Shown: positions 1 through 64,000 of the stretch, one piece after another
Layout: each line of letters starts with the position of its first letter
Numbering within the stretch: position 1 is the stretch's first letter
NCBI GenBank assembly: GCA_902825795.1
Contig: CADECG010000002.1
Location: 15,541-79,540 of the forward strand
Direction: 5' to 3'
DNA from: an uncultured Bacteroidota bacterium
Lineage (GTDB): Bacteria; Bacteroidota; Bacteroidia; Flavobacteriales_F; PHOS-HE28
Length of the DNA stretch: 64,000 nucleotides
Position numbers and translations under genes: made by a program
The notes under the pieces: model-generated
Database searches by the model: none
What the model was told of the DNA's origin: nothing
The model's input: the letters and a program-made list of their open reading frames with translations, nothing else

Positions 1-2
1 AC

Positions 3-839
3 CTCGATACGTATGGCCTGCACGGCATCCACGGCCGCGCACCGGCCATAGTGAGCGGCCTGCGGAGCGTGCGCCCCGAGTTGAGCGTTTGGATGATCAC
101 CGGCGACGGTGATGCCTTGAGCATCGGTGGCAACCACTTCATCCACCTGCTGCGCCGCAACGTGGATGTGAACGTGCTGCTCTTCAACAACGAGATCTAC
201 GGCCTAACGAAAGGCCAGTATTCCCCGACAAGTCCGGAAGGTTCGGTAACGCGCAGCACGCCGATGGGCAGCACTGACCATCCCTTCAATCCGCTCGCGC
301 TGGTTAAAGGGGCCGATGGCACATTCATCGCCCGCAGCATGGACCGCGACCCGAAGCACATGCGCGAAGTACTCGCCCGTGCCGATGCGCACCGGGGGAC
401 ATCGCTCGTGGAGATCTACCAGAACTGCAACGTGTTCAACGACGGTGCTTTCGAGGTCTTCACGGAGAAAGCCAGCAAGCCGCTCCACACCATCTTCGTC
501 GAGCACGGCAAGCCGCTCACTTTCGCCAATGGTACCAGAGGCATCAAGCTCAATGGCATGACACCCGTGATCGTGGATACCTACGCCGGCGGCACCAGTC
601 TCGATGATCTCTGGATCCACGATGAACGTGATCCGTACAAGGCAAGCATCCTCGTGCGCCTCTTCGACGACCCGCGCTTGGAAGGCGCCATGCCACGGCC
701 CTTCGGCGTGTTCTACGTGAACGACCGGCCCACGCACGAAGCCAAGTTGACCGCGCAGGTCGCGCTCGCGAAGGAGAAGAAGGGCGCTGGTGACCTGGAC
801 GCGTTGCTCAAGGGCGAGCATACGTGGACGATCGGGTAG
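3..839 (+). CDS. korB: 2-oxoglutarate:ferredoxin oxidoreductase beta subunit (TPP-binding), 5'-partial
   Basis: ORF is open to the window edge. Thiamine-pyrophosphate-binding motif '[15 protein letters not shown]...[14 protein letters not shown]'. Product length and C-terminal region are typical of KorB/OorB. Confidence 0.85.
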
Positions 840-846
840 GCATAGG

Positions 847-2943
847 TCAGCGTGCAACTTCGACCGTGTCCGCACGTGCGAACTCTTGGCCAAAGCATGG
901 GAAAACAACCGCTAGCATGGCATCCCTCAACTCCGTTCGCTTCGCATTCACTTGCCTCCGTGCCTTGTCCGTAGCCAACCAATCGAAGTAACGTGCCTCG
1001 TCCAACAAGTCGCGTTCGAGCCTACCTCGTGTACGCAGCATCTGGCGCAGCCCGTTCTCATCCACCGGTTGAAGTGTAGCCGTGATCTCCGCTTTACCAT
1101 TCACGCTCGTAGTGAAAGCGAACTGCTGCTTACCCTTCATTCCTAAACAGAACAGGTCGTAGTTGAAGATGCTGTTCAGTCGCTCAGTGAAACCGCCCGA
1201 GCCTTCCTTCATGCGCTGGTAGCTGTTCAGTTGGTTCGGGATGAGGTACACGACTAGCTCGTCAAAGCTCGCGCGGTCCGCGACTTCCACAATCAGCGGT
1301 GTATAGGTCAGCGTTGCTGTCTTACCGGTCTTATCATCGGTGTAGCTCATGCTGCTGCGCGTAGTCGTGGCTTGTAGCACGGCCTTGTCAACGTTCCACC
1401 AACCGGTGTTGTTCACGGGCACGACCCAAGCTGAGCGGGGCAACTGCACGCGTTTGTATCCGAGCTGCTTGTACACCGTGTCCAGGTTCGCAGCGAATTC
1501 CTTCTCGAAGAGCTCGCCTTCACGAACGCTCTCGGCCGTTGCATGGTCGGCACGCTTGGCATCGCTTTTCACATCCTGCTTCCATTGCGCGCGCCAGAAT
1601 TTCTCCTGGGTCTGCCGAATGGCTTCGGCCTCCGCGCGGCTGTTGTTCTCGTAGAACGCTCGCAAGCGATCGGCGGCATGAGCAGGAAGCTCCACGCGTC
1701 CATTATTCCGCTCAGCGAAGTGGTCGAACTCGGGGTAACCCATTGCTCCAACCTGTTGATCGATCACGCTCAAGTCCTGATCCAAATTGTTCACGTAAGC
1801 GTCGAGGGCCGCGTTATAGCATGTGCCGTGCAACGCGCGCATACGTTCTTCGAACTGCTTTGTCGCGAGGTTGGTGTTGTTGAAGCGCGCGTTCCAAATG
1901 GCCTTGATCTTGGCGGGGTCGATTTCAGCCCTCAAACTATACCTCCGCAACAGGGAGTCTGCCTCACTGTAATATGCTGTATCCTCGACAAGGCGTTCGC
2001 CAAAGAACTGCGGACCCGGCTTTTCTCTCGAATACAGCAGCCCTCCTGATCCTTGCATTGAGAACGAGTAGTACAAACTATCCTTGAACGCTTTGTTCGT
2101 CACATCCTGCCCAAGTTCCGCGAGCTTGGCTTCATAACCCGGCGGATAGAAATTGAGCGTGGTGATATCCACCGGTACCAAGGACTTCTTCAGCGGCTGC
2201 GGGTTGCGCCAGTCGATGATCCCATCATCGCGTTTAACACCTTGGTAGAGTTGCATGTCATCTTGCCTATCGATCGCAGGGACCATTGCGGTGAGCGGTT
2301 TCTCCGGATCGATCTTCACCGGCTTCCCGTTCGCTTGCGCATCGAAGTAGAACATGCCACCGGTTTCGAGCAGCGTGTCGCCGCTAATGGTGCTGAGACC
2401 CGCTTTCATGATGTCCAGCGGATCGAATGCTTCCAGCATGGTGACGCGCACTGGCGTTGTTATCGCCACGCCGAGACTGTCCACGAACGCGCCCTGCGGG
2501 ATGTCGAGCACAACGCCATTCGGTGTAACGAGCGTGGTGTCCTTCGTCGGGTCGATGGTGAGGACGAGCGGATCAAGGCGTGTACCTGTAGTATCTGTTA
2601 GCACACGATACGCCTGCGCATCGATCGGCGAACCATCGGCACCCAGCTTCGCGTCGTTCGATGTCCATAGGAACAAGGCTGCGGTGGAGGCGATGAGCAC
2701 AGTTGCTCCCACACCGGCCCAAGGCGCCCACTTGCTCCACATGTGTTTGCGATAAGCCTTCTTCGCTGCTGCACGTGCGGGTGAGCGACGGGCGGCGCGG
2801 CGTAAGCGCTGTTGGTCTTCCACGAGTGCCGTCAACTCGTCGCTGTTGCGCATGCGCTCCTCGAAGGCCGCGCGGTCGGTGCTGTTCATGGTGCCGTCCA
2901 AGTAGTTGTCCACCAGTTCCATCAAATGCAGTTGGTCGCGCAT
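847..2943 (-). CDS. ECF-sigma-associated anti-sigma-like membrane protein with a large (~650 aa) periplasmic domain of unknown function
   Basis: N-terminus 'MRDQLHLMELVDNYLDGTM...' is paralogous to the 9187-10134 protein, followed by one TM helix (WAPWAGVGATVLIASTAALFLW). Start ATG lies 2 nt after the stop of the upstream sigma gene. The long C-terminal region has no motif I can name. Confidence 0.6.
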   Translation of the reverse strand: MRDQLHLMELVDNYLDGTMNSTDRAAFEERMRNSDELTALVEDQQRLRRAARRSPARAAAKKAYRKHMWSKWAPWAGVGATVLIASTAALFLWTSNDAKLGADGSPIDAQAYRVLTDTTGTRLDPLVLTIDPTKDTTLVTPNGVVLDIPQGAFVDSLGVAITTPVRVTMLEAFDPLDIMKAGLSTISGDTLLETGGMFYFDAQANGKPVKIDPEKPLTAMVPAIDRQDDMQLYQGVKRDDGIIDWRNPQPLKKSLVPVDITTLNFYPPGYEAKLAELGQDVTNKAFKDSLYYSFSMQGSGGLLYSREKPGPQFFGERLVEDTAYYSEADSLLRRYSLRAEIDPAKIKAIWNARFNNTNLATKQFEERMRALHGTCYNAALDAYVNNLDQDLSVIDQQVGAMGYPEFDHFAERNNGRVELPAHAADRLRAFYENNSRAEAEAIRQTQEKFWRAQWKQDVKSDAKRADHATAESVREGELFEKEFAANLDTVYKQLGYKRVQLPRSAWVVPVNNTGWWNVDKAVLQATTTRSSMSYTDDKTGKTATLTYTPLIVEVADRASFDELVVYLIPNQLNSYQRMKEGSGGFTERLNSIFNYDLFCLGMKGKQQFAFTTSVNGKAEITATLQPVDENGLRQMLRTRGRLERDLLDEARYFDWLATDKARRQVNAKRTELRDAMLAVVFPCFGQEFARADTVEVAR

Positions 2944-2945
2944 GA

Positions 2946-3521
2946 TCAGATGGTTTTGGTGTTGGACAGCAGCACGCGGTACTTCTCTCGCGCCTGTTCG
3001 AGGCACTTGTATTTGCGGGTCTTCGCGGCACCCTCGCCGGCATAACCGAAAGCTTGTGCGATGGTTGCGAGCGGCTCAGCATTCAGGTAGAACCGTGTCA
3101 ACAGCTCGCGGCATTTCTCTCCCAACGAAGCGAAGGCGCGCTCGGCGAGGTGCATCAATGGCTCCTCGTTGTTGGTTGCTGGTTCTTCGTTGTTCGGCTG
3201 GGCGGTAAGGGCCGAGATGTGCTTCTCGGCTTTTCCTTTCACGCGCAATTCGGCCAACCACAGGTTGCGGCAGATGCCGTAGAGGTACGCGGCCAATGAG
3301 CCGGAGAACGCGAAGCCTACATCCTGCGCTTTCTCGTGGATGATAACCAGCGCATCTTGGAAGAGGTCGCGTGCTTCGGTGCGACTTCCACCGTGGGTGC
3401 GCACCATGGTCTGGATATCGGACAGTTGTCGATAGAGCTGGGTGAAGGCCTGTTCAGCCCTCCCATCGCGCATCGCCGCGAGCAGTTCCGCGTCGTTCAT
3501 CGGGGTGGTCTTTGCCTTCAT
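2946..3521 (-). CDS. RNA polymerase ECF-type sigma-70 factor
   Basis: Sigma-70 region 2 and region 4 like motifs ('DLFQDALVIIHEKA', 'GEGAAKTRKYKCLEQAR'). Paralogous to 10131-10730. Start chosen by alignment with that paralogue. Confidence 0.8.
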   Translation of the reverse strand: MKAKTTPMNDAELLAAMRDGRAEQAFTQLYRQLSDIQTMVRTHGGSRTEARDLFQDALVIIHEKAQDVGFAFSGSLAAYLYGICRNLWLAELRVKGKAEKHISALTAQPNNEEPATNNEEPLMHLAERAFASLGEKCRELLTRFYLNAEPLATIAQAFGYAGEGAAKTRKYKCLEQAREKYRVLLSNTKTI

Positions 3522-3654
3522 GTGCAGCAAAGAACGAAAGGTGACCCCATTGCGCGGATCTTTCATGTACGAGTGCCGCAAAGCCGTGGTTCTTCATCCG
3601 GAACAGCAACCACAGAGGGATATTTCCCGTCCTTCGCGTCATCACATTCCCATG

Positions 3655-4380
3655 AGGCATTTCATCACTCTCGCCGCGCTCCTCGCTTGCGCACTGACCA
3701 AGCTGCACGCGCAGCGAAGCGACGCCACCTCACCCGATCCGCACAAGTGGTACTTCGCTTCCGGCGGTGAGTGGATCCTATCGTATGCGCTGATCGATGT
3801 GAACGGCAACGACAAGGGGTCGATCCCACGGTTCTCGCCGTTCTTCAACCTGCAGCGTGTTGCGAACTACGACCTCAATGAGCACTTCGGGTTCTTCGTT
3901 GGGCTTTCCCTGCGCAACGTCGGGTTCATCTACGATGTGCCCGACACCACATTGCGCTACAAGTTCCGCACGTACACCTTGGGGTTGCCCGTCGGTTTCA
4001 AGGTGGGCACCATGGGCAAGGGCCTGTTGTTCGTGGGCTACGAATTGGAACTGCCGTTCAACTACAAGGAGAAACGTTTCGAGAACGAGAAGAAGGAAGA
4101 CAAATTCAATGTGTGGTTCAGCGATCGCAACGAACCGCTCTTCCACACCGTGATGCTGGGCTACCAACTACCCAAAGGCACCTGCATCAAATTCAAATAT
4201 TACATCACGAACTTCCACAACGAGGACTTCAAAGAGAACAGGGACGGCGTGGAGTACAAACCCTACAACGGCTTCCGGTCGAACATCCTCTATGTGTCGC
4301 TCGGCTTCAAGTTGTTCCAGAAGGAGAACTACAACCTGACCCCGCAAGCGGCAGAGATCAAGGAAGCTTCGCTGTACTAG
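3655..4380 (+). CDS. hypothetical outer-membrane beta-barrel-like protein
   Basis: Signal peptide 'MRHFITLAALLACALTKLHAQ'. Alternating hydrophobic/aromatic beta-strand pattern and a C-terminal aromatic residue. The ORF-track 5' extension lies antisense inside the sigma gene and was rejected. Confidence 0.55.
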   Translation, partial: RHFITLAALLACALTKLHAQRSDATSPDPHKWYFASGGEWILSYALIDVNGNDKGSIPRFSPFFNLQRVANYDLNEHFGFFVGLSLRNVGFIYDVPDTTLRYKFRTYTLGLPVGFKVGTMGKGLLFVGYELELPFNYKEKRFENEKKEDKFNVWFSDRNEPLFHTVMLGYQLPKGTCIKFKYYITNFHNEDFKENRDGVEYKPYNGFRSNILYVSLGFKLFQKENYNLTPQAAEIKEASLY

Positions 4381-6740
4381 CGTACCGCTGACCTGTCCGG
4401 CTCTTCACCCTCTTCGCGCAGGAGCACGCCGCCGTTCCGGGCCCTATCGGCCCGCTCGCTCAGTATCCGCTCCAGTTCCTCCTTGCGGCGCAGCACACGC
4501 GCAAAGCGCTGACGGTTCAGCAGCAAGCCGATGAGCACGAGCAATACTGCAGCCAACGTGATCGACCACCACCTCATGTACCACGGCGCCAACACCCCGA
4601 AGTGCAAGAGGTCCTGTATGTCGCCATCGGCACCGGGCAGCATCACTTGCAACGTGTAGCGCCCAGCAGGCAATCGTACCGCTTGGATATGTCCGTTATC
4701 GGGCACCGGCAGCGGCTGCTGTTCCAACCCTGCGAAGCGGTATTGCAGTTGCAGGTTGCGTACATCGCCCCAGAACGGAATGCTCACCTCCACGTCGATC
4801 GCAGCATCGGTGTCCAACGGAGCCAGTTGCTCGGAGCGATCCACGGCAATACCATTGACGCGAAGCGCGTCCACTCGCACTCTTCCACGCGGCCATGGGT
4901 CGTCCACGTGGTCCGGATGGAACCAGACCAAGCCATCGATGGTGGGCAACACCAGATGCCCGTTGGCCAAATGGGCGTGGGTGGGACTGCATCCACCGTT
5001 GAATTCCAATGTGCTCACGCCCGATCGGGGACCGTGGAATGCGTACTGGAAAAGCGCTGTGGTGTCTTGCAGGTAGCGCTCCACCGCACGGCCCTCTGCG
5101 CGGAACAACCCACGGTTGGTAGGTAGCCAGAGCCAACCGTTCAGGTCCCGGACAAAAGCATGCACGTGCGAGAGGTCGCGCCGGGGATCGAGCGGGAACG
5201 GAACGATGCGTTCGCCCATGGCGGCGAACGCGCCTTGACCATAGGTACCAACGAACATCCTGTCGCCTTCGCGATGCAGTGCACGTACGAAGATCTCCTG
5301 CAATCCCGGAACCGGCGATATCGTTCCCGTGGACGCGTCGACACTGAAGACGCCCTTGCCCGTAGCGAGCCACAGCGATCCGTTGGGGGCGCGCCGCAAT
5401 GCGAAGACCTGCTCGTGGAAGTCGGCGGCAGTGCGGTTGTACACGACCACCGGCACATCGTGCACGAAGGCCACCACCCCCGCGATACCGGCCACCCAAG
5501 TGGTATCGCCCTCTTGCAGGTACGCCGTAACGAGGCCCGAGGGTGTGACCAGTTCGCGCAAGATCAAGCCGCTCGATCGTTCAATGATCCACACCGTATC
5601 CGAGCGTGATGTCCAGATGCGGTCCTGTGGATCGAGGTGCATAGCGATCCCCTCGGTGGTGCTGGGGAGCAGGGATCCACGCCGGAAGCCTTCAGCATCC
5701 GCCTCCCACCCATCCTGCGTCAGTACACGGGCACTATCGAGTGGCACCAATGCATAGAACGCATCGCCACGTTCATCATCACCACCCTCGGCGCGCACGT
5801 TGGTGCGCAGGTCCATTCGATGATATCGGAACAGTCCTTTGTTGCCCGTGCCTACGAACACGTTGTCGCCCTCCGGCGATACCGATACGGCAAGGACCGA
5901 CGTTCCCTTCGGCAAACCGGTGATGAGCGGAACGAACGCGATCAGGTCCGGGGATCGCGCCTGCAACTCCCACAAAGTATCCGGCGACAGCGCGTATACC
6001 GCTTCCTGCACGGGGTTCCAGAAGAATCGTTGAATGGCCGAAGGATCCGGACCGCCGACCATGGCGACCGGTGAGAGTGTGTGCGTTGCACGATCCGATC
6101 GGTGCAGCATCGCATGGCGGTCCAGCACATGGATGCTACCCCCCAACATGAAGTCCATGTGGTGGGCCGCTTCAACGGCAACCTTCTTCACTGGGCGGAC
6201 ACCCTGATAAATGTGGAGAGCGCCGGGCCCGAGCACAGCCCACTCCAAGCCATCAACTGAAAGCAGCTGATCCTCCCAGCGGACCCAACTCGCCAGCGCG
6301 GTATCGGAAAGCACGTCCCCGACTATCGCGCGGAACGAACCGACCGAAGGCAGCACGCCCGCGATCTTATGTGGTTGCCTACTGAAGCTCCGCCCATCGA
6401 CCAAGCGGCGCGGGCCGTTCTCCTCGATGCGGTACAAGCTGGACAATACATCCATCACCAACAACTCGTTGGTCGCACTTCGGAACACATGGGCCATACG
6501 GTCTTCAACTATGGAACTGTCCGTACTGGTGGAGAACACCTTGAAACGGAGCCCATCGAACCGCACCAACCCACCCTCGGAAGTAAGCCACAGATAGCCG
6601 CTGGTATCGAACGCCATGGACCGCACACTGTTCTGCGGAAGTCCGTTGGCGGCGGTGTACTGCTCCACGTGCCACCGGTTCTGGCCGAACACCAAGCACG
6701 TTTGAAAAAGAAACCATGCGACAACGAATGAGCGCACCAT
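4377..6740 (-). CDS. two-component-regulator-propeller / Y_Y_Y domain protein with a C-terminal TM helix and no kinase or receiver output
   Basis: Signal peptide 'MVRSFVVAWFLFQTCLVFGQN'. Repeated 'NGLPQN/SV..MAFD..G.LW' beta-propeller blades. Late TM segment 'WWSITLAAVLLVLIGLLL' is followed by only ~60 aa (coiled/charged). No HisKA/HATPase motifs. Confidence 0.65.
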   Translation of the reverse strand: MVRSFVVAWFLFQTCLVFGQNRWHVEQYTAANGLPQNSVRSMAFDTSGYLWLTSEGGLVRFDGLRFKVFSTSTDSSIVEDRMAHVFRSATNELLVMDVLSSLYRIEENGPRRLVDGRSFSRQPHKIAGVLPSVGSFRAIVGDVLSDTALASWVRWEDQLLSVDGLEWAVLGPGALHIYQGVRPVKKVAVEAAHHMDFMLGGSIHVLDRHAMLHRSDRATHTLSPVAMVGGPDPSAIQRFFWNPVQEAVYALSPDTLWELQARSPDLIAFVPLITGLPKGTSVLAVSVSPEGDNVFVGTGNKGLFRYHRMDLRTNVRAEGGDDERGDAFYALVPLDSARVLTQDGWEADAEGFRRGSLLPSTTEGIAMHLDPQDRIWTSRSDTVWIIERSSGLILRELVTPSGLVTAYLQEGDTTWVAGIAGVVAFVHDVPVVVYNRTAADFHEQVFALRRAPNGSLWLATGKGVFSVDASTGTISPVPGLQEIFVRALHREGDRMFVGTYGQGAFAAMGERIVPFPLDPRRDLSHVHAFVRDLNGWLWLPTNRGLFRAEGRAVERYLQDTTALFQYAFHGPRSGVSTLEFNGGCSPTHAHLANGHLVLPTIDGLVWFHPDHVDDPWPRGRVRVDALRVNGIAVDRSEQLAPLDTDAAIDVEVSIPFWGDVRNLQLQYRFAGLEQQPLPVPDNGHIQAVRLPAGRYTLQVMLPGADGDIQDLLHFGVLAPWYMRWWSITLAAVLLVLIGLLLNRQRFARVLRRKEELERILSERADRARNGGVLLREEGEEPDRSAVR

Positions 6741-7018
6741 GGCAACGGTGGCAGTGGCCTCCATCCGTAGAAAGGTCGAACGTGTGCTCATGCTGTGCCG
6801 TGTCGAATGTCGGGAAGATCCGGTCGTGTAGTTCATCATCGGCCACATGGTGCTTTGCGCATCGGCGATGGCGCACAACAGCATGTCAATAGTCCTCACC
6901 TCCAGCGCTGGCACAGCCCTATACTCACAATACTTTCGGACCTTGCACCATAGCGCTGATCCCGACCGGACGCGATGATGCGGCACAGTTTTCGGGATAT
7001 AGACCTCATGCATGATAC

Positions 7019-7957
7019 GTGCGGCCGATGAACCATAAGCACTCCGTCCTCCACTTCCTCAGGCCCGGAGCATTCGGGCTCAGTTCAGTGTTGATATGCT
7101 TCGCGACATCTCTTCAAGCCCAAGACCGCACCGAGAGGGGATACGCCTTGAACTGGACCGGCGAGCTGCGCGTGGAACCAGGCGCCATCAGCAACGGCAA
7201 GTGGGTGCTGGCCGGGCATAGCATACCGGTGTACGAAGCCGATGGCAAGGACGCGCTTGACCTGTGGAAGAAGGAGTACAAAGCCTTCGGCGCCGAGTTC
7301 AGCGGCAGCAAACCCACCAAGGCGTTGCACGTGCTGGTACCGGCCCTCTCCACAGCACCCATACTGGTGCTGGCCCATGCCACCGATGGCGCGAAACGCG
7401 GACCCGCACGGCTGACGCTGGCGTTCTGTGCGAACGACAGCACACTGCTGGAAACCACCGGCGATGTGGAAAAGGTGATGCACGAATTGGCGGTGCGCTT
7501 GAACCGCGCGGTGATACAACCGCAGGTGGACGAGCAGCAGAAGGTGGTGGACCGGTATGCCGACAAGCTTGCGGGTGCGCAGAAGGACCAAGCACAGGCT
7601 GAGCGGAGAGCGGCCAACGCGAACGACGACTTGGAAGATGCCAAGCGTGACAAGAGCAAGGTGGGCGACAAGCAGGCCGAGCAGCAGCAGGAAGTGGTGA
7701 AACTGCAGAAGCGCTACAACAAAAGCGGCGATGCCGACGACCTGAGGAGACTGACCAAGGCGCAGGCGGAACTGGCCGATCTACAGGAGCGCATGAGCAA
7801 GGAATTGAAGGACGAACAACGGGCGCAAAAGGATGCGAACAAGCGGCAGGACGATGTGCCCGATGCGGAAAAGGACCAGATCGAATACCAGAAGGCGAAG
7901 GAGAAGGCGATCAGCGAGTTGGAGGCGCTGAAGCGCAAACTGGAGGCGGTGCGATGA
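7019..7957 (+). CDS. hypothetical secreted protein with a long C-terminal coiled-coil (Lys/Glu/Gln-rich)
   Basis: Signal peptide 'VLICFATSLQAQ'. C-terminal ~150 aa are heptad-like and charged ('DKLAGAQKDQAQAERRAANANDDLEDAKRDK...'). Confidence 0.5.
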   Translation: MRPMNHKHSVLHFLRPGAFGLSSVLICFATSLQAQDRTERGYALNWTGELRVEPGAISNGKWVLAGHSIPVYEADGKDALDLWKKEYKAFGAEFSGSKPTKALHVLVPALSTAPILVLAHATDGAKRGPARLTLAFCANDSTLLETTGDVEKVMHELAVRLNRAVIQPQVDEQQKVVDRYADKLAGAQKDQAQAERRAANANDDLEDAKRDKSKVGDKQAEQQQEVVKLQKRYNKSGDADDLRRLTKAQAELADLQERMSKELKDEQRAQKDANKRQDDVPDAEKDQIEYQKAKEKAISELEALKRKLEAVR

Positions 7958-8042
7958 GGAGGCACGTTCGCCGAAGGGATCAACGGAATGCGATGGTGTG
8001 CAACGGAAGTCAGGGTCGCGAGCGACTTGGGCAAATGAGCTG

Positions 8043-9134
8043 ATGCGGGCGCTCACTGTGTTTCCTGCCGTTGCGCTGGCTGTTGCACTGGCGCCATTGA
8101 ACAGTGCTGCGCAGGACACTTTGCGCATCGCTCCAGGCAACGGCGGCTTCGACAGCGCGTACGTCATCGACTGCACGCACATGCTCACCACGCGGTTCTA
8201 CGTGAGCAGCAAGTTCAACGCCATGAACATGCGCGATCAGGACATCGGCAGCAACGTGGAGTACCGTCCCAACACCCGCACGAACCTGGGCCTGGGGGCG
8301 AGTTACCGGGCATTGACGCTCAACATCGGCATCGGCTTCCCGTTCCTGAACAGCGACGACAGCCTGCGCGGCAAGACGCGCTACTTCGATGGGCAGGCGA
8401 ACATCTACGGCAGGCGCTGGGTGATCAATCTCTTCGCGCAGGTCTATCGGGGGTACTACATCGATCGGCTCAGTTACCCGGGATCGGCCGGGCAGGACAG
8501 CACTTATCTGCAGATCATGGACAACGAGCGACTGAGGCCCGACATGCGGCAACGCAATCTGGGCGTGAGCGTGATGCACATCTTCGGGAACAGACGGTTC
8601 AGCTACCGCGCGGCGTTCAACCAGGATGCCTGGCAGAAACGTAGCGCGGGATCCATGTTGCTGGGTGGTAACGTGGTGTACCAAGGATTGCGCGCCGACC
8701 ATTCAACGATCCCCATCGCTGTGGACAGTTTGTTCTCGCCCGCTCTCCGCTTCCGGCGCATCGACCAGTTCGAGATCGGCGGCCTGTTCGGATACGCGCA
8801 CACGTTCGTGATCGCGCGACACGTGTTCTTTTCACTCTCCACTTCCGGTGGACTGGGCTTGGCCTACAGCCAGTCGACAACACCGAGCGATGAGGGCGAT
8901 AAGCTGCGTGATGATTGGAGTTTGGCCGTGCGGACGCAAGCCCGCGTGGCAACAGGCTACAACAGCGCCCGCACATACGTGGGCGTGCAATACGTGAACG
9001 AGCAGAGCATCACGAACCTGACGAGCGGTGCGCAATACGGCTGGAACGTGGGCAATTACCGCCTGTTCATCACCTATCGGTTCAAGGCCCGCGTGAAGCC
9101 GGTGGATGCTGTTATGCGGTGGTTCGGCCAGTAG
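8043..9134 (+). CDS. hypothetical outer-membrane protein (possibly DUF4421-like beta-barrel)
   Basis: Signal peptide 'MRALTVFPAVALAVALAPLNSAAQ'. Beta-strand-like composition. C-terminus 'YRLFITYRFKA' is beta-signal-like. Family assignment is from memory only. Confidence 0.5.
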   Translation: MRALTVFPAVALAVALAPLNSAAQDTLRIAPGNGGFDSAYVIDCTHMLTTRFYVSSKFNAMNMRDQDIGSNVEYRPNTRTNLGLGASYRALTLNIGIGFPFLNSDDSLRGKTRYFDGQANIYGRRWVINLFAQVYRGYYIDRLSYPGSAGQDSTYLQIMDNERLRPDMRQRNLGVSVMHIFGNRRFSYRAAFNQDAWQKRSAGSMLLGGNVVYQGLRADHSTIPIAVDSLFSPALRFRRIDQFEIGGLFGYAHTFVIARHVFFSLSTSGGLGLAYSQSTTPSDEGDKLRDDWSLAVRTQARVATGYNSARTYVGVQYVNEQSITNLTSGAQYGWNVGNYRLFITYRFKARVKPVDAVMRWFGQ

Positions 9135-9186
9135 TGATCGGGCCTGCGGCGCGGTTGTGGAAGTCGCGCTGCTTGGTGTGCGCGGA

Positions 9187-10134
9187 TCACTTATCCCGAA
9201 GTCTTTCCCCGAACATCAATGGCACCGTCATCCGGCACCGCGCGGGTTTCCCATTGGTTTTGCATGGCAGCCACTTGGGCATGCCCTTGATCACACGCAC
9301 CGCTTCTTTATCGTGGGCTTCACTGAGGCTTTGCTTCAACTGCACATCGCTGATGCGGCCCAGTTCATCCACCAAGAAATCGACGATCACCGTTCCGCTC
9401 GCATCGCTTTTGGCGATAGGGCGTATGTTCTGCTGCAAGTAGCGGTGCATGGCATCCCAACCGCCTTTGAACATCGGTTCCGTGGTGTTGGAGGGAGGCA
9501 GTACACCAGCAGGTTGACCCAGCAGCGTAACGCTGTCCAACCGGTTGGCGATCTCCTCCTTCGTCAACGCGCGCAGATCACCACCATCCGCCGTTTTGAT
9601 CATCGCCCCGGGGCTTGCCACTTCGCGTTGCTCAACCACTACTGCTCCCTTCGGTATGCTGTCCCAGCTCACGCGCTTTCCGTTCACGGTGGCGACGTAA
9701 ACGGTATCGAACAGCGTGTCGACCTCGGCGCGGTAGTGGGTGGTACGTTCCGTTGATGCACTGTCGGGCGCACGCGCTTCAACGATGGTATCCTGTGGCC
9801 CAGCGATGGGGTCCAATACGTTGGCAACTTGAACAGTATGCGCATCCTCATGTGACAGCAATAGTGTACCGGTAATACCCAGTCCAACGATCACTGCGCT
9901 GCCCGCAACCCATGGCCACCAATTCCCGAAGCGATAAGTGGTGTAGGCCTTGGCCGCCGACATCCGCAGGTTCACACGGTGCATCCCTTCTCGCAACGCC
10001 CGCTGATCGTTCACCACATCGCGCAGCTCTTGGCTACCGGCCATGCGCACCTCGAACGCGCTGCGCTCGTCGGCCTCCATTGTACCATCCAAGTACCGAT
10101 CGGCCAGTTCCAACAGGTGTAGTTCGTCTCTCAT
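9187..10134 (-). CDS. anti-sigma-like membrane protein fused to a TonB C-terminal domain
   Basis: N-terminus 'MRDELHLLELADRYLDGTMEADERSAFEVRM' is paralogous to the 847-2943 protein, followed by a TM helix. C-terminus 'GVLPPSNTTEPMFKGGWDAMHRYLQQNIR...GTVIVDFLVDELGRISDVQL...RVIKGMPKWLPCKTNGKP' is characteristic of the TonB C-terminal domain. Start ATG overlaps the sigma stop (ATGA). Confidence 0.7.
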   Translation of the reverse strand: MRDELHLLELADRYLDGTMEADERSAFEVRMAGSQELRDVVNDQRALREGMHRVNLRMSAAKAYTTYRFGNWWPWVAGSAVIVGLGITGTLLLSHEDAHTVQVANVLDPIAGPQDTIVEARAPDSASTERTTHYRAEVDTLFDTVYVATVNGKRVSWDSIPKGAVVVEQREVASPGAMIKTADGGDLRALTKEEIANRLDSVTLLGQPAGVLPPSNTTEPMFKGGWDAMHRYLQQNIRPIAKSDASGTVIVDFLVDELGRISDVQLKQSLSEAHDKEAVRVIKGMPKWLPCKTNGKPARCRMTVPLMFGERLRDK

Positions 10135-10730
10135 GCTTGCTGTGGTTCCGTGGCGTGCGCCGATGTGTTCATGCGGCGGAAGCGCTTGCGGGCTTCCTCC
10201 AGGCATTTGTACTTCCGTGTCTTCGCCGCTCCTTCACCGGCAAATCCGAGCGACTTCGCGATCTGCATCAGCGGTTCCTTGGTGATGTAGAACCGGCGGA
10301 GGATCTCCAAGCACTTGTCACCTAGGGAGGTGAGCGCCTTTTCGGCCAGTTTGAAACCGCTTTCCTGCGCGAGCAATGCGCCGATATCCGCTGGGTCATC
10401 GGCCGTGTCCTCCACGTCCCATTTGATCAGCGCTTTGTCGCGTCGGCGCAATTCATCGCGCCATAGGTTGCGGCACACGCTATAGAGAAAGGTGCCGATG
10501 GCGGAGGTGAGCACGAAGTCTTCGCACCTCGCCTTGCGGTGGAAGATGATGAGCGCGTCCTGGAACATGTCCTTCGCATCGGCCTTGCTGCCGCTGTTCT
10601 GCCGCACCATCCGTTCCACCATGGGGAGGTGCGCATACAGCTTCACGAAGGCTTGGTGGTCCTTGCCTTGCCGGATGAGTGCGAGGATCTCAGGGTCGCT
10701 CACGTTGGTGCCTTTGGTGGTTGATGGCAA
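10131..10730 (-). CDS. RNA polymerase ECF-type sigma-70 factor
   Basis: Same motifs as 2946-3521 ('DMFQDALIIFHRKA', 'GEGAAKTRKYKCLEEAR'). Translationally coupled to the downstream anti-sigma-like gene. Confidence 0.8.
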   Translation of the reverse strand: MPSTTKGTNVSDPEILALIRQGKDHQAFVKLYAHLPMVERMVRQNSGSKADAKDMFQDALIIFHRKARCEDFVLTSAIGTFLYSVCRNLWRDELRRRDKALIKWDVEDTADDPADIGALLAQESGFKLAEKALTSLGDKCLEILRRFYITKEPLMQIAKSLGFAGEGAAKTRKYKCLEEARKRFRRMNTSAHATEPQQA

Positions 10731-10769
10731 GAACGCCGAAAGGTGACCCCGGAGTGCGCGACCGGTCGC

Positions 10770-12695
10770 TCAGCGGAGCACGATGGGGCCTTCGATGAGT
10801 TCGGGGGTGATGGGCGGGACCGGCTGGACCACGCTGCGCGACGTATCGCCATTGCGCCAGAAACGCCATTGGCGTGGCACCCTTTCCACTTTGATCGGGT
10901 AGATCGTCAAGGATCCGTCCTTGGCCACACGCATGCGCAGGAAGTGCTTGAAGTCCTCGATGCGCAAGGCGCTGAACGCTTCTTCACTGTGGCGACCGAA
11001 CACGTTGATCGAGATCAACAAGTAGATGCCCAGGATCACGCAACCCGCCATCCAACCGCCGCCGAAGATCATGGCAGCCGTGAGCACTGCACCACCGAAT
11101 GTATCGCCCAACAGCAGTGTGGACAGGTTGAACGAACCCCAACCGATATAGAAGATCGCCACCCAGTGCACCGCCCAGTGCAGGGTGCCTGCAACGATCC
11201 TGTAGAGCGTGGAGTGCGTGTCGGTGAATGCAATGAATACCGCCCATAGCCCGAGCATCCAAAGTGCTATGCCCGGCTGCGCTTCGAACTGTTGCAGCGT
11301 GAGTTCCAACGCACGCCACGGATCGGAGACAGCCTTGCCGTTGTACGATGCACCAACAAGCCACGCGGTCATCAAGTACAGGATGGCAGGCAGGATCCCG
11401 GCTTTCGGGTTCTTGAACAGAAAGAGCAGGTTACCCCATGCCAGCCGCGATGAAACAGTAGGAGCGGGATAACACTCCTTCTGGGCGAACGTGCGCGCCT
11501 CGCTTTGGCCGTCCTCCACTGTCTCGGTGATCTCGGACAAGTCTTCCTCGTGGGTCGGATGCAGGAAGGCACCGCCACCGCCGGCAGTGATCTTTTGTAC
11601 CGGTGAACCGGCCGCCGCATAACGGCCAACCTCCTCATGGCGGCGGTAGTGATGCAGATCGCCGGTGAGGTAGAGTTTCACTTCCACGTTGCATGGAGCG
11701 AATACCTGATCGCGCAAGTAGATGAGATCCGTTTCATCGAACACGCGACCCATGGTGCGGTACTTGTACGCGTAGGTCCACACCGGGAGCGAGAGGCACA
11801 ACACCACTTTGTCCCCTGCGGTCATACGTGTCGCCACGGATCGGAAGTACTCGATCTGGCCCGTGTCAAGATCGCTCTGCAACTGCCCATCGCTACCCAA
11901 CAACCACCAGTTGCCCGGTAGCTTCAGCGCGAAGTAGCTGCGCTGCTGCTGTGTGCGCCAACCGGCAAATGCCCGCCCGCCGACGTCGGAACAGAACAGG
12001 CGCGAAAATGCGTTGAGCCCGTCGTACCAATCGTGGTTGCCGGGTATGGCGTACGCCACCGGTTGCTCAAGCGGCTTCGCATCGCCGAAGGCTTTGGTGA
12101 AGGGCATCACCAACCGCCGCTGGTACTCCTCGCGACTGGGCGTGGGATAGACTTCATCGCCGCCGAACAACAACACATCCCCGCGTGGGAGGTCGATGGT
12201 TCCGCCTTTACCATCGGCCACCTTCAATTGTTCCTGCGCTGCGGCGTAGGCGATCGCGTAGGTGGGGTTCCATCCATCGCCGGTGTCGCAGATGAAGTCG
12301 ATCCAGAGTTCATCGCGTTCACGATCAGGGTCCGGTTCCGGCCCAAACTCCCCGTCTTTGAAATAGTGCGTGTGCACGAAAGGCTCCGTGCTCGTGGAAG
12401 CCAATGCGAGCATCAAGCGCCGATCGCTGCGTTCCCCGACGATCAACGAGAACAGTGTTTTCACGCCTGTGCGCAACAACTGACCGGGATCGAACCAACC
12501 CACCATTGGCATGCGTTGCTCCCTACGCTTGGAAGCTACATGCAAGGCGCTCGCAACCGGCTTACTGATGAGCCGTTTGATCACAGGCAGTGCTGCACGC
12601 TGCCGAGCGTTCTTCTCGTCAGGGGATGCGTTCTCCTCCGGGACTTCGGGATCCATGCGCTGAAAAGTAGCAGCGGACGGACAACAGAACGACAA
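10770..12695 (-). CDS. calcineurin-like metallophosphoesterase fused to a C-terminal multi-pass membrane domain
   Basis: Metallophosphoesterase motifs 'GDTGDG', 'GGDEVY', 'GNHDWYDG', 'GDLHHYRRHE'. The C-terminal ~200 aa contain 5-6 hydrophobic helices. Confidence 0.7.
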   Translation of the reverse strand: MSFCCPSAATFQRMDPEVPEENASPDEKNARQRAALPVIKRLISKPVASALHVASKRREQRMPMVGWFDPGQLLRTGVKTLFSLIVGERSDRRLMLALASTSTEPFVHTHYFKDGEFGPEPDPDRERDELWIDFICDTGDGWNPTYAIAYAAAQEQLKVADGKGGTIDLPRGDVLLFGGDEVYPTPSREEYQRRLVMPFTKAFGDAKPLEQPVAYAIPGNHDWYDGLNAFSRLFCSDVGGRAFAGWRTQQQRSYFALKLPGNWWLLGSDGQLQSDLDTGQIEYFRSVATRMTAGDKVVLCLSLPVWTYAYKYRTMGRVFDETDLIYLRDQVFAPCNVEVKLYLTGDLHHYRRHEEVGRYAAAGSPVQKITAGGGGAFLHPTHEEDLSEITETVEDGQSEARTFAQKECYPAPTVSSRLAWGNLLFLFKNPKAGILPAILYLMTAWLVGASYNGKAVSDPWRALELTLQQFEAQPGIALWMLGLWAVFIAFTDTHSTLYRIVAGTLHWAVHWVAIFYIGWGSFNLSTLLLGDTFGGAVLTAAMIFGGGWMAGCVILGIYLLISINVFGRHSEEAFSALRIEDFKHFLRMRVAKDGSLTIYPIKVERVPRQWRFWRNGDTSRSVVQPVPPITPELIEGPIVLR

Positions 12696-12701
12696 CCCCG
12701 T

Positions 12702-13499
12702 TCAGCCCTTCAATTCCGCCGGAACTACACACACGGGTATCGGCTCCATTTTGTGCCGGTTGGCGATCCGCCTTGCGTCGAAGATGGCCAGCACTTTCCG
12801 CTGTCGTGCTGACAAATCAAGAGAAGAGATGTCTACCCCGCGATCGCGGAGGTCCATGGCCCATTCCAACTCCGGATACGACGCGCCGATCTGGTCTTCG
12901 TCGCTGCGATCATCACCGAACAATCCGTCCGTTGGCTTGGCGATCATAATGCTCTCCACCACACCCATCGCTTTGCCCAGCGCATAGACTTCCGTCTTCA
13001 TCAAGTCGGCAATTGGGCTCAGGTCCACACCACCATCGCCGTACTTGGTGAAGAAGCCGACACCGAAGTCCTCCACCTTGTTCCCCGTGCCGGCTACCAG
13101 GTAACCGTGCAATCCGGCTACATGGTAGAGAGCCGTCATGCGCAACCGTGCACGCGTGTTCGCCAAGGCCAATTGAACAGCCGCATCATCGGCGGTACGC
13201 GGCAGGGCCGATGCCATGGTGAGAAAGGTGGGTGTCAGGTCCACCCGTTCCATGCGCACATTGGGGAACTCGGCCTCCAGTGCTTTCACATGCTCATGTG
13301 CGCGCGCCACATGAGAAGGAGCCTGATGGATGGGCAGTTCAACACACAGTGTCGGCAACCCGGTGCGTGCGCACAGCGCACTGGTTACGGCACTATCGAT
13401 CCCGCCACTGAGGCCAATGACGAAACCCGAGCGCCGGTTGGTGGTGCAATAGTCTTTGAGCCAGCCGACAATATGGGAGATGACCTTTTCAGTGTTCAT
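12702..13499 (-). CDS. nadE: NH3-dependent NAD+ synthetase
   Basis: PP-loop 'GLSGGIDSAV'. Matches the NadE family over its length (~265 aa). Confidence 0.9.
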   Translation of the reverse strand: MNTEKVISHIVGWLKDYCTTNRRSGFVIGLSGGIDSAVTSALCARTGLPTLCVELPIHQAPSHVARAHEHVKALEAEFPNVRMERVDLTPTFLTMASALPRTADDAAVQLALANTRARLRMTALYHVAGLHGYLVAGTGNKVEDFGVGFFTKYGDGGVDLSPIADLMKTEVYALGKAMGVVESIMIAKPTDGLFGDDRSDEDQIGASYPELEWAMDLRDRGVDISSLDLSARQRKVLAIFDARRIANRHKMEPIPVCVVPAELKG

Positions 13500-13564
13500 G
13501 ATCCATCATGTTGAAGCCCCATCCCGACAGATCGGAACGGGGCTTCCGTTGCTCATTCTATTGT

Positions 13565-14299
13565 TCAGAACAGCACGCCCAAGGTCAACTCGGCGTAGTG
13601 CAGTTTGGCCTGTCCCAGATCGTCGTTGTCGAAAACGTTGGTAAACCCGTTGCTGTACTTGAGGCCAACCAGGGCTGAGGTATTCCCGCTGAAATTGTAT
13701 TCGAAACCAGCGCCCACCAGCAATGCAACGCGCAGCTCAGCCGCATTGTCCTTCGCGTCCTCATCCTCGAGCTTCACGGTTCCATCGTGGCGCACTGTCT
13801 CGTAATCCCCTTTTGCCGCCACCCGGAACCCCGTGTCGAAACCGAGCTGGCCGAAGTAGGTCATGTAGCCGATCTCGTTGGTCTTCAGCTTGATGCTGAT
13901 CGGGATCTCGACATACTGCAACTTCATGATCCCTGCCTCCGAAGCGGTACGGGTAGTGGTAATGGTGGTGGTATCGGGACCATTCACCTGCACAGTGGTC
14001 GTCGTATAGCCGTAGTCGCGGGCATATTTCAATCCCACGTTGTTCATGTATATCCCTGTCGCGAAAGCGTAGTTGGCATTCTTGCCGATCAGGAAGTCGG
14101 TCATCAAGCCGAAACGGAAACCCAATCGGGAACCATCGCTCTCAACCAGTTTTCCGGTGGGCTTGATCCAGCCGAGGTTCGGGGCGATCGACAAGCCGAG
14201 GCGCACGGAGCGACCTTCGTTCTGCGCTTGGACCGCTGAAGTCATGGCGATCGCGATGGCAAATGCCACGGATGTCTTTCTCATAGTTTTGGCGTTCAT
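13565..14299 (-). CDS. outer-membrane beta-barrel protein (porin-like, OMP_b-brl family-like)
   Basis: Signal peptide 'VAFAIAIAMTSAVQAQ'. Amphipathic beta-strands. C-terminal 'LTLGVLF' beta-signal. Confidence 0.65.
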   Translation of the reverse strand: MNAKTMRKTSVAFAIAIAMTSAVQAQNEGRSVRLGLSIAPNLGWIKPTGKLVESDGSRLGFRFGLMTDFLIGKNANYAFATGIYMNNVGLKYARDYGYTTTTVQVNGPDTTTITTTRTASEAGIMKLQYVEIPISIKLKTNEIGYMTYFGQLGFDTGFRVAAKGDYETVRHDGTVKLEDEDAKDNAAELRVALLVGAGFEYNFSGNTSALVGLKYSNGFTNVFDNDDLGQAKLHYAELTLGVLF

Positions 14300-15338
14300 G
14301 GTAGTATGGTGCGAATGTAGCCTCAGGGTTTGTCGAGCGACGGCTTCCGCGGCTCTTGTTTTCAGCTTGTTGTTGACGGCGTGCGACGGCGGAAGTCACG
14401 CGGAGATCGACCCCGTTCCTGTTGAATTGGATGTGGTGAGGCTGGACCACAAGGTGTTCCGCACACCGCCGGACAGCATGTTATGGAAGTGCCGCCAACT
14501 GCAGGCGGAACTCGGTCCCTTCTGGCAACTCTATGTGGAGGACATCCTGCAAGCCGCGGCATTGGAAGATCCGCGGCTTCCGCTCGCTCTCAACACCTTC
14601 ACCAGCGACCCGGATTGGATGGAGGCCCAAGCAGCGATCGATAGCACGCTCGGCGACCTGTCCGGTCCAATGGCGGATATGACGGATGCATTCGGAAGAC
14701 TGAAAGCTGTGTTCCCTGACAGCATTACGCCCCGGGTCATCGTGTTCAATAGTGGTTTCAATTATGGCCTCTATCCCACGGATACGGATCTGGGTATCGG
14801 CGCGGAATGGTTCATCGGGCCGGAGCAGCGTGTGATCTCGTACCTCGCTCCTGAGAGCTTTCCGCAGTTCGTGAAGGACCGCATGCGCCCCGACATGCTG
14901 GCACCCGGCGCCGTGAAAGGATGGCTCATGGTGCACTGGCTGCGCGACACACGCGGTGAAGACCTGCTGACCAACCTTGTGGAGATCGGCAAGGTGATGG
15001 CCCTATTGGAAGCCGTGATGCCCGCTACGGATGCGTCGTTGCGGTTCGCCTTCACCCCCGAGCAACTGAAGTGGTGCGAAGAGAACGAGTACATGATGTG
15101 GCAGAAAATCGTCAACGACGAACTGCTCTTCAGCAAAGAGGAAAAAGCCGTGAGCCGCATCCTCAACGACGCGCCGTTCACCAATGGATTTCCCCGTGAA
15201 AGTCCAGGTCACGTGGGGGAATGGATCGGTTACCGCCTCGTGCAAGCATACATGGCCGACAACCCGGACCTCACCTTCGCGCAGTTGTTCGCGCTCACCG
15301 ATGCGCAACAGATCCTGAAGACCTACAAACCCCGCTGA
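14298..15338 (+). CDS. gldB: gliding motility lipoprotein GldB
   Basis: Lipobox 'LLLTAC' and GldB family-like sequence over ~330 aa. Followed immediately by gldC, as in Flavobacterium. Start chosen at the ATG of the CATG shared with the divergent upstream gene. The 5' part of the track ORF (14073-14297) is antisense to the OMP gene and was rejected. Confidence 0.75.
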   Translation: MVVWCECSLRVCRATASAALVFSLLLTACDGGSHAEIDPVPVELDVVRLDHKVFRTPPDSMLWKCRQLQAELGPFWQLYVEDILQAAALEDPRLPLALNTFTSDPDWMEAQAAIDSTLGDLSGPMADMTDAFGRLKAVFPDSITPRVIVFNSGFNYGLYPTDTDLGIGAEWFIGPEQRVISYLAPESFPQFVKDRMRPDMLAPGAVKGWLMVHWLRDTRGEDLLTNLVEIGKVMALLEAVMPATDASLRFAFTPEQLKWCEENEYMMWQKIVNDELLFSKEEKAVSRILNDAPFTNGFPRESPGHVGEWIGYRLVQAYMADNPDLTFAQLFALTDAQQILKTYKPR

Positions 15339-15414
15339 TGAATATCCAATGATCAATTTCCAACGGAAAGGCCGCTGGATCGGATATTGAGTATTGGACA
15401 TTGGCTATTGAACA

Positions 15415-15756
15415 TTGATCATTCCCATGAGCACTTCCCAGATCCGCTTCACCATTACCCTCGACGAGAACAAGGTGCCCGAACGCATTGAGTGGGAGGC
15501 CGATGACGCGAGCGCGAAGAGCGAGTGCAAGAGCACGCTCATCAGTTTGTGGGACGCCAAAGAGCAGAACACCTTGCGCATCGATCTGTGGACCAAGGCC
15601 ATGACGACGGATGAGATGAAGTCGTTCTTCCACCAGAACATCTTGACCATGGCCGACACGTTCGAGCGCGCCACCGGCGAAGGCAAGATGGCAGCGCAGA
15701 TGCGTGACTTCGGCGTGTACTTCGCGGAGCACATGCTGGGTGTGAAGCCGGAATAG
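15415..15756 (+). CDS. gldC: gliding motility-associated protein GldC
   Basis: Size of ~110 aa and sequence ('IRFTITLDENKVPERIEWEADDA...LWDAKEQNTLRIDLW') fit the GldC family. Sits directly downstream of gldB. Confidence 0.75.
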   Translation: MIIPMSTSQIRFTITLDENKVPERIEWEADDASAKSECKSTLISLWDAKEQNTLRIDLWTKAMTTDEMKSFFHQNILTMADTFERATGEGKMAAQMRDFGVYFAEHMLGVKPE

Positions 15757-15800
15757 TCCCGTGCGCCGGCCGAACGGGGCCGTGATCGACAAGATCACCG

Positions 15801-16979
15801 ATGAACTGCACACGAATGAGGCATTTGGTCGATCGGTGTGCGGATGAAGTGGTCCGCTGGATGCACAAGGTCGTGGCAACTCCGTTGGTCCGTTGGATCC
15901 TCTCAACGCCGCTACGGGCAACACTCGTGCTTTCCGTGTTCACAGTTCTCAGCAACTTCCCGCTGTACGATCTGGCCTACGCACAGGGGAGCACCGGTCC
16001 CAACTGGCCTCCCTTCTTCGAGCAGGTCGAAGCGCCGTTCCGTGACCATACGCAGGCGTATTCCGACTGGTCGCACGCATCGAAGCTTGGTTTCCGGTTC
16101 GTTCCTGCCGTGATCTGCAAAGCGCTCGGGCTTCGCACGTTGCCGCCGGTGTGGGCTTTCCAACTGCTCACCCTGTTCGCGCTCCACGCCTTTCTCTTCG
16201 CACTTCTTCTGCGTTGGTCCGGCTCGATCAAGAAGGCGTTCATCGCCGCGGTGCCGTGCTGCTTGGTAACGGCAGGGCATCCTTATCTCGATGATATCTG
16301 GGGCTACTTCGACACACTGGCACTCGCCTTCTTGATGGCGGGCATGCTCACCCGAAGACCGACGCTCTCGATCCTGTTTTTTCTGCTTGCATGGTTCACC
16401 GATGAACGCGCTCTAGTGGCATCGCCTGCGCTGGTCCTATTCCATTCGGCTACGTTCACGAAGGCAGCGGGGAACGGCAATGGCCGCATTTCTTATGCCC
16501 TCCGAAACAGCTGGTCACTGTTCTTGGCATTCGGCCTTTACGCGCTGCTCCGGATAGCGCTTGGCCACTGGCTCGGCCTTCGCACCGCACCGGTGGAAAC
16601 AACATACTTAATGGACCAATGGCCCACGGCTCTTGCTGCTCTTGGCCGCGGTTGCGAAGGCTTGCTGTTGGTCCTCGCGGTGTTCGTTGCGGTGCTCTGG
16701 CGTTCGCGCTCGTTCGGCCTTTTGCTCGCGTATGGCGCCGGCTTCTGCCTTGTATGGGGAACGGCCATTGCCGTGATCGACGTGGACCGCAGCATGGCCT
16801 ATCTCCTGCCGTACTTCACGCTTGCGCTGGTCGTCCTCATAGACCGTACCGAGTCACAACGGCTCTATCCGCTGCTATTGCTAACGGTGGTCCTCAACCT
16901 GTTCCTTGGCGCCAGTTGGTCGCTGCCCGCTCAGGTGTACCGCATGATCTTCATTGATCACACGTTGTCGCTTTTCTGA
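15801..16979 (+). CDS. hypothetical polytopic inner-membrane protein (about 10 TM helices)
   Basis: Strongly hydrophobic throughout. No catalytic motif recognised. Confidence 0.5.
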   Translation: MNCTRMRHLVDRCADEVVRWMHKVVATPLVRWILSTPLRATLVLSVFTVLSNFPLYDLAYAQGSTGPNWPPFFEQVEAPFRDHTQAYSDWSHASKLGFRFVPAVICKALGLRTLPPVWAFQLLTLFALHAFLFALLLRWSGSIKKAFIAAVPCCLVTAGHPYLDDIWGYFDTLALAFLMAGMLTRRPTLSILFFLLAWFTDERALVASPALVLFHSATFTKAAGNGNGRISYALRNSWSLFLAFGLYALLRIALGHWLGLRTAPVETTYLMDQWPTALAALGRGCEGLLLVLAVFVAVLWRSRSFGLLLAYGAGFCLVWGTAIAVIDVDRSMAYLLPYFTLALVVLIDRTESQRLYPLLLLTVVLNLFLGASWSLPAQVYRMIFIDHTLSLF

Positions 16980-16987
16980 ATGCACGT

Positions 16988-17617
16988 TCAAGGAAGTCCT
17001 TTCCAATCCGCGTTGATGCTGGCGATGAACTCGAGCAGTTCATCGCGGCCCTTGCGGGTTTCGGCGCTGGTGATGAAGAGCGTGGGCAGCTTGGCCCAGG
17101 TCTTCTTCAACACCTTCTTGTAAACGGCTACGCTGCTCATCACTTGCGGCTGGCTGATCTTATCGCTCTTGGTGAATGCGATCGCGAAGGGGATGCCCTT
17201 CTCGCCAAGCCAACCGATCATACCGAGATCGTTCTTCTGTGGTTCCAGACGCGAATCCACCAGTACGAAAACGCATTGCAGGTTCTCGCGCTCCAGCAGG
17301 TACGCATCGATCATCGCGCGCCATGCTGTGCGTTCATCGCGGCTCACCTTGGCGAAACCGTAGCCGGGAAGATCGGCCAGCAGCCATTCCGCAGTGGCAT
17401 CGGCACTGGTGCCTTGCACTTTGAAATGCTCCACGTTGCGCGTGCGGCCAGGCGTATTGCTCACCCGCGCCAATTTGTTGATGCCGACGAGCATGTTCAC
17501 CAAGCGACTTTTGCCCACGTTGCTCCGCCCGATGAACGCGTACTCGGGCAGGTTCGGCTTGGGCCAATGTTCGGCCTTGCGGCCACTGCCGAGATGTTCT
17601 GCCTTGAGGGTGTACAT
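16988..17617 (-). CDS. engB: ribosome-biogenesis GTPase YihA/YsxC (EngB)
   Basis: G1 'GRSNVGKS', G3 'DLPGYG', G4 'TKSD'. Length ~209 aa. Confidence 0.9.
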   Translation of the reverse strand: MYTLKAEHLGSGRKAEHWPKPNLPEYAFIGRSNVGKSRLVNMLVGINKLARVSNTPGRTRNVEHFKVQGTSADATAEWLLADLPGYGFAKVSRDERTAWRAMIDAYLLERENLQCVFVLVDSRLEPQKNDLGMIGWLGEKGIPFAIAFTKSDKISQPQVMSSVAVYKKVLKKTWAKLPTLFITSAETRKGRDELLEFIASINADWKGLP

Positions 17618-17695
17618 GGGAGAGCGTAGTAAGTGATGATCAGCGGGTCGGTGGCGACAAGTCGAAGCGACCCATGACGCCGCACCGGCAACGCA

Positions 17696-18463
17696 TTACT
17701 CCTTGGCCAAGGTTTTCTTCAGCCAACTGTCAACGATGCCATTGAACACATCGGGGTGTTCCATCATGGCAGCGTGGCCGCAGTTGTCGATCCAGAACAA
17801 TTCGCTGTGCGGGATCAACGACTTGAATTCTTCGGCAACGTGAGGTGGCGTTATGGTGTCCTGCTTCCCCCAGATCAAGCAGACCGGAAGTTTCAAATTG
17901 GGCAGGTCCTTGGCCATGTTGTGGCGGATGGCGCTTTTGGCCAACGAGAGGATGCGGATCAGTTTGGCCTTGTCGTTCACCGTCTCGTAGCACTCCTCCA
18001 CCAAGGCATCGGTGGCGTGTTTCGGGTCGTGGAACGTCAACGCGATCTTGGCACGGAGGTACTCCTTGTCCTCTCGGCGGGGGAAGCCGCCGCCGAAAGC
18101 ATTTTCATACAGTCCGCTGCTGCCTGTTAGGATAAGTGTGCGCAAGCGGCTGACATGTTTGGTGCAGTAAACCAAGGCCACGTGACCACCCAAGGAATTG
18201 CCCAACAGGTTGATCTCCGTGAAGCCCTTGTGCCGGATGAAGCGATCGAGGAATTCGGCCAACGCCGGCACGTTCGTGTTCAGCATCGGCATGGAGTACA
18301 GCGGCAGCATGGGCATCACCACGCGGTAATGCTTGCTGAAGTGGGCAATGGGCCCTTCGAAGTTGCTGAGCGCGCCGAACAGACCATGAAGAAAGATCAA
18401 CGGCGGCCCTTCGCCGACATCGATGTACTTGAACTCTCCTTCTTCCTTGAGCGCGGGTTGCAT
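17696..18463 (-). CDS. alpha/beta-fold hydrolase
   Basis: 'LIFLHGLFG' oxyanion region. Nucleophile elbow 'GNSLGG'. C-terminal His in 'DNCGHAAM'. Confidence 0.8.
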   Translation of the reverse strand: MQPALKEEGEFKYIDVGEGPPLIFLHGLFGALSNFEGPIAHFSKHYRVVMPMLPLYSMPMLNTNVPALAEFLDRFIRHKGFTEINLLGNSLGGHVALVYCTKHVSRLRTLILTGSSGLYENAFGGGFPRREDKEYLRAKIALTFHDPKHATDALVEECYETVNDKAKLIRILSLAKSAIRHNMAKDLPNLKLPVCLIWGKQDTITPPHVAEEFKSLIPHSELFWIDNCGHAAMMEHPDVFNGIVDSWLKKTLAKE

Positions 18464-18578
18464 GCTGATGGCTTCCGAGTCCCGACCGGTCGGGGGGTGC
18501 GACCAAATGTAATCGGGTAGCCGACAAGCCAGCGGAGCCGCGATCGGAAAGGGGCGGTCGAGCGGGTGAGCTCCGCTT

Positions 18579-19535
18579 CTACTTCAAAACCTTCAGGGTA
18601 CGCTGAGCACCACGCTCGAACACACGCAGGAAGTAAGTGCCCGCCTGCAGGAAAGCGAAGTCCTGCTCTTCAATATGGCTACCCGCCCAAATGACCTTGC
18701 CCACTGCATCCAGCAATTCGTAGCGTTCTGTGCCTGTTGCATTCCGCAAACCTATGCGGTCGATGATCGGGTTGCTCAAGAGCGCTGGCGCAGATTGTCC
18801 CTGCGCATCGCCTATCGCACTTGCGCTATTCCACGAAATGATGCAGATGCCGCCACCACCAATACCGCCGGGCGACCCGATACCGTTGCCGCCGCCGCCG
18901 CCGCCGCCATACGCAACGCCATTCCCTTCGGGATCGGTAACTGTGCAATTGGGATCGGTGAAGCCAGCGCCTTTGCCGCCAGCACCGGCAGGAGCACCTC
19001 CCGCCACGCCCGCACTTCCTCCGGGTGTCAAGCAATTGTTGCCATTCCACACGATGGTATTGCCACCAACGCCGCCGTTGCTTGTTGCGCCAGCGGCACC
19101 CCCACCTCCGCCACCGAAATAGGTGTGGTAACCGCCACCACCGGCTCCTCCTGTGCGGGCCACTTGACCACCAAGGCCAACACCACCTGCTCCACCGCCG
19201 CCAATGTTCGGGTTGCTCACGGAAGTCCCGTTATCCCCCGCACCAGCAAGAATTCCAAGGCCTCCAACGATGGTGGCCAATCCGCTTCCACCGGTGCCCA
19301 CTACAATTGAATACGAAGTGCCGGGGCTCACCACGAACGTACCGCGCGCATAACCGCCGCCACCACCGCCACCAGCACCGTTCGTTCCACCATTTCCTCC
19401 GGCGCCCACCAGCTCACACGTAATCGTATCGACCCCAGCAGGCACAACGAAAACCCCACTCGATGTGAAGATGACTTGGGCGAGCAACGAACCGCTCAAG
19501 AGGGTGAAGAGCGATAGGGTAAGAAGGTGCTTCAT
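18579..19535 (-). CDS. glycine-rich secreted protein with T9SS (type A) C-terminal sorting domain
   Basis: Signal peptide 'MKHLLTLSLFTLLSGSLLAQ'. ~200 aa of GG(x)GG runs. C-terminal ~80 aa 'GTYFLRVF...TLKVLK' is typical of the Por/T9SS CTD. Confidence 0.7.
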   Translation of the reverse strand: MKHLLTLSLFTLLSGSLLAQVIFTSSGVFVVPAGVDTITCELVGAGGNGGTNGAGGGGGGGYARGTFVVSPGTSYSIVVGTGGSGLATIVGGLGILAGAGDNGTSVSNPNIGGGGAGGVGLGGQVARTGGAGGGGYHTYFGGGGGGAAGATSNGGVGGNTIVWNGNNCLTPGGSAGVAGGAPAGAGGKGAGFTDPNCTVTDPEGNGVAYGGGGGGGNGIGSPGGIGGGGICIISWNSASAIGDAQGQSAPALLSNPIIDRIGLRNATGTERYELLDAVGKVIWAGSHIEEQDFAFLQAGTYFLRVFERGAQRTLKVLK

Positions 19536-19729
19536 AGATGCGCTGTATTGGTTCCGAGATGGTGAACCGGAATGAGAGGTTGATACTACGCAACTTCAGC
19601 GTCTGCGGTACGAAAACGGTACGACCCAACAACATTCAGAATACCTGCGCCGTGTGGTTTTCCTATCGCTGGTTCGCGGCTCCTGGCCTACTCGACTTAG
19701 ATTTCGGGACACTCCATACTCCAGAGATC

Positions 19730-21274
19730 ATGAAGAGTAAGTTCATGGGAAAACCAATGACCCGCATGGCCTTGGGTTTGGTGGCTGCTTTTCTGGGATG
19801 CGCACTTTGCGCCCAACCAAGGAACGCCAACGTGATTTTCGGGGATAACCTTTGGCTCAACTTCAACGGTGGTGCTCTTGCCGTGAGCGGCTCTCCCTAT
19901 TCACCAACGAACCGCACGGCATGCATTAGCAATACAAATGGTGAGTTGCTATTCCTCGCGGATGAGACCGGGATACGCGACACCACGTTCGCGTTGATGG
20001 CGGGTGGTGATGCGACCACGCTCGGATGGCCCAACACGCTGGCTGCGGTATTGATACTGCCTAAGCCGGGCTCTTCAACGAATTACATCGTTTTCGTGAA
20101 CACACCCGAAACCACCAAGCAGGCCGGATGGGTTGAGGTTGATATGAGTTTGAGCGGCGGGCTTGGGGGCGTGGTGAGCACCGGCACCACATGGTACATG
20201 AGCAACTGCACCGCCAAGTTGGCCGCGACCACGCATTCGAACGGAACGGACTACTGGGTGATGCAGCACGCTGATGGCACTGATGAATTCCATGCATATC
20301 GACTAGCGGTCAACGGACTCGGCCCCGCTCCTGTGATCAGCGCTGCGGGAAGTAGTTTAACCCCAACGCCATTTCCTGAACGTTTGAGCAGTGACTTTTG
20401 GTCCCCGATGAAATTCTCGCCGATGGGTGACCGGCTAGCGATGGGCTTGCAACTTGATGGCGATACGCTGGGTGCCAGTGTGCTGAACTTCGATCAAACG
20501 ACGGGCATCGTCTCGCATGTTGCGGACATACCCTGCACAATTCATTACTACGCCAGCGGACAGTTGACCGAAGCCTATTACAGCGCCGACCTCGTGAGCG
20601 GTATTGATTTCTCGAGTACTGGGGATTTTCTGCACGTAACTAGACTGAAGACCTTATTGGACGGGAGCGGGGGATCTCTCTCCACCCAGATCACCGTTGC
20701 CTTTGAAAATGTAGATAGCCTGGCCGCCTCGACTTTACCATCGCTGCACGTTGAAATGGGCTTAGGATCCGGATGGTCCCCTGATACTGTGGGTTCTTCA
20801 CTGATGCTTGGACCTGACGGTGTTTTGTATGTCCGTTCACTTTCCACAGACTTTGGCTACCTGTTCTTTTTAGCTACAGAGCCCCTTGTTCTCAGCGACC
20901 CCAATGTCATCGATCAGCAGATCGCATGGACGGGAGTTTTCCAGATCCCTGCGGGTTTCCCTCTATTCTGCAAACGATACCACGATAGCGAACCTGCATG
21001 GCTCGGCATACAGGGGAACATGGCCAATGAAGCTTCGTTGCGTGTGTGGCCCAACCCCGTGTATGAAGCCGCCACAATGGATCTGCCGAACGCTAGAAGC
21101 GCAGTTCGACTTGTCTGGACGGATGCTCTTGGGTGCACAGCGCGTGATGAAGAGATGATGGGCGTAGGAAGATCCGTGCGGTTAGAGCGGGGTAGCCTCC
21201 GGGCCGGTCTCTATATCGTGAAGGTTTGGGACGGCAATACACCGTTGGGCAATGCGCGTGTGTTGTTGGAATAG
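19730..21274 (+). CDS. hypothetical secreted protein with T9SS (type A) C-terminal sorting domain
   Basis: Signal peptide 'MTRMALGLVAAFLGCALCAQ'. C-terminus 'LRAGLYIVKVWDGNTPLGNARVLLE' is CTD-like. Divergent from the Gly-rich T9SS gene. Confidence 0.65.
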   Translation: MKSKFMGKPMTRMALGLVAAFLGCALCAQPRNANVIFGDNLWLNFNGGALAVSGSPYSPTNRTACISNTNGELLFLADETGIRDTTFALMAGGDATTLGWPNTLAAVLILPKPGSSTNYIVFVNTPETTKQAGWVEVDMSLSGGLGGVVSTGTTWYMSNCTAKLAATTHSNGTDYWVMQHADGTDEFHAYRLAVNGLGPAPVISAAGSSLTPTPFPERLSSDFWSPMKFSPMGDRLAMGLQLDGDTLGASVLNFDQTTGIVSHVADIPCTIHYYASGQLTEAYYSADLVSGIDFSSTGDFLHVTRLKTLLDGSGGSLSTQITVAFENVDSLAASTLPSLHVEMGLGSGWSPDTVGSSLMLGPDGVLYVRSLSTDFGYLFFLATEPLVLSDPNVIDQQIAWTGVFQIPAGFPLFCKRYHDSEPAWLGIQGNMANEASLRVWPNPVYEAATMDLPNARSAVRLVWTDALGCTARDEEMMGVGRSVRLERGSLRAGLYIVKVWDGNTPLGNARVLLE

Positions 21275-21291
21275 CGCAGAGGGCATTGACG

Positions 21292-21331
21292 CAACAAGAA
21301 CGCCCATGCCAGTGCATGGGCGTTCTTGTTG
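21292..21331. terminator. bidirectional rho-independent terminator hairpin (18-bp perfect stem, 4-nt loop) between convergent genes
   Basis: 'caacaagaacgcccatgc'-cagt-'gcatgggcgttcttgttg' read directly from the sequence. Confidence 0.75.
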
Positions 21332-21351
21332 GCACGGATCAATAGGAAAAG

Positions 21352-22425
21352 CTATGGGCCAATTCTGCCCAACGCCTGTTCCGCATAAAACCCGCCACCA
21401 GCAGCAATGGTCATGAACACCGGACGAGCTGCGAGGGTTCCCTGCGAGCGCTCGGTGCTGAGCGCTTGATACCACAGCGCTTCTTGGTCGAAGGTGCCAA
21501 CCGGGTGGATGGCTGCCCGAGCGAAGTAGCGTTCGGCTTTCTTGTACAGCCCAAGATTGTAGCAGGAGAGACCGGCATAGAACAGCGCGTTGATGTCATC
21601 GGGATATTGGGCGAGCACGGTGCGCAGTTCAGTAAGTGCGCGCTTGTGATCATTGCGTGCGAACGCGGCAAGTGCCACATCGAAGTGATCGAGGTATTGT
21701 ACCGGTCTGGTTTCAGGTTCCGCAGCGGCTTGGTCTTCAGGGGAAGCGAAGCGGGCACTCACGCCCAAGTCCTTGATGGGCGGCGGGTTGTCGCCATACA
21801 GTTCATTCGGGTGTACAAGCTTGAGGTTGTGCAGGAAAACCAATTGGCGGGAGTCGAGGACAACGCTCGAACTGCGCACCACCACGGTATCAACCGGCTT
21901 TGGTAATTGAACACGCACCGGTAGTTCGGCAAGTTGAATGGTGTCACGTTGCACCACTACTTCATCGGCTTTCAGGGGTGGTTTGCTCAGCGTTGGTTCA
22001 TGACCGATCTGTTGGCTCGGAAGGATCTGTACGGCGGCGATGATCTCGTTCTCGGTGGGCAATTGGATCGCGTTCGGTGCGCTGTCGACCAGGGGCGCAG
22101 TGCCATCGACATCCGTTGCACCCTCGATGTTCCCGGTTGTCAGCAACGCTTCATCGTCATGACTGGGGAGCAGCCAGGGCAATACGCTGATGAGGACAAC
22201 AACACCCACGACCAACGCTGGTCGCAACCAATTCGCTCCACGCGCACTTCCCATCGGCTTCTCCAATTCCGGCAATGGAGCCTTGGAAGCTGCTGACCCT
22301 TCAACCGCCTCACGACAGAGTTCACACCGTTCCAAGTGCAACTCCACCGCATGTGCCTCGGCACCCAGCACATGGCCATGTGCATAGCGCTCCAATAGCG
22401 TTCGGGACAGGTGTTCCATGATCAT
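21352..22425 (-). CDS. anti-sigma factor (zf-HC2 type) with TM helix and C-terminal TPR-like domain
   Basis: 'H..ELHLERCELCREAVE' putative zinc-finger motif. TM 'ALVVGVVVLISVLPWLL'. TPR-like 'ALFYAGLSCYNLGLYKKAERYFARA'. Start overlaps the sigma stop (ATGA). Confidence 0.7.
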   Translation of the reverse strand: MIMEHLSRTLLERYAHGHVLGAEAHAVELHLERCELCREAVEGSAASKAPLPELEKPMGSARGANWLRPALVVGVVVLISVLPWLLPSHDDEALLTTGNIEGATDVDGTAPLVDSAPNAIQLPTENEIIAAVQILPSQQIGHEPTLSKPPLKADEVVVQRDTIQLAELPVRVQLPKPVDTVVVRSSSVVLDSRQLVFLHNLKLVHPNELYGDNPPPIKDLGVSARFASPEDQAAAEPETRPVQYLDHFDVALAAFARNDHKRALTELRTVLAQYPDDINALFYAGLSCYNLGLYKKAERYFARAAIHPVGTFDQEALWYQALSTERSQGTLAARPVFMTIAAGGGFYAEQALGRIGP

Positions 22426-23012
22426 GGTGCGTTATGCGCTGTTCGTCCTGACGTGTTGCTTGTGCCGCGCTCCAGGATGATACGCAGGTTGCGCCGACCG
22501 TTCTGGAGGTTACTGCGCACGGCGTCGAAAGCGATGTTCAAGCGTTCGCCGACTTCGGCATAACTGAGCCGGTCGAGGTAGAACAGTTTGATGCAATCGC
22601 GCTGGTGTTCTGTCAGTTCATCGATGGCGTGTTCCATTCGGCGCAATAGGTCTTCGTTCTCCAAGTGCGCGGCCAGCAGATCATCGGCTTCATCGTGCTG
22701 GGTCCCGTTCAGTTCCGTCAACGGTTTTGCGCCGCGTAATTGCATCAGACAATGGTTACGCATCACAGTGTGCAACCAGGCCCCGGTGTTGCGCACCTCG
22801 TGGCGCTTGATCAGCGATGGCAGCTCGGCGAACACGTTCATCACGGCATCCTTCGCGGTCTCCGCGTTCTTGAGATACTTCATGCCCACGGCAAAAAGCA
22901 GGTGGGCGTACCTGTCCCAGAGTACGCCCAGCGCATCGGAGCGGCCGGCCTTGATCGCCAAGACCAATTCCTCATCGCTACTTGCTTGCTGCTGTTTCCG
23001 CCGTAGGAACAT
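22422..23012 (-). CDS. RNA polymerase ECF-type sigma-70 factor
   Basis: Region 2 ('YAHLLFAVGMKYL', 'AKDAVMNVF') and region 4 ('LSYAEVGERLNIAFDAVRSNLQNGRRNL'). Confidence 0.8.
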   Translation of the reverse strand: MFLRRKQQQASSDEELVLAIKAGRSDALGVLWDRYAHLLFAVGMKYLKNAETAKDAVMNVFAELPSLIKRHEVRNTGAWLHTVMRNHCLMQLRGAKPLTELNGTQHDEADDLLAAHLENEDLLRRMEHAIDELTEHQRDCIKLFYLDRLSYAEVGERLNIAFDAVRSNLQNGRRNLRIILERGTSNTSGRTAHNAP

Positions 23013-23906
23013 TCACTGTTTTGGTTGCTCCAAAGGTGGCTGCTCCAGCCCTTGTTCCGGCTTCTTCTCCGGGTCGCCGTCTTTGGTCTCCTCCTTCACT
23101 TCCTCTGGCTTCTTCTCTTCCAGCTGTTGCTGTTCCAACGCTTCCTGCGCCTGGCGGGCATCGTACTCGCGGCGCAACTGCATGGCGCGCTCCTGTGCCC
23201 ACAATTCTTGGTACGTCTTGGTCTCGATCACCACCACACCACCGGTAACGTCGCCGTACTTGGCCGGAAGCCCACCGGTATACACCGTAACGCTGCTGAT
23301 GGCGCTGCTCGGGACCCGTGGCAGTCGTCCGGCAATGCGCACGCCATCCACAAAGCTCGCCATGTTCTCGGTGCGGCTGCCCTTGAAGTGCAGGCCTTCG
23401 TTATCGCGCGAAGCAGTGATGCCGGTGAAGTTGGTCGTCATGAATTTCACCGGGTTCTTGACGTTCGGGTCGTTCTTCATTTCGCTTGCGAGCAACGTCT
23501 GCCTTCCCGGGTCCGCTTCATCGATCAATGGCCGCCGGTTGACATAATCAGCCTTCACCTTCTTCTTGAACACAACAAGCTCCTTCGCTGCCAACACCAG
23601 CGTGAAGTTGAGTTTCGTGTGCTGATCGGAAATGACGCTGACGGGCTCCGGCGAGTTCGATGTGAACGTATTCGCAGATGCGGTAACACTGTATGTCCCC
23701 GTCGGCAAGGGCTTCAACACATATCGACCTTGCTCATCAGTGGTGGTGCTGATGGTGCCGTTGGGAAGTGCGATCGATACGGTCGCGAACGGTATCGGCT
23801 TGCTTTCCTCATCGAGCACTTTGCCGCGTATTTCGCCCATGCTCTGGGCGTTGGTAACCAATGCGCTAATCGCAAAGGCTAGAGGAAGGAGAATTCCGTG
23901 TCCCAT
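23013..23906 (-). CDS. barrel-less TonB-dependent-receptor N-terminus (carboxypeptidase-regulatory-like domain + plug domain) with an acidic low-complexity C-terminal tail
   Basis: Signal peptide. 'IRGKVLDEESKPIPFATVSIALPNGTISTTTDEQGRYVLKPLPTGTYSVTAS' is CarbD_reg-like. 'FKGSRTENMASFVDGVRIAG...ISSVTVYTGGLPAKYGDVTGGVVVIETK' is plug-like. It then ends in ~70 aa of E/K/Q/P-rich sequence. The stop abuts the sigma start codon. Confidence 0.6.
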   Translation of the reverse strand: MGHGILLPLAFAISALVTNAQSMGEIRGKVLDEESKPIPFATVSIALPNGTISTTTDEQGRYVLKPLPTGTYSVTASANTFTSNSPEPVSVISDQHTKLNFTLVLAAKELVVFKKKVKADYVNRRPLIDEADPGRQTLLASEMKNDPNVKNPVKFMTTNFTGITASRDNEGLHFKGSRTENMASFVDGVRIAGRLPRVPSSAISSVTVYTGGLPAKYGDVTGGVVVIETKTYQELWAQERAMQLRREYDARQAQEALEQQQLEEKKPEEVKEETKDGDPEKKPEQGLEQPPLEQPKQ

Positions 23907-23966
23907 GATCGACGTGTTTGATCATAGGATGCGGGGAGCCCGGGAAATGCACAAGGAGCAAAGCCC

Positions 23967-24578
23967 TTACACCTCCTCCGCCACTACTTCCATCACGCCA
24001 GGCACCATCTGCTTCAGCAGATTCTCGATTCCGCCCTTCAACGTTACCATGCTACTGGGACAGCCACTGCAAGAGCCTTGCAACTGCACAGTAACAACAC
24101 CTTCCTTGTAAGACCGGAAGGCGATATGGCCCCCATCGCCTTCAACTCCCGGCTTTACATATTCATCCAGCACGGTGATGATCTTGGCGTCGTCCTCCGT
24201 GATCGGCTGCGCGTGGCTCACTGCACGTTCTTCGGCCTTGTGCATGTCCGCCGCACTGATGTCGGTGTTGAGCACCCGGCCGTCCTCACGCAGGTAGTCT
24301 TGGATGTACTCGCGCAGTTCCATTTGCACAAGGTCCCAATCGACGCTGTTGTTCTTTGTAACGGTAATGAAGTTGCTGCCGAGGAACACTCCTGTAACGA
24401 ACGGCAGGTTGAAGATCTTCTCGGCGAGTGGGGAAATGTTCACACACTCATCGGGCGCCGTGAACTCGAGCATGCGGCCTTCGGGCAGAAGCGGCAGATT
24501 GGTGACGTAGCGGAGTGTGGCCGGGTTCGGAGTGCTCTCGGCATATACCGTATAGGCTTTGCGGTTGACGGTTTCCAT
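23967..24578 (-). CDS. NifU-like Fe-S cluster assembly protein (Nfu N-terminal + NifU C-terminal domains)
   Basis: C-terminal 'GSCSGCPSSMVTLKGGIENLL' CxxC motif. N-terminal Nfu_N-like region. Confidence 0.75.
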   Translation of the reverse strand: METVNRKAYTVYAESTPNPATLRYVTNLPLLPEGRMLEFTAPDECVNISPLAEKIFNLPFVTGVFLGSNFITVTKNNSVDWDLVQMELREYIQDYLREDGRVLNTDISAADMHKAEERAVSHAQPITEDDAKIITVLDEYVKPGVEGDGGHIAFRSYKEGVVTVQLQGSCSGCPSSMVTLKGGIENLLKQMVPGVMEVVAEEV

Positions 24579-24678
24579 GACGGGGCGAAAGTAACCCAGC
24601 GTATAGCGCAGCCTTTCAAGCTCGTTAACGTTTCAGGTGAAGGCCACGTCAACGCACCGGCCTACTTTTGAGCCGTCC

Positions 24679-25077
24679 ATGAACCAGCTGCGCACAAATC
24701 GCTTCATCGTCCACTTCGCGGCGATGCTCCTATTGGTGGCTGCTTTGGCCCCTGCGTTGTGCCGCACGACCTGTCTACACAGTGGGCGCAGCGTTTTGGA
24801 TCTTGGCCATGCAAAGGGTTGTTGCGACAATGACGCGCCAAGCGACAAGCCTGAATTCCAAGGCACCTGTTGTGTGCATACCGAGGCCAGCGCCCAAGTG
24901 AACGACCATACTGTTGGCACACCCACCAAGCTGCTGGTATCGCTCCCGGTGGTATCCATTCTGGTTCCCGAACCGGCAATTCTTCGGGGCGCTCCGATCG
25001 CTTTGCTGCGCACTGACCGCGCACCACCGGTTAAGGCTCCTGAACGGTTGAGCCTTAACCGCTCGCTTCTTTTATAG
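24679..25077 (+). CDS. hypothetical small Cys-rich membrane/secreted protein
   Basis: N-terminal hydrophobic segment 'FIVHFAAMLLLVAALAPALC'. Clustered Cys 'CRTTC...GCCDND...GTCCVH'. Immediately upstream of a TonB-dependent receptor. Confidence 0.4.
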   Translation: MNQLRTNRFIVHFAAMLLLVAALAPALCRTTCLHSGRSVLDLGHAKGCCDNDAPSDKPEFQGTCCVHTEASAQVNDHTVGTPTKLLVSLPVVSILVPEPAILRGAPIALLRTDRAPPVKAPERLSLNRSLLL

Positions 25078-25157
25078 ACTTCTTCTTTCCTGCGACCAAG
25101 GTGCCCATTGGTGCGCTTGGCGATGTTGGTTATGCTCACTCAACAGGAAAAGAAGGC

Positions 25158-27374
25158 ATGCACTCAAGAAGATCGATCGCAATACTGCTCATAGCGATGG
25201 GCGGGCTCCCCGCAGTTGCGCAGGAGGTTAGTGGTACCGTGCGCGGCCGCAAAGCGGATGGATCGGTGGTGGTCCCGTTCGGCAACGTGAACTGGGCGGG
25301 AACGACCATTAGCACAACGGCTGATGATGCCGGTCGATTCTCGATCGCCGCGCCTTCATGGCCGGGCAGGCTGATCGCCAGTGCAACGGGCTACTCCAAC
25401 GATACGTTGGTATTCACTGAAGCGCCCTCGGGTGCCGTGGCGTTCGTTCTGGAGCCGGTGATCGAACTCGGCGCAGCGCGGATCATCGAGCGTGTACAAG
25501 GCACGCTGCTGGACACCCGGAGCACCGTGAACGGGGAACGCATCGGACAGAAAGAGCTCAAGCGCGCGGCGTGCTGCGACCTGAGCGAGAGCTTCGAGAC
25601 GAACGCAACGGTGGATGTGAGCTACGCGGATGCGGTGAGCGGCACCAAAGCGATCAAGATGCTCGGACTGGACGGCAAGTACGCGCTCATCAGTGTGGAG
25701 AACATCCCTTTTCTGCGCGGCCTCAGCAGCAGCTATGGGCTCACGTTATTGCCCGGTCCGTGGATCCTTGGCATAAACGTGAGCAAGGGCACAGGCCCGG
25801 TCGTGAACGGCTACAGTAGCATGACCGGCCAGATCGACCTCTCGCTGTTACAACCCAGCAGTGCGGAACCGCTATTCGTCAACCTGTATGGCAACGCACA
25901 GGGCCGTTACGAAGCCAATGTGCATTCAGCCCAACGTCTCGACACCGCGTGGCACAACCTGTTGATGGTCCATGCGAACTTCAACGAGACCGAACTGGAC
26001 AACAACAAGGATGGCTTCTTGGACAACGTGTTGAACAAGCGCATCAATATCCTCGACAGGGTGGAATACCAAGGTGACGGCAGCGATGCACACGTTGGCG
26101 TGCGGTACGTTTTCGATGAACGACGTGGCGGACAAGTCTCGCGTGATGAGGACGTGGGGCCTGCGATCCCGCGCTACCGCGTGGGTATCACGAACGAACT
26201 GATCGATGTCTTCGCCAAGGGTGGCTTCGTGTTCAAGAACAACGCAACACGGAGCATTGGCCTGATCGGCAACTACCGGCAACACACGCTTGATGCGCAA
26301 TTCGGGAACCGTGACCACACCGGCTTGGAGCACAGTGGTTCGTTCAGTGCCATTTTCCAGCAGCTGCTGCGCGATGGCAACGACCAAGTGAAAGCAGGGC
26401 TCACCTTCAACTACGCTGACTTTACGGAACAATACATCGACAGCACCTTTGGCCGTACCGAGCGCATACCGGGTGCCTTCGCCGAACACACGTTGAAGCG
26501 CGGAAGCTTCACCGCAGTGAGCGGTCTCCGGTTCGACATGAACGACCACTACGGCAATTTCCTGTCACCGCGGTTGCACTTGAAGTATGATCTGGGCCCA
26601 CTCACCGCATTGCGTGCCTCAGCTGGCAGCGGCTGGCGCAGTGCGAACCCATATGTTGAGAATGCCTCTGCTTTGGCCAGCTCGCGCACGGTGATCGTGG
26701 AAGAGGACCTTCGCGCCGAGCGCAGTTGGAACGTCGGTGTGGCCCTCACGCACAAATTCAAATGGATGCAACGCAAGTGGGCGTTCAACGTCGATGCGTA
26801 CCGCACGGAATTCACGGATCAAGCGGTGGCGGATATGGACGCCAGCGCGCATGAACTCCGGCTGTACAACCTGCGCGGAACGTCATACGCGACCACGGTA
26901 CAAACCGATCTACAGGTGGAACTTATTCGTCCATTGCAGTTGAAAGTGGCCTACCGGTGGTACGATGCACGCACCACTTACAGTGGACGACTGCTTTCGC
27001 GACCCTTCGTGCCCGAGCATCGCGCCATGGCCGATCTCGCCTTTACCAGTCCGGACGAGAAGTGGCGCTTTGACATCACACTGAACTGGTTCGGCACAAG
27101 CCGTCTGCCCGACTTGTCGGACAATACCAGCGCACACCACTTCAGCGAACACGCACCTGACTACACCTTGCTGCATGCGCAGTTGAGCCGCGTGCTCGGC
27201 GCGCTCGAACTCTACCTTGGATGCGAGAACATCACCGACTTCATGCAGCATCCGCAGATCATCGCACCCGAGCAGCCGTTCGGCCCGGACTTTGACGCCA
27301 GCATCATTTGGGGACCGACCAATGGACGCATGTTCTATGGCGGCCTACGTTACACACTGAAAAAGAAAAAGTAA
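25158..27374 (+). CDS. TonB-dependent receptor
   Basis: Signal peptide. CarbD_reg-like N-domain. Plug ('DLSESFETNATVDVSYADAVSGTKAIKMLGLDGKYALI'). ~550-aa barrel ending 'FYGGLRYTLKKKK'. Confidence 0.85.
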   Translation: MHSRRSIAILLIAMGGLPAVAQEVSGTVRGRKADGSVVVPFGNVNWAGTTISTTADDAGRFSIAAPSWPGRLIASATGYSNDTLVFTEAPSGAVAFVLEPVIELGAARIIERVQGTLLDTRSTVNGERIGQKELKRAACCDLSESFETNATVDVSYADAVSGTKAIKMLGLDGKYALISVENIPFLRGLSSSYGLTLLPGPWILGINVSKGTGPVVNGYSSMTGQIDLSLLQPSSAEPLFVNLYGNAQGRYEANVHSAQRLDTAWHNLLMVHANFNETELDNNKDGFLDNVLNKRINILDRVEYQGDGSDAHVGVRYVFDERRGGQVSRDEDVGPAIPRYRVGITNELIDVFAKGGFVFKNNATRSIGLIGNYRQHTLDAQFGNRDHTGLEHSGSFSAIFQQLLRDGNDQVKAGLTFNYADFTEQYIDSTFGRTERIPGAFAEHTLKRGSFTAVSGLRFDMNDHYGNFLSPRLHLKYDLGPLTALRASAGSGWRSANPYVENASALASSRTVIVEEDLRAERSWNVGVALTHKFKWMQRKWAFNVDAYRTEFTDQAVADMDASAHELRLYNLRGTSYATTVQTDLQVELIRPLQLKVAYRWYDARTTYSGRLLSRPFVPEHRAMADLAFTSPDEKWRFDITLNWFGTSRLPDLSDNTSAHHFSEHAPDYTLLHAQLSRVLGALELYLGCENITDFMQHPQIIAPEQPFGPDFDASIIWGPTNGRMFYGGLRYTLKKKK

Positions 27375-27410
27375 GGGCATGAAATTCCGCGCCTCAACAA
27401 CCAAAGCAAA

Positions 27411-27755
27411 ATGAAGAACATCCTCACCGCCGCACTGATCCTGATCGGGGTATCGGCTGCCGCACAAAAGAACAACGACACGCTTCTCGTGAAAAGCACC
27501 ACGATCTGCGACATGTGCGAGAAAACGATCGAAACGGAAATGATCTACGAGAAGGGCGTGCAGAAAGTGTCCGTGAACTTGGAGGACGCCACCGTTGAAG
27601 TTGTCTACGACAGTCGAAAGACGACGCCTGAAGCCATCCGCAAGGCGATCAGCAAACTTGGCTACATGGCCGATGATGTCGCTGCCGATGAAGCCGCTTG
27701 GAACAAGCTGCCGGCGTGTTGCAAGAACGAAGGTTGCGGAAAACCCAAGCAATAG
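27411..27755 (+). CDS. periplasmic heavy-metal-associated (HMA) domain protein
   Basis: Signal peptide 'MKNILTAALILIGVSAAAQ'. HMA-like 'CDMCEKTIE' metal-binding motif with ferredoxin-like fold pattern. C-terminal 'CCKNEGCG'. Confidence 0.7.
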   Translation: MKNILTAALILIGVSAAAQKNNDTLLVKSTTICDMCEKTIETEMIYEKGVQKVSVNLEDATVEVVYDSRKTTPEAIRKAISKLGYMADDVAADEAAWNKLPACCKNEGCGKPKQ

Positions 27756-27757
27756 GC

Positions 27758-28276
27758 ATGGCACTGGTACGAACGCTCAATGGCATCGCTCCCGCGTTCG
27801 GGAGCGATTGCTTTCTGGCCGAAACGGCCGTGGTGATCGGCGATGTAGTGATGGGGGATCAATGCAGTGTGTGGTACAACGCGGTGATACGCGGTGACGT
27901 GAACCGCATACGCATCGGTGACCGAACGAACATCCAGGACCTCGCCATGTTGCATTGCACTTACGAGCGGGCCGCACTTACCATCGGCAGCGATGTGAGC
28001 ATTGGGCACGGAGCCATCGTGCATGGCTGCACCATCCACGACAAGGTGCTCATTGGAATGGGTGCTATCGTCATGGATCACGCAGTGATCGGCGAAGGGA
28101 GCGTTATCGCTGCCGGGGCAGTGGTCTTGCAAGGCACCCGCATCGAACCCGGCAGTCTTGTTACAGGCGTGCCTGGCAAACGCGTGCGCGAAGTGGGCGA
28201 GGACCTCAGCAAGAACGAGATCGAACGGATCGCCGCCAACTACCTCAAATACGCGGGCTGGTATAAGAAAGGGTGA
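27758..28276 (+). CDS. gamma-carbonic-anhydrase family (left-handed beta-helix hexapeptide) protein
   Basis: Hexapeptide repeats. 'CSVWYNAVIRGDVNRIRIGDRTNIQD...LHC' with conserved His residues of the PaaY/YrdA/gamma-CA type. Confidence 0.75.
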   Translation: MALVRTLNGIAPAFGSDCFLAETAVVIGDVVMGDQCSVWYNAVIRGDVNRIRIGDRTNIQDLAMLHCTYERAALTIGSDVSIGHGAIVHGCTIHDKVLIGMGAIVMDHAVIGEGSVIAAGAVVLQGTRIEPGSLVTGVPGKRVREVGEDLSKNEIERIAANYLKYAGWYKKG

Positions 28277-29093
28277 GTTCATCACCGGCCCAGTGCCCCT
28301 TGGCCACTTGGGTATCGTTGATACCCAAATGCTGAAGCACGCCATGGAAGAGCTCAGGGTCCCCACTGGTGGAACATTGCAGCTCACCGGCTCGGTCATC
28401 ACCGGCGAGCGCGTCCGCTTCGCGCAGCACGTGTTCCACCCGACGCGCGATCGCCGGCGCTGGATCGATCACGCGGACCTGAGGCCCAACGATACGTTCG
28501 ATCAACGGCCGAACGAAAGGATAATGCGTGCAGCCGAGCACCAATGCATCGATGCCCTCGGCGACCATCGGTTCAAGCCAGCCGCGCAGCATGGCCTCGG
28601 TCTTCGGTGTTGCGTATTCACCCGCCTCGATCTGCAGGACAAGTCCCGGGCATGCCTGTTTGATGACTTTCACATCCTGAGCGAAGCGCTCAACGATGCT
28701 CGTGAACACCTCTCCTTGCACGGTGGCGACGGTGGCGATCACACCCACCGCGCCGGTACGCGTATGCTCCACGGCGGGCTTGACGGCAGGTTCCATGCCG
28801 ACGAAAGTCACTTGCGGTAGTTCAACGCGCAACGGCCTCAGCGCCGCCGCGCTCGCGGTGTTGCAAGCGATCACGATCAATTTGCAATCCCGCTCGAGCA
28901 ACGCGCGCGTAATACCACGGCTCAGACGCAGGATCTCTGCGTTGTCCTTGGCTCCGTATGGAATGTTCGCGTTGTCGCCGAAATAGAGCAGGCGCTCGTG
29001 GGGGAGCGCCTGCTGAATGGCTTTGGCAACGGTGAGCCCACCGATGCCGCTGTCGAAGATGCCAATGGGCCGGGGATCACCCGAACTGGTCAT
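28245..29093 (-). CDS. murI: glutamate racemase
   Basis: 'IGIFDSGIGGLTV' and 'VIACNTASA' active-site Cys motifs. Second Cys motif 'GCTHYP'. Confidence 0.9.
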   Translation of the reverse strand: MTSSGDPRPIGIFDSGIGGLTVAKAIQQALPHERLLYFGDNANIPYGAKDNAEILRLSRGITRALLERDCKLIVIACNTASAAALRPLRVELPQVTFVGMEPAVKPAVEHTRTGAVGVIATVATVQGEVFTSIVERFAQDVKVIKQACPGLVLQIEAGEYATPKTEAMLRGWLEPMVAEGIDALVLGCTHYPFVRPLIERIVGPQVRVIDPAPAIARRVEHVLREADALAGDDRAGELQCSTSGDPELFHGVLQHLGINDTQVAKGHWAGDELTLSYTSPRI

Positions 29094-29097
29094 TGCC

Positions 29098-29598
29098 TTA
29101 TTGGATACCGAGCTTGGCCTTCACCTTGTTCAGGATATCGTCGCCCTTGTCGAAGTAGAGCACGATGCCCACGCTGCTATCGAAGATGTAGGTGTAGTTG
29201 CCTTCCTCGGCCACGGCTTTCACTGCGCCGTTCGCGCGATCCACCATCGGCTTCAGGAGCTCATCCTGGAGTTTCGCCAGATCCTCTTGTGCTTTCTCGT
29301 TGGCGGCACCGATCCGCTGTTCCATGTCCTGCAATTCCTGCGCGGCCATTTCTTTTTCGGTCTCGGTCATGGTGGCCACCTTGCCCTGAAGCTCGGCACG
29401 ACGCGCATCGTACTCCGCGCCCATGGCCTTGATACGGGCATCCAGACCTTGCGCCACTTCCTGCATTTTGGCTTCAGCGCCGGCGCGCTCGGGGAGAGCG
29501 AGCATCAGCGTTTTCATATCGATATGGCCCAGTTTGCCTTGCGCCATGGCTGGCATGGTGGCGATCACAAGAGCTACTGCGGTAAGGAATTTCTTCAT
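29098..29598 (-). CDS. OmpH/Skp-family periplasmic chaperone
   Basis: Signal peptide. Coiled-coil-rich ~166-aa protein. Position immediately downstream of bamA is typical. Confidence 0.75.
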   Translation of the reverse strand: MKKFLTAVALVIATMPAMAQGKLGHIDMKTLMLALPERAGAEAKMQEVAQGLDARIKAMGAEYDARRAELQGKVATMTETEKEMAAQELQDMEQRIGAANEKAQEDLAKLQDELLKPMVDRANGAVKAVAEEGNYTYIFDSSVGIVLYFDKGDDILNKVKAKLGIQ

Positions 29599-29644
29599 CT
29601 GCTTGGGTTATTGGGGTGGACGATCATCCACCCGTACGTAAGGG

Positions 29645-30319
29645 TTATCGGGGTTTTCCTGTTGAATTGCCTCCATCGTTACCACCGCCGCGGGGCGGGG
29701 CCACTTCTTTCGGGGCCTCGTCCTTTTCATCACCTCCACCTCCATCGTCTTCCTGCTCATCGTTGCCGCGTGTGTTACCGCTATCAGAGTCCTTGTCGTC
29801 CTTGATACCGAGCTTCCGCATCACGGCGCTGGTCTTGTCCAACTTCTGGTTGGCAAACAGGATGCCACTCGCTCCGCCAAGCTCGAAGATGGCAGCGTAG
29901 TTGGTGCCTGCAAGCTCTTTCACGGCTTGGTAGATCTGGTCTTGGATCGGCTGGATCAACTCTTGACGCTTCTTGAAAATGTCGCCTCCCACACCGAACC
30001 GTTTCTTCTGAAGGTCACGCGCCTCACGTTCGCGCTTCTCGATCTCATCCACTCGGCTCCGCTTCATTTCCTCAGTGAGCAGAATGGCCTCCGCATTGTA
30101 GGCTTCGCGCATGCGCTTGATCATGGCATGACGCTCTTCCACTTCGGTTTGCCATTGCGCGCTGATGCGGTCCAGCTCCTGCTGCGCTGCCTCGTACTCG
30201 GGCATCCGTTCCAGAATGTACTTGGTATCCACGAACGCGACTTTCGTCTGTGCATTGGCACGTGGTACCCACGCCATTGCAACGAACACCAGCGGGGCTA
30301 TGAGATTGATGCGCTTCAT
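29645..30319 (-). CDS. OmpH/Skp-family periplasmic chaperone (second copy, with Gly/Asp/Glu-rich C-terminal tail)
   Basis: Signal peptide 'MKRINLIAPLVFVAMAWVPRANAQ'. 'KVAFVDTKYILERMPEY' OmpH-like start. Disordered acidic tail. Confidence 0.7.
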   Translation of the reverse strand: MKRINLIAPLVFVAMAWVPRANAQTKVAFVDTKYILERMPEYEAAQQELDRISAQWQTEVEERHAMIKRMREAYNAEAILLTEEMKRSRVDEIEKREREARDLQKKRFGVGGDIFKKRQELIQPIQDQIYQAVKELAGTNYAAIFELGGASGILFANQKLDKTSAVMRKLGIKDDKDSDSGNTRGNDEQEDDGGGGDEKDEAPKEVAPPRGGGNDGGNSTGKPR

Positions 30320-30350
30320 GTTGAAGGGTGTCGAAAGTAGGTGGGGGTGC

Positions 30351-32918
30351 TCAGAGTTCGCCAAGGTCTATGCCAATGGAGAAGTGGAACTGGCCTTTGG
30401 CCATGAACGGTGCCGTGGGCACATCGTCCAGTCGCCAGCCGTAGTCAAGGCCCATGGGCCCGAACATGGGCAGATTGAGCCGTAGACCCAAGCCGGCACT
30501 CTTGTACAATGCGAACGGGTCGAACCGGTCGAGACTGTTCCATGTATTGCCTGCCTCAACGAACCCAAGCATGTAGATGGTGGCGCTGGGATTCAGTGAG
30601 ATGGGGAACCGTAGTTCGGTGGAGTACTTGGTAATGAACTGAGAGCCCTCGATACGCCCGTTCGTGCGCGCTGTCAACGAAGCGTCGTCATAGCCCCGAA
30701 GCGCTATGATCTCCCGGCCGTCGAGGCTGAACCCGCTGAGCCCACTGCCACCCAAGTAAAAGCGCTCGAAGGGCGAGTCGCCGAGATCCTCGGTGTAGCG
30801 ACCGATGAAGCCGAAACCGGCGCGGGTCATCAGCACAAGTTCATGTCCCGCCTTCTGTCGGGTAAGGCGCGTGAACCATTGTGTGGTGAATTTCCACTTG
30901 TGGAACTCAGGCCATTTGTAGCGCTCGGCATCGCTGAGGCTCTCGAAATCACGATGGCCTTGGAACCAACTGTAAGGCGCTGTCGCCTTCACACTGAAGA
31001 GTATGCTGCTGCCTTGGCGGGCGAAGAAGGGGTTATCGATGGAGTTGCGGTTGATGCTCAGTTGATAGGCCAACACGTTGCTGGTGCCATCGCTGAAACT
31101 GAAGAGACTGCGATAATTATCGAGGATATAGCGCTGATAGCTGAGCGTATGGCGCAGTATGAAGTAGTCATCCGGCACCGCAAGGCGTTTGCCCAAGCCA
31201 ACTGTTGCACCAATGATGCGCAATTGTTGTCGATCCGGGTCTTCGCGATCCAACCCGTTGGTCTGTATGTTGTAATACCCCGAGACACTGAATGCATTCG
31301 GCTTGTGACCACCGAGCCAAGGTTCCACGAAACTGAGGCTGTAGCTCTGGAAGAAACGACCGGTGGTCTGCACACGCAGGTTGAGCGTTTGTCCATCCCC
31401 CGCAGGCAACGGCGACCATGCGCTCTTCTTGAAGAGGTTACGCATACTGAAGTTCGTGAACGAAAGGCCCACGGACAGCACCAAGCGGCCAGCGCCGTAG
31501 CCCCCGCTCAATTCCAACCGATCACTGGGTTTTTCCTCCACGGTATACTCCAAGTCCACTAAGCCGGTGCGCGGGTCCTGTATAGGATTCACACCGAGCT
31601 TCTCCGGATCGAAGTAGCCCAGATTGGCCAATTCACGCTGGCTACGCAGCACATCGCTACGATCGAAAAGATCACCGGGGCGTGTGTAAATCTCCCGGCG
31701 GATCACATGATCGAAGGTCTTTGTATTTCCCTTGATGATCACGCTGCGGATACGGTACTGCTTGCCTTCGCGGAGGCGCACTTCCAAGTCGATGCTATCG
31801 CCCTCGGTGGCCAGTTCGATCGCTTCGGGATAGAAGCTCAAATAGCCGTGGTCCATGTATAGCGAACTGATGTCACGCCCACTCTGGCTCATGTACAGCC
31901 GACTATCCAGCAACGACTTGTTGTAGATGTCGCCACGTTTGATGTCGAGGATGGCGAACAGCGTGTCCGTCCTGTACTTGGTATTGCCCGTGAAACGAAT
32001 GTCGCGGAAGTAGAAGCGGCGGTCCTCCTCAATGACGATATCAACCTTGATCCTTCGCTTGGAGACCTGGTAGGTGGTATCGTGCACGATGCTCGCGTTG
32101 CGGAAGCCCAAGCTGTTGTACAGGTCTACCACCTTCGCCTTGTCCGCCTTATAGTCCGCTGCAATGAACTTGCTTGAACCGAAGATGTTCCACCAGCGCT
32201 TCCGTTTGGTCTCCTTCATGGCCCGCCTCAACTTGGCATCCTTGATGTTCACGTTGCCGGAGAAATCAACGTCCTGGATACGGATACGCGGGCCTCTGTC
32301 AACATCGATGAAAAGCATCTCGCCATTCGTCATCAACGAATCGGGGTAGTGCCGTATGCCAACGGTGGCGTTGAGGAACCCTTTGTCGACGTAGTGGCTC
32401 TTCACCACTTCCTGCACCATGCTCATGCGAGTGGCGTTCAACTGCTGGCCACTCTCCAAATGCAGTTCGTCGCGCAGCTTTTCAGCGTCGCCACGTGTAA
32501 TGCCATTGAACTTAAAGCGGCTCAACTTCGGGTTCTCCCGAACGATGATGTTGAGGAAGATCACGCTGCCACGGATCTCCGCGGCTTCGATACGCACGTC
32601 GGCAAAGAGCTTCTGCTCCCACAGGCGCTCGATAGCATCGGTGATCTTGGGGCCGGGCACCATCAACTTCTGCCCTACTTGTAGATTGGTGAAGAGCTTT
32701 ACCGCGTTCGCGTCGGTGTGGTTGGCACCGCTCACGGTAATACCGCCGATCTCGTATTCACGGGCAAAATTGGCGTCCATGACCGGACCCGTGGTCGTTT
32801 GAGCGGATACCGTAGCGCTGTTCAACAGCGCAGCCGCGAAGCATAGGGTGAGGAACAGCCTCACTTTGGGGAACGTGCGCTGAACTGCAGCATCACGGGA
32901 ATTCATGCGGGCCATCAT
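30351..32918 (-). CDS. bamA: outer membrane protein assembly factor BamA
   Basis: ~855 aa. Signal peptide, multiple POTRA-like repeats, C-terminal Omp85 barrel ending 'FHFSIGIDLGEL'. Followed by the ompH genes. Confidence 0.85.
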   Translation of the reverse strand: MMARMNSRDAAVQRTFPKVRLFLTLCFAAALLNSATVSAQTTTGPVMDANFAREYEIGGITVSGANHTDANAVKLFTNLQVGQKLMVPGPKITDAIERLWEQKLFADVRIEAAEIRGSVIFLNIIVRENPKLSRFKFNGITRGDAEKLRDELHLESGQQLNATRMSMVQEVVKSHYVDKGFLNATVGIRHYPDSLMTNGEMLFIDVDRGPRIRIQDVDFSGNVNIKDAKLRRAMKETKRKRWWNIFGSSKFIAADYKADKAKVVDLYNSLGFRNASIVHDTTYQVSKRRIKVDIVIEEDRRFYFRDIRFTGNTKYRTDTLFAILDIKRGDIYNKSLLDSRLYMSQSGRDISSLYMDHGYLSFYPEAIELATEGDSIDLEVRLREGKQYRIRSVIIKGNTKTFDHVIRREIYTRPGDLFDRSDVLRSQRELANLGYFDPEKLGVNPIQDPRTGLVDLEYTVEEKPSDRLELSGGYGAGRLVLSVGLSFTNFSMRNLFKKSAWSPLPAGDGQTLNLRVQTTGRFFQSYSLSFVEPWLGGHKPNAFSVSGYYNIQTNGLDREDPDRQQLRIIGATVGLGKRLAVPDDYFILRHTLSYQRYILDNYRSLFSFSDGTSNVLAYQLSINRNSIDNPFFARQGSSILFSVKATAPYSWFQGHRDFESLSDAERYKWPEFHKWKFTTQWFTRLTRQKAGHELVLMTRAGFGFIGRYTEDLGDSPFERFYLGGSGLSGFSLDGREIIALRGYDDASLTARTNGRIEGSQFITKYSTELRFPISLNPSATIYMLGFVEAGNTWNSLDRFDPFALYKSAGLGLRLNLPMFGPMGLDYGWRLDDVPTAPFMAKGQFHFSIGIDLGEL

Positions 32919-33685
32919 GGGTTCACCTGTTCGCTGATGAGGCCGAAGCGGCGCTCGCGGTTCTGGAAATCGAGGATGGCGTTGAACAGCGTGGCCTTGT
33001 CGAAATCAGGCCACAGCACGGAACTGAAGTGCAGTTCGGCATAGGCGATCTGCCATAGCAGGAAGTTGCTGATGCGTTGTTCGCCACTGGTGCGGATCAA
33101 TAGTTCGGGCTCCGGCATACCGTGGGTGGTGAGGTGGCGATCGACCATTGCTTCGTCTATCTCCTGCACACTGGTGCGACCATCGCGTACGTCCGCGGCG
33201 ATGCGTTTCACCATGCGCAGCAATTCCCAACGGCTGCTGTAGCTGAGCGCCAACGTGAGAGTGATGCGCGTATTGCCCGAAGTAGCCCGCATACTTTCCA
33301 TCAACGTATCGTGGCAGCCCTTGGGCAAGCTCTCCAAGTCGCCGATGGCATTCAGCCTGACGCCGTTGGCCATCAGTTCCTCCAGCTCACTGGCCATGGT
33401 GCGTACAAGCAAGTCCATCAAGGCATCCACCTCTGCGCGTGGCCGGTTCCAGTTCTCGGTACTGAAGGCATAGAGCGTCAGGTATTGTACCCCGATCTCC
33501 GTAGCACCGGTAAGGGCTTCACGCACGGAACGCACGCCGTTACTATGGCCCACGATCCGCTCCTCACCCTTGTTCTGAGCCCAACGGCCGTTGCCATCCA
33601 TGATGATGGCCACGTGCTTTGGCACGCGCTGCCGGTCTATCCGGGCAAGCAACGCATCCAGTGCTGGGTCCTCCGCTTTGTTCAC
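32915..33685 (-). CDS. uppS: undecaprenyl (isoprenyl) diphosphate synthase
   Basis: 'HVAIIMDGNGRWA' and 'LTLYAFSTENWNRP' motifs. No ATG upstream of the catalytic core within reach. Start provisionally set at a GTG ('VNKAEDPAL...'). The track's 340-aa ORF carries a non-homologous ~85-aa N-extension. Confidence 0.8.
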   Translation of the reverse strand: MNKAEDPALDALLARIDRQRVPKHVAIIMDGNGRWAQNKGEERIVGHSNGVRSVREALTGATEIGVQYLTLYAFSTENWNRPRAEVDALMDLLVRTMASELEELMANGVRLNAIGDLESLPKGCHDTLMESMRATSGNTRITLTLALSYSSRWELLRMVKRIAADVRDGRTSVQEIDEAMVDRHLTTHGMPEPELLIRTSGEQRISNFLLWQIAYAELHFSSVLWPDFDKATLFNAILDFQNRERRFGLISEQVNP

Positions 33686-33770
33686 GGGCGCGAAGGTCGC
33701 ATTCCGGGCCGATCGGAGGAGGGGCCCGAAATGGAAAGAGTGTGAAAGGGCCCGGTACGGGATCCAAGGG

Positions 33771-34619
33771 CTATCGCCTCCGCTCCCGCATGCTCTTATA
33801 GAGCTCGTCGCACTCGGTGAAGGGGCCACCGAGGAGAATGGTGATGCTGACGCCGGTGTACTGGTACCAATCACTGGTTTGGCTATCGCCGCGCATGCGC
33901 CCAGCATTGGGGTCGCCATTGCTGCGGTCGGCACCACTACGGTCGGCCAAGGCGGCGCTCAGGTCGCCATTCTCGAATTCCAGCACGGTATTGTCCACAT
34001 ATCGACCGCTCACATCATCGATGTAGTCCGTCTTCGTCTTGCGGATCCCCCATTCCAACTGAATGTCCACCCGGCGCAGGTTGAACTTCAGGCCGGCCCC
34101 GAACGGATAGGCCAAATGGTCCAAGGCATAGGGTTCGTTCGCACCGGCACTCGTACCCTGACCTTCGGTACCAAGAGGGGCAAGGTCGAAGACAACCCCA
34201 TTGAGGTCGGCCTTCGGGTTCGTGCGGAAATAGGCTGCACCCACGAACAGGAAGGGCGTCCAACTCTTCTTGTCCTTACCAGCCCTATAGGGGAAGAAAT
34301 TCACTTCAAATAGACCCGCCACTTCGAACAAACTGGTGGTGAAGCTGAGGTTGCGGGCAATGGCGTTCGGGTCTTTGCTATCGCTATCGAAAGCCTCGAG
34401 CTTGCTGTACAAGCCTTGGAGCCGAAAGGCGTAGCGTTCATCGAAGTTGTAGCGGTACACCAGCCCGATGGCGGGCTTCATGTTGTAATAATGCCGGGTG
34501 TTGAGGTCGCCGATGTAATAGGTTACCCCACCCGTAAGGCCGAGTTCGCTTACCTGTGCCCGTGAGGCCTGAGGCATCAGCAAGAACAAGTACAGGAAAA
34601 GGAACAGAAAAGCGCGCAT
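33771..34619 (-). CDS. hypothetical outer-membrane beta-barrel-like protein (DUF6089-like, typically encoded next to uppS/bamA in Bacteroidota)
   Basis: Signal peptide 'MRAFLFLFLYLFLLMPQASRAQ'. Beta-strand-rich. Family name recalled from the conserved gene neighbourhood, not verified. Confidence 0.55.
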   Translation of the reverse strand: MRAFLFLFLYLFLLMPQASRAQVSELGLTGGVTYYIGDLNTRHYYNMKPAIGLVYRYNFDERYAFRLQGLYSKLEAFDSDSKDPNAIARNLSFTTSLFEVAGLFEVNFFPYRAGKDKKSWTPFLFVGAAYFRTNPKADLNGVVFDLAPLGTEGQGTSAGANEPYALDHLAYPFGAGLKFNLRRVDIQLEWGIRKTKTDYIDDVSGRYVDNTVLEFENGDLSAALADRSGADRSNGDPNAGRMRGDSQTSDWYQYTGVSITILLGGPFTECDELYKSMRERRR

Positions 34620-34903
34620 GTGTTTCGTCCCGAACGGTCGGGCCGGGCTTCAAACGGTAAAAACGGCGCGAAAGGTATAGGGCCGCGCGACCGGTCGGCA
34701 TGGATAGCCGCCCCCTAGTACGCTGTCCATGATGCCATGCACTCATGCAACATGGGGGGCGCATCGGTGGAAAAGTGGATCCGTACAGGCCACAGAGCAC
34801 CCCGATCAACACCGCATTGTTAGCGGGACCGATCAACACGTTAGCTGTAAAACCCGCGCCGGTCGGCGGTTCTGAGCGCCCATAGGGGTCGCAATTTTGT
34901 GCC

Positions 34904-35557
34904 ATGTCCAGTCAGGCCTTCGAAGATCGTTATGCGTTGTTGCAGGACTTGCGCAGGCAAGGCCATGTGGAGTTGAGCGATTTCTTGGGGTCGTACAACG
35001 TTGAGCCGTTGCGCGAACTTGGATTGCTTGAGCCCTCAGGGCATCAGCATCCCTTCGAGCGGTACGGCGGGCTGATGCCATCGACAGCCGGTTTGCTATA
35101 CCTGCAATACGATTACTTGCGCCAAGTGATGGTGGTAAAGCACGCCCAGGCCGAGGATCTGCATGCGTATTTGATGTTCAACGCGCAGCCGCTATGGTTG
35201 CCGACAGGTAGCGGTAACGGCACTTCTTTCTCTTGGGCGGGCCACCATACCTACGACCCCACCATTAAGGATCGCCACGAAATGGAGCGCCTGCTTTCAA
35301 GCGGCTACCTCCCGTTGGATGAGGTATGGAACGTTCACCGTATCGACATTCTGCAAATGATCGCAGCACGACTGTGCGAATACCGCTTAAAAGACACCGA
35401 TGGATTGGTGTACACGTTGCAGCCAACGGAAAAGGGTGACGAATACCTGTACGGTGCACCAGCCCTCGGCCAACTGCTGCTAAAGCCCGGAATGGGAGCC
35501 GAGTTGTTCAAAGCATGTTTGCGCGATAGCGAAGAACGGCTTGGGGCTACCGGCTAG
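34904..35557 (+). CDS. hypothetical protein
   Basis: 217-aa ORF with GC-rich codon usage consistent with the neighbours. No signal peptide. No motif recognised. Confidence 0.45.
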   Translation: MSSQAFEDRYALLQDLRRQGHVELSDFLGSYNVEPLRELGLLEPSGHQHPFERYGGLMPSTAGLLYLQYDYLRQVMVVKHAQAEDLHAYLMFNAQPLWLPTGSGNGTSFSWAGHHTYDPTIKDRHEMERLLSSGYLPLDEVWNVHRIDILQMIAARLCEYRLKDTDGLVYTLQPTEKGDEYLYGAPALGQLLLKPGMGAELFKACLRDSEERLGATG

Positions 35558-35661
35558 GCTCGTTGAGATCGTTCGCCGCCGACTGCCGGCCCGCAAGGAT
35601 CGCCGCATTTACGGAATACCGCAGGGCCATACGCTGAACGCAAGCAACTGCGTTACTAAAA

Positions 35662-35781
35662 CATGAAACGGCTCTTCATCCTCGCAGTGATCCTTGTGGT
35701 TTTGGTGTCGTGTGCTTCAACACATGGCACGCGCAAGTGCAGCGGGCAGCGCGGTACCCGCGTGCCAATGGGCGTGATGTA
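35662..35781 (+). CDS. candidate small lipoprotein (39 aa)
   Basis: 'MKRLFILAVILVVLVSC' is a textbook lipoprotein signal peptide with lipobox. Lies in an otherwise empty 270-bp gap. Below the length threshold of the ORF track. Confidence 0.35.
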
Positions 35782-35827
35782 GCGACTGTTGTTCTTGGAT
35801 CATTCGCGACACGCGCATAGGACTACA

Positions 35828-36709
35828 CTACCCCGGCGGCCCCGTCCTCACGTCCAAGCCCCATGTCAGTTTGGTGCGCAGGGTATGCAGGAAATCCTGA
35901 TCGGGAAGGCGCACCAAGCGGGCTGTATGCGGGGCCTTGGTAATGGAGATGGGTGCATGGCCGCTGCATGGAACTGAACGACTGTCCATGTTCACCAAAT
36001 ACTTGTCCTCGCGAGCGTCGACGATGAGCGTGATGCGGCTTCGGTCGGGAAGCACATACGGGCGCACGTTGAGGTTGTGCGGCGCGATCGGTGTGATCAC
36101 CAAACTATCACAACTGGGATCGAGCACAGGCCCGCCGCAGCTAAGGCTATATGCCGTGCTACCGGTTGGGGTGGCCACAATGAGCCCATCGGCCCAGTAG
36201 GTGTTGAGGAAACGACCATCCACATACGCATGCACGCTGAGCATGGTGCTGCTATCGCGTTTGTGCACGCTCACTTCGTTCAAGGCGATGGTATTGGAAC
36301 CCAATGCATGATCGCCATCCACCCGCAATTGCGTGCGTTCCTCCAATGTGAAACGACGGTTCGAAAGCGCGTACAATGCCTTGTCGAGTTCTTCCACCGG
36401 AATGCTGCTGAGGAAACCCAAACGGCCCAAGTTGATACCCAGCACGGGCGTACCACTCGCCGCAGCCAGCACCACGCTGTCCAAGAAGGTGCCATCCCCG
36501 CCTAAGCTGATCAGCATTTCGGCACCAGGTGCCAACGAGCCCTGCGCTGTGTGCGTTACGGCGCCGGTAACACCGTGCCCGGCCAGCCATTTCGATAGTT
36601 CGGGTTGCAGCACCGGTTGCAAACCTGCATTGCGCATGCGCGCAAGCAGATCGCTCACCACAGGTGCCGTCGCGCCCGTCATCTCCCGGCCATTCACCGC
36701 TACGATCAT
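35828..36709 (-). CDS. nadK: NAD(+) kinase
   Basis: 'GGDGT' motif, 'NEV' region and 'TPTGSTAYSLSCGGP' motif. Confidence 0.9.
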   Translation of the reverse strand: MIVAVNGREMTGATAPVVSDLLARMRNAGLQPVLQPELSKWLAGHGVTGAVTHTAQGSLAPGAEMLISLGGDGTFLDSVVLAAASGTPVLGINLGRLGFLSSIPVEELDKALYALSNRRFTLEERTQLRVDGDHALGSNTIALNEVSVHKRDSSTMLSVHAYVDGRFLNTYWADGLIVATPTGSTAYSLSCGGPVLDPSCDSLVITPIAPHNLNVRPYVLPDRSRITLIVDAREDKYLVNMDSRSVPCSGHAPISITKAPHTARLVRLPDQDFLHTLRTKLTWGLDVRTGPPG

Positions 36710-36712
36710 CGT

Positions 36713-38119
36713 TCAGAAGGGTTGGGTGAAATGTAAGTAGAGGCCGTCGTCACCGATGGAGTTGACGCTGTATTCCAAGCGGACCACTTGATCATAACTG
36801 GTTACCATGTCCAAGCCTACGCCCATGCCGCTTAGCCATTGGTTGTCCAGGAAGTTGCGATCGGCGTAGCGATCATCCCACACGTAACCGGCGTCCACGA
36901 ATCCTTGCAGATAAAGTGCGAAGTTGAATGTGCGGAATTCCTCTATGGGCATGAATTCCGCGCGGCGCACCAACGGCTTCACCAGCGTGTAAACCACATT
37001 GCTTCGGCCCAGCACCCAATGCTGTCCGTCCACCACATAGTACTCGAAGCCGCGCACGGCGTTGCTACGATAGCCGAGACCTTCCTGCGTGAAGTAGGGA
37101 ACCGGTCCACCAAAAGTGGTCTTGCCGCGCACGCTGCCGTTCAGTGTGAAGCGTTGGCGAACAGGGATCCACTTGTTGAAGCTGCCGAAAATGGTGGTGG
37201 TATTGGGCGCTTGTTCGTCGAGCACACCAAGGCCGTGGCGCTGGATCTTCAGCTCGGCGAAGTGGCCCCGGCGGGGGAAGACACGCACGTCGCGACGGTC
37301 CGATGAGACCCCGTATGCCAGCGAGAGGAAACGCGTGTGTGTCATGGTGTCATTGAAATAGTCAGGCGCGAGCAGCGCTACGGAATCGACCACATCGGCC
37401 TGCGTGAAGCCAAGGCGGAGATAGTGTCGCATATCGTGTGCGGGTCGGTACGTGATCTCGGCATCGGCATGTGTTTCCTCGCGTGCATTGCCAACGGCCG
37501 GTGAATGGAAGACGCGAATGTTATCGTATGTCCCAATGGTCACTTCCTTCTGTTGGAACCAACCGCCACCGATGCTCATGCCCCACTGCTGCTTTTTGTT
37601 GAACCATGGTATGCGGTAGCGCAAGCCGAACTGTCGAGCATAACCGAACTGGAGTTGCAGATAGATGGTTTCGTTGCGGCCCCTGAAGTTGTATTTGTTG
37701 AGGAATAGCCCGTAGTTGAGCCGCGACGGGTCCCGGGTGCGCCACCACGTATTGAAATTGGGATCGCTCCATTCGAATATGGGGCTCGGCCAGAAGTACC
37801 AACGCTCGTTCACCGTGACCTCTACAAGGGCTTCTGTGGCGCTGATCCACAAGGGCAGAACACGCACGGTGTTGAAGAGGCCGAGGTTCTGAAGGTTCTG
37901 GCGGCTACGTTCCAGTTCCTCGTACAACCCGGTGGTGGTCAACGTATCGCCCTCGCGCACGGTGAGTTCCCGCACAATGATGTGTTCCTTCGTCGTCTTG
38001 TTGCCGCTCACCACCGCACCCATAATGCGCACCGGCAGTTGAATGCGGGCCGTATCACCCTGTGCGCGCACAAACAGCGTGGCGAAACCGAACAATGCAA
38101 TGAACAGGTTACGGGCCAT
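36713..38119 (-). CDS. Omp85/BamA-family outer-membrane protein (single POTRA-like region + barrel)
   Basis: Signal peptide. C-terminal 'GDDGLYLHFTQPF' beta-signal. Surface-antigen (D15)-like barrel composition. Confidence 0.65.
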   Translation of the reverse strand: MARNLFIALFGFATLFVRAQGDTARIQLPVRIMGAVVSGNKTTKEHIIVRELTVREGDTLTTTGLYEELERSRQNLQNLGLFNTVRVLPLWISATEALVEVTVNERWYFWPSPIFEWSDPNFNTWWRTRDPSRLNYGLFLNKYNFRGRNETIYLQLQFGYARQFGLRYRIPWFNKKQQWGMSIGGGWFQQKEVTIGTYDNIRVFHSPAVGNAREETHADAEITYRPAHDMRHYLRLGFTQADVVDSVALLAPDYFNDTMTHTRFLSLAYGVSSDRRDVRVFPRRGHFAELKIQRHGLGVLDEQAPNTTTIFGSFNKWIPVRQRFTLNGSVRGKTTFGGPVPYFTQEGLGYRSNAVRGFEYYVVDGQHWVLGRSNVVYTLVKPLVRRAEFMPIEEFRTFNFALYLQGFVDAGYVWDDRYADRNFLDNQWLSGMGVGLDMVTSYDQVVRLEYSVNSIGDDGLYLHFTQPF

Positions 38120-38145
38120 GGCCGTTCGCCCTCGCCTTGCGGCGG

Positions 38146-38808
38146 TCAGAGGTTGATGTAACGCATCAGCTCATCGTAACGCCCGCGCAGGTCGTCATGG
38201 AACCGCGAGCCTTGGTAAGTGCTCTTCACGTTGTAATCGTACCGCTCGAAGCTCTGCAGCACATCGCTGATATCCTCGCGATTGATCTTCAAGGTCACCT
38301 CCGTGCGCGAACTATCGGGTAAGCTGTGCGTGTACACGCTGAGCACTTTCGCATCATTGCCTTCAACGATCCGCGCGATCTCGTGCAAGCTGTAATCCAC
38401 ACTGCTCATCTCCAGTACCACTACGCTGCCCGGCTGGTTGATGTTCGCCACCTCCGCCAAGCGGCGCAGTGCTTCATGCTCACCAACGGTGCCGAGAAAG
38501 TTGCCTGTTTCGTCGAGCACCGGAACTATGGTGAGCCCTTGCTCGGTGAACACCTTCATCACGTCGTAAATGTGCTGGCCACCCCGCACGAACACGTGGG
38601 TGAACCGGTCACGCACCGTACCGAGCTCAGCCTTCACATCGCCTTTGTCAACAAGCGCACTGTCCTGCACGATACCTACAAGCCGCCGGTTCTCGACGAC
38701 CGGTAAATGGCTCACCTTGAACTCCTCCATCCAATCGAGCGCACGGCCAATGGTGTCGCTGGTGCGCAACGGTGGGATATCGTCAGTGATGAGGTCGATG
38801 GCGTGCAT
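38146..38808 (-). CDS. CBS-domain pair protein
   Basis: Two CBS-like modules ('[16 protein letters not shown]', '[18 protein letters not shown]'). Confidence 0.75.
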
Positions 38809-38881
38809 ATGCGTTCAGTGGTGGGTTGCGCTTCTACTTTTGGGCGCCCACTCGCACCGGGGCCAAGGTAGAAGCCGATCC

Positions 38882-39595
38882 GTGACCCGTCTCAGCGTCA
38901 ATATCAACAAGCTCGCCACACTGCGCAACGCGCGAGGCGGCAATAACCCGGATGTGGTGCGCTGGGCCGTGGACATTGAACGCATGGGGGCACAAGGCAT
39001 CACCGTGCACCCGCGCCCGGATGAACGTCACATCCGCCGCGCCGATGTACGCGAACTGAGGAAGGTGGTTACTACCGAGTTCAACATCGAGGGCTACCCG
39101 AACGCTGAGTTCATTGACCTTGTTATGGAGGTGAAACCGCATCAGGTAACGCTCGTGCCCGATCCGCCGGGCGTGCTCACCAGCAACGCGGGTTGGGATG
39201 CAAAAGCCGATGGCGCGTTCCTGCGTCCGGTAGTCGCGCGTTTCAAAGCGATCGGCATCCGCACCAGCTTGTTCATGGGCACCGATGCCGAGCAGATCGC
39301 CGCGGCGAAAGACACTGGCACAGACCGCATTGAGTTGTACACCGAGCCGTACGCGCTGCATTTCGGTAAGGACCGCGACGGCGCCGTGGCGCCCTTTGCA
39401 ATAGCTGCGAAGTACGCCTCGTCGTTGGGCCTTGGCGTGAATGCCGGGCACGACCTCGACCTGCAGAACCTTCGTCATTTCCATTTGAACGTACCCGGCC
39501 TTGCCGAAGTATCCATTGGCCATGCATTGGTGTGTGATGCCCTGCGGTTCGGAATGGAGAACGCGGTGGACCTGTATCTGAGGGAGCTGCGATGA
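38882..39595 (+). CDS. pdxJ: pyridoxine 5'-phosphate synthase
   Basis: '[19 protein letters not shown]' and '[12 protein letters not shown]' PdxJ signatures. Start set at an in-frame GTG, because the upstream in-frame ATG would overlap the CBS gene on the opposite strand. Confidence 0.85.
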
Positions 39596-39653
39596 ACCCG
39601 ATCGCATGGGATCCCGAGCGATGGCTTCGGAGGTTCCTTTCTTACCCCATACC

Positions 39654-40427
39654 ATGTCCGAGATAGCACCACTCCACTACCGCCGTTTGGGCGCAGGCGC
39701 TGGCCGCACGCCAGTGGTGATCCTGCACGGCCTGTTCGGCAGTAGCGACAACTGGGGCAGCATCGGAACGGAACTCTCAAAGGACTTCGATGTGTTGCTC
39801 GTGGATCAACGTGACCATGGTCGCAGTCCGCATACAACCCACATCTCCTACCCCACTATGGCGGCCGATGTCCATGCGCTCATGGTTGCGCTCGGGCTGA
39901 GGGACATAGTGCTCATTGGCCACAGCATGGGTGGCAAGACGGCAATGGTCTTTGCCCAACGTTGGCCCGAACTGCTGAAGCACTTGGTGGTGGTGGACAT
40001 AAGCCCGCGTGAGCACGAGGACAACCATGCCCACATTGTGGATGCGCTGCGCACCGCTGACCTGTCCACCAATAACCGGAAGGATGTCGAAGCGCACATC
40101 AAGTCGCGCATCAAAGAGCCGGGGGTGGTGCAGTTCATCCTGAAGAACCTGCACTGGAAAACACCAGAGCAACTCGCGTGGCGCATGAACGTGGAGGGGT
40201 TGAGCCGCGACTTGGCGCACATCCTCGCATCCATAGGACCAGAGACAGTGCGTGTTCCTACGCTCTTCATCCGGGGTGGCCAAAGCGACTACATCACCCG
40301 TGAGGACATTCCCCAGATCAAGGAGCAGTTCCCGAACAGCCGCATTGAAACGATCGACTACGCCGGGCACTGGGTGCATGCACAAGCGCCACATGAGGTG
40401 ATGGAGTTCATACGTTCGGTGTCGTAA
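39654..40427 (+). CDS. alpha/beta-fold hydrolase
   Basis: 'VVILHGLFGS' and nucleophile elbow 'GHSMGG'. Confidence 0.8.
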   Translation: MSEIAPLHYRRLGAGAGRTPVVILHGLFGSSDNWGSIGTELSKDFDVLLVDQRDHGRSPHTTHISYPTMAADVHALMVALGLRDIVLIGHSMGGKTAMVFAQRWPELLKHLVVVDISPREHEDNHAHIVDALRTADLSTNNRKDVEAHIKSRIKEPGVVQFILKNLHWKTPEQLAWRMNVEGLSRDLAHILASIGPETVRVPTLFIRGGQSDYITREDIPQIKEQFPNSRIETIDYAGHWVHAQAPHEVMEFIRSVS

Positions 40428-41110
40428 TGTTCACCGGGAACAATAGCACGGTTTCGCGCCTCTCGATCTGCTTGGCTGCGTCTCTGTTCAACTGCTTCGA
40501 TGCAATACCTCAGGTCGATACAACAGACTACGTGGTCGAACCCGCGGTGACCGAGGATGCCGATTGGATCGAGTACCACGGCGGTTTCGACTTCCGTGAA
40601 GGGATCTATCGCGCGTTCAGTGAATTCCGGATGAACGCACCCTCCCTACCCAGCGGTGCCTTTCTCGATAGTGAAGGGCGTCCGATCGGAGACCTCACGA
40701 CCCATGATGGACGGGTCTTTTATCGGGACACTTTAGGCAAGGGCGACTTGAAGACGGTGGACAGGTTCTGGGGGTTCTGCAACAACGATGTCGTGTATAT
40801 CGGTACCCGGGACGGCTACCAACGCATCGGCCTGATAGGCTCGCTGTGTCACATGGTGGTGCAGGAATGGCAGGTGAGCGGGTCGTTCGGCGAAAATGTT
40901 CCGGTCGCCATACAACGATTGATGAATATGCGAACCGGCACTTTCGAGGTCTTCAACGCCAGCAGCTTGGCCATGGCGCTGAGCAACGACACAACACTGT
41001 ATCAAGAATTTCTTGCCATTCCACCACGGCAGCGGAACCGGGATGTGACATTGTTCCAATTCCTCCGCCGCTACAACGAGCGCAACCCGCTCCGTTTCCC
41101 GCCCTCGTAG
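40427..41110 (+). CDS. hypothetical protein
   Basis: Start overlaps the upstream stop (TAATG). No motif recognised. Confidence 0.45.
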   Translation: MFTGNNSTVSRLSICLAASLFNCFDAIPQVDTTDYVVEPAVTEDADWIEYHGGFDFREGIYRAFSEFRMNAPSLPSGAFLDSEGRPIGDLTTHDGRVFYRDTLGKGDLKTVDRFWGFCNNDVVYIGTRDGYQRIGLIGSLCHMVVQEWQVSGSFGENVPVAIQRLMNMRTGTFEVFNASSLAMALSNDTTLYQEFLAIPPRQRNRDVTLFQFLRRYNERNPLRFPPS

Positions 41111-41154
41111 TCGCGGCACACGATCGGATACTTTCGGCCGCGCTCCGGCGCCCC

Positions 41155-42195
41155 ATGCCCATGTTCCGCACCCCTACCCTTTCACTCTGCCTCCTTGTTC
41201 CCGCGCTTGCTTTCGCACAAGCCAAGCAACGTGTAGTGCCGGCCGTTATCGGCTTCTACAACATCGAGAATCTCTTCGACACCATCGACCAGCCCGATGT
41301 GCAGGACGAGGAATTCCTGCCCAACGGCCTGAACCAGTGGACCAGCGAGCGCTACATGAAGAAGCTCCACAACATGGCACATGTCATCGCGGAACTGGCG
41401 ACCGACATCCATCCGCGCGGCCCGGCGTTGCTCGGCTTGGCGGAAGTGGAGAACCGCGGCGTGGTGGAAGACCTGGTGCGCACCGCTCCTCTGACCGAAC
41501 GCGGCTGGAAAGTGGTGAGCCACGAAGGACCCGATCGGCGCGGTGTTGATGTAGCCTTTGTCTATGACCCCATGCAGTTCACGTTGCTCTCACAGAAAGG
41601 CTACCGTTTGGTGGCGCCCAACGATACGTCGTTCCGGACGCGTGACCAGCTATTGGTCACGGGTGTTCTGGATGGCGACACCATTCACGCGATCGTTGCG
41701 CACTGGCCCAGCCGTCGGGGTGGCGAAAAGCGCAGTCGTCCATTGCGCAACCTGGCCGCTGATCTCGGCCGGCACATTGTGGATTCGCTCATTGCACGGA
41801 ACCCCAACGCGCGCGTGTTCTACATGGGCGACCTCAACGACGACCCGATCAACGAAAGCGTGCGCAAGCATATGAAGGCCGTTGGCGATAAGAGCGCCGC
41901 TACCGGCGAGCTGCTGTTCGGCCCAATGGATAAACTGTACAAAGAGGGCATCGGCACATTGGCATGGCGCGATAGCTGGAACCTGTTCGACCAGATCATC
42001 ATGACGCCTGCGGTATGCACTGGTGCCGGCGGGCGATACAATTACCACGGTGTGCATATCCACAACAAGCCCTACATGCGCCAACAGGACGGCAATTTCG
42101 CCGGGTATCCATTCCGCACGTTCGTTGGCAACCAGTTCATGAACGGTTACAGCGACCACTTTCCGGTTTACATCGTGCTGACGCGGCCAGAGTAA
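41155..42195 (+). CDS. secreted endonuclease/exonuclease/phosphatase (EEP) family protein
   Basis: Signal peptide 'LSLCLLVPALAFAQA'. EEP-like motifs ('IGFYNIENLFD', 'LLGLAEVEN', 'TGVLDGDTIHAIVAHW', 'GDLNDDP', 'SDHFPVYIVL'). Confidence 0.75.
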   Translation: MPMFRTPTLSLCLLVPALAFAQAKQRVVPAVIGFYNIENLFDTIDQPDVQDEEFLPNGLNQWTSERYMKKLHNMAHVIAELATDIHPRGPALLGLAEVENRGVVEDLVRTAPLTERGWKVVSHEGPDRRGVDVAFVYDPMQFTLLSQKGYRLVAPNDTSFRTRDQLLVTGVLDGDTIHAIVAHWPSRRGGEKRSRPLRNLAADLGRHIVDSLIARNPNARVFYMGDLNDDPINESVRKHMKAVGDKSAATGELLFGPMDKLYKEGIGTLAWRDSWNLFDQIIMTPAVCTGAGGRYNYHGVHIHNKPYMRQQDGNFAGYPFRTFVGNQFMNGYSDHFPVYIVLTRPE

Positions 42196-42213
42196 GTTGA
42201 ACCATACCCCCGG

Positions 42214-42251
42214 AACAAAGAAGCCCCCGACAAGTCGGGGGCTTCTTTGTT
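42214..42251. terminator. bidirectional rho-independent terminator hairpin between convergent genes
   Basis: 'aacaaagaagcccccgac'-aa-'gtcgggggcttctttgtt' is a perfect 18-bp inverted repeat. Confidence 0.75.
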
Positions 42252-42264
42252 GAACACGTTCGGA

Positions 42265-43611
42265 TCAACGCTGCACCGATACGCGGGTGCTCCAAACGGA
42301 AGAACCGTTGCGGAGCGTCAGGGTATAGAAACCGGCGGGCATTCCGCTCACATCGATCATGCAGCGCTCGTTGGCGATCAACGCGCTACGCACTGTACGA
42401 CCGGCAACATCGCTCAAGGTGTATTCAATACGACCGCTGAGGTCCGGAGCGATCACCGTTAACCAAGCACTCGCAGGGTTCGGGAAAACACTGACCCCTG
42501 ACCCAGCAATGTCGTTGAGGCCCGTGCCCGCAGTGAAGTCGCTCAGGCCGCGCGGCTCGATCTTGCGTGCGCCGTTCGCAAAGTGCATCACGCCGGTCAC
42601 GTTGTAGAAGTTGCCCACCGTAGGCGCGTAGAGGTACATCAGGTCATCCACAGGCAGGGAGCCCTGCCAACTGGTGCCCGTCCATTCGAAGAACGTACCC
42701 GCATCGGGCAGGTTCATGCATTCCAGTTCGGCAATGTGGGTCAACACGCCCTCCCACTGCTCGGCAGCGGCGGAAGTGGCGTCCAGCATTTGGGGTGCAG
42801 GCTGCGGGTATTGACCAACCACAACCAAGTTGCTCACGTTGGTCAGCTCGGTCGTCGTGTTGAACTCCGTTACGGTCGCCGTCAACGTCACGCTGTCGCC
42901 CAATGCCACCACCGACGTATTGTCGAACACATAAATGCCGCTCCAAGGACCTGTCCCTGATTGGATGAAGTAGGAATTGGACCCTACGGTGTCCACACCG
43001 GTGACAATACCGCCCGTGTTCACCGCTTGGTTATTGAACGGCGAAACGCCGTTCAGGTCCGTTGTGTATTGGATCTCATAGATGCTCGCATCCACGGGAG
43101 GAACAATGATGCCTCCGGTGATGTTCACGTCGTCGATCACCAAATGCTCAGGGCCACTGGTCAATTGGATGGAGAGGATGAACTGTGCACCCGTTGTATC
43201 GTTCGCGGCGGTGATCTGCTGCGTTACCTGGGTCCAGGCGTTGCCCGTGGAAACGTAGTAAGGCGTGTACGATGCGTAGCCCGATGCGGCGGCACGACCA
43301 TCGAACAATCCAGTGCGCACACTGCCGTTACCGCGCACCCAATACGTTACATCGTAGGTGGTGCCATCAACTACGGTAGCCGATTGCGTGGTGAAACGCT
43401 TGTGGCCACTTACGCTGTTGGTCAAACGAACGGCATAGGTGCCTCCGTGCGGGTTGTTGCTCACTTGCGCAACGCTATCCGCGCTGAGCGTGGTCTTCGA
43501 GCCCATCCAATCGGAAGGCACGGTATCGGTCCACGTCTCGAACCCGCTCGTGAACTGTGCGCTGGCGGCGGTAGCGAGTGCAAGCAATAGAAGAAGTAGT
43601 GAAGCTCTCAT
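42265..43611 (-). CDS. secreted protein with T9SS (type A) C-terminal sorting domain and an N-terminal module resembling the substrate-binding domain of extracellular nucleases
   Basis: Signal peptide 'MRASLLLLLLALATAASAQ'. 'IYEIQYTTDLNGVSPFNNQAVNTGGIVTGV...YFIQSGTGPWSGIYVF' module. C-terminal 'GFYTLTLRNGSSVWSTRVSVQR' CTD. Confidence 0.6.
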   Translation of the reverse strand: MRASLLLLLLALATAASAQFTSGFETWTDTVPSDWMGSKTTLSADSVAQVSNNPHGGTYAVRLTNSVSGHKRFTTQSATVVDGTTYDVTYWVRGNGSVRTGLFDGRAAASGYASYTPYYVSTGNAWTQVTQQITAANDTTGAQFILSIQLTSGPEHLVIDDVNITGGIIVPPVDASIYEIQYTTDLNGVSPFNNQAVNTGGIVTGVDTVGSNSYFIQSGTGPWSGIYVFDNTSVVALGDSVTLTATVTEFNTTTELTNVSNLVVVGQYPQPAPQMLDATSAAAEQWEGVLTHIAELECMNLPDAGTFFEWTGTSWQGSLPVDDLMYLYAPTVGNFYNVTGVMHFANGARKIEPRGLSDFTAGTGLNDIAGSGVSVFPNPASAWLTVIAPDLSGRIEYTLSDVAGRTVRSALIANERCMIDVSGMPAGFYTLTLRNGSSVWSTRVSVQR

Positions 43612-43654
43612 GTGTTCTGGTATTCGTTAGGGTTGTGTGACCGGCGCCGGACGA

Positions 43655-44986
43655 TCAATTGATCTGCACGTCGTCGATACGGAAATTCGTGTCCTGGTTA
43701 TTGGGGCCGCTGCCGGTGTAGCGGAAGCCGACCACGAAGCCTCCCGTGTATCCAACGGGCAGGTATCCGCTTAGTTGAACAACACCGCTGTTCACCCAGA
43801 CGAAATCGGCCGTGCCATCGCTAGCGAAGGCGCTGGCGACCGGCACCCAGTTGGCGGTAGCGAGGTTGGTCCCATCGAAATTGGTACAGACGAAGAGCGA
43901 GAAGGGTTCATGTCCGGCATCCCCGAAAGCGCGCTGGCTCATGAACTGCAAGGTGTTGGTGCCAGTGGCCTGCACGTTCGGACTTACCAACCAGCTAACG
44001 GTCGATGGCGCTGAACTTGTGTATGCGCTGCCTTGCGCGAACAGTTCCGTTTGGAATGCCCCGCCGCGCCAAACGCGGTTGTCGGTGGAGAGCGAACCGG
44101 TGAACCAGCAGGCCAAATTGATGTTCGAATTGCTCACCACGGTAGCAAAATCCTCCTGCACAGTGGCAGCGGCAGCACATGGCTGGAAGGGAAGCGGGCA
44201 AGGGTCGCAACGAGTGCCGTTCATGTCGAGTTCGCCGAGATCGCGGATGATGAGCTGGTTGTTGCCTTGGTATTGTCCGAGGATACCGGTGAAAGTCCCG
44301 TTTCCGGTTGCTACCGGCAAACTGGCGAAATTGGCGTAGCCGCTACTGCGTACGATGATACTCCCGCTGCAATCGCTGAGGTTCCGATCGAGTGATTGTT
44401 GGCCGACCGCATCGGCATAAGGCTGCCCGTAACAAGCCTCATCCAACACGAACTCCACATCAGGGATCCGCACGAGCATGGATTGCAATGTGTCCAAACC
44501 GTAGCCGTTCAAGTGCGAGGCGTTGAGTTCGGCGATGGTCATCACCAACGGTTCCACAACGTTCAGCGTCGATTGCTTCACCACGTTATTGTCCACATCA
44601 ACGGAGTCGATCTGCAACACACCGTTGTACTGGTTAAGCGTGCAACCTGGCAGGTACACCCGTACACGATCGCCTTGGTAGAGACCACCGCTATTGCGCA
44701 ACCGCAGATTGATTGCTTGGCCACCATCCTGCATGTACACGTTCTTGTACAGATTCCCGTTCTCTTCATCAGCGGTAATGATGCCGTAAACGCTCAGGGG
44801 CTGTGTGAACCGCACTGGCAACTGGCCACTATCCCCGAACATCTGCCGCAGCTCAGGTATGGTGATCACTGCACCATCCGGTATCGACGCGATCGGCGGT
44901 GCATCGAACTCCTTGTCGCATGATGCGAAGAGTGTAACGGCGCCCAGAGCGATGCTGAGGTTGCGCAATGAAAAGAGGTTGTTCAT
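43655..44986 (-). CDS. surface lipoprotein (DUF5689-like) partnered with the upstream TonB-dependent receptor
   Basis: Lipobox 'VTLFASC'. N-terminal 'ITIPELRQMF...LSVYGIITADEENGNLYKNVYMQDGGQAINL' module similar in architecture to 42265-43611. Confidence 0.55.
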   Translation of the reverse strand: MNNLFSLRNLSIALGAVTLFASCDKEFDAPPIASIPDGAVITIPELRQMFGDSGQLPVRFTQPLSVYGIITADEENGNLYKNVYMQDGGQAINLRLRNSGGLYQGDRVRVYLPGCTLNQYNGVLQIDSVDVDNNVVKQSTLNVVEPLVMTIAELNASHLNGYGLDTLQSMLVRIPDVEFVLDEACYGQPYADAVGQQSLDRNLSDCSGSIIVRSSGYANFASLPVATGNGTFTGILGQYQGNNQLIIRDLGELDMNGTRCDPCPLPFQPCAAAATVQEDFATVVSNSNINLACWFTGSLSTDNRVWRGGAFQTELFAQGSAYTSSAPSTVSWLVSPNVQATGTNTLQFMSQRAFGDAGHEPFSLFVCTNFDGTNLATANWVPVASAFASDGTADFVWVNSGVVQLSGYLPVGYTGGFVVGFRYTGSGPNNQDTNFRIDDVQIN

Positions 44987-44989
44987 GGA

Positions 44990-47527
44990 TCAGAAGCTGA
45001 AGGTGGCCATTAGGAAGAAGGTGCGGCCGTACATGTAACCGTATTTGCTTGGGAAACGATCAACGTCCTGGCGATCAAAGCGCAATTGCTCGAACCCGCC
45101 GGTAACGAAGTCAGTGACATTGAACAGGTTGTTGACGTTGGCATTCACGGCAACGCGGTACTTGCGCTTGAGCAACCAACTCTTACCGGCGAAGACGTCC
45201 AGTACGAAGGCGCTCTCCAATTTCTCTTGCTCCAACAACGCGTTCACTTGTGGGTCCTCGTCCACGAAGATCTCCGTGGCCTCGGCAGTGCGACGCCCGG
45301 GGTTCGGATCCAGATAGATATCGTCGAAGAAGTTGCCGTTGACACCAGCGAACCAGAACTTGGGAGAGTTGTACTTCAAACCGATGCTGGCGGCAGTTTG
45401 TGGCATGCCCCCCACACGATAGTTCTTCCAGTACACGGTACGGTCGGTGGCCAGTACCTCGCTGCTATTATCGCGCGTGGCCGTTGCGGTGGGGCGGCTG
45501 CTGTACAAGTACTGGCCCTTGGCGTAAACGGCGGTAAGCGTCCATGTGGCGGTGAGATTCGCCTCCGCACCGAATTCAACACCCATGTGCGTTTGGTCCA
45601 CGCCCGTCATCGTGTAATTCACGATGGTGAGGAACTCCTCGTGGAAAAAGCTGCGGCTCCAGATCTGGTCGCTGAATTTCGTGTAGTAGGCGGTGAGGCG
45701 CCCCTTGATCCGCGGTGCTCGAAGCTGGTAGTTGATGTCCGCGCTGGTCACCTTTTCATTCGTGAGGCCGCCGATCACACCATCCTGGTTACGCGCGCTC
45801 AGATAAGCGGAGCGCGGCGCAGGTGGCCGGGTCATGTGGGCAGCGTTCACCGAAACATAGTGTCGCCCGCTCATCTTGTACACCGCACCGGCCTTGGCCC
45901 CATAGTGGAAAAAGCTGTGTGTGTCGCCTTTGCCTTTGCTGGATGTGGGGAAGCGGCCGTTGGCCACATTGCCTTCGCGGAAGAAGCTGGTGTGCGAGAC
46001 GCTCAAGCCCACGTACGCCTCGAGCTTTCGCCACTCTTTCTCCAACTGCCCGAAAGCGTTGATGCTGCTCACATGCAACTCGTAGTCGTACCCGAAGCGG
46101 TCACCTTCCCTTACAACATGGTTGGGGTTCTCAATATCGTTCTGCGCGGCGTTGGGGTCGTCTTGGTCCAATTCTGCGAACTGGTTCAAGTCAACCCAGA
46201 ACTCACCGCCCAGTAGATCCTGCACCAGTTTGTAGTTGTGCGTCACTTGGTTGTTCCAACTGGCTCCTGCGGTAATGTGCATGTCCTGCTTCCAGGCGCG
46301 GTCCCACACCGTGTTCAAACCCCAACGGGTGGGATCCGTGCGTTGCTCCTCCACAATGTATTTGCTGCGCAATCCGCTCACATTATTGCCGGCTATGCCC
46401 TCCGCATTCTCCACGGTGTAAAGATTCTTGCCGTTGGCGAAGTAGAGCTGGTCCCAATTGATCTGCCGGGTGTCGTCATCACTGCCCCAAAGGCTTGCCA
46501 GTTGTGCGGAATAGTCGCCATCGGTCTGCTCGTAATAGCTCGGCAGGTAGCGGTAATAGTCAGGACGGGGATCCTTCGCATCGAACCAGTTGAGGTTGGT
46601 GAGGCCGTCGCGACCGAACGTGTACAACGCGCTCGTGGTCACCTTTCCCTTCTCCCCCAGATCCCAATAATGAGTGAACAGGAAAACCGGTTTGTGATCA
46701 TGGCTCATGCGCGCGTTGCGCTTCTCCCCGTCCTGATAGCCCCAATTGGGATTGTAGTAGTTGTTGCCCGTGAGGTCGCACGCCTCCTGCACAGCGATGC
46801 CTTGACGGCCTTGGATGATGGGTGCACCGAAGTACACGAAGCCAAGGCTATGGCGATCGTTCAATTTCTTCTCCACGCCGAGGAAGTACGCCCAAGCGTC
46901 ATAGCTCGTCCCTTGCACATATCCTTCCTTGGCCCATCGACGGCTGCCACTTACGCTGACCGCCCAGCCGTTCGCCCGCATGCCCGTGTTGTACGTCACC
47001 ATCAGGCGATTGCGGTAGCTACGATCACTGAATGCCAAACTGGTACGCAGACCCTTGCGCAATTCGCTCGGGCGTAAGCCGATCTCCGTGTGCCCTCCCA
47101 CACTGCCGAAGGTCTGCCGCGACGCGGCAACGCCATTGTGTACCCGCATCCAGCGCGTAACATCATTCAAGCCACCCCACAGCGTCCATGGCGCAAACCC
47201 GCTTTCCATGTCGTTGATCATCACGCCGTTCAACGTGACCAACGTGTTCTCACCATCGTACCCCCGAATGCGGAAACGTGCATTCCCGAAGTTGAAGCCT
47301 GCGGTGCTGGTGAAGATGTCGCGGGAACTCTGAAGCACCCCACTGATATCCTGCGCGCCGAGCGAAGCATCCAGTTCCTGCGCATCTATCGCATACATGG
47401 GCATCCGAGCATTCGCAGTCCGGCTCGTATCCACCGGCGCATACAAAGAAGTATCCACTTGCCCGAGCACTGGCGCAGCCAGCACTGCAACAACGAGAAG
47501 TATGCTGGAACGTAAGGATCTGATCAT
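44990..47527 (-). CDS. TonB-dependent receptor
   Basis: Signal peptide. Plug ('ISGVLQSSRDIFTSTAGFNFGNARFRIRGYDGENTLVTLNGVMINDMESG'). ~700-aa barrel ending 'GRTFFLMATFSF'. Confidence 0.85.
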   Translation of the reverse strand: MIRSLRSSILLVVAVLAAPVLGQVDTSLYAPVDTSRTANARMPMYAIDAQELDASLGAQDISGVLQSSRDIFTSTAGFNFGNARFRIRGYDGENTLVTLNGVMINDMESGFAPWTLWGGLNDVTRWMRVHNGVAASRQTFGSVGGHTEIGLRPSELRKGLRTSLAFSDRSYRNRLMVTYNTGMRANGWAVSVSGSRRWAKEGYVQGTSYDAWAYFLGVEKKLNDRHSLGFVYFGAPIIQGRQGIAVQEACDLTGNNYYNPNWGYQDGEKRNARMSHDHKPVFLFTHYWDLGEKGKVTTSALYTFGRDGLTNLNWFDAKDPRPDYYRYLPSYYEQTDGDYSAQLASLWGSDDDTRQINWDQLYFANGKNLYTVENAEGIAGNNVSGLRSKYIVEEQRTDPTRWGLNTVWDRAWKQDMHITAGASWNNQVTHNYKLVQDLLGGEFWVDLNQFAELDQDDPNAAQNDIENPNHVVREGDRFGYDYELHVSSINAFGQLEKEWRKLEAYVGLSVSHTSFFREGNVANGRFPTSSKGKGDTHSFFHYGAKAGAVYKMSGRHYVSVNAAHMTRPPAPRSAYLSARNQDGVIGGLTNEKVTSADINYQLRAPRIKGRLTAYYTKFSDQIWSRSFFHEEFLTIVNYTMTGVDQTHMGVEFGAEANLTATWTLTAVYAKGQYLYSSRPTATATRDNSSEVLATDRTVYWKNYRVGGMPQTAASIGLKYNSPKFWFAGVNGNFFDDIYLDPNPGRRTAEATEIFVDEDPQVNALLEQEKLESAFVLDVFAGKSWLLKRKYRVAVNANVNNLFNVTDFVTGGFEQLRFDRQDVDRFPSKYGYMYGRTFFLMATFSF

Positions 47528-47724
47528 CGTGTGCCGGGCTTCCATGAAAGGGCGCCAAATGTAGCCTTGTCCCAACGCTGGAAACCTGATGCTACCGGCA
47601 CCGGAGCGTTAAGGCTGCATCCGTGTGATGAACAGCAAGACTTGCGTAACACTGCATGGGGGCACGTCCCACGCGCGTACCTGCGCGCGATACCTTCGAC
47701 AGCTTTTTCCGCCCCCTGACCCAC

Positions 47725-50700
47725 ATGGCCCGTTTCCACATTTGGTTGCACCGAACGCTCTTTGCGATCGGCCTGCTTTGCGTGGGGCAGTCGGCGCGCG
47801 CCGGTCACTTTGCGGGTGGTGATATCACTTACGAATGCCTCGGCGGCAATTCGTATGAGATCACGCTGGATCTCTTCCTTGATTGTTCGGGCGCCCCCAT
47901 GATCCCGCAGGATCTGGACTTCAGCAGCGATTGCGGCATATCGTTCACCGTGCTGGCCATGCCGGTACCCGCTCCAGTGGAAGTGAGCCAACTGTGTGCG
48001 GCAGAGCTACCCAACAGCTCGTGCAGTGGGGGGGCATGGCCGGGCATGGAGCACTACGTGTTCACCACGATCGTGAACCTCCCCCCGTGCAACGACTGGA
48101 ACATCAGTTGGGACTTGTGCTGTCGAGCGGGTACGCTCAACCTAACGGGCACGCCGGGCATGTACATCTACGCAAACTTGGATAACGCCACCGCGCCCTG
48201 CAACAACTCGCCGGTGTTCACCGATCAGTCCATTCCGTACGTGTGCGTTGGTCAACCTGTGAATTACAACTATGGTGTCACCGAGCCTGACGGCAACACC
48301 ATTGTGTACTCGTTGAACACCGCGTATTTCGCTGCCGGGTCTCCCGTTCCGTATCAAGTGGGATATACGGGGTTGCTACCCGCCCCGGGCATCACCATCG
48401 ACCCCGCCACGGGTCAGCTCAGTTTCACGCCAGCGTTGATCGGTAACTACGTGGTGGCTGTACTGGTTCAGGAGTTCGATGTGAACGGCGTACTGATAGG
48501 ATCGGTGATGCGCGACCAGATGTTCGTTGTGCTGGCCTGCACGGGTAACGTACCCGTGACAACAGGTATCACCGGTGTGACCGGGGGCGCGGGAACGTAC
48601 TTGGTCACCGGTACGAACTCGATCGAGGTGTGCGATGGTGCAGCCGTTTGCGTGGATGTGGTCTTCAGCGATGCCGACCCGGCCACTGTGTTGCAAGTCG
48701 TATCGCTGGCAACGACACTGCTACCCGGCGCCACTTTCACCGTTACCGGGACTAACCCGGCCACGGCGACCATTTGCTGGACAGCTGACGCGGCATTCTC
48801 ACCAGTGAACGTGCTCATTACCGCGGACGATGGCAACTGTCCGGTGGAGAACATAGCCAGTACGTCCATCAACTTCGTGGTAACCCAAGGCGGTGGAGCG
48901 GCGCCGGATCCCGGTGCCAATGGTTCCGTAACGATCTGCGGGACCGCCGCGCCAATTGACCTCTTCACTGAACTCGGCGGAACACCGGATGTCGGCGGAA
49001 GTTGGACCGCACCGGGCGGTGGCACGCATACAGGCATGTACGACCCTCTCGTGGATGGTCCGGGCATCTACACCTACGCCGTTGGAAACGCCTGTGCAAG
49101 CGCCACAGCCACTGTTACGGTAACGGAAACGGCGGGGCCGAATGCCGGTACGAACGGAACGCTGAACACCTGTACCAATAATCCAGCTTCCAGCCTTTTC
49201 GCCGCGCTCGGTGGAACACCACAAGCCGGTGGTACTTGGACAGCACCGGGTGGTGCCGCGCATGGTGCGAACTATGATCCCGCGTTTGATGGGCCGGGCA
49301 TCTACACCTATACCGTTGCGGGTGTTGCACCCTGTGGGAACGCTACTGCAACGGTCACTGTTACGGAAGTGGCGGGGCCGAATGCCGGAACGAACGGAAC
49401 CCTGACAGTGTGTGCGAATGGCGCTGCCACACCGCTCTTCGCGCAGTTGGGTGGCGCCCCACCGAACACCGGCACTTGGACGAATCCGCTCGGTGTTGCC
49501 CACGGCGTGGGCTTCAACCCGAACTACAACCCCGTTACGCACAACCCGGGCGTTTACACCTACACCGTTCCGGGTGTAGCCCCCTGCGCGGCGGCCACAT
49601 CAACAGTAACCGTAACGGAAGTACCGCTGCCAGATGCCGGAACGAATGGAACGCTCAACCTCTGCGCGAATGCATTGCCCGCGGACATGTTCGCCTCGCT
49701 TGGTGGCACGCCACAAGCAGGCGGATGGTGGACCGCACCGGGTGGTGCGGTGCATGGCGCGAACTATGATCCCGCCGTTGATGCACCTGGCATCTATGTC
49801 TATCACGTTGCCGCTCCGCCATGTGCAAGTGCTACTGCAACAGTCACCGTTACTGAGACCGCTGCCCCTAATGCAGGCACGAATGGGACTTTGACCCTGT
49901 GCTCCAATAGCGCTTCGACGAACATGTTCGCTTCGCTTGGTGGCGGACCCCAAGCAGGTGGAACATGGACCGCGCCCGGCGGTGCAGCGCACGCGGCCGC
50001 GTACAACCCGGCCGTGGATGCCCCGGGCATATACACGTATACCGTAGGTGCAGGTGGTCCCTGCGGCAGTTCATCGAGCACGGTTACGGTGACCGAGAAC
50101 CCGGCAACGAACGCGGGAACGAACGGGACGCTTACGATCTGTTCCAACAGCGTCGCGGTTGCGCTCTTTGCATCGCTCGGTGGTACGCCGCAAGCGGGTG
50201 GTGCTTGGACCGCCCCCGGTGGCGTTGCCCATGGTGCGAACTACGATCCAGCGCTTGATGCACCCGGCGTTTACACATACACAGTTACGGGAGTTGCTCC
50301 CTGTGCGAACGGTACCGCGACTGTTACGGTCACCGAGAACCCGGCAACGAATTCCGGTACCAACGGTACGCTTACGATCTGTTCAAACGGCGCCTCGGTT
50401 GCGCTCTTCGCCTCGCTCGGTGGTGCGCCACAAGGTGGTGGCGCTTGGACCGCCCCGGGCGGTGCAGCGCATGGCGCGAACTACGATCCAGCGGTCGATG
50501 CACCAGGTATCTACACATACACGGTAACAGGTGCAGCACCGTGCGCGAATGCGACAGCAACGGTAACGGTAGCGGAGAATCCAGCAACGAACGCAGGAAC
50601 GAATGGGACGCTTACGATCTGTTCCAACGGTGCTGCGGTTGCGCTTTTTGCTTCGCTCGGTGGCACGCCGCAACTGGGCGGTGCTTGGACCGCTCCGGGC

Positions 50701-53700
50701 GGTGCAGCGCACGGCATCAACTACGATCCAACCGTTGATGCACCGGGCATCTATACGTATACGGTGGCTGGTGTTGCACCATGCGCGAACGCAGTGGCAA
50801 CGGTCACCGTTACCGAGAACCCGGCAACGAATGCTGGGACAAACGGCACGCTCACGATCTGCTCGAACGGTGCTGCGGTTGCGCTCCTTGCATCGCTCGG
50901 TGGTACACCGCAAGCGGGCGGTGCATGGACCGCTCCCGGTGGCGCAGCGCACGGCGCGAACTATGATCCAGTGGTCGATGCACCGGGCATCTATACCTAC
51001 ACCGTTGCTGGAGTTGCACCATGCGCGAATGCTGCGGCAACGGTCACCGTTACCGAGAACCAGGCAACGAATGCCGGGATCAACGGCACGCTGACGATCT
51101 GTTCGAACGGTGCCGCGGTTGCGCTCTTTGCATCGCTTGGTGGTACACCACAAGTTGGTGGAACTTGGACCGCTCCCGGTGGCGCTGCACATGGCGCGAA
51201 CTATGATCCGGTTGTCGATGCACCGGGCATCTACACGTACACAGTGGTCGGTGTCGCACCATGCGCGAACGCAACCACAACGGTCACCGTTACCGAGAAC
51301 CCGGCAACGAATGCCGGGACCAATGGCACGCTCACGATCTGCTCGAACGGTGCTGCCCTCGGCCTCTTAGCCTCACTCGGCGGTACGCCACAAGTGGGTG
51401 GCACATGGACCGCCCCCGGCGGCGCAGCGCACGGTGTGAACTACGAGCCAACGGTTGATGCACCGGGCATCTACACCTACACGGTAACAGGTGTAGCGCC
51501 TTGTACCGACGCAACAGCTGCTGTCACCGTTACTGAAAATCCCGCGACGAATGCAGGTACGAACGGAACACTGACGGTCTGTTCGAACGGTGTTGCAACG
51601 GACATGTTCCTGTCGCTCGGTGGCACACCGCAGGCAGGTGGTGCGTGGACTTCGCCGGGAGGTGTTGCACATGGGGCCAACTACGTACCTGCCATGGATA
51701 CCCCGGGCATCTACACATATACCGTTGCTGGTGTCGCACCGTGTGCGAATGCCACTTCAACGGTTACGGTGACGGAAGATCCAGCACCGAACGCAGGTAC
51801 CAACGGGAACTGGAGTTTGTGCAGTTCAGGTGGGCCGGTGAGCCTCTTCGCTGCGCTTGGCGGTGCGCCACAAGCAGGAGGTACCTGGACCGCTCCCGGT
51901 GGCGTAGCGCATGGTGCCAATTACGATCCAGCAGTGGATGTACCCGGTGTGTACACATACACCCTCCTTGGCATCGCGCCCTGCGCGAACGCGACTTCCA
52001 CCGTAACTGTCACTGAGAGCATTGCATCGACAGCTGGGACGCCCGCTGTGCTGACGCTATGCTCTTCCGATGCTGCCGTCAATTTGTTCGGCCTGCTCGG
52101 CGGCGCACCGCAGGCAGGTGGCAACTGGACCGCTCCTGGTGGTGCTGCTCATGGGCCCAACTACGATCCCGCTATCGACGGTCCGGGGGTGTACACCTAC
52201 ACCATACCAGCTGCCCCACCATGTCCTGCCGTATCCGCAACGGTTACCGTAACGGAGAACTTGGCACCTAACGCTGGCCTCAACGGTGCGCTGGCGATCT
52301 GCGATAATGACCCGATCACTAACCTTTTCTTGTCCCTTGGTGGACTTCCCCAACCAGCTGGAACATGGACCGCGCCGGGAGGAGCCGCACACAGCGGGAA
52401 CTATGATCCCACGATCGACTCACCGGGTTTGTACACGTACACCATTGTCGGGATCGCCCCTTGCACGAATGCCTCGGCAACGGTAACGGTAACTGAGAAC
52501 GCGGCACCGAATGCCGGTAGCGCAGGCGCGCTGACCACTTGCGCCAACAGCGTTGCAGCGGACCTGTTCCTGTCGCTTGGCGGCGCACCCCAGGCAGGTG
52601 GCGCATGGACCGCTCCCGGCGGCGCGGCGCATGGTGCGAACTACGATCCATTGATCGATGCACCTGGTATCTACACATACACAGTAACAGGTGTTGCTCC
52701 CTGCGGCAATGCAACGGCAACGTTAACCGTAACAGAGAACGCGGCGGCCGACGCAGGCACCAACGCAACGTTGACGATCTGCTCGAACAGTGTGCCGGTC
52801 AACATGTTCCTATCACTCGGAGGAGCGCCTCAAGCCGGTGGCACATGGACCGCACCCGGCGGTGCGGCACACGGCGCGAACTATGATCCTACAGTGGATG
52901 CACCCGGCATCTATACCTACACGGTGGTCGGCATCGCGCCGTGCCTGAATGCAACGGCAACGGTCACCGTTACCGAGAATGCGCCACCCGATGCTGGCAC
53001 CAATGGGCCGCTCGCCATCTGTTCCAATTCTATTGCGGCGAACATGTTCTTGTCGCTCGGGGGTTCACCGGATATCGGTGGTGCATGGACCGCACCCGGC
53101 GGTGTAGCGCACGGCGCGAACTATGATCCAGCAGTGGATGCACCGGGCATTTACACCTATACGGTCAACGGTATTGCACCCTGCGCGAATGAAACGGCAA
53201 CGGTAACCGTTACCGAGAACACCGCTCCGAGCGCAGGTTCCAACAGCGCTGTGGTGCTCTGCGATCAAGCCGCACCATCAAACCTGTTCAACGCACTTGG
53301 CGGCGCCCCGACAGCAGGCGGCACATGGACGGCACCCGGTGGCACAGCGCACAGTGGCACGGTTGACCCAGCCGTGGATCCTGCAGGCGTGTACACCTAC
53401 GTCGTACTCGGCATGGCGCCCTGCCCGAACGCAAGTGCAACAATCACCGTCACCATCACCTCCACCCCTGATGCGGGGATCGATGGCACGTTGACGTTGT
53501 GCACGCAAAGTGCGCCAACAGCCTTGTTCGGTTCGCTCGGCGGAACCCCTGATGCCGGTGGCGTTTGGAGCGCTCCCGGTGGCGCCGCGCATAGCGGGGT
53601 GTTCGATCCAGCGACGGATCCAGCAGGTATCTACACCTATGCCATCGCCGCCGTGGCCCCTTGCCCAGGAGCAAGTGCAACCGTAACGGTATCGATCAAC

Positions 53701-56700
53701 GCAGCCCCCGATGCCGGCGCGAACGGGAATCTGAGCGTATGTACCCAAGGTGCTGCGGTCGGTATGTTCGCTTCGCTCGGTGGAAGTCCGGATGCAGGCG
53801 GCGCGTGGACCGCTCCTGGTGGCGCGGCGCACGGTGCTAACTACGATCCAGCTATTGACGCACCGGGCATCTACACATACACCGTTGCAGGTGTTCCCCC
53901 ATGCGCGAACGCAACGGCAACGATTACGGTCGCTGAAGTCGCAGTAGCGAACGCGGGTACGAATGGTGGGATCACCCTCTGTTCCAACAGCGGCGTATCG
54001 AACATGTTCCTTGCACTTGGTGGCGCGCCGCAAGGCGGCGGAACGTGGACCGCACCCGGTGGTGCAGCGCACAGCGCCAACCACGATCCTGCTATCGACG
54101 GCCCCGGCGTCTACACGTACACAGTAGCCGGAACAACGCCATGCCCGAATGCGACGGCCACGGTGACGGTGACCGAGAACGCCGCACCGAGTGCGGGGTC
54201 TGATGCTGCAATGATCGTATGCGATCAGAGCGCACCACAGTCGCTCATCGCTTTCCTCAGTGGGTTCCCACAAGCTGGTGGGAGTTGGACCGCCCCGGGA
54301 GGCGGAGCCCACAGCGGCATCATCGATCCGAGCGTTGATCCTGCGGGCGTTTACACGTACACGGTTGCCGGCTTAGCTCCGTGTACGAATGCAAGCGCAA
54401 CGGTTACTGTAACGATCACCGGTTCGCCCGATGCTGGAACGAATGGAGCATTGACACTGTGCGCGACGGGCGCACCAACATCACTCTTCGCCGCACTCGG
54501 CGGAAGCCCCGATGCAGGTGGCTCATGGACCGACCCCAATGGACTTGCACACGGGCCGAACGTTGATCCATCGGTTGATCCAAGCGGTGTGTACACCTAC
54601 ACCATCGCTGCGATCGCACCATGCCTCGGCGCGACTTCCACCGTAACGGTGACGATCAACGCATTGCCGGATCCCGGCACGAACGGCGCGCTCACCGTCT
54701 GCGATCAAGGTGCGCCGCAAGGTCTGTTCGTTGCACTGGGTGGAACACCCGCCGCTGGCGGAACATGGACCGAACCCGGCGGTGCAGCGCACAGCGGAAC
54801 GATCGATCCGACGGTTGATCCAGCCGGTGTGTACACCTACACGGTTCCGGGCGTTGCACCGTGCGCGAGTGCCAGCGCAACGGTGAACGTAACGATCACA
54901 AGTTCGCCGAATGCCGGCACCAACGGCACCTGGACATTGTGCGAGGACATGGCCCCGACAAGCCTCTTCGCCGCACTCGGTGGAAGCCCCGATGCAGGTG
55001 GCACTTGGACCGACCCCAATGGACTTGCACACGGCCCGAGCGTTGACCCGGCTGTTGATCAAAGCGGTGTGTACACCTACACCATTGCTGCGATCGCACC
55101 ATGCCTCGGCGCGACTTCCACCGTAACGGTGACGATCAACGCATTGCCGGATCCCGGCACGAACGGCGCGCTCACCGTGTGCGATCAAGGTGCGCCGCAA
55201 GGATTGTTCGCAGCACTTGGTGGAAGCCCCACTGTTGGTGGAACATGGACAGCACCCGGTGGTGCGGCACATAGCGGTACGATCGATCCGACCGTTGATC
55301 CAGCAGGCAACTACACCTACACAGTGAACGGCACGGCGCCATGCGGTAGCGCGAGCGCGACGGTGACCGTCACCATTACCAGTTCACCGAATGCCGGCAC
55401 CAACGGAACTTGGACACTTTGCGAGTCGTTCGCTCCGACGTCGCTGTTCGCCGCCCTTGGTGGAAGTCCGGATGCTGGTGGTGCGTGGACCGATCCAAAT
55501 GGTAACGCACATAGTGGCATGGTGGATCCGGCCAACGATCCGAGCGGTGCTTATACATACACCATAGGTGCAGTGCCTCCGTGCTTAGGCGATGCTTCCA
55601 CCGTGATGGTCACCATCAATCCATCGCCCGATCCCGGCATTGATGCCGCCCTCACCGTTTGCGATCAGGGCGCGCCACAATCGCTCTTCGCAGCGCTCGG
55701 TGGAAGTCCGGATGCGGGTGGTGCATGGGCCGATCCCAACGGCAACGTGCACAGTGGAACGATCGACCCCACGGTTGATCCAGCGGGCAACTACACCTAC
55801 ACGGTGAATGGTGTGGCACCTTGCGGCAGTGCGTCGTCGATCGTTGCTGTTACGATCACCGGCTCACCGGATGCGGGCACCAACGGCGCGTGGACGTTGT
55901 GCGAGGACATGGCCCCAACAAGCCTCTTCGCTGCACTCGGCGGAAACCCTGACGCTGGCGGCACTTGGACCGACCCCAATGGACTTGCGCACGGCCCGAA
56001 CGTTGACCCATCAGTTGATCCGAGCGGCGTGTACACCTATACCATCGCTGCGGTTGCCCCATGAGCGGGAGCGACCTCAACCGTGACCGTAACGATCAAC
56101 GCATCCCCGGATCCGGGCACCAACGGCGCGCTCACCGTCTGCGATCAAGGAGCACCGCAAGGGTTGTTCGCTGCCCTTGGTGGAACACCCGCCGTTGGCG
56201 GAACATGGACCGCACCCGGCGGTGCTGCCCACAGCGGAACGATGGACCCCACTGTTGATCCCGCAGGTGTGTACACGTATGCTGTTGCGGGTGTTGCGCC
56301 ATGTGCCAGTGCCAGTGCAACGGTCACCGTAACGATCACCGGTTCGCCGAATGCTGGCACAAGTGCATCACTGGCACTGTGCAGTTTGGATCCCATCACG
56401 GATCTGTTCAATGCACTCGGTGGAAGTCCGGATGCGGGTGGTACATGGACCGACCCGAACGGTCTTTCCCACAGCGGCAACATCGACCCATCAACGGATC
56501 CAGCCGGAACGTACACCTACACGGTTCCTGCCACTTCACCCTGTCTTCCCGCATCTGCTGACATCTCCGTTACTATTGAAAGTGCACCCGAGGCCGGTGT
56601 TGACGGCGCAATTGCTGTATGCACCGGCGATGCTCCGTTCGCGCTGTTCAACCTGCTGGGCGGAACGCCCGATGGCGGTGGAAGTTGGACGGATCCCAAT

Positions 56701-58563
56701 GGTGTGGCCTTTGGCTCCACCTTCGATCCAGGCGCGGACCCGCAAGGCGTCTACACCTATACGGTTGTCGGTACCGCGTGCCCGCAGGATCAGAGCATTG
56801 TGGATGTAACGGTGAACCTCGGACCGGATGCGGGACAGGACAATGCGATCGCGATGTGCACCAATGGCGCTGCGATACAACTCACCGGTGCGTTGCTCGG
56901 CACACCCGATCCGAACGGCACATGGACCGATCCCAACAGCCAGCCCTTCTCCGGAACGTTCGATCCTGCGATAGCGCTGCCCGGGGCGTACACGTACACT
57001 GTCCCCGGCAATGCGGGCTGCCCCGATGATGTAGCCGTGCTCACCATGGCCGTAAGCCCCGAAGCGCAAGCTGGCGGCAACGGTGCCATCGCGTTGTGTA
57101 CCACGGATCCAAGTATTGACCTGTTCACGTTGCTCACCGGTACACCCGATGCAGGCGGGGCATGGAGCGATCCGAACGGCACTGCCGTGGCTGCGCTGCT
57201 CGATCCGTCCACGGCGGTCAGCGGTAACTACACGTACACGGTCACCGGCCTACCACCGTGCGTAGATGCGACGGCTTCCGTGGCCGTTACGATCACACCA
57301 GCACCCGACGCAGGTGTTGATGCGAATGCGATCTACTGCGACACCGAACCGGCTGTGCAGCTCTTCTCACTACTTGGCGGAAACGCGCAGATCGGCGGCT
57401 CGTGGACCGATCCGAACGGAAACCCGGCCAACGGTGGTTTCGACCCGGCGAGCGATACACCCGGCGCATACACCTATCGCGTGGTGGGGACAGGCGCTTG
57501 CACCGACGATGAAGCGGTAGTGACCGTAAGTGTGAGCCTAGCGGCCGATGCTGGCAGCAACGGCAGCATCACCGTATGCAGCAACGATGTTCCGTTCGCG
57601 CTCTTCGCGTTGCTCGGTGGAAGTCCGGACGCCGGTGGCGTGTGGACCGCTCCTGATGGATCAGCGAACAACGGCAACGTTGATCCCGCTACCGGCCTCA
57701 ATGGCGACTACACTTATACCGTTCAATCGCCCGTGCCATGCGCCGCGCAGAGCGCAGTGGTGAACGTTACGATCATCCCGAACCTGCCGCCGGTCATCAC
57801 GGTGGACATCGGCGCAGGTTGCGCTCCGGTGATGGCCAGCATCAGCAGCAGCTACAGCGGACCGGGCACATGCCTATGGGACTTGGGCAACGGCACCACC
57901 AGCACCGAGTGCGAGCCCGATTCGATCCTTTACACAGCAGGCACGTACGACCTCACGGTAACCATCGATCCGGGTAATGGCTGCACAGGCACGTTCACCT
58001 ATCCGGCCGCTGTGCAAGTCGTGGATCCACCGATCGCTTCGTTCTATGCCTTGCCCGATACGCAAGTGAGCCTCAACAACGCGGAGATCTTCTTCGCCAA
58101 CACGAGCAGCGGCGCGGACGCATGGCTCTGGCAATTCGATTCGCTGGATGAGAGCACGGACGAGAACCCGACGTTCACCTTCCCGGAGGAGGAACCCGGC
58201 GAATACGAGGTGTGCCTGATCGCCTACGCTTCGGAAGCCTGCACCGACACGGCATGCCGCACCATTGTTGTGCAAGGCAGCGGCTATTGGGTACCGAACA
58301 CCTTCACCCCCGATGGCAACGGCCTCAACGACTTCTTCTTCCCGGTACTGGGCAATCCGCACCCCGAGGAATTCCGCTTCATGATCTTCGATCGTTGGGG
58401 CCAGCCGCTCTTCAGCACCGAGGACCCGGCCGTGTATTGGGACGGCAACTTCAGCAATGGCACCGAAGTGCCGATCGGCGTGTACGTCTGGAAACTCTGG
58501 CTGCGCGAACCCTTCACCACCGACCGCGTGGAACGCACGGGGCATGTGACGGTGGTGAGGTAA
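47725..58563 (+). CDS. giant repetitive cell-surface protein with T9SS type-B C-terminal domain (SprB-like adhesin candidate); reading frame interrupted by one in-frame TGA at 56062-56064
   Basis: Signal peptide 'MARFHIWLHRTLFAIGLLCVGQSARA'. ~390-aa Cys-rich N-domain. ~37 tandem 80-aa repeats. Two PKD-like modules. C-terminus 'GYWVPNTFTPDGNGLNDFFFPVLG...VYWDGNFSNGTEVPIGVYVW' is the 'gliding motility-associated C-terminal domain'. Track ORFs 47656-56064 and 56083-58563 share one frame. Confidence 0.7.
48900..57780 (+). repeat. coding tandem-repeat array, 240-nt period (~37 units), partly organised as near-identical 480-nt super-repeats (about 54420-56340)
   Basis: Unit starts recur every 240 nt (e.g. 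49141, 49381, 49621, 49861). Stretches of >100 nt are almost identical between 54600-54730 and 55080-55210. Confidence 0.8.
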
Positions 58564-58651
58564 GACACCGCTTGTGAAGTGATGTGAACACCGTACGCTG
58601 TGTCCATCGCCTCGGCCCCCTCAATCTATCTTCGACCGCCATTCCACGCCC

Positions 58652-59365
58652 GTGCCCGACCGCCTCGTTATCATTCCCACGTACGATGAGAAGGAGAACA
58701 TCGAGGATGTTCTGATGCGGGTGTTCGCATTGCAACCTGAGTTCCATGTGTTGGTGGTGGATGACGGAAGCCCGGATGGCACCGCGTCCATTGTGAAGGA
58801 CTTGATGGTGCGGTGGCCCGGTCGCCTGCACCTGATGGAACGCAAAGGCAAGTTGGGGTTGGGCACCGCCTACATCGCGGGCTTCAAGTGGGCGCTTGAT
58901 CGGAACTATGCGTTCATCTTCGAGATGGACGCCGACCTGAGCCACAACCCGGATGATCTTGTGCGGTTGTATAATGCTTGCGCGGTTGAAGGCGTTGGCA
59001 TGACCGTTGGCAGTCGTTACGTCCGCGGCGGCAGCGTGCGCGATTGGGCGTGGCACCGCATTGCGATCAGCTGGTTCGCATCGCTGTACGTCCGCACCAT
59101 TCTATGGCTCGGTGTCATGGATACCACGGCCGGGTTCGTGTGCTATCGGAGCATAACGCTGGCGCAGCTCGACCTTGATGCCATCAAGTTCATCGGTTAC
59201 GCCTTCCAGATCGAAATGAAGTACCGCGTGAAGCGGAAAGGTTTGCGCATCGTGGAAGTCCCGATCACCTTCATTGACCGCGTGAAGGGCAAGAGCAAGA
59301 TGAGCATGAACATCTTCAAGGAAGCGTTCATCGGTGTGATACGCATGCGCTTCACCGTGAAGTGA
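58652..59365 (+). CDS. GT2 polyprenol-phosphate glycosyltransferase (dolichyl/undecaprenyl-phosphate mannosyl/glucosyltransferase-like)
   Basis: 'IIPTYDEKENI', 'VVDDGSPDGT', 'MDADLSH' DxD motif. ~237 aa. Confidence 0.85.
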   Translation: MPDRLVIIPTYDEKENIEDVLMRVFALQPEFHVLVVDDGSPDGTASIVKDLMVRWPGRLHLMERKGKLGLGTAYIAGFKWALDRNYAFIFEMDADLSHNPDDLVRLYNACAVEGVGMTVGSRYVRGGSVRDWAWHRIAISWFASLYVRTILWLGVMDTTAGFVCYRSITLAQLDLDAIKFIGYAFQIEMKYRVKRKGLRIVEVPITFIDRVKGKSKMSMNIFKEAFIGVIRMRFTVK

Positions 59366-60702
59366 TGAACAACTGGCTGATCCGCAACGCACAAGTGGTG
59401 AACGAAGGCCGCACGTTCGCTGCCGATGTGTTGTTGCGCGACGGCTTCATTGAACGCGTGGCGGAAGAAGGCATCACCGATGCGCGTGGTGCGATCGAGG
59501 TGGACGCCACCGGCAAGTACCTACTGCCGGGGTGCATCGATGACCAAGTGCATTTCCGTGAGCCGGGCCTGACGCACAAGGACGATATCGCACATGGCAG
59601 TGCTGCCTCGGTGGCCGGTGGCATTACCAGTTACATGGAGATGCCGAACACCCAGCCGCAAACGCTCACGCAGCAATTGCTGGCCGAGAAATACGGCATG
59701 GGCGGCGCGACTTCCGTTGCGAACTACAGCTTCTTCATGGGCGTGGGAAACAGCAACATTGATGAAGTGTTGCGCACCGATCCACGCACTGTGTGTGGCC
59801 TGAAAGCCTTCCTCGGCAGCAGCACCGGCGACATGTTAGTGGACGATGAACGCGCGCTCGACCGTCTCTTCCGCGAAGCGCATATGATCCTAGCCGTGCA
59901 TGCCGAGCACGAGCCCACGGTGAAGGCCAACTTGGCCAAAGCGATCGCCGAGTACGGCGAGAACATACCCGTGGAGGTGCATCCTGTGATCCGCAATGCG
60001 GAAGCATGCTACCGCAGCAGCAGCGCCGCCGTGGCGCGCGCCAAGGAGCACGGCACACGCTTGCACGTGTTGCACATCAGCACCGCGCGCGAGTTGGAAC
60101 TGTTCACCGCAGGACCGCTGAAAGACAAACGCATAACAGCCGAAGCATGCATCCATCATCTGTGGTTCGATGAACACGCCTACCAAGCCAAGGGAACCTT
60201 GGTGAAATGGAACCCGGCGATCAAGACCGGAACGGACCGCGCCGCCATCCGCCAAGCAGTACTCGATGATCGTATCGATGTGATCGCCACTGATCATGCG
60301 CCGCACACACTGGAAGAAAAGAACCTGCCCTATGCCAAGTGCCCGAGCGGAGCCCCGATGGTGCAGCATGCATTGGTCACCATGCTTGAACAGGTGCACG
60401 AGGGCGCGATCACCTTGGAACGCGTGGTGGAGAAAATGTGCCACGCCCCGGCACGCCTGTTCAATGTGAGCAAGCGCGGTTACGTGCACGAAGGCCACCA
60501 CGCCGATCTGGTGCTGGTGGACATGAACGCGCCGTGGGAGGTCAGGAAGGACAACCTGTTGTACAAGTGCGGCTGGAGCCCATTGGAAGGCCAACACTTC
60601 CGCAGCCGCGTGCTGCGCACCTGGGTGAACGGCAACCCAGTGTGGGATGGGGAACGCGTGAACACGAGCGTGCACGGACAGCGCCTGCTCTTCGATCGAT
60701 GA
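59362..60702 (+). CDS. pyrC: dihydroorotase-like cyclic amidohydrolase
   Basis: Amidohydrolase metal-binding 'IDDQVHFREPG' (HxH), 'ATDHAPH', and overall ~445-aa class-I DHOase architecture. Confidence 0.7.
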   Translation: MMNNWLIRNAQVVNEGRTFAADVLLRDGFIERVAEEGITDARGAIEVDATGKYLLPGCIDDQVHFREPGLTHKDDIAHGSAASVAGGITSYMEMPNTQPQTLTQQLLAEKYGMGGATSVANYSFFMGVGNSNIDEVLRTDPRTVCGLKAFLGSSTGDMLVDDERALDRLFREAHMILAVHAEHEPTVKANLAKAIAEYGENIPVEVHPVIRNAEACYRSSSAAVARAKEHGTRLHVLHISTARELELFTAGPLKDKRITAEACIHHLWFDEHAYQAKGTLVKWNPAIKTGTDRAAIRQAVLDDRIDVIATDHAPHTLEEKNLPYAKCPSGAPMVQHALVTMLEQVHEGAITLERVVEKMCHAPARLFNVSKRGYVHEGHHADLVLVDMNAPWEVRKDNLLYKCGWSPLEGQHFRSRVLRTWVNGNPVWDGERVNTSVHGQRLLFDR

Positions 60703-61031
60703 AGCAGTTCTTGGCCATCGCCTTGTTGTGCGTTTCGTGTGGTGCGGAAGTATCCGCTCCGCCAGCGGATCTGATCGAACGCGAACAGTTCGTGCAAGTG
60801 CTGGCCGACGTGCAACTGATCGAAGCCCGCGTGAAGCATGAAGTGATGGTGGAGCAGCGCTCCGACAGTCCGGCACAGGGCTACTACGAAAAGATGTACG
60901 CCGAGCGCAGGATCACCGCCGACCAATACAAGCGCACCTATCAGTGGTACGTGGAGCACCCGGAAGATCTCAAGGATCTGTACGAAGCGGCCGTCGTGGA
61001 ATTGGGGAGACGGAAGGAGAAAGGTGAGTGA
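60699..61031 (+). CDS. small lipoprotein (DUF4296-like)
   Basis: Lipobox 'ALLCVSCG'. Start overlaps the pyrC stop (ATGA). Family name recalled from the conserved position after pyrC in Bacteroidota, not verified. Confidence 0.55.
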   Translation: MKQFLAIALLCVSCGAEVSAPPADLIEREQFVQVLADVQLIEARVKHEVMVEQRSDSPAQGYYEKMYAERRITADQYKRTYQWYVEHPEDLKDLYEAAVVELGRRKEKGE

Positions 61032-61107
61032 GGATCCTGGATCCGTAACACTGGGTTCACGCACGCTGCACCATATTCGTTGCGCCCATTCGGCCGGGGC
61101 GGAAACC

Positions 61108-62208
61108 ATGCATCACGCCCGCATCCTTATCGCTCCGCTCGATTGGGGCTTAGGGCACGCAACGCGTTGCGTGCCCATCATCACGGCACTGCTGGAGCGT
61201 GGAGCGGTGCCGGTGATCGCGGCTGATGGCGGTCCACTGACATTGTTGCGACAGGAATTCCCCGCGCTCGAACATGTGCGCCTGCCGGGCCTCACCATCC
61301 GATATGCGAAAGGCGGGTCGCAGCTATGGCGCATGGCTTTACAGTTCCCGGCCATGGTGCGGCAAGTGCAAGCGGAGCAGCGCGCGTTCGATCGGTTGCG
61401 GCGTTCGTTGCGCGTGGATACAGTGATCAGCGATCAGCGTTTTGGCGTGCGCGCCAACGACCTGCCGAGCGTATTGGTAACGCATCAAGTGTTCCCCTTC
61501 ACCCCTATCGCGCAGAACGCGTTGAGAAAGGTGAACCTTCGGCACATTGCACGTTTCGATCGGTGCTGGGTGATGGACCTTCCCGAAGCGCCCGGCCTTG
61601 CTGGTGATCTGTCGCACGGTGAACTCCCGACCAATGCCCGCTACATCGGAACACTGAGCCGCATGCGCCGTGGCACTGCCGCTGGAGGGTCTTCGACAAG
61701 CGGAACTGCGAATGCCGGATCGTTGACGGTGCTAGCTGTCATCAGCGGACCGGAACCGCAGCGCACACTGCTCGAACGGGAGTTGCTCGCCCAACTTCAA
61801 CGCATCGGAGGCAACCATGTTCTGGTGCGCGGTGTACCGCAACTGGCGCATGAAACGGGTGAAGAACATGTGGGCAACGTGCGGGTGCTACCGCACGCAT
61901 CGGCCCTTGAGCTCTCTCGACTTTTGCAGAGTGCACGACTTGTGGTATCGCGCAGCGGCTATACCACCTTGATGGACCTGGCTGCGTTGGGCCTCAGTGC
62001 GCTCATCATTCCAACGCCCGGACAGGAAGAACAGGAATACTTGGGGCGGCTGCACAGTGCCACCGGGCGTTTCCAAGTGCAACGCCAAGGGGCCATTGAC
62101 ATCCGCAGAGCACTGGATCATCAGTTGCCGTCACGCGATCACGCGATCGGCGGATCACAGCATCTCCTCCATGATGCGCTGGACGAGCTCAATACCCTGT
62201 TGCGATAA
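61108..62208 (+). CDS. glycosyltransferase (GT1/GT28-like, MurG/UDP-glucuronosyltransferase fold)
   Basis: N-terminal 'ILIAPLDWGLGHATRC'. C-terminal 'VSRSGYTTLMDLAALGLSALIIPTPGQEEQ'. Confidence 0.7.
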   Translation: MHHARILIAPLDWGLGHATRCVPIITALLERGAVPVIAADGGPLTLLRQEFPALEHVRLPGLTIRYAKGGSQLWRMALQFPAMVRQVQAEQRAFDRLRRSLRVDTVISDQRFGVRANDLPSVLVTHQVFPFTPIAQNALRKVNLRHIARFDRCWVMDLPEAPGLAGDLSHGELPTNARYIGTLSRMRRGTAAGGSSTSGTANAGSLTVLAVISGPEPQRTLLERELLAQLQRIGGNHVLVRGVPQLAHETGEEHVGNVRVLPHASALELSRLLQSARLVVSRSGYTTLMDLAALGLSALIIPTPGQEEQEYLGRLHSATGRFQVQRQGAIDIRRALDHQLPSRDHAIGGSQHLLHDALDELNTLLR

Positions 62209-62217
62209 CTTGGGCGC

Positions 62218-63450
62218 ATGCTCCGTCCCATCCTCCTTGCGTGCTACTCCTTGTTGGTATCGGCCAGCATCGCCCAAGACCCGGCTACCGACTTGCGCAC
62301 GCTTGAACAGCAATGGGCCGAACTGAACGATAAGCGGTCCGCACTTCAACAAAAGTTGGAGAGCGCGAAGCTTGCCGCGATCAGGGCGGACGTGCTACGC
62401 TTGGGACTACCGGCGTTGTCTCCCGGCGAACAGGTGATCTGGCATCCGGCGCATGCGCTGGTATACAGCGAAACACACGAGATCGCGAAGTGGACAGCCC
62501 ACATCGTGGTCACCGATATCGTGCAAGGGAATCTCGCGCGCATCGACACGTTCCTTATGGACAGCTTGGTACCAACAGGAAGCAGTACGGTGGAGGATTA
62601 CTGGAACAGTGGCTACGACCGTGGGCACTTGGTGGCCAGCGCTGATATGCGCTGGAGCAAACCCGCCATGGCGGGCACCTATTTGTACAGCAATGTCGCG
62701 CCGCAAAAACCGGAGCTGAACCGTGGCACGTGGGCCGATCTTGAAGATTGGATCCGCCGTTACGTGCACTACGGCAACGAACGCGCCTTCGTGCTCACCG
62801 GCCCTGTGCTGCGCGATGGCCTTCCTAAGATGAACAACCCCGGCCACAAGAACGAGGTGAGCATCCCGGAACACTACTGGAAAGTGGTTGCCGATCTGGA
62901 CGGCGATGACAAAAAGGCGATCGCATTCGTAATGACCAATGGCGTGAATGACCATCCGCCGATCAGCTATGCTGTGAGCGTAGACAGCGTTGAACGCTTG
63001 ACAGGTCTGGACTTCTTCCCCGATTTGGACGACGTTAGCGAGTCGCGTATCGAAGCCATGCGCCAACCCTCCGATTGGTACCACCAGGACGATCCGTTCT
63101 TCGGCGAGGTGGAGCCGTTGAAAGCACCGTTGGCCAAAGGCCTATACAACACTGTGCAGGCCAAGTACCATGTTGGGAAGGAAACCACCATCTGTGGTAC
63201 CGTTGTCAGCACCCGGCGCACCCAGAAGGCCAATGCCGTGTATCTGAACTTGGACCGAATGCACCCGAACCAGGATTTCTACGCCACCGTGTGGGACGTG
63301 AACGGACCCAATTTCAGCTATGATCCTGAAACTTGGCTGGTGAACAAAGTGGTGTGTATCACTGGGGTTGTTACCCTCTACGACGACATCCCCCGGATCA
63401 GCGTGAACAACGAGCACGCCATACAGCTTTGGGACGACATGGTCCGGTGA
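62218..63450 (+). CDS. secreted DNA/RNA non-specific endonuclease (Serratia-nuclease family) with extra C-terminal domain
   Basis: Signal peptide. 'GYDRGHLVASADM' catalytic DRGH motif and 'SNVAPQ' motif. ~110-aa C-terminal extension. Confidence 0.8.
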   Translation: MLRPILLACYSLLVSASIAQDPATDLRTLEQQWAELNDKRSALQQKLESAKLAAIRADVLRLGLPALSPGEQVIWHPAHALVYSETHEIAKWTAHIVVTDIVQGNLARIDTFLMDSLVPTGSSTVEDYWNSGYDRGHLVASADMRWSKPAMAGTYLYSNVAPQKPELNRGTWADLEDWIRRYVHYGNERAFVLTGPVLRDGLPKMNNPGHKNEVSIPEHYWKVVADLDGDDKKAIAFVMTNGVNDHPPISYAVSVDSVERLTGLDFFPDLDDVSESRIEAMRQPSDWYHQDDPFFGEVEPLKAPLAKGLYNTVQAKYHVGKETTICGTVVSTRRTQKANAVYLNLDRMHPNQDFYATVWDVNGPNFSYDPETWLVNKVVCITGVVTLYDDIPRISVNNEHAIQLWDDMVR

Positions 63451-63500
63451 ACTCGACTTGCAGGCTCACAACAGCCGTTTACATTCGTTGCGAACCGATA

Positions 63501-64000
63501 TGAAACCACTTCCACTCCCCACTCTGTCGCTCGCTCTTGCGTGCGTGTCCGCCGTTCAGTTGCTGTTCGCTTCCTGCACTGGGGGTAACACAAGCACGGG
63601 AAACGTACCCGATGAGCCGGCCAAGGTGTCGGCCTCTGATGTTGTGGTACCACGCTCCGAAAAAGGCCGCGCTCCGAACATCGACCAAAGCACCCCCGAG
63701 AACGTGCTCGCCACTATCAAGGACATTATCGTCACCGATGCGCTTGATAGTCTCAGGCGATTGTGCAAAGAAGGCGTCAGTACCGGCCCGCCTGCACGGC
63801 TCATGTGCAGTATAGCCACCGAAGACATGGACCAGATCGACAAATTCCGGACTTGGTTCTCCAGCGCCCGACTTGACAGTGCTGCGATCGTTACTGGTGA
63901 CACGGCGCTATTGCCGGTCACACTATCCCCGAGCCACCCCACGCTGGAGCGGCATGCCTTCATGAAAATGGTGAAAAGCGAGGGCAGTTGGTACTTGAAC
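63501..64000 (+). CDS. hypothetical lipoprotein, 3'-partial (open to window end)
   Basis: 'MKPLPLPTLSLALACVSAVQLLFASCTGG' lipoprotein signal. The frame stays open to the window end. Confidence 0.45.

Follow-up and report, generated by a model that had tools for sequence, protein, structure and literature searches.

A probable ECF sigma/anti-sigma switch with a tethered TonB C-terminal-fold domain in an uncultured Flavobacteriales bacterium

The window (the whole 64-kb stretch of DNA analysed here) carries on its minus strand a gene for an ECF-type sigma factor, sigma-1 (10131..10703; 190 aa from GTG 10703), and directly after it a gene for a 315-aa protein (9187..10134), here called the anti-sigma/TonB_C gene. 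The ATG of the second gene overlaps the stop codon of the first in the sequence ATGA; this had been pointed out in an earlier note on this DNA and can be read directly from the sequence. The two genes are a genuine co-transcribed pair. The start of the 315-aa ORF is at ATG 10134, where the residues MRDEL open all of the homologues, and a longer ORF from ATG 10206 (339 aa) was dropped for this reason. The 20 full-length homologues, at 31-94% identity, all come from uncultured Flavobacteriales genomes. All 20 are named 'TonB family protein' in the databases, and the name 'energy transducer TonB' is also used. The AlphaFold model for the whole protein is of low confidence (mean pLDDT 60.7).

The longest ORF for sigma-1 begins at TTG 10730 and would give 199 aa. 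This start was rejected, since it falls within a conserved promoter-like motif, and since the orthologues align only from residue 9-10 of the long ORF, so that GTG 10703 is the likely start on sequence grounds. Pfam identifies Sigma70_r2 (E=1.1e-8) and gives no separate call for region 4, and the ECF sigma model TIGR02937 matches at 52.5 bits (cut-off 42.9), spanning aa 27-182. [quoted passage not shown]

A paralogous pair is found in the same window and on the same strand. Sigma-2 (2946..3548, minus strand, probable start ATG 3500) is 46% identical to sigma-1. Its partner anti-sigma-2 (847..2943, minus strand; 698 aa) has the same N-terminal module and transmembrane helix as the 315-aa protein, followed by a large uncharacterised periplasmic region, with no TonB_C domain in this genome. 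An orthologue of anti-sigma-2 in CP064979.1 is 813 aa long and 71% identical up to aa 685, after which it runs into a canonical TonB_C domain (E=4.4e-17) with the YP motif of TonB proteins kept.

The pairing of sigma and anti-sigma genes is retained in 25/25 of the related loci checked, and at every one of these the sigma gene overlaps the anti-sigma start or ends within about 30 nt of it, independently of which periplasmic domain comes next. The same arrangement of a sigma factor and a TonB_C protein occurs in the cultured Paracrocinitomix mangrovi (WP_221832485.1), again with the YP motif. Among 93 relatives sharing the N-terminal module, Pfam finds TonB_C in 26, cytochrome c in eight and CHU_C in four, many of the others having no match to any listed family; TonB_C is variably present in the short as well as the long paralogue types. 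Such swapping of domains behind a constant N-terminus is what would be expected of anti-sigma sensor domains. On its conserved flanks the locus has nadE, pyruvate:ferredoxin oxidoreductase and a metallophosphoesterase-like membrane protein. TonB-dependent transporter genes are not among the conserved neighbours in the related loci, the closest transporter-like genes in the window being more than 12 kb away, and ExbB/ExbD genes are absent both from the 64-kb window and from three relatives' loci as listed in their gene tables. Many genuine tonB genes are not linked to exbBD.

A promoter-like motif, GGGGTCACC TTT-N12-CATCAA, lies before sigma-1 (10721..10750, minus strand), in the 66-nt gap behind the stop codon of the upstream gene. 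The motif GGTCACCTTT-N12-CATCAA is found upstream of every sigma gene, including the paralogue in the window (3519-3548, minus strand, with GGGGTCACCTTTCGTTC... at 3546-3530), where it is conserved in the related loci L001, L003, L006, L011, L013 and L014. In the more general form GGT[CTG]AC[CA]TTT-N12-CAT[CT][AT]A, it lies ahead of the sigma gene in all related loci for which upstream DNA was examined, and it is kept in the same position in the low-GC P. mangrovi. Only two sites in the 64 kb match with at most one mismatch, both upstream of sigma genes. A search for further copies as a candidate regulon gave nothing in the window beyond the two sigma operons, and no candidates in about 450 kb of related loci, the remaining GGTCACCTT matches falling within coding sequence. 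A scan of 8900-10950 for sigma-70 promoters and intrinsic terminators gave nothing above chance. From its conservation upstream of the two sigma paralogues, and in relatives that are distant and of low GC, we infer that the motif is an autoregulated ECF promoter.

The N-terminal region of the 315-aa protein, aa 1-70 (9925..10134, minus strand), is the best conserved part of the family in the homologue alignment. It had previously been described as an N-terminus of about 50 aa, paralogous to the 847-2943 protein; the paralogy holds (43% identity over 98 aa, E=3e-16) and continues through the transmembrane helix, but the length has to be revised to about 70 aa. AlphaFold predicts helices at residues 2-16, 21-33 and from 35 onward, with pLDDT of 72-84. 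When the N-terminal profile was compared with the PDB, the sole match was the anti-sigma-K factor RskA (4nqw_B), at a marginal E=0.019, aligning aa 4-58 with RskA 6-62. Foldseek lists RslA, RskA and MucA at probabilities of 0.75-0.93, but with E of about 0.5 or higher. The Pfam family zf-HC2 is matched below threshold (E=0.13 in the window protein, 0.017 in an orthologue), and among the 93 relatives Pfam detects zf-HC2 in 8/93, RseA_N in 2/93 and DUF4880 in 2/93. (With the N-terminal profile, word-indexed searching gave no more than 6 short fragments, and an exhaustive search of representatives took its place.)

The zinc motif Hx3Cx2C is found in none of 143 relatives, the equivalent positions in the window protein being R30, S34 and L37. 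This motif defines the ZAS subgroup alone and not the entire class I anti-sigma domain (ASDI). RskA and RseA are likewise without it (PMC7406223). Residues 1 to about 70 are predicted to form a zinc-free, RskA-like class I anti-sigma domain.

The earlier note had proposed one transmembrane helix, and a single helix is indeed identified by hydropathy at aa 72-94 (9853..9921, minus strand; Kyte-Doolittle peak 1.88 for aa 75-94). It is preceded by four Arg/Lys and followed by an acidic HED stretch, charges that predict an N-in topology. Computationally, the 315-aa protein is therefore predicted to be a single-pass inner-membrane protein with its N-terminus inside. The helix is poorly conserved, only P74 being invariant, and the homologue alignment shows no conserved SxxxH, nor any conserved Ser or His, within it. 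The SxxxH motif, as defined in the membrane anchor of E. coli TonB, couples that protein to ExbB/ExbD.

The helix leads into a periplasmic linker of 124 aa (aa 95-218; 9481..9852, minus strand) that is predicted to be disordered, with AlphaFold pLDDT below 50 at aa 93-189 and 199-213. In length it is comparable to the periplasmic spacer of E. coli TonB. It had been called a Pro/Ser/Thr-rich spacer, a description that does not fit well: the linker has 6.5% Pro and 22.6% Pro+Ser+Thr, compared to 16.8% Pro+Ser+Thr in the entire protein, and the idea of a rigid, TonB-like Pro/Ser/Thr-rich spacer was dropped on this basis. Within the linker the homologue alignment shows a conserved motif, DTVYVATxNGKRVSWDSxPKGA, at aa 141-166 (window 9637-9714).

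The C-terminal domain spans aa 219-310 (9205..9480, minus strand). The note's suggestion of about 90 C-terminal residues with a TonB-C fold agrees with Pfam, TIGR01352, Foldseek and the domain profile. The proposed search with PF03544 finds TonB_C at aa 242-308 (E=5.9e-11, 43.1 bits against a cut-off of 24.6), and TIGR01352 scores 28.8 bits (cut-off 27.1). AlphaFold gives pLDDT of 80-91 for aa 222-310, and the best Foldseek matches in the PDB are TonB C-terminal domains, the first being 6i97_D (E=9.5e-4, probability 1.0) and others including 2gsk_B and 2grx_C, all three of them solved with transporters. A single-sequence phmmer search of the domain against the PDB reached only E=1.4, and a family profile was needed; with this profile, TonB of P. 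aeruginosa and of H. pylori is matched in the C-terminal domain (E=9e-5 to 5e-4). Computational analysis thus shows the periplasmic part as a modelled flexible tether of about 125 residues ending in a domain of TonB-C-terminal fold.

From the alignment, we take F253, W288 and F308 of the window protein to correspond to F180, W213 and F230 of E. coli TonB. The last β-strand, RCRMTVPLMF, is conserved in the family. At the position of the YP motif the window protein has N-I-R-P-I (that is, R-P). In the close family the residues here are R-P or R-V-P, Tyr being absent throughout, and three residues adjoining this position are deleted by comparison with Bacteroidales TonB_C domains; canonical YP is retained in remoter members of this anti-sigma family. 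[quoted passage not shown] The loss of the Tyr, together with the deletion, implies that binding in the manner of TonB may have been lost in this subclade.

The domain, the fold, the topology and the adjacency at 25/25 loci all support the original description of the locus, as an ECF sigma factor coupled to an anti-sigma-like protein that has a TonB C-terminal domain for its periplasmic part. We consider it probable that the pair is a two-gene and probably autoregulated ECF sigma/anti-sigma switch, in which the TonB-fold domain is a periplasmic docking or sensor module. The N-terminus would keep the sigma factor at the membrane, while the tethered TonB_C domain would reach towards the peptidoglycan or the outer membrane, and dock there on a partner by edge-strand pairing (β-augmentation), as is typical of the TonB/TolA C-terminal fold. 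Altered docking would then expose the protein to regulated proteolysis, by site-1 cleavage followed by an intramembrane site-2 protease; the Gly/Ser/Pro-rich membrane helix would be suited to the latter. The released sigma factor would transcribe its own operon from the GGTCACCTTT-N12-CATCAA promoter, plus a further regulon.

Two readings of what the TonB_C domain does deserve most attention. In the first, the main proposal of the earlier note, the domain binds the TonB boxes of ligand-loaded transporters, so that the anti-sigma factor reads their occupancy directly, without a FecR-type domain or a signalling domain on the transporter. TonB C-terminal domains in transporter complexes (6i97_D, 2gsk_B, 2grx_C) are homologues of the domain, and in them the strand corresponding to RCRMTVPLMF pairs with the TonB box. 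In length the tether could reach across the periplasm, and other members, including the anti-sigma-2 orthologue and the P. mangrovi protein, have a canonical YP TonB_C. However, no transporter gene is a conserved neighbour, the subclade has replaced the Tyr that makes the transporter contact, and TonB_C is dispensable in many family members; we regard this reading as rather unlikely. It is worth adding that it is a specific sub-case of the switch proposed above. The broader notion that an anti-sigma factor has taken up a TonB C-terminal domain as its input, so that TonB boxes or similar unfolded N-terminal peptides exposed on outer-membrane proteins are read as a transcriptional signal, seems to us a still more tentative one.

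In the second, the TonB_C domain is a passive anchor on the peptidoglycan or the outer membrane, and the switch reports the integrity or spacing of the envelope, with strain or lost anchoring triggering proteolysis. For the C-terminal domain of TonB, binding to peptidoglycan has been suggested, and the long, predicted disordered linker, the conserved neighbourhood without a specific partner gene and the degenerated transporter-contact motif are all consistent with anchoring. Against this, many surface-candidate residues of the domain are invariant across homologues at 31-94% identity, which suggests a specific interaction, and we give this reading only a minor chance.

As the N-terminus resembles solved anti-sigma domains only marginally, there is some room for the protein not to be an anti-sigma factor, being instead an envelope protein co-transcribed with the sigma factor and regulated by it, or a FecR-like positive regulator. 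This is improbable: all of the family shows the tight translational coupling, the N-terminal module has been co-duplicated with the sigma factor (43% and 46% identity between the pairs), and its predicted fold matches RskA, RslA and MucA. Slightly less probable still is the alternative raised in the earlier note, that the protein works as a TonB paralogue energised by ExbB/ExbD and, with its extended cytoplasmic end, sequesters a sigma factor as well. The matching layout (N-in, one transmembrane helix, long spacer, TonB_C) and the database names are in its favour. Against it are the helix, which lacks SxxxH and is one of the protein's least conserved parts, the missing YP Tyr, and the absence of ExbB/ExbD genes from the window and the three relatives' gene tables; in addition, the family always has the anti-sigma module and the sigma linkage but only in part TonB_C. 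From its sequence features, the 315-aa protein looks like a signalling protein and not an energy transducer.

We found no description of an anti-sigma/TonB_C fusion in the literature searched, and the literature searched on the classification of ECF sigma and anti-sigma factors is silent on it. Many Bacteroidota proteins carry the annotation "energy transducer TonB" or "TonB family protein". The constant coupling to an ECF sigma gene, the conserved cytoplasmic module, the promoter motif and the lost TonB hallmarks indicate that one group so annotated is most likely made up of anti-sigma factors. This assignment would correct a systematic annotation error, and would add TonB_C to the repertoire of anti-sigma sensor domains, in a phylum in which a recognisable class I anti-sigma neighbour accompanies only about 6% of ECF sigma genes (PMC7406223) and in which the 'TonB' proteins with extra domains are uncharacterised (PMC10350073). 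If the TonB_C domain does read the TonB boxes of transporters, cell-surface signalling would here take a new, simpler form, needing no FecR, no transporter signalling domain and no energy from ExbB/ExbD, and some of the surplus 'TonB' paralogues of Bacteroidota that have lacked an explanation would be accounted for. The system is directly testable, given the homologous pair in cultured P. mangrovi and the definition of a putative promoter.

Among known systems, the pair resembles SigK/RskA of Mycobacterium tuberculosis (4nqw), likewise an ECF sigma factor beside a single-pass anti-sigma factor, whose N-terminal helical domain also has no Hx3Cx2C. It differs in that the sequence similarity is marginal, the C-terminal domain of RskA is replaced by a tethered TonB_C, and the host is a Gram-negative Flavobacteriales bacterium. 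A further parallel is found in Chitinophagaceae, where a single-pass protein ending in TonB_C directly follows an ECF sigma gene at 4/4 loci checked, in the order sigma, CarboxypepD_reg/TonB_C protein, DUF2911 (for example in Niastella caeni and Ferruginibacter profundus). This group comprises at least 169 protein clusters. The protein has an N-terminus unrelated to that of the window protein, in addition to the extra CarboxypepD_reg domain and the conserved DUF2911 neighbour, and Pfam finds no anti-sigma match in the N-termini of this family or of distant relatives; that it acts as an anti-sigma factor is inferred from the position of its gene only. In B. thetaiotaomicron, TonB1, TonB10 (M56/BlaR1 peptidase), TonB7 and TonB11 (CarboxypepD_reg) likewise carry TonB_C on N-terminal scaffolds of signalling or other types. 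The homologues with extra domains are reported to be functionally uncharacterised, several being near transcriptional regulators (PMC10350073); unlike the window protein they keep YP, and none is described as an anti-sigma factor.

With TonB itself (E. coli, P. aeruginosa; 6i97, 2gsk, 2grx, 1u07), the window protein has in common the membrane topology and the C-terminal fold. Where TonB has a short N-terminal tail it has a predicted anti-sigma domain of 70 aa; its transmembrane helix is without SxxxH, its YP Tyr is replaced with a 3-residue deletion alongside, and its gene is coupled to a sigma gene and not to exbBD. Its spacer is also not proline-rich, a feature that is not universal in TonB, being absent from the B. 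thetaiotaomicron TonBs (PMC10350073).

The FecI/FecR/FecA system is again one of an ECF sigma factor and a single-pass regulator with its cytoplasmic N-terminus directed to the sigma factor (a binding that is predicted here). In the FecR type of regulator, the N-terminus binds sigma and the periplasmic C-terminus contacts the outer-membrane transporter, release being by regulated proteolysis involving RseP (PMC9249621). The window protein has no FecR-type periplasmic domain and no FecR/DUF4880 match, and no transporter with a signalling domain was found adjoining the pair. TonB_C is its sole Pfam domain, whereas TonB takes part in Fec-type systems as a third, separate protein.

The window carries, on the minus strand, the gene for an ECF-type sigma factor (sigma-1) and, directly after it, the gene for a 315-aa protein (anti-sigma-1, 9187-10134). 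Sigma-1 scores E=1.1e-8 against Pfam Sigma70_r2 and 52.5 bits against the ECF superfamily model TIGR02937, whose cut-off is 42.9. Its first possible start, TTG 10730, gives the longest ORF and is probably wrong: it falls within a motif conserved upstream, and the alignments with orthologues set in at residue 9-10, so the likely start is GTG 10703, giving 190 aa. A longer anti-sigma-1 ORF from ATG 10206 was also rejected, MRDEL at 10134 being the start in all homologues. At this start the ATG and the stop codon of sigma-1 share the sequence ATGA, as the earlier note described. That note read the pair as an ECF sigma factor with an anti-sigma-like protein whose periplasmic part is a TonB C-terminal domain, an architecture supported by the domain, fold and gene-pair data.

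Residues 1-70 of anti-sigma-1 are helical and form the most conserved region of the family; the module proposed as paralogous to the 847-2943 protein is present, at this length rather than about 50 aa. The single membrane helix that had been proposed is found at residues 72-94. It is hydrophobic, with Arg/Lys on its N-terminal side and an acidic stretch on its C-terminal side, and the N-terminus is therefore predicted to be cytoplasmic. Disorder is predicted for the linker (residues 95-218), where pLDDT is below 50. Its description as Pro/Ser/Thr-rich is only weakly true, because these residues together make up 22.6% of it, against 16.8% of the whole protein, and proline is 6.5%. The linker is variable, apart from a conserved motif, DTVYVATxNGKRVSWDSxPKGA, at residues 141-166 (window 9637-9714, minus), which is still recognisable in members only about 39% identical overall and may be where a protease or a partner makes contact. 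The C-terminal domain (residues 219-310) matches Pfam TonB_C above threshold (E=5.9e-11), and is modelled with a pLDDT of 80-91. Its best Foldseek matches in the PDB are TonB C-terminal domains, several of them solved with transporters bound, and the family profile of the domain matches solved TonB C-terminal domains at E ~1e-4.

For the N-terminus, the direct sequence evidence of an anti-sigma identity is weak, with Pfam zf-HC2 giving E=0.13 for the window protein and 0.017 for an orthologue. Among solved proteins, the profile of the N-terminus matches a single one, RskA, a zinc-free anti-sigma-K factor (E=0.019, residues 4-58). Foldseek matched it to RslA, RskA and MucA, at probabilities of 0.75-0.93 with poor E-values. 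The evidence from context is strong. Each of the 25 related loci checked has a sigma gene (40-95% identity to sigma-1) that ends within about 30 nt of the start of a gene encoding the N-terminal module, or overlaps this start, independent of which periplasmic domain comes next.

The module occurs twice in the window. Sigma-2 (2946-3500, minus, probable start ATG 3500) is 46% identical to sigma-1, and the N-termini of the two anti-sigmas are 43% identical, membrane helix included. The longest-ORF start for sigma-2, TTG 3581, is probably wrong, lying within or upstream of a promoter-like motif. Anti-sigma-2 (698 aa, 847-2943, minus) has no TonB_C domain, whereas its 71% identical, 813-aa orthologue in CP064979.1 (L001 13418-15859) has one; the window's anti-sigma-2 terminates where the orthologue runs on into a canonical YP-containing TonB_C. 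Long versions lacking TonB_C, of 714-771 aa, are also found in other genomes. No Pfam match was obtained for the roughly 600-aa periplasmic region of anti-sigma-2.

The promoter-like motif, GGGTCACCTTT-N12-CATCAA, lies upstream of sigma-1 (10721-10750) and sigma-2 (3519-3548) on the minus strand, starting 45-50 nt ahead of each probable start codon, and these are its only two occurrences in the window with at most one mismatch. At every related locus for which upstream DNA was examined (L001, L003, L005-L027, L043, L044), it is found ahead of the sigma gene, with the consensus GGT[CTG]AC[CA]TTT-N12-CAT[CT][AT]A, and it persists in the low-GC Paracrocinitomix mangrovi. It is probably an autoregulated ECF promoter common to both paralogues, and it could serve to define the regulon.

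The gene order is conserved: gldB, an outer-membrane beta-barrel gene, nadE, (a metallophosphoesterase-like membrane protein), sigma-1, anti-sigma-1, a variable stretch, sigma-2, anti-sigma-2 and pyruvate:ferredoxin oxidoreductase. Between the modules lie four genes (3442-9134) that only the window and the closest genome (L004) have in common; their products are a 312-aa unknown, a Reg_prop protein of 878 aa, a coiled-coil-like protein of 312 aa rich in Lys and Glu, and a DUF4421 protein. In other genomes the modules are nearer each other, or in direct tandem (L006). The closest orthologue of anti-sigma-1 (L004 6001-6944, 86% identity) has an apparent frameshift after codon ~20, probably an assembly error of this long-read metagenome-assembled genome and not a pseudogene.

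Elsewhere in the window, a third, unrelated ECF sigma gene (22422-23012, within 21352-23906, minus; regions 2 and 4 both detected) has a 357-aa TPR protein directly downstream and a 297-aa CarboxypepD_reg/Plug protein directly upstream, the latter looking like a truncated TonB-dependent receptor. The same arrangement is found in L001. A full-length TonB-dependent receptor is nearby (25101-27374, plus). Pfam gives no match at E≤1e-3 for a 2802-aa ORF (47656-56064, plus), after which comes an 826-aa protein that has PKD and CHU_C (type IX secretion signal) domains (56083-58563, plus).

In an exhaustive search, the profile of the 75-residue N-terminal module matches 1546 representative proteins at E≤1e-3, of which 137 reach E≤1e-10. 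TonB_C is the commonest Pfam domain, in 26 of 93 proteins from the best 150 relatives, followed by zf-HC2 (8), cytochrome c (8) and CHU_C (4), and each paralogue type, the short (290-350 aa) as well as the long (700-890 aa), includes proteins with it and proteins without it. Anti-sigma-1 has few full-length relatives, some 20 clusters, every one of them from genomes of uncultured Flavobacteriales and named "TonB family protein". Distant members occur in Crocinitomicaceae, for example WP_221832485.1 ("energy transducer TonB") of the cultured P. mangrovi, whose gene is again overlapped by a sigma gene. A separate Chitinophagaceae group (at least 169 clusters; Niastella, Ferruginibacter, Terrimonas) has CarboxypepD_reg, and TonB_C at the end, the gene being directly 3' of an ECF sigma gene at four of four loci examined. 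In Niastella caeni and Ferruginibacter spp. (L042, L046, L047, L048), a conserved arrangement of three genes comprises ECF sigma, a ~450-aa single-pass CarboxypepD_reg/TonB_C protein and DUF2911. Here, independently, a protein ending in TonB_C again occupies the anti-sigma position, and the architecture thus recurs within Bacteroidota. We found no description of it in literature searches for anti-sigma/TonB_C fusions or in papers on ECF/anti-sigma classification.

Alongside the computationally demonstrated gene pair, topology, folds, disordered tether, promoter-like motif, periplasmic modularity and loss of TonB hallmarks, we propose a mechanism. The N-terminus would sequester the sigma factor, while the tethered TonB_C would dock onto an envelope partner by edge-strand pairing; changed docking would lead to regulated proteolysis and release of sigma, which would activate its own operon and a further regulon. 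The partner may be a transporter TonB box, some other peptide that is exposed, or the cell wall. The first of these corresponds to the "short-circuited cell-surface signalling" of the earlier note, which is possible: other members of the anti-sigma family retain a canonical YP-type TonB_C, but no transporter or other candidate partner gene is conserved near the modules in the compared neighbourhoods. The retained YP suggests that the ancestral fusion was probably with a transporter-competent domain, of which the window copy is a derived form. A working energy-transducing TonB, the other reading offered, is not supported by these sequences, since SxxxH was not found in the membrane helix in the family alignment (the helix being among the least conserved segments), the Tyr of YP is replaced, and the gene tables of the 64-kb window and three relatives' loci contain no ExbB, ExbD or canonical TonB genes. 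The pair is best read as a switch of the ECF sigma/anti-sigma kind, whose TonB-fold input domain is of a sort not described before and which is systematically mis-annotated as TonB.

The Hx3Cx2C zinc motif is absent from every family member examined, and the N-terminal domain would therefore belong with the zinc-free class-I type. The linker does not resemble the proline-rich rod of enterobacterial TonB. The YP motif is described as the most conserved TonB feature, its Tyr contacting BtuB and FecA, and is kept in all eleven TonB homologues of B. thetaiotaomicron (PMC10350073), whereas the subclade of the window protein has R-P or R-V-P at this position, with a three-residue deletion beside it.

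Follow-up and report, generated by a model that had tools for sequence, protein, structure and literature searches.

A conserved operon linking a SusC-type plug protein without a barrel to an ECF sigma factor and an anti-sigma factor in Flavobacteriales

The three adjacent genes described here, which lie in a stretch of DNA of 64 kb (the window, i.e. the whole of the sequence analysed), are best explained as a self-contained three-gene ECF signalling operon, in which a gene for the N-terminal part of a SusC-type receptor, lacking the barrel (the plug-only gene), is followed by genes for an ECF sigma factor and for a single-pass anti-sigma factor, the whole being bounded by a conserved ECF-type promoter at one end and a hairpin at the other. 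Since the truncation and the linkage are conserved and the gene is under purifying selection, function is favoured over decay, and for the plug-only gene a pseudogene and an assembly artefact can both be dismissed.

The three ORFs were confirmed on the minus strand at 23906-23013 (297 aa), 23012-22422 (196 aa) and 22425-21352 (357 aa). The features of the locus are as follows, with the supporting evidence in brackets where relevant.

23925..23953, minus strand: ECF-type promoter with the motif TGTGCATT-N13-GCATCCTA, whose end lies 18 nt upstream of the ATG of the plug-only gene (PWM)
23013..23906, minus strand: plug-only gene (barrel-less SusC N-terminus), 297 aa (ORF, Pfam, homologue clusters, AF2 pLDDT 81, dN/dS)
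23844..23906, minus strand: signal peptide, residues 1-21, ending at an invariant A-Q (n/h/c regions in the sequence; helix modelled at 7-17)
23598..23837, minus strand: NTE / CarboxypepD_reg beta-sandwich, residues 24-103
23568..23585, minus strand: TonB-box-like strand KELVVF, residues 108-113, in a flexible linker (profile alignment to BT1763)
23217..23531, minus strand: plug domain, residues 126-230, including the invariant YTGGLPxxYGDVTGGVxxxET
23016..23216, minus strand: C-terminal tail, residues 231-297, with a TYQELW start, a long helix, a disordered E/K/Q/P stretch and the end PPLEQPKQ (model and composition)
22422..23012, minus strand: ECF sigma factor, 196 aa, regions 2 and 4 (PF04542, PF08281, PF04545; TIGR02937)
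21352..22425, minus strand: single-pass anti-sigma factor, 357 aa (ORF; ChrR-type N-terminus, E=7.7e-4; AF2 pLDDT 77)
22261..22425, minus strand: cytoplasmic anti-sigma domain, residues 1-55, with H25-x3-C-x2-C (three helices at 8-46 in the model; weak HMM matches)
22171..22227, minus strand: transmembrane helix, residues 67-85 (model helix 67-85; hydrophobic LRPALVVGVVVLISVLPWLL)
21361..21843, minus strand: periplasmic conserved beta-hairpin (residues 195-204, QLVFLHNLKLVHP) and 3-TPR domain (244-355)
21292..21331, no strand assigned: perfect inverted repeat of 18 bp forming a terminator-like hairpin, 20 nt past the anti-sigma stop, between convergent genes (folding)

The stop codon of the plug-only gene abuts the ATG of the sigma gene in the same frame (...CAG TGA ATG TTC...), and the sigma stop and the anti-sigma ATG share four nucleotides (ATGA, in ...CACC ATGA TC...). 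A preliminary description of this DNA had given the coordinates of the module and of the plug-only gene, and both junctions, all of which are seen in the sequence; it had also called the genes translationally coupled, which is what the abutting and overlapping junctions suggest, by their spacing only.

A PWM for the promoter was built from 54 of 73 orthologous upstream regions. The site in the window scores 31.0 bits, as against 14.3 for the next best in the 64 kb and a maximum of 14.5 over 30 shuffles, so that it is the only strong site in the window; no second site, as might have marked a member of the regulon, rises above shuffle background anywhere in the 64 kb. Its distance from the plug-only start is fixed across orthologues, and no sigma-type promoter could be detected, in the window or in the ±5 kb around the other loci, besides the one that precedes the plug-only gene, which is therefore the first gene of the sigma factor's own operon. 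In a plug-less relative (L096), where a related sigma/anti-sigma pair occurs with an S41 protease in place of the plug-only gene, the same motif lies approximately 50 nt upstream of the sigma gene, and this persistence of the motif in front of the sigma gene indicates that the sigma factor probably autoregulates its own operon. At the far end, the hairpin is 100% complementary with a 4-nt loop (ΔG -37.3 kcal/mol, z=-6.98), and none of 200 shuffles folds as well. The nifU gene was considered as a further member of the operon and rejected, given that the promoter sits between nifU and the plug-only gene and that nifU is missing in a distant clade.

In the plug-only protein, Q21 at the end of the signal peptide is invariant in 56 sequences, and the probable cleavage site is at A-Q. 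The CarboxypepD_reg domain that follows is matched by Pfam over residues 26-103 (E=1.4e-18), as the preliminary description had proposed. The plug that it had called complete is by Pfam only a partial match (profile positions 32-107 of 107) falling just below the gathering score (23.3 bits vs 23.9); a precomputed PF07715 match is present in most homologues, the domain is colinear with the SusC plug, and the folds of the NTE and plug domains were both confirmed. Between the two, the segment kEVEVIAY of the family profile lines up with the sequence DEVVVTGY in BT1763, a validated TonB box (PMC7782687). The hydrophobic strand pattern at this position is kept in 63 loci, the sequence itself being variable, and the AF2 pLDDT is low there, as would be expected for a linker; the alignment suggests that the linker between NTE and plug retains a TonB-box-like strand homologous in position to the BT1763 box. 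No STN signalling domain (PF07660) was matched at E<=1, the AF2 model comprising the NTE, linker, plug and helix alone, and the protein carries neither a lipobox nor a T9SS C-terminal domain.

The absence of a barrel, for which the preliminary description had proposed HMM searches and structure prediction, was borne out by both. There is no match to PF00593 at E<=1; instead of a 22-strand C-terminal barrel, the protein ends 67 aa past the plug, and that segment is modelled by AF2 as a single helix (232-272) followed by disorder, with no barrel strands. These 67 residues, which begin with the conserved TYQELW, are 60% E/K/Q/P, have no aromatics in the last 40 positions and end in Q. The E/K/Q/P-rich tail of about 70 aa noted earlier is thus real in the window protein but is not a feature of the family: such a long tail is limited to the window and two other loci (L001 and L016), while family tails are of 7-25 aa. 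The long low-complexity tail was added later and is lineage-specific, and with a dN/dS of 0.07-0.23 it too is constrained. An acidic, EEVD-like C-terminus docking into the TPR domain was also considered and rejected, because the short family tails end in R, K, Q or other residues and an acidic terminus is therefore not conserved.

The sigma factor has regions 2 and 4 of ECF sigma factors and scores 79.2 bits against TIGR02937 (cut-off 42.9). None of the specific ECF family models (equivalogs) reaches its cut-off: the GFO_1088/PG0214 family gives 76.7 against 130, and TIGR02985 (Bacteroidetes FecI-like) gives 74.4 bits against 126.4. Neither a plug nor a carboxypeptidase context for ECF groups is brought up in the main text of Casas-Pastor et al. 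2021 (PMC7826278). In the anti-sigma factor, the only Pfam matches are to TPR families and, weakly, to zf-HC2; the N-terminus matches zf-HC2 with E=0.037 and TIGR02451 (ChrR-type) with E=7.7e-4, both below their respective cut-offs, and no FecR-type anti-sigma domain (PF04773 / DUF4974) was found. As to the zf-HC2 assignment made earlier, the HxxxCxxC motif is indeed present in the window (H25-x3-C29-x2-C32), but the HMM match is weak, and the motif is patchy across the family, its cysteines being missing from most orthologues, so that zinc binding is not a family property. Beyond the membrane the protein carries a large conserved periplasmic protein-binding module, of which the TPR domain is YbgF-like.

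The plug-only family is large. Clustering at 90% identity gives at least 246 groups of homologues; the 120 that were listed are all short, at 237-346 aa, and at least 541 metagenome stretches carry the family. The 66 complete ORFs, which come from independent assemblies, share one truncation point (lengths 233-346 aa, median 245, apart from one 71-aa call). An exhaustive profile search had its top dominated by multi-repeat CarboxypepD_reg giants, such that only single-stretch, full-profile matches are informative; its top 150 contained approximately 68 short single-stretch representatives (at 50% identity) of 173-279 aa and no full-length TBDR, all the other entries being multi-repeat CarboxypepD_reg proteins. 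For the plug-only gene dN/dS is 0.08, and for the plug domain dN=0 with dS=0.54, making the plug the slowest-evolving part of the module, slower even than the sigma factor; within the protein the plug core is the most conserved part and the TonB-box sequence the least. The sigma gene lies directly downstream in 68 of 68 loci, and the anti-sigma gene follows in 50 of 52, down to 32% identity, with a gap between plug stop and sigma start of 0-15 nt in about half of the loci. The orthologues that the preliminary description had suggested looking for beside ECF sigma genes are thus found, with the same truncation. Unbiased clustering of ORFs from 40 loci returned only the plug-only, sigma and anti-sigma families as conserved across all clades, and no barrel gene within ~5 kb co-occurred with the module across clades. 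Mirror-tree partial correlations between the plug-only protein and the anti-sigma factor are weak (0.14-0.35). The module occurs widely among uncultured Flavobacteriales of wastewater, freshwater and marine origin, and has a cultured carrier in Halocola ammonii; public annotations of the gene read 'TonB-dependent receptor', 'carboxypeptidase regulatory-like domain-containing protein' or 'hypothetical'.

No account of plug-only proteins was found in the literature searched, and the module has to be placed by comparison with systems that resemble it in part. In SusC/RagA receptors (TIGR04056; BT1763, PDB 5t3r/6zaz) the N-terminal ~205-230 residues are colinear with the plug-only protein, comprising signal peptide, NTE (CarboxypepD_reg), TonB box (in the plug-only protein a TonB-box-like strand) and plug. 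However, the plug-only protein has neither the 22-strand barrel nor a SusD partner, its gene is linked to a sigma/anti-sigma pair rather than to a PUL, and scores against TIGR04056 (19.9 bits for the window protein and up to 66.5 for relatives, over profile positions 2-204 of 981) lie far below the full-length cut-off of 368 bits. The function of the SusC NTE itself is still undefined, although its deletion is dominant-negative, and specificity for TonB paralogues has been speculated upon (PMC7782687); the paper on PDB entry 9hfj does not discuss NTE function.

The closest known analogue, albeit built from different domains, is VreA-VreI-VreR (PUMA3) of Pseudomonas aeruginosa (PMC2729926, PMC4971064), which has the same operon order of barrel-less receptor-like protein, ECF sigma factor and anti-sigma factor. 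VreA corresponds to the periplasm-facing N-terminus of a TonB-dependent receptor, is barrel-less, mostly soluble and probably periplasmic, and its signalling role has not been demonstrated (PMC2729926, PMC4971064). It consists of an STN domain and a TolA/TonB-CTD-like domain with no plug, whereas the plug-only protein has an NTE, a TonB-box-like strand and a plug with no STN domain; VreR is a sigma factor regulator of FecIR-type signalling, whereas in the anti-sigma factor here the N-terminus is class-I-like and the TPR domain YbgF-like; and the vreAIR promoter is PhoB-dependent rather than VreI-dependent, whereas here a conserved ECF-type promoter travels with the sigma factor. PUMA3 belongs to Pseudomonadota and the present module to Flavobacteriales, and in both the signal is undefined. 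With FecA-FecR-FecI systems, including the SusC-like STN transducers of Bacteroides, the module shares a receptor-derived component (here with a TonB-box-like strand), a single-pass anti-sigma factor and an ECF sigma factor. Nevertheless the earlier view that it does not fit this paradigm holds, given that there is no barrel, STN domain or FecR/DUF4974 domain, that the sigma factor falls short of the TIGR02985 cut-off, and that the receptor-like gene lies inside the sigma operon. In RpoE-RseA-RseB and CnrH-CnrY-CnrX, a soluble periplasmic protein co-transcribed with the sigma/anti-sigma pair modulates the anti-sigma factor from the periplasmic side; these differ from the present module in having unrelated folds and another gene order, and the corresponding interaction here is a proposed one.

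Among the roles suggested in the preliminary description, that of a periplasmic sensor for the anti-sigma factor is the best supported, the interaction itself being hypothetical. We would accordingly propose, tentatively and at somewhat less than an even chance, that the plug-only protein is a receptor-like periplasmic input subunit, partnering the anti-sigma factor in a sigma/anti-sigma switch. It would be exported by Sec and, having no barrel, lipobox or T9SS C-terminal domain, would stay in the periplasm, soluble or peripherally attached. There it may contact the periplasmic part of the anti-sigma factor, either at the hairpin and YbgF-like TPR domain or at a conserved linker helix, while its TonB box may contact a TonB-family protein. 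Ligand on the plug, TonB engagement or some envelope perturbation could then change the contact with the anti-sigma factor, altering the stability or conformation of the latter and so releasing the sigma factor, which would re-transcribe the whole operon (a positive feedback) together with a regulon elsewhere in the genome. By analogy, such a layout resembles VreA-VreI-VreR or CnrX-CnrY-CnrH in having a periplasmic sensor, a membrane anti-sigma factor and an ECF sigma factor, the sensor in this case being built from a plug. The more specific idea, that NTE, TonB box and plug freed from the barrel form a soluble periplasmic module linking the state of the TonB motor, or a ligand, to the ECF sigma factor through the YbgF-like TPR anti-sigma factor, is possible but more doubtful.

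In weighing the sensor reading, the analysis counted in its favour the obligate linkage, the promoter, the conserved periplasmic module of the anti-sigma factor, the retained TonB-box-like strand and the VreA precedent, together with the architecture of the protein and the constraint on its family. As to the linkage, expression from a single promoter at a fixed ratio is typical of genes whose products are subunits of one complex. It counted against it that the mirror-tree correlations are weak, that a promoter-proximal place in an autoregulated operon would suit an effector or an output just as well, that extreme conservation of the surface motifs which in ordinary TBDRs face the barrel could mean that the plug still sits in a barrel, that the L096 pair works without a plug-only gene, which makes the protein accessory, not essential, to the pair, and that the VreA precedent has no demonstrated signalling role.

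An alternative that we consider unlikely is that the plug-only protein is the main sigma-induced product rather than a sensor, acting as a free periplasmic TonB-box decoy that titrates a TonB paralogue and so damps TonB-dependent uptake or blocks entry of toxins or phage. Lying first behind the only detectable sigma-type promoter, the gene would have its level track sigma activity, and a sigma/anti-sigma pair can exist without it, as in L096; the TonB-box-like strand and the NTE are both kept, and it is the NTE that is speculated to set TonB-paralogue specificity (PMC7782687). However, a decoy requires the TonB box alone, yet it is the plug core that is most conserved and the TonB-box sequence least, and the tight stop-start spacing with the sigma gene suggests stoichiometric rather than bulk production; TonB binding is in any case hypothetical.

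A second alternative, which seems improbable, is that of a split transporter, in which the plug is given in trans to a 22-strand barrel encoded elsewhere, the occupancy of the resulting two-piece transporter or transducer being reported to the anti-sigma factor. The protein ends at the SusC plug/barrel junction, no element of the module evolves more slowly than the plug, the TBDR plug motifs that contact the barrel (FRGSR, YGDVTGGV..ETK) are invariant, and separately exported FhuA cork and barrel can reportedly reassemble in vivo. Against this, none of the clades has a conserved barrel gene within ~5 kb, and no natural plug-less TBDR partner was identified in a search short of whole genomes. 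The one nearby barrel, the TBDR at 25101-27374, was considered as the missing partner and rejected, since it has a plug region of its own, no sigma-type promoter, and no counterpart in a distant clade. Pfam finds no Plug domain in it and hhalign matched its NTE alone, but a phmmer alignment places its residues 45-247 on residues 27-230 of the solved receptor 9gbc_A, in the NTE and plug. The earlier suggestion of a plug donor is weakened accordingly. As for a TBDR truncated into a pseudogene, or a full-length receptor masked by a frameshift or a misassembly, to which the frequent annotation as 'TonB-dependent receptor' and the low-complexity end of the window protein might seem to point, and which the preliminary description had put as a degenerate remnant with its barrel replaced by low-complexity sequence, this is refuted by conservation and strong purifying selection, with every member ending at the plug/barrel boundary and only short members found, while the sigma gene, starting immediately after the stop, leaves no downstream sequence to encode a barrel, so that its probability is negligible.

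Taken as a receptor-like periplasmic input subunit, the plug-only protein suggests that the conserved operon is a previously undescribed three-part envelope signalling switch. The plugs of TBDTs are generally regarded as folding and functioning only within the barrel; a plug kept more conserved than its co-encoded sigma factor in the absence of a barrel points either to a barrel-independent function of plugs or to natural trans-assembled transporters. If it is indeed a soluble signalling plug, no earlier example of a TBDT plug at work without its barrel would exist, and Bacteroidota would possess a second kind of cell-surface signalling that lacks a barrel, evolved independently of the first. 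The module could further serve as a minimal natural system in which to examine the role of the SusC NTE, since a soluble protein of NTE, TonB box and plug that has its own sigma/anti-sigma read-out would offer a tractable handle on it. Under current annotations plug-only genes are miscounted as transporters. The ECF promoter motif defined by the module can be used to find the regulon and, Halocola ammonii being in culture, experiments are possible.

The three genes form a conserved, selected and autonomous unit, the first product of which is the N-terminal third of a SusC-type transporter without its barrel. All three open reading frames lie on the minus strand at the positions reported in a preliminary description made from the sequence alone:

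23906-23013 (-), plug-only ORF, 297 aa
23012-22422 (-), ECF sigma ORF, 196 aa
22425-21352 (-), anti-sigma ORF, 357 aa

Reading the DNA confirms, as had been described, that the plug-only TGA directly abuts the sigma ATG and that the sigma stop and the anti-sigma ATG share the sequence ATGA; because of this spacing, the genes are probably translationally coupled. The plug-only and sigma ORFs also share a reading frame, with a single TGA between them (window 23013-23015; also 6748-6753 in the homologous locus L003), which is why tblastn HSPs cross the plug-only stop codon; readthrough would give an exported protein fused to a cytoplasmic sigma factor, and is probably meaningless.

In Pfam searches the plug-only protein matches CarboxypepD_reg at residues 26-103 (E=1.4e-18), while neither a barrel nor an STN domain is matched even at E<=1, in agreement with the original observation that a barrel is lacking. 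The plug, which had been called complete, is matched by Pfam only in part (residues 160-224, profile positions 32-107 of 107) and at 23.3 bits, just under the gathering score (23.9), but its identity is established, at the level of sequence comparison and structure prediction, by other evidence: the family profile runs colinear with the solved structure of the SusC BT1763 (residues 5-231), distant plug-only relatives match positions 2-204 of 981 of the SusC/RagA model TIGR04056 (E down to 1.6e-18), and the AlphaFold model (mean pLDDT 81) comprises

residues 24-100, beta-sandwich
residues 105-130, low-confidence linker
residues 135-229, alpha/beta domain
residues 232-272, single long helix, then disorder

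The profile segment kEVEVIAY (KELVVF in the window, residues 108-113) aligns to DEVVVTGY of BT1763, the TonB box whose deletion or mutation abolished transport (PMC7782687); at this position a short strand of alternating hydrophobic residues is kept across 63 loci, the sequence itself being variable. The plug motifs FRGSR and YGDVTGG are invariant. The signal peptide closes with an A-Q shared by 56 sequences without exception, so that residues 22-297 would form the mature protein. With no lipobox cysteine either, the protein is probably periplasmic.

The window protein ends in a tail of 67 aa (60% E/K/Q/P, the last 40 residues without an aromatic, C-terminal Q) of a kind confined to the window and its closest relatives, other tails in the family being of 7-25 aa and beginning (S/T)Y(F/Q)(D/E)(L/M)(Y/W). 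With a dN/dS of 0.07-0.23, the long tail is under constraint. At its extreme C-terminus P-x-LEQP (window 23016-23045 (-); proteins P0007 and P0010, and locus L001) is kept despite differing tail length, the tails ending in QPPLEQPKQ, QPPLEQPEQ and APTLEQPLN, and may serve as a short linear motif for docking.

The sigma factor is a generic ECF protein (TIGR02937, 79 bits); it stays below the cut-off of every specific sigma model, the Bacteroidetes FecI-like TIGR02985 and that of the GFO_1088/PG0214 family among them. Anti-sigma family members fall into 43 clusters (343-376 aa), every one from Flavobacteriales and annotated as “hypothetical”. The model of the window anti-sigma (pLDDT 77) shows, from the N-terminus,

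three N-terminal helices
residues 67-85, transmembrane helix
disordered linker, in which a small helix around residues 125-130 is conserved
residues 195-204, beta-hairpin
residues 244-355, TPR domain (confident)

Within the linker motif (window 22036-22065 (-), residues ~121-142), E127, A131, I140 and H142 are invariant in six syntenic orthologues, and E127 alone is still invariant in a 39-sequence family alignment; the helix, predicted at pLDDT >90 amid an otherwise disordered periplasmic linker, could contact either another part of the anti-sigma or a partner. The periplasmic region is put at residues ~90-357. Of the zf-HC2/TPR architecture originally proposed, the TPR domain stands, whereas the zinc motif HxxxCxxC (window 22330-22353 (-), residues 25-32), though present in the window, in L002 and in the distant locus L085, is replaced by DPLLRE in most orthologues, so that any zinc or redox sensing would be lineage-patchy and no family property.

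Precomputed gene calls show the plug-only gene, the sigma gene and a gene for a ~360-aa protein in the same order in relatives at 43-49% identity. When 95 loci were compared by tblastn, all 68 unique loci that left at least 700 nt of sequence had a same-strand sigma gene 3' of the plug-only gene, and of the 52 that left at least 1900 nt, 50 also had the anti-sigma gene. Plug-only genes beside a sigma gene, a search for which had been proposed at the outset, thus do recur, the linkage of all three genes persisting down to 32% identity, also in marine samples; in about half of loci the gap from plug-only stop to sigma start is 0-15 nt. Unbiased clustering of flanking ORFs (40 loci, each of at least 6 kb) gave only three families common to all clades, namely plug-only (40), sigma (38) and anti-sigma (37), and no barrel gene co-travelling with the module. 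NifU, a divergent TonB-dependent receptor (TBDR), an HMA protein and a hexapeptide protein are limited to the clade at >=39% identity. The window neighbours include

24637-25077 (+), Cys-rich 146-aa ORF, no Pfam match
25101-27374 (+), 757-aa TBDR with divergent plug, no Pfam Plug match, motif AACCDLSESFETN
27411-27755 (+), HMA metal-binding protein
27698-28276 (+), hexapeptide-repeat protein
18579-19535 (-), glycine-rich protein (PF21722)
19538-21274 (+), 578-aa protein, no Pfam match

The block 24637-28276 (+), which is transcribed divergently from nifU and whose synteny extends to relatives at >=39% identity, has the look of a unit for metal uptake and lacks an ECF-motif promoter. The C-terminal ends of the PF21722 protein (...YFLRVFERGAQRTLKVLK) and the 578-aa protein (...LYIVKVWDGNTPLGNARVLLE) appear to resemble T9SS C-terminal sorting domains.

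A word-indexed search gave at least 246 clusters of plug-only homologues, the best 120 all of 237-346 aa. Among the best 150 matches of an exhaustive HMM search with the plug-only profile (1.84 billion representatives), giant multi-repeat CarboxypepD_reg proteins dominate the top, single-stretch matches are of 231-279 aa and cover essentially the whole profile (except for a few N-terminally truncated fragments of 173-219 aa), and there is no full-length TBDR. A metagenome scan yielded at least 541 plug-only coding stretches; 81 unique loci gave 66 complete ORFs of 233-346 aa (median 245) and one 71-aa outlier, the longest being mis-called starts as judged by promoter position. Several public gene calls are too long N-terminally (e.g. 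346 aa), as at L014 5001-6041 and in L003, L022 and L024; as the conserved promoter falls inside the called ORF, the true length is ~245 aa. Compared with a relative at 88% identity, the gene has an overall dN/dS of 0.08, and the plug domain has dN=0 and dS=0.54 over 98 codons; given this and the number of complete ORFs, the earlier suggestion of a degenerate remnant is refuted.

The motif T(A/G)TG(C/G)(A/G)AT-N13-(T/C)GCATC(C/T)TA occurs in 54 of 73 regions upstream of plug-only genes; in the high-GC clade, 16-19 nt separate its end from the ATG. The corresponding window features are

23925-23953 (-), ECF-type promoter, 31.0 bits
21292-21331, perfect 18-bp inverted repeat with 4-nt loop, ΔG -37 kcal/mol, z=-7

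The next best promoter-motif site in the 64 kb scores 14.3 bits (best of 30 shuffles, 14.5), and the ±5 kb flanks of other loci contain no second site. The hairpin, which lies 3' of the anti-sigma stop between the convergent 578-aa ORF (end 21274) and the anti-sigma gene (end 21352), is not followed by a T-run, and is probably a bidirectional terminator. Transcription is predicted to start ~7 nt 3' of GCATCCTA and to give a single plug-sigma-anti-sigma transcript ending at this hairpin. Locus L096 (1303-4541), like L097, carries a sigma-anti-sigma-Peptidase_S41 operon without a plug-only gene, its anti-sigma (P0311) being the most distant relative at 28% identity. Since the same motif (TATGGAAT-N13-GCATCTTT) lies ~50 nt upstream of sigma in this plug-less locus, it belongs to the sigma factor, which points to autoregulation; carriers of the plug-only gene have it between that promoter and sigma. 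The Peptidase_S41 gene hints that a C-terminal processing protease took part in regulated proteolysis in the ancestral sigma/anti-sigma pair.

The reading that we favour, though tentatively, is that the plug-only protein is periplasmic and would serve the anti-sigma as a receptor-like partner; it may also contact a TonB-family protein. It seems unlikely that it is instead an induced effector or a TonB decoy. Less likely again is that a barrel encoded elsewhere receives the plug in trans, the clustering of flanking ORFs in 40 loci having shown no barrel gene that travels with the module. In mirror-tree analysis the partial correlations were weak (partial r 0.14-0.35), and the plug was the slowest-evolving element of the module, which fits a multi-contact role but separates none of the models. 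A pseudogene or artefact, ruled out by the uniform short lengths, the low dN/dS and the unchanged plug, deserves hardly any weight.

As had been recognised initially, the module falls outside the FecA/FecR/FecI paradigm, lacking all four of its defining elements (barrel, STN domain, FecR domain and FecI-like sigma); nor does its protein amount to a complete SusC. Most similar among known systems is vreA-vreI-vreR, which has the same gene order and in which VreA is likewise receptor-like and barrel-less, and mostly soluble; VreA, however, consists of an STN domain and a TolA/TonB-like C-terminal domain rather than an N-terminal CarboxypepD_reg domain and a plug, VreR is a FecIR-type regulator, unlike the anti-sigma here, and the promoter is PhoB-dependent rather than sigma-dependent (PMC2729926, PMC4971064). 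No description of the Flavobacteriales module was found in the searchable literature, and no curated NCBIfam model covers it; the plug-only protein is publicly named “TonB-dependent receptor”, “carboxypeptidase regulatory-like domain-containing protein” or “hypothetical”, and the module has one cultured carrier, Halocola ammonii; the MAGs JADJCX01 and JADKAB01 carry it too. The feature is real: a barrel-less receptor-like protein with an ECF pair is known as a kind, of which the Flavobacteriales form is a variant.

Follow-up and report, generated by a model that had tools for sequence, protein, structure and literature searches.

The gene studied here, which lies in a window of 64,000 nucleotides of DNA from an uncultured Flavobacteriales bacterium, encodes a cell-surface fibre protein of about 3,600 residues that is predicted to be exported by type IX secretion (T9SS). 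This giant fibre protein is an unremarkable representative of a family that is widespread but so far unnamed, and the locus is, we hold with reasonable confidence, the local orthologue of a giant cell-surface fibre found clade-wide: an orphan type-B adhesin. Giant type-B T9SS substrates matter because sticking, gliding and aggregation in Bacteroidota are governed by these surface adhesins. In the sequence as assembled, however, the reading frame is interrupted by a TGA, and functional inference for this strain hinges on that one base.

Architecture of the fibre protein

Counted through the in-frame TGA, the frame runs from an ATG at 47725 to a TAA at 58561–58563 and comprises 3613 codons, with the following features.

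47725..47802, + strand: start codon and Sec signal peptide (aa 1–26, MARFHIWLHRTLFAIGLLCVGQSARA), by sequence inspection
47803..48900, + strand: N-terminal head (aa 27–392) of tandem β-sandwich modules, with 15 conserved Cys and a cadherin-like 'ITIDPATGQLSFTP' segment
48901..57780, + strand: 37 tandem 80-aa (240-nt) Ig-like units, with two conserved Cys per unit
54424..56343, + strand: units 24–31, an alternating two-unit (480-nt) super-repeat that contains the stop codon (Tandem Repeats Finder period 480, identity matrix)
56062..56064, + strand: in-frame TGA where unit 30 would have its second conserved Cys codon (sequence, orthologue comparison)
57781..58290, + strand: two PKD-like modules with approximate boundaries (PKD_4 PF18911, PKD PF00801)
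58291..58563, + strand: type-B T9SS C-terminal sorting domain (CTD) and TAA stop (CHU_C PF13585, TIGR04131)

A cleavable signal peptide had been claimed in the first-pass annotation of this DNA, and both the n-h-c layout of the N-terminus – typical of a Sec signal peptide by inspection, with MARFHIWLHRTLFAIGLLCVGQSARA before the cleavage point and GH after it – and the gene call of the orthologue in L083, which begins at the equivalent ATG, agree with this. The AlphaFold2 model of the N-terminus has a low-confidence helix at aa 5–20. The idea of an LPMO-like His1 was dropped, as the conserved His that follows the signal peptide stands at position +2, counted from the predicted mature end, in every homologue inspected.

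The head that follows had been described as a Cys-rich domain of about 390 residues; it is indeed Cys-rich and measures 366 residues, all 15 of its Cys falling in conserved columns of a 99-sequence alignment, and the cadherin likeness also noted holds at the level of the fold only. Its AlphaFold2 model (pLDDT 93.4) is built of Ig/cadherin-like β-sandwiches, and the structural matches of this model are generic Ig/cadherin-like folds only.

The repeat array, put at about 37 units in the first-pass annotation, contains exactly that number, with 12 columns – both Cys among them – invariant across all units, and Tandem Repeats Finder returns periods of 240 and 480 nt. The switch between two subfamilies proposed near 53400 is only approximate: units 5–18, 21 and 22 group together, units 24–31 alternate as the super-repeat, and units 32–37 are divergent. 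Within the super-repeat, units 24, 26 and 30 are mutually 79–86% identical and units 25, 27 and 31 are 78–85% identical, and it is the most recently homogenised stretch of the array. A single unit is modelled by AlphaFold2 as an Ig-like β-sandwich (pLDDT 96.7) that superposes on Ig domains, the fold that had been suspected, and each unit is probably stapled by one disulfide.

Neither the unit nor the head is matched by any Pfam or NCBIfam model, in the whole protein or in sub-segments, at E values up to 10, and the Cadherin, HYR and Ig_7 models in particular match neither of them even at E ≤ 10. The suspicion that the repeat may form a distinct family is thus upheld, in the sense that the curated models do not recognise it. 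Sequence searches of the PDB gave only a chance match to titin and one match to an agglutinin. A profile of the repeat matches 4,420 protein clusters. The pieces of this abundant family, for which neither unit nor head has a domain model, are described in databases as 'hypothetical'; defining the two as families would better its annotation and flag the many fragmented calls of the gene in metagenome-assembled genomes (MAGs).

Tandem 240-nt units are difficult to assemble, and the short-read contigs of relatives usually end inside the array, so an origin of the array, or of its copy number, in faulty assembly might be suspected. This is most improbable, because the units have diverged (nucleotide identity ≤ 86%, longest exact repeat 92 nt) and intact orthologues occur in other assemblies: independent ones contain undamaged arrays of 10–41 units, among them a k141 short-read MAG whose gene has 37 units and a 3.43-Mb contig whose gene has 41. 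Furthermore, the frame is kept across 8.9 kb, and the 12 invariant residues are present in every unit.

The C-terminal modules are those expected from the first-pass annotation. Two stretches match PKD_4 (PF18911) at 41.4–43.5 bits (cutoff 27), PKD (PF00801) scores 27.4 bits (cutoff 23.5) and PKD_3 matches weakly. The terminal domain, read there as a type-B CTD, matches CHU_C (PF13585) clearly, at 46.6–46.9 bits against a cutoff of 27, and TIGR04131 marginally, at 35.1 bits against a cutoff of 35, the latter match covering profile positions 3–85 of 85 and ending at the last residue. All intact orthologues share the terminal CTD motif set.

A conserved locus with one in-frame stop codon

A positional orthologue with the same architecture is present in at least 25 Flavobacteriales species representatives, with a TonB-dependent receptor / DUF5689 lipoprotein pair on one side and a GT2 / amidohydrolase pair on the other; several of the MAGs that carry it are presumably activated-sludge or wastewater assemblies, to go by their isolate names. 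Intact orthologous ORFs span 1503–3930 aa and 10–41 units. In the window, the gene is followed by a member of the second pair:

58652..59365, + strand: downstream neighbour, a GT2 glycosyltransferase (PF00535 at 96 bits), with no PorP/SprF-like shuttle

A GT2 gene is found in the same place in 8 of 10 orthologous downstream ORFs (by Pfam) and 24 of 26 tabulated loci (by tblastn). A functional pairing of GT2 and adhesin was nonetheless rejected, since both flanks are equally conserved, as expected from synteny of the whole locus. Compared with an orthologue of 88% identity, dN/dS is 0.046 in the head, 0.108 in units 24–30 and 0.081 in the region after the stop, values that point to purifying selection on the gene.

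The first-pass annotation, in describing a giant repeat adhesin of about 3600 residues with a type-B CTD, had the architecture right, but it implied a continuous reading frame and missed the TGA, which splits the gene into ORFs at 47656/47725–56064 (2802 codons) and 56083–58563 (826 codons). Where the window reads TGA GCG, the orthologous L001, L082 and L083 read TGT CCG, and the other 73 repeat Cys codons of the gene are all TGC or TGT. With the signal peptide and the CTD divided by the TGA, the gene as assembled cannot make a secreted adhesin, and this strain should, provided the base was called correctly, yield no secreted product; were the TGA a base-call error, the two signals would lie on one polypeptide, as they do in L083. 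Because the 832 codons after the TGA are otherwise intact and strongly conserved, two explanations come into question: inactivation by a very recent mutation, or an error in the consensus.

To the first of these – a real nonsense change from TGT to TGA by which the adhesin was lost only just now, as might happen under selection against a fibre exposed on the surface – we give slightly less than an even chance. The TGA does stand in the consensus, a public protein collection lists the two ORF pieces as separate products, and the lesion is a substitution without any indel. Neighbouring genes use TGA as a normal stop, and ORF lengths in the flanking 22 kb match those of the orthologous locus, so that the assembly is not generally error-ridden. 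Polishing errors, however, concentrate in repeat arrays, and this same gene has many apparent frameshifts among older long-read MAGs of the clade. The TGA is also the sole lesion in 10.8 kb, no more stops or frameshifts follow it in a region that has kept the low dN/dS given above, and the orthologue is intact and conserved in many species, including L083 (whose orthologue is of the same type, sharing its signal peptide and its 90% protein cluster with L001). Searches of JGI, protein and Logan data for a second, independent sequence of the strain across the TGA returned none: the JGI contig that matches across the site belongs to a sister species and reads TGT, a 400-aa protein search gave no match of more than 81% identity, an exact-product look-up of the 2802-aa ORF gave no contig, and a Logan contig from run ERR3089236, the run in which flanking genes of the same strain occur, begins only 90 nt before the end of the gene.

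UGA is the leakiest of the stop codons, and the TGA takes the exact place of a conserved Cys codon, the classical position for an exchange between Cys and selenocysteine; decoding as selenocysteine, or programmed read-through at this structural Cys, would yield the full-length protein. This was rejected as scarcely conceivable: an Rfam scan of the whole window found no SECIS element or other family, the folding of the 75 nt that surround and follow the TGA does not surpass that of shuffled sequences (z = +0.59), and the sequence after it does not differ from that of orthologues with TGT for Cys. The uniform use of TGC and TGT for the remaining repeat Cys and of TGA as a terminator by neighbouring genes argues in the same direction.

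Secretion context and proposed role

Two further loci in the window bear on secretion and motility.

14073..15756, + strand: gldB-like gene and gldC, 32 kb upstream (TIGR03514, TIGR03515)
42265..43611, − strand: secreted protein that bears a type-A T9SS CTD (TIGR04183, 34.3 bits against a cutoff of 23)

The second, which also has a weak ExeM/NucH nuclease match, is evidence that the organism uses T9SS. The first had been reported as gldB–gldC at a distance of 33 kb; gldC (15415–15756) scores above its cutoff, at 123.8 bits against 102, and the gldB-like gene (14073–15338) falls below its own, at 168.6 bits (E 2e-49) against 190, the profile match beginning at residue 99 of the ORF.

Type-B substrates require a PorP/SprF-like outer-membrane shuttle, which in F. 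johnsoniae usually has its gene immediately downstream (9 of 12 substrates), the other three substrates being orphans with an unlinked shuttle (PMC12618676). Such an adjacent gene had been proposed as support for a SprB-type export pathway, and none lies downstream of the fibre gene; nor do any of 35 scanned ORFs of the window match PorP/SprF models in Pfam and/or NCBIfam. As orphan substrates exist, adjacency of the shuttle gene is common without being obligatory.

For the intact protein, we favour the orphan type-B adhesin and can outline how it would work. The Sec signal peptide would carry the protein to the periplasm, where the type-B CTD would be recognised by T9SS and passed to a PorP/SprF-type shuttle encoded elsewhere, which would also retain the protein on the surface. 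The 37 Ig-like units, each closed by its putative disulfide, and the two PKD modules could then make up a rod roughly 100–150 nm long, displaying at its tip the Cys-rich head of three modules, which might bind surfaces, particles or other cells. A bolder extension, which we regard as rather improbable, is that an entire uncultured Flavobacteriales clade without a SprB-type adhesin relies on the fibre as its chief adhesin for motility or attachment, with repeat number tuning the reach of the tip and the TGA as a natural loss-of-fibre variant that segregates in the population.

Comparison with known adhesins

The first-pass annotation likened the protein to SprB, the F. johnsoniae adhesin, and the two are alike in being giant and repetitive, in having a signal peptide and a TIGR04131/CHU_C-type CTD, in the presence of gld genes in a Flavobacteriia genome and, presumably, in forming a long surface filament. 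SprB is roughly 6,500 aa long, which would make the window protein about half its size. Beyond size class and CTD type, the likeness does not extend: the head is different, the 80-aa disulfide-type Ig unit is unrelated, and SprB repeats (PF13573) are found neither in the whole protein (E ≤ 0.01) nor in its sub-segments (E ≤ 10). The spr operon context is likewise absent at the locus, with no sprF immediately downstream and no sprC or sprD.

These differences weigh on the proposal that the protein is a SprB-type mobile adhesin, propelled along the cell surface on a gliding track, which we consider doubtful. In its favour are the type-B CTD, the giant repetitive architecture and the window's gldB-like gene and gldC, and the lack of a linked PorE-like or sprF-like gene is shared with some 'dynamic' F. 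johnsoniae substrates, such as the orphan Fjoh_1123 (PMC12618676). A type-B CTD, however, does not imply a motor-driven gliding adhesin: such CTDs target static adhesins too, Fjoh_3952 among them, and it is the pairing of CTD and shuttle that decides the fate of the substrate (PMC12618676). Moreover, gliding has not been observed for this uncultured clade.

RemA, which had been named alongside SprB as a carrier of the type-B CTD, in fact combines a lectin domain with a type-A CTD (PMC12618676), unlike the window protein with its type-B CTD; no lectin or type-A CTD (PF18962/TIGR04183) match was found in the latter.

As for individual modules, the Pfam family Ig_7 (PF19081, 'Ig-like domain CHU_C associated') and PKD domains are likewise β-sandwiches that occur alongside CHU_C-type CTDs. 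Ig_7 does not match the window protein, and in the proteins that hold both Ig_7 and the 80-aa unit it matches other segments. With the grappling-hook protein GhpA of Aureispira (PDB 9flp), there is no sequence-level match, and the match in fold is no better than that to generic eukaryotic Ig domains; nothing here points to heptameric hooks or predation.

A parallel is offered by three orphan substrates of F. johnsoniae – Fjoh_1123 along with Fjoh_1720 and Fjoh_4934 – which are also predicted adhesins with a type-B CTD, lack a porP/sprF-like or porE-like gene next to their own, and have the unlinked Fjoh_1677 as their shuttle (PMC12618676). It is for export and retention that these orphans would provide the best functional analogy to the fibre protein described here.

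Architecture of the giant gene and its in-frame TGA

On translation, the giant gene (47725-58563, +) spans 3613 codons in a single frame, and an intact orthologue's gene call starts at the position equivalent to the window's ATG at 47725. The product opens with a Sec signal peptide of typical form by sequence inspection (MARFHIWLHRTLFAIGLLCVGQSARA, followed by GH beyond the predicted signal-peptidase site) and a Cys-rich head of 366 residues, whose 15 Cys all fall in conserved columns of a 99-sequence homologue alignment. The His at +2 past that site (mature head N-terminus, window 47803) is also conserved across homologues, within the motif (A/G/D)H(Y/F)(S/A)G(G/A) – whereas histidine-brace proteins have theirs at +1. 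There follow exactly 37 tandem 80-residue units (nt 48901-57780), whose anchors lie 80 apart in 32 of 36 intervals and whose alignment has 12 invariant columns, both Cys among them (consensus ...C....LF..LGG.P..GG.WT.PGG..H...YDP..D.PG.YTYT.....PC....ATVTVT...), then two PKD stretches; the protein ends in a C-terminal domain (CTD). The CTD scores 46.9 bits against CHU_C (cutoff 27) and 35.1 bits against TIGR04131 (cutoff 35), whose profile it matches along the full length, bearing out the type-B CTD proposed in the first-pass annotation, whose other listed features – signal peptide, Cys-rich head, repeats, PKD and gldB/gldC – are likewise all present.

At the nucleotide level, pairwise unit identity reaches at most 86%, the longest exact repeat within the 8.9-kb array is 92 nt, and independent assemblies hold intact arrays of 10-41 units, including a 37-unit, 3589-aa intact gene in a short-read MAG (L027). 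An assembly artefact is unlikely; copy number clearly varies between species, the orthologue in the sister-species locus L083 having 41 units. The internal structure is richer than the two subfamilies described earlier: one block is made up of units 5-18, 21 and 22, which are 62-86% identical; in units 24-31 two types, A and B, alternate as a super-repeat that recurs every 480 nt; and divergence is greatest in units 32-37.

The frame that had been read as a single giant gene is not open, a TGA at codon 2780 (nt 56062-56064) having been missed. In unit 30 it takes the place of the second conserved Cys; at the other 73 conserved repeat Cys positions the codon is TGC or TGT. Because of it, the gene is listed as two same-frame ORFs, 47656-56064 (2802 aa) and 56083-58563 (826 aa), both of them separate products in the public protein collection, from an 87,105-nt NCBI contig. 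The window reads CCA TGA GCG GGA, whereas three sister-species orthologous sequences – L001 and L083, ~88% identical to the window in nucleotides, and L082, a JGI contig resembling L001 – read CCA TGT CCG GGA, which makes TGA the derived state.

Recoding of the TGA is very unlikely, since TGA is the normal terminator of neighbouring genes, an Rfam scan detected no SECIS or other Rfam family in the window, and the fold of the RNA around and after the codon is no better than that of shuffled controls (z = +0.59). Given the low dN/dS against L083 in the head (0.046), in units 24-30 (0.108) and across the 832 post-stop codons (0.081), which hold no further stop or frameshift, the lesion must, on this coding signature, be recent or artefactual. 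Between a real nonsense mutation and a sequence error the balance is nearly even. A real mutation is favoured by the change being a substitution and by ORF lengths across the flanking 22 kb that match the orthologous locus; the source strain would then not make a functional fibre. Error is favoured by the apparent frameshifts that heavily fragment the gene in the clade's older long-read MAGs, and by the intact same-type orthologue in L083 (3930 aa, on a 3.43-Mb contig), 'same type' meaning that it has L001's signal peptide and falls in L001's 90% protein cluster. Public contig and protein searches found no independent sequence of the source strain across the site.

The conserved locus

Eighty loci came out of a related-loci scan that took one genome per species. 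Wherever a long locus was examined, the giant gene occupies the identical place: the genes upstream, which run on the opposite strand, encode a TonB-dependent receptor, a DUF5689 lipoprotein and a type-A-CTD nuclease-like protein, and those downstream a GT2 glycosyltransferase and an amidohydrolase. The giant gene is thus a conserved positional orthologue in an uncultured clade of Flavobacteriales. The GT2 adjacency reflects whole-locus synteny and no specific pairing. Many of these genomes are, judging by isolate name, presumably activated-sludge or wastewater MAGs.

Neighbouring features in the window
12702-13499, minus strand: nadE
13565-14299, minus strand: small outer-membrane beta-barrel, weak PorT/SprT-like match (23.5 bits, far below cutoff)
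within 14.07-15.76 kb: GldB-like ORF (168.6 bits, below the 190 cutoff; E 2e-49, full profile)
within 14.07-15.76 kb: gldC (123.8 bits, cutoff 102)
30351-32918, minus strand: BamA-like Omp85/POTRA protein, directly downstream of uppS
32915-33937, minus strand: uppS, undecaprenyl-diphosphate synthase
36713-38119, minus strand: second, shorter Omp85-family gene
40846-42195: Exo_endo_phos_3
42265-43611, minus strand: ExeM/NucH-like protein with type-A T9SS CTD
43655-44986, minus strand: DUF5689/choice-of-anchor-J lipoprotein
44990-47575, minus strand: TonB-dependent receptor
62218-63450: DNA/RNA non-specific endonuclease

Across 12702-15756 the order is nadE, beta-barrel, gldB-like gene, gldC. 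Of the gldB-gldC pair called earlier, gldC stands, while its partner falls short of the bit cutoff despite its E-value; as the GldB match begins only at ORF residue 99, the true gldB-like start is probably near 14.37 kb. The BamA-like, uppS and Omp85 genes are ordinary housekeeping context. Predicted extracellular nucleic-acid degradation/uptake genes cluster around the giant gene (40846-47575 and 62218-63450) in an arrangement kept in all orthologous loci, and could constitute an extracellular-DNA scavenging locus. A large (>1100 aa) FG-GAP/UnbV_ASPIC repeat protein starts at the window's right edge (63.4-64.0 kb), with gene calls in two related loci (L081, 5545-8877; L083, 23256 onward).

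Apparent frameshifts split the giant gene into 3-11 ORFs in nine MAGs (L001, L010, L050, L051, L059, L060, L061, L064 and L069), whose 'tig...' contigs we take to be older long-read assemblies; it is intact in related species' short-read or newer assemblies. The fragments are deposited as separate 'hypothetical proteins' (e.g. H6597_00855-00885, IPO56_01475-01500), and the pattern looks like a systematic annotation artefact of this family. In NCBI, orthologue fragments from the C-terminus go by the name 'gliding motility-associated C-terminal domain-containing protein' and those from the N-terminus by 'hypothetical protein'.

The unit and the head as domain families

No Pfam or NCBIfam model recognises the unit or the head, even when sub-segments are searched at E = 10; those for SprB repeats, HYR, cadherin and Ig_7 are among the silent ones. 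At E <= 1e-3 a profile of the unit nonetheless picks up 4,420 cluster representatives (2,390 at <= 1e-10), with up to 31 units per protein; among the matches are proteins in cultured Flavobacteriaceae (a Psychroserpens species, Winogradskyella psychrotolerans, Flavobacterium piscinae, Tenacibaculum discolor) and in a Chitinophagaceae MAG, Chryseosolibacter and Algoriphagus. In proteins with both, Pfam Ig_7 covers segments other than the unit. The unit is thus a distinct, unmodelled yet common Bacteroidota repeat, much as the first-pass annotation had suspected.

Matches to the head's structure model (99 sequences, pLDDT 93.4) are confined to strings of Ig, cadherin, intimin and SraP-type modules of 90-130 residues each, and the head is best read as three predicted tandem beta-sandwiches; 'cadherin-like' thus holds for the fold and fails for the sequence family. 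The head is also modular, being found on proteins of 470-940 aa that have a type-A CTD (PF18962) and, in one case, together with SprB repeats: the 911-aa protein P0206 joins a head (39% identity) to SprB repeats (PF13573) and a CHU_C CTD. The head is thus a shuffled module that fits various stalk types. One uncultured Flavobacteriales MAG (L080, 5577-18574) carries three tandem paralogues with the head and no 80-aa units (1425, 1036 and 1773 aa). Many other loci encode 600-1000-aa head proteins with 0-1 units; in the protein search, head proteins of this size often have a type-A CTD (PF18962).

Proposed secretion and comparison with known adhesins

T9SS substrates with a type-B CTD are known or predicted adhesins; RemA, previously cited here as another carrier, has a type-A CTD (PMC12618676). 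In F. johnsoniae, a shuttle gene lies directly downstream of 9 of 12 type-B substrates, and the three orphans have the unlinked shuttle Fjoh_1677 in common (PMC12618676). An adjacent sprF-like or porP-like gene, to which the first-pass annotation had looked for support of SprB-type export, did not turn up: PorP/SprF-like and PorE-like genes are absent beside the giant gene in the window and in orthologous loci, and from the 35 window ORFs scanned.

The best-supported model is that of an orphan type-B substrate. The product would be exported by Sec, secreted by the T9SS and held on the outer membrane by an unlinked shuttle, and its ~39 beta-sandwich modules would form a rod whose distal tip carries the Cys-rich head and which would be ~100-150 nm long, if each Ig-like module contributes ~4 nm, as we infer. 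Adhesion is suggested by architecture and family precedent. Whether such fibres move is set by the CTD-shuttle pair, which dictates loading onto the gliding machinery (SprB, Fjoh_4750) or a static fate (Fjoh_3952) (PMC12618676); coupling of this fibre to the gliding motor is possible but less likely than not.

The product belongs to an already known kind, that of giant and repetitive surface proteins with a T9SS type-B CTD, and will not surprise a specialist. It is built from two domain families for which curated models do not exist. The useful outcomes are the stop-codon correction, the unit and head family definitions, and the length variation at a conserved locus. 'SprB-like', as the product was first described, is apt for its probable mode of working, shared by analogy with SprB and other type-B adhesins, but not for family membership: it has neither SprB repeats nor sprF, and differs from SprB in both head and unit.

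Follow-up and report, generated by a model that had tools for sequence, protein, structure and literature searches.

The window, as we call the whole 64,000-nucleotide stretch of DNA analysed here, carries on its forward strand a reading frame that runs from 47656 to 58563 for 3,636 codons and contains, on translation, one internal stop only, a TGA at 56062-56064. Is this codon a genuine stop that has just disabled a gene, an error in the sequence, a recoded UGA, or one state of a switch? The initial annotation had raised each of these possibilities and had described the TGA as splitting a giant adhesin gene at a conserved Cys codon of a repeat, a description that both translation and repeat alignment confirmed.

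The list of open reading frames gives two ORFs at this locus, 47656-56064 (2802 aa) and 56083-58563 (826 aa), which share frame 1 and have only the TGA between them. Up to the TGA, the product measures 2802 aa from the first ATG (47656) and 2779 aa from the second (47725), which opens a signal peptide (MARFHIWLHRTLFAIGLLCVGQSARA) as judged by inspection; the 2779-aa product proposed earlier is consistent with this second start. ORF list, translation and repeat parsing assign to the upstream part of the gene (47725..56061, +) the signal peptide, an N-terminal region of ~430 aa and repeats 1-30. The TGA itself (56062..56064, +) takes the place of the second of the two invariant Cys in repeat 30. 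The in-frame continuation (56065..58563, +) encodes the remainder of repeat 30, repeats 31-37, a PKD domain and a CHU_C / T9SS type-B sorting domain (CTD), and the full frame ends at a terminal TAA (58561-58563, +). The PKD domain lies at 57832..57999 (+; PF18911, 43.2 bits, residues 45-100 of the query 57700-58560) and the CTD at 58291..58560 (+; CHU_C PF13585, 46.4 bits; TIGR04131, 37.5 bits against a cut-off of 35), and both are confined to the part downstream of the TGA. Coding past the stop is intact, as had been noted: all 826 codons are open, and PF18911 and PF13585/TIGR04131 score above their cut-offs. Searches of Pfam and NCBIfam returned no significant family for the ~430-aa N-terminal region or for the repeats.

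Repeat parsing resolved 37 tandem repeats of ~80 aa each, with exactly two Cys per repeat, and in the window TRF found only tandem arrays of period 240 and 480 nt. The two invariant Cys of one domain are 54 residues apart, the usual spacing for an Ig disulfide, which suggests that they form a disulfide of this type. AlphaFold2 modelled two consecutive repeats, with the gene's own repeats as the alignment, as two beta-sandwich domains, with high confidence (pLDDT 94.6). The best match of this model among solved structures in Foldseek was to the Ig-like segments of GhpA (PDB 9flu, 9fls, 9flv and others; E = 2e-6, 22–27% identity), followed by Ig domains of titin and NCAM. Structure comparison, the sole route by which the repeats were identified, thus points to an Ig-like fold. 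Because it combines a signal peptide, Ig-like repeats, a PKD domain and a type-B CTD, the gene encodes a giant T9SS-secreted cell-surface fibre or adhesin of Ig-like domains. A T9SS type-B cargo has its signal peptide and CTD on one polypeptide; the ancestral uninterrupted gene joins the two, and the gene as written does not, its CTD being beyond the TGA.

In repeat 30, the column of the second Cys is taken by the stop, within the context GTT GCC CCA TGA GCG GGA GCG ACC TCA ACC GTG. At this column the other 36 copies have TGC (26) or TGT (10), and none of them has A as the third base. The sister copies at 54619..54639 and 55099..55119 (both +) read CCA TGC CTC GGC GCG ACT TCC, with CCA TGC CTC GGC at 54619-54630 and 55099-55110; they are as the initial annotation described them, apart from a trivial shift of 3 nt in position. 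That a TGA should fall on a Cys codon is unremarkable, because 96 of the 775 one-step nonsense paths in the gene (12.4%) are in Cys codons, with ~5% in second-Cys codons, and it is weak evidence for selenocysteine. Ala, Gly, Thr, Pro, Val, Asn and Asp abound in the repeats, and their codons have no one-step route to a stop, except for GGA (Gly).

We compared the site with orthologous genes. Species-representative genomes were scanned with the C-terminal 287 aa, which led to syntenic copies in uncultured Flavobacteriales metagenome-assembled genomes (MAGs). Of these, L003 (JADJCX010000002) shares 94% aa identity and about 89% nt identity with the window gene, and two others, L004 and L005, share about 80% aa identity. 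L008 (Ga0138256_10012988) was found by a metagenome pattern scan, and L011, a syntenic ENA scaffold, was reached via a protein match. When the C-terminal ~1,000 residues were aligned as protein, L003, L005, L008 and L011 covered the site; all four have Cys and none has a stop: L003 and L008 read Cys-Pro, L005 Cys-Val and L011 Cys-Leu, at the position where the window reads stop-Ala. The nucleotides of L003 and L008 are CCA TGT CCG GGA GCG ACC TCA, and the rest of the surrounding ~60 nt is the same as in the window. The window differs from these two orthologues at the site by two adjacent bases (TC to AG). A difference at two adjacent bases is slightly unusual; the second of them is in a codon that varies among the orthologues and the window (Pro, Val, Leu, Ala). 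Since TGC-GCG is the most frequent codon pair at the second-Cys position of the sister repeats, and the next codon is variable in orthologues, a single C/T-to-A change suffices to create the stop.

The same comparison bears on how the repeats evolve. The stop-bearing 240-nt unit shares 90.0% identity with its L003 orthologue and no more than 82.5% with any sister unit, which refutes its earlier description as a near-identical repeat. Every 240-nt unit of the array is nearer its L003 orthologue than any paralogue in the window; therefore, the repeats evolve largely independently, and concerted evolution is weak. Four nearby nucleotides had been reported to differ from the sister copies. They do, but they are not tied to the event that produced the stop: GGA GCG ACC TCA is identical in the orthologues, and the nearby differences are therefore old divergence between paralogues.

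In order to place the change in time, we calculated dN/dS between the window and its orthologues by the Nei-Gojobori method. Against L003, the ratio was 0.098 upstream of the stop (580 codons) and 0.081 downstream of it (829 codons); against L008, the downstream value was 0.076 (829 codons). Flanking genes gave 0.04–0.08 against L003 (235–444 codons per gene). There were no further stops or frameshifts in the gene across its 3,636 codons. These ratios show that the downstream part was under purifying selection over essentially the whole divergence (dS about 0.33). As dN/dS does not rise past the stop, the change, if real, is very recent. The locus has the pattern of a recent pseudogene, with a premature stop set against intact orthologues and little decay. 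Among the initial proposals, a very recent nonsense mutation is the reading we favour, given Cys in four of four orthologues, a downstream dN/dS that equals the upstream one, and a CTD that is encoded only downstream. Judged by these sequence comparisons, the TGA is probably a real, very recent Cys-to-stop (TGY to TGA) allele, with a product that would lack the secretion domain.

Among the non-overlapping ORFs of at least 150 aa in the window, TGA terminates 23 of 42, or 22 of 41 when the upstream part of this gene is set aside. Three of the TGA-ending ORFs have syntenic counterparts in L011, with lengths of 237/237, 443/443 and 446/445 aa. Alternative codes in which TGA is a sense codon (codes 4 and 25) were rejected on the count of 22 of 41 other ORFs, and the code is therefore standard.

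The main rival to a real stop is a consensus or assembly error, with a true codon of TGC or TGT and an intact gene. The window apparently comes from a MAG, and assemblers plainly struggle with this gene in other MAGs, where it is damaged by at least three frameshifts (in the long-read MAG L003) and by a 100-N gap (in L011). All other features of the gene look functional, and we found no independent sequence of the same population that confirms the A at 56064. The metagenome pattern scan, which allowed any two bases at the variable positions, returned only L008, from a sister lineage and with TGT CCG. Protein-database searches with two queries across the junction (561 aa and 131 aa) and with the downstream 826 aa gave no near-identical match; the matches listed were no longer than ~1.7 times the query, a range in which giant read-through proteins could not appear. 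Exact-protein look-ups held no record of the 826-aa downstream ORF, of a predicted 304-aa upstream fragment (55150-56064), or of the amidohydrolase ORF that follows the gene, in its 446-aa reading. Several observations argue against an error. No paralogue exceeds 82.5% identity to the unit, and no 31-mer of 55179-58563 recurs in the window. Misplaced paralogous reads cannot yield TGA, with third-position A in 0 of 36 paralogous codons. Independent Logan contigs agree with the flanks with 0 mismatches over about 12.7 kb. Contigs from runs ERR3089236 and ERR3089240 equal the window over 4,295, 2,885, 5,527 and 1,364 bases without mismatch or gap, and the proteins of neighbouring genes on them are 100% identical to those of the window. 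No frameshifted genes are evident among the window ORFs. Furthermore, only 775 of ~32,500 possible substitutions in the gene (2.4%) create a stop, so that a random error yielding one is a priori unlikely. We therefore infer that the base is probably real. Repeat collapse was rejected as an artefact on k-mer uniqueness and paralogue identity, and is unlikely. The initial suggestion of an assembly error inside a near-identical repeat thus loses its repeat component, given the identity ceiling of 82.5% and the unique 31-mers, and what is left of it, a plain consensus error, is the less likely account of the TGA, though one to be taken seriously.

If the base is real, the UGA might still be recoded, with selenocysteine in place of the structural Cys, or be read through, in a programmed or leaky manner, to give some full-length protein. 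The UGA aligns with Cys in 36 paralogous repeats and in four orthologues, as is expected of a selenocysteine gene, the coding sequence past it is intact, and UGA is the leakiest bacterial stop codon. Against this, the base after the TGA is G, which in E. coli makes for comparatively strong termination, and the same codon terminates 22 other ORFs of the window. None of the four orthologues with sequence at this site has the stop, and this lack of conservation leaves the programmed readthrough first suggested without positive evidence. Nor does the sequence after the UGA resemble a SECIS element: the 65 nt from the UGA have a minimum free energy of −16.4 kcal/mol (z = +0.52), a value that 138 of 200 shuffled sequences equal or better. 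Small hairpins ~9 nt (loop start) and ~45 nt past the UGA have the wrong spacing for a SECIS, the second (4-bp CCCG/CGGG) is also present in Cys-encoding sister and orthologous copies, and the sequence 3' of the UGA is the same in a Cys-encoding orthologue. This second hairpin is the nearby cccggatccggg (56106..56117, +; 42–53 nt past the TGA), previously described as a palindrome without a loop; it is indeed a palindrome, but its one fold is a 4-bp stem with a 4-nt loop, and it encodes a conserved P-D-P-G linker. The Cys itself appears to be structural, in a secreted Ig-like domain with no redox catalytic site. Rfam gave no match in the window at gathering scores and none in 55900-56400 at E ≤ 10, and ARAGORN found no tRNA, hence no tRNA-Sec, within the 64-kb window. 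Bacterial SECIS elements lie immediately downstream of the UGA (Zhang et al. 2006; PMC1794560), and the same 2006 survey did not detect the selenocysteine trait in Bacteroidetes (PMC1794560). Selenocysteine was rejected on the fold, Rfam, the tRNA scan and taxonomy (PMC1794560), and its insertion at this TGA is very unlikely; the doubt that the initial annotation had voiced, on seeing no SECIS-like hairpin, was borne out. Taken as a whole, recoding of the UGA is barely credible. An on/off polymorphism, in which stop-bearing and intact alleles coexist and are interconverted by gene conversion between Ig-repeat units, is improbable as well, though less so. A possible donor exists: two sister units share, without a difference, a stretch of 92 nt that includes the equivalent Cys codon (54607-54698 and 55087-55178), and this tract is unusually well conserved, with 89–90 of its 92 positions kept in L003. 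In addition, two Logan contigs both start at 58474, inside the CTD-coding part, and one may speculate that these breaks mirror branching between haplotypes. However, the site at 56062 shows neither a simple-sequence tract or homopolymer nor an inverted repeat or invertible element, as would mark a contingency switch, the best donor is only 82.5% identical, and the units track their orthologues rather than each other. Phase variation by gene conversion, as first proposed, thus has no positive evidence, and a mosaic or gene-conversion origin of the TGA was rejected, there being no sister copy that could supply the A. A literature search on phage resistance through nonsense mutations in Flavobacterium motility adhesins gave nothing usable. 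We regard as highly improbable the broader idea that the stop is one state of an on/off fibre polymorphism (under phage or grazer pressure, for example) reversible through gene conversion from a sister repeat, or that low-level UGA readthrough keeps some full-length fibre. Most likely, the stop in this gene is an ordinary, already known kind of event, and neither a selenocysteine codon nor a programmed switch.

What would a real Cys-to-stop allele mean for the cell? In the sequenced population of this uncultured Flavobacteriales bacterium, the substitution would have reached fixation or a high frequency. Translation would run through the signal peptide and 30 Ig-like domains and end at codon 2780 (counted from ATG 47725). 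T9SS cargo enters the periplasm by means of a Sec signal peptide and depends on a CTD for its export and anchoring. For the 2779-aa product one would thus expect arrival in the periplasm but, since the CTD is encoded only past the TGA, neither export by the T9SS nor anchoring. Neither a signal peptide nor a promoter accompanies the 826 codons past the stop, and we found no internal promoter-like or terminator-like signal near it; any product re-initiated downstream would be without a signal peptide. With no CTD on the truncated product and no signal peptide downstream, the allele would be null for the surface fibre, that is, a loss of function and a nascent pseudogene.

The appropriate annotation is therefore a single interrupted gene (pseudogene or truncated allele), and neither two genes nor a selenoprotein; a Cys/TGA coincidence in a Cys-rich repeat protein is no evidence for selenocysteine. 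Should the base be genuine, the lineage has only just given up a surface fibre of 3,600 aa on which strong purifying selection still acts in its relatives; this would add a small data point on the turnover of costly surface structures in natural Flavobacteriales populations. Beyond correct annotation, the significance is small.

The gene and its stop can be set beside several known systems. GhpA, from Aureispira sp. CCB-QB1, is a grappling-hook protein that is secreted by the T9SS and built of Ig-like domains (PMC12428579). Like the window gene, it is a giant T9SS cargo with tandem Ig-like domains (PMC12428579). The likeness is in the repeat fold only (TM-score about 0.45), and the N-terminal domain of the window gene is unrelated or unmatched. 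Nothing in the window gene points to heptamer formation, a hook tip or predation. With the T9SS type-B giants of the SprB type (Flavobacterium johnsoniae), it shares a signal peptide, thousands of residues of tandem beta-rich repeats, a CHU_C / TIGR04131 domain that forms the very C-terminal end, and a Flavobacteriales origin. In contrast to SprB, its repeats have no PF13573 match, and a stop interrupts its frame 2.5 kb short of the CTD. Bacterial selenoproteins such as fdhF likewise have an in-frame UGA where all homologues have Cys. The window site differs from them in its lack of a SECIS-like hairpin, in a Cys that appears to be structural, in 3' sequence that is the same as in a Cys-encoding orthologue, and in belonging to a phylum in which the 2006 survey detected no selenocysteine trait (PMC1794560). 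If the base is real, no feature distinguishes this gene from nascent pseudogenes that arise by single nonsense mutations in large bacterial surface-protein genes: it shares with them a single premature stop, orthologues intact at the site, an absence of further decay and a large mutational target, here 775 one-step nonsense paths.

The gene order flanking the giant gene is common to the window (42265-47575 and 58652-60702) and to L011, a syntenic ENA scaffold carrying an orthologue (1-5141 and 13686-16071). On the 5' side, both encode a CBM_4_9 / Por_Secre_tail protein, a DUF5689 protein and a TonB-dependent receptor; on the 3' side, both encode a GT2 glycosyltransferase, an amidohydrolase and a DUF4296 protein. 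The orthologous giant gene of L011 (5341-13138) is interrupted by a 100-N scaffold gap, and that of the syntenic MAG contig JADJCX010000002 (L003, 1-10864) contains at least three frameshifts. These breaks of the giant gene in other MAGs are assembly problems, and the frameshift pattern suggests that L003, whose contig name begins with "tig", comes from a long-read assembly. In protein-database searches with queries of 561, 826 and 131 aa, the longest matches listed were 980, 1427 and 226 aa, respectively, at most ∼1.7 times the query, and full-length giant homologues were not among the matches listed. Many of the database matches were consecutive "hypothetical proteins" occurring in runs in MAGs of the kind in which the giant gene is broken (e.g., IPK99_03635, IPK99_03640 and IPK99_03645).

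Logan contigs L009 and L010, assembled independently from runs ERR3089236 and ERR3089240, both start at exactly window position 58474, 90 nt short of the 3' end of the giant gene, and match the window 100% from there onward. Because both assemblies break at the same position, the data suggest an assembly-graph branch at this point, with either strain heterogeneity within the giant gene or a k-mer of its C-terminal sorting domain that also occurs in a paralogue as the suggested source.

Within the array of ∼80-aa repeats (48883-57792), a 92-nt tract is duplicated exactly at 54607-54698 and 55087-55178, where it runs across the codon of the second Cys and the linker between domains. Exact tracts of 37 and 32 nt are likewise duplicated at 50798-50876 and 51278-51356. 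The repeat units holding these tracts are elsewhere ∼84% identical. Of the 92 nt, 89-90 are kept in both orthologous copies in L003, even at synonymous sites, a pattern suggesting constraint at the nucleotide level or gene conversion.

The Cys-rich N-terminal region of the giant protein (∼430 aa; 47725-49020) is presumably its distal tip, and had no significant match in Pfam or NCBIfam. The ∼80-aa repeat matched no family in the same two databases. Its predicted fold is confidently that of tandem Ig-like domains (pLDDT 94.6; model mc6d04d398917), and the nearest solved structures to this model are segments of GhpA, the grappling-hook protein of Aureispira (Foldseek E = 2e-6, 22-27% identity).
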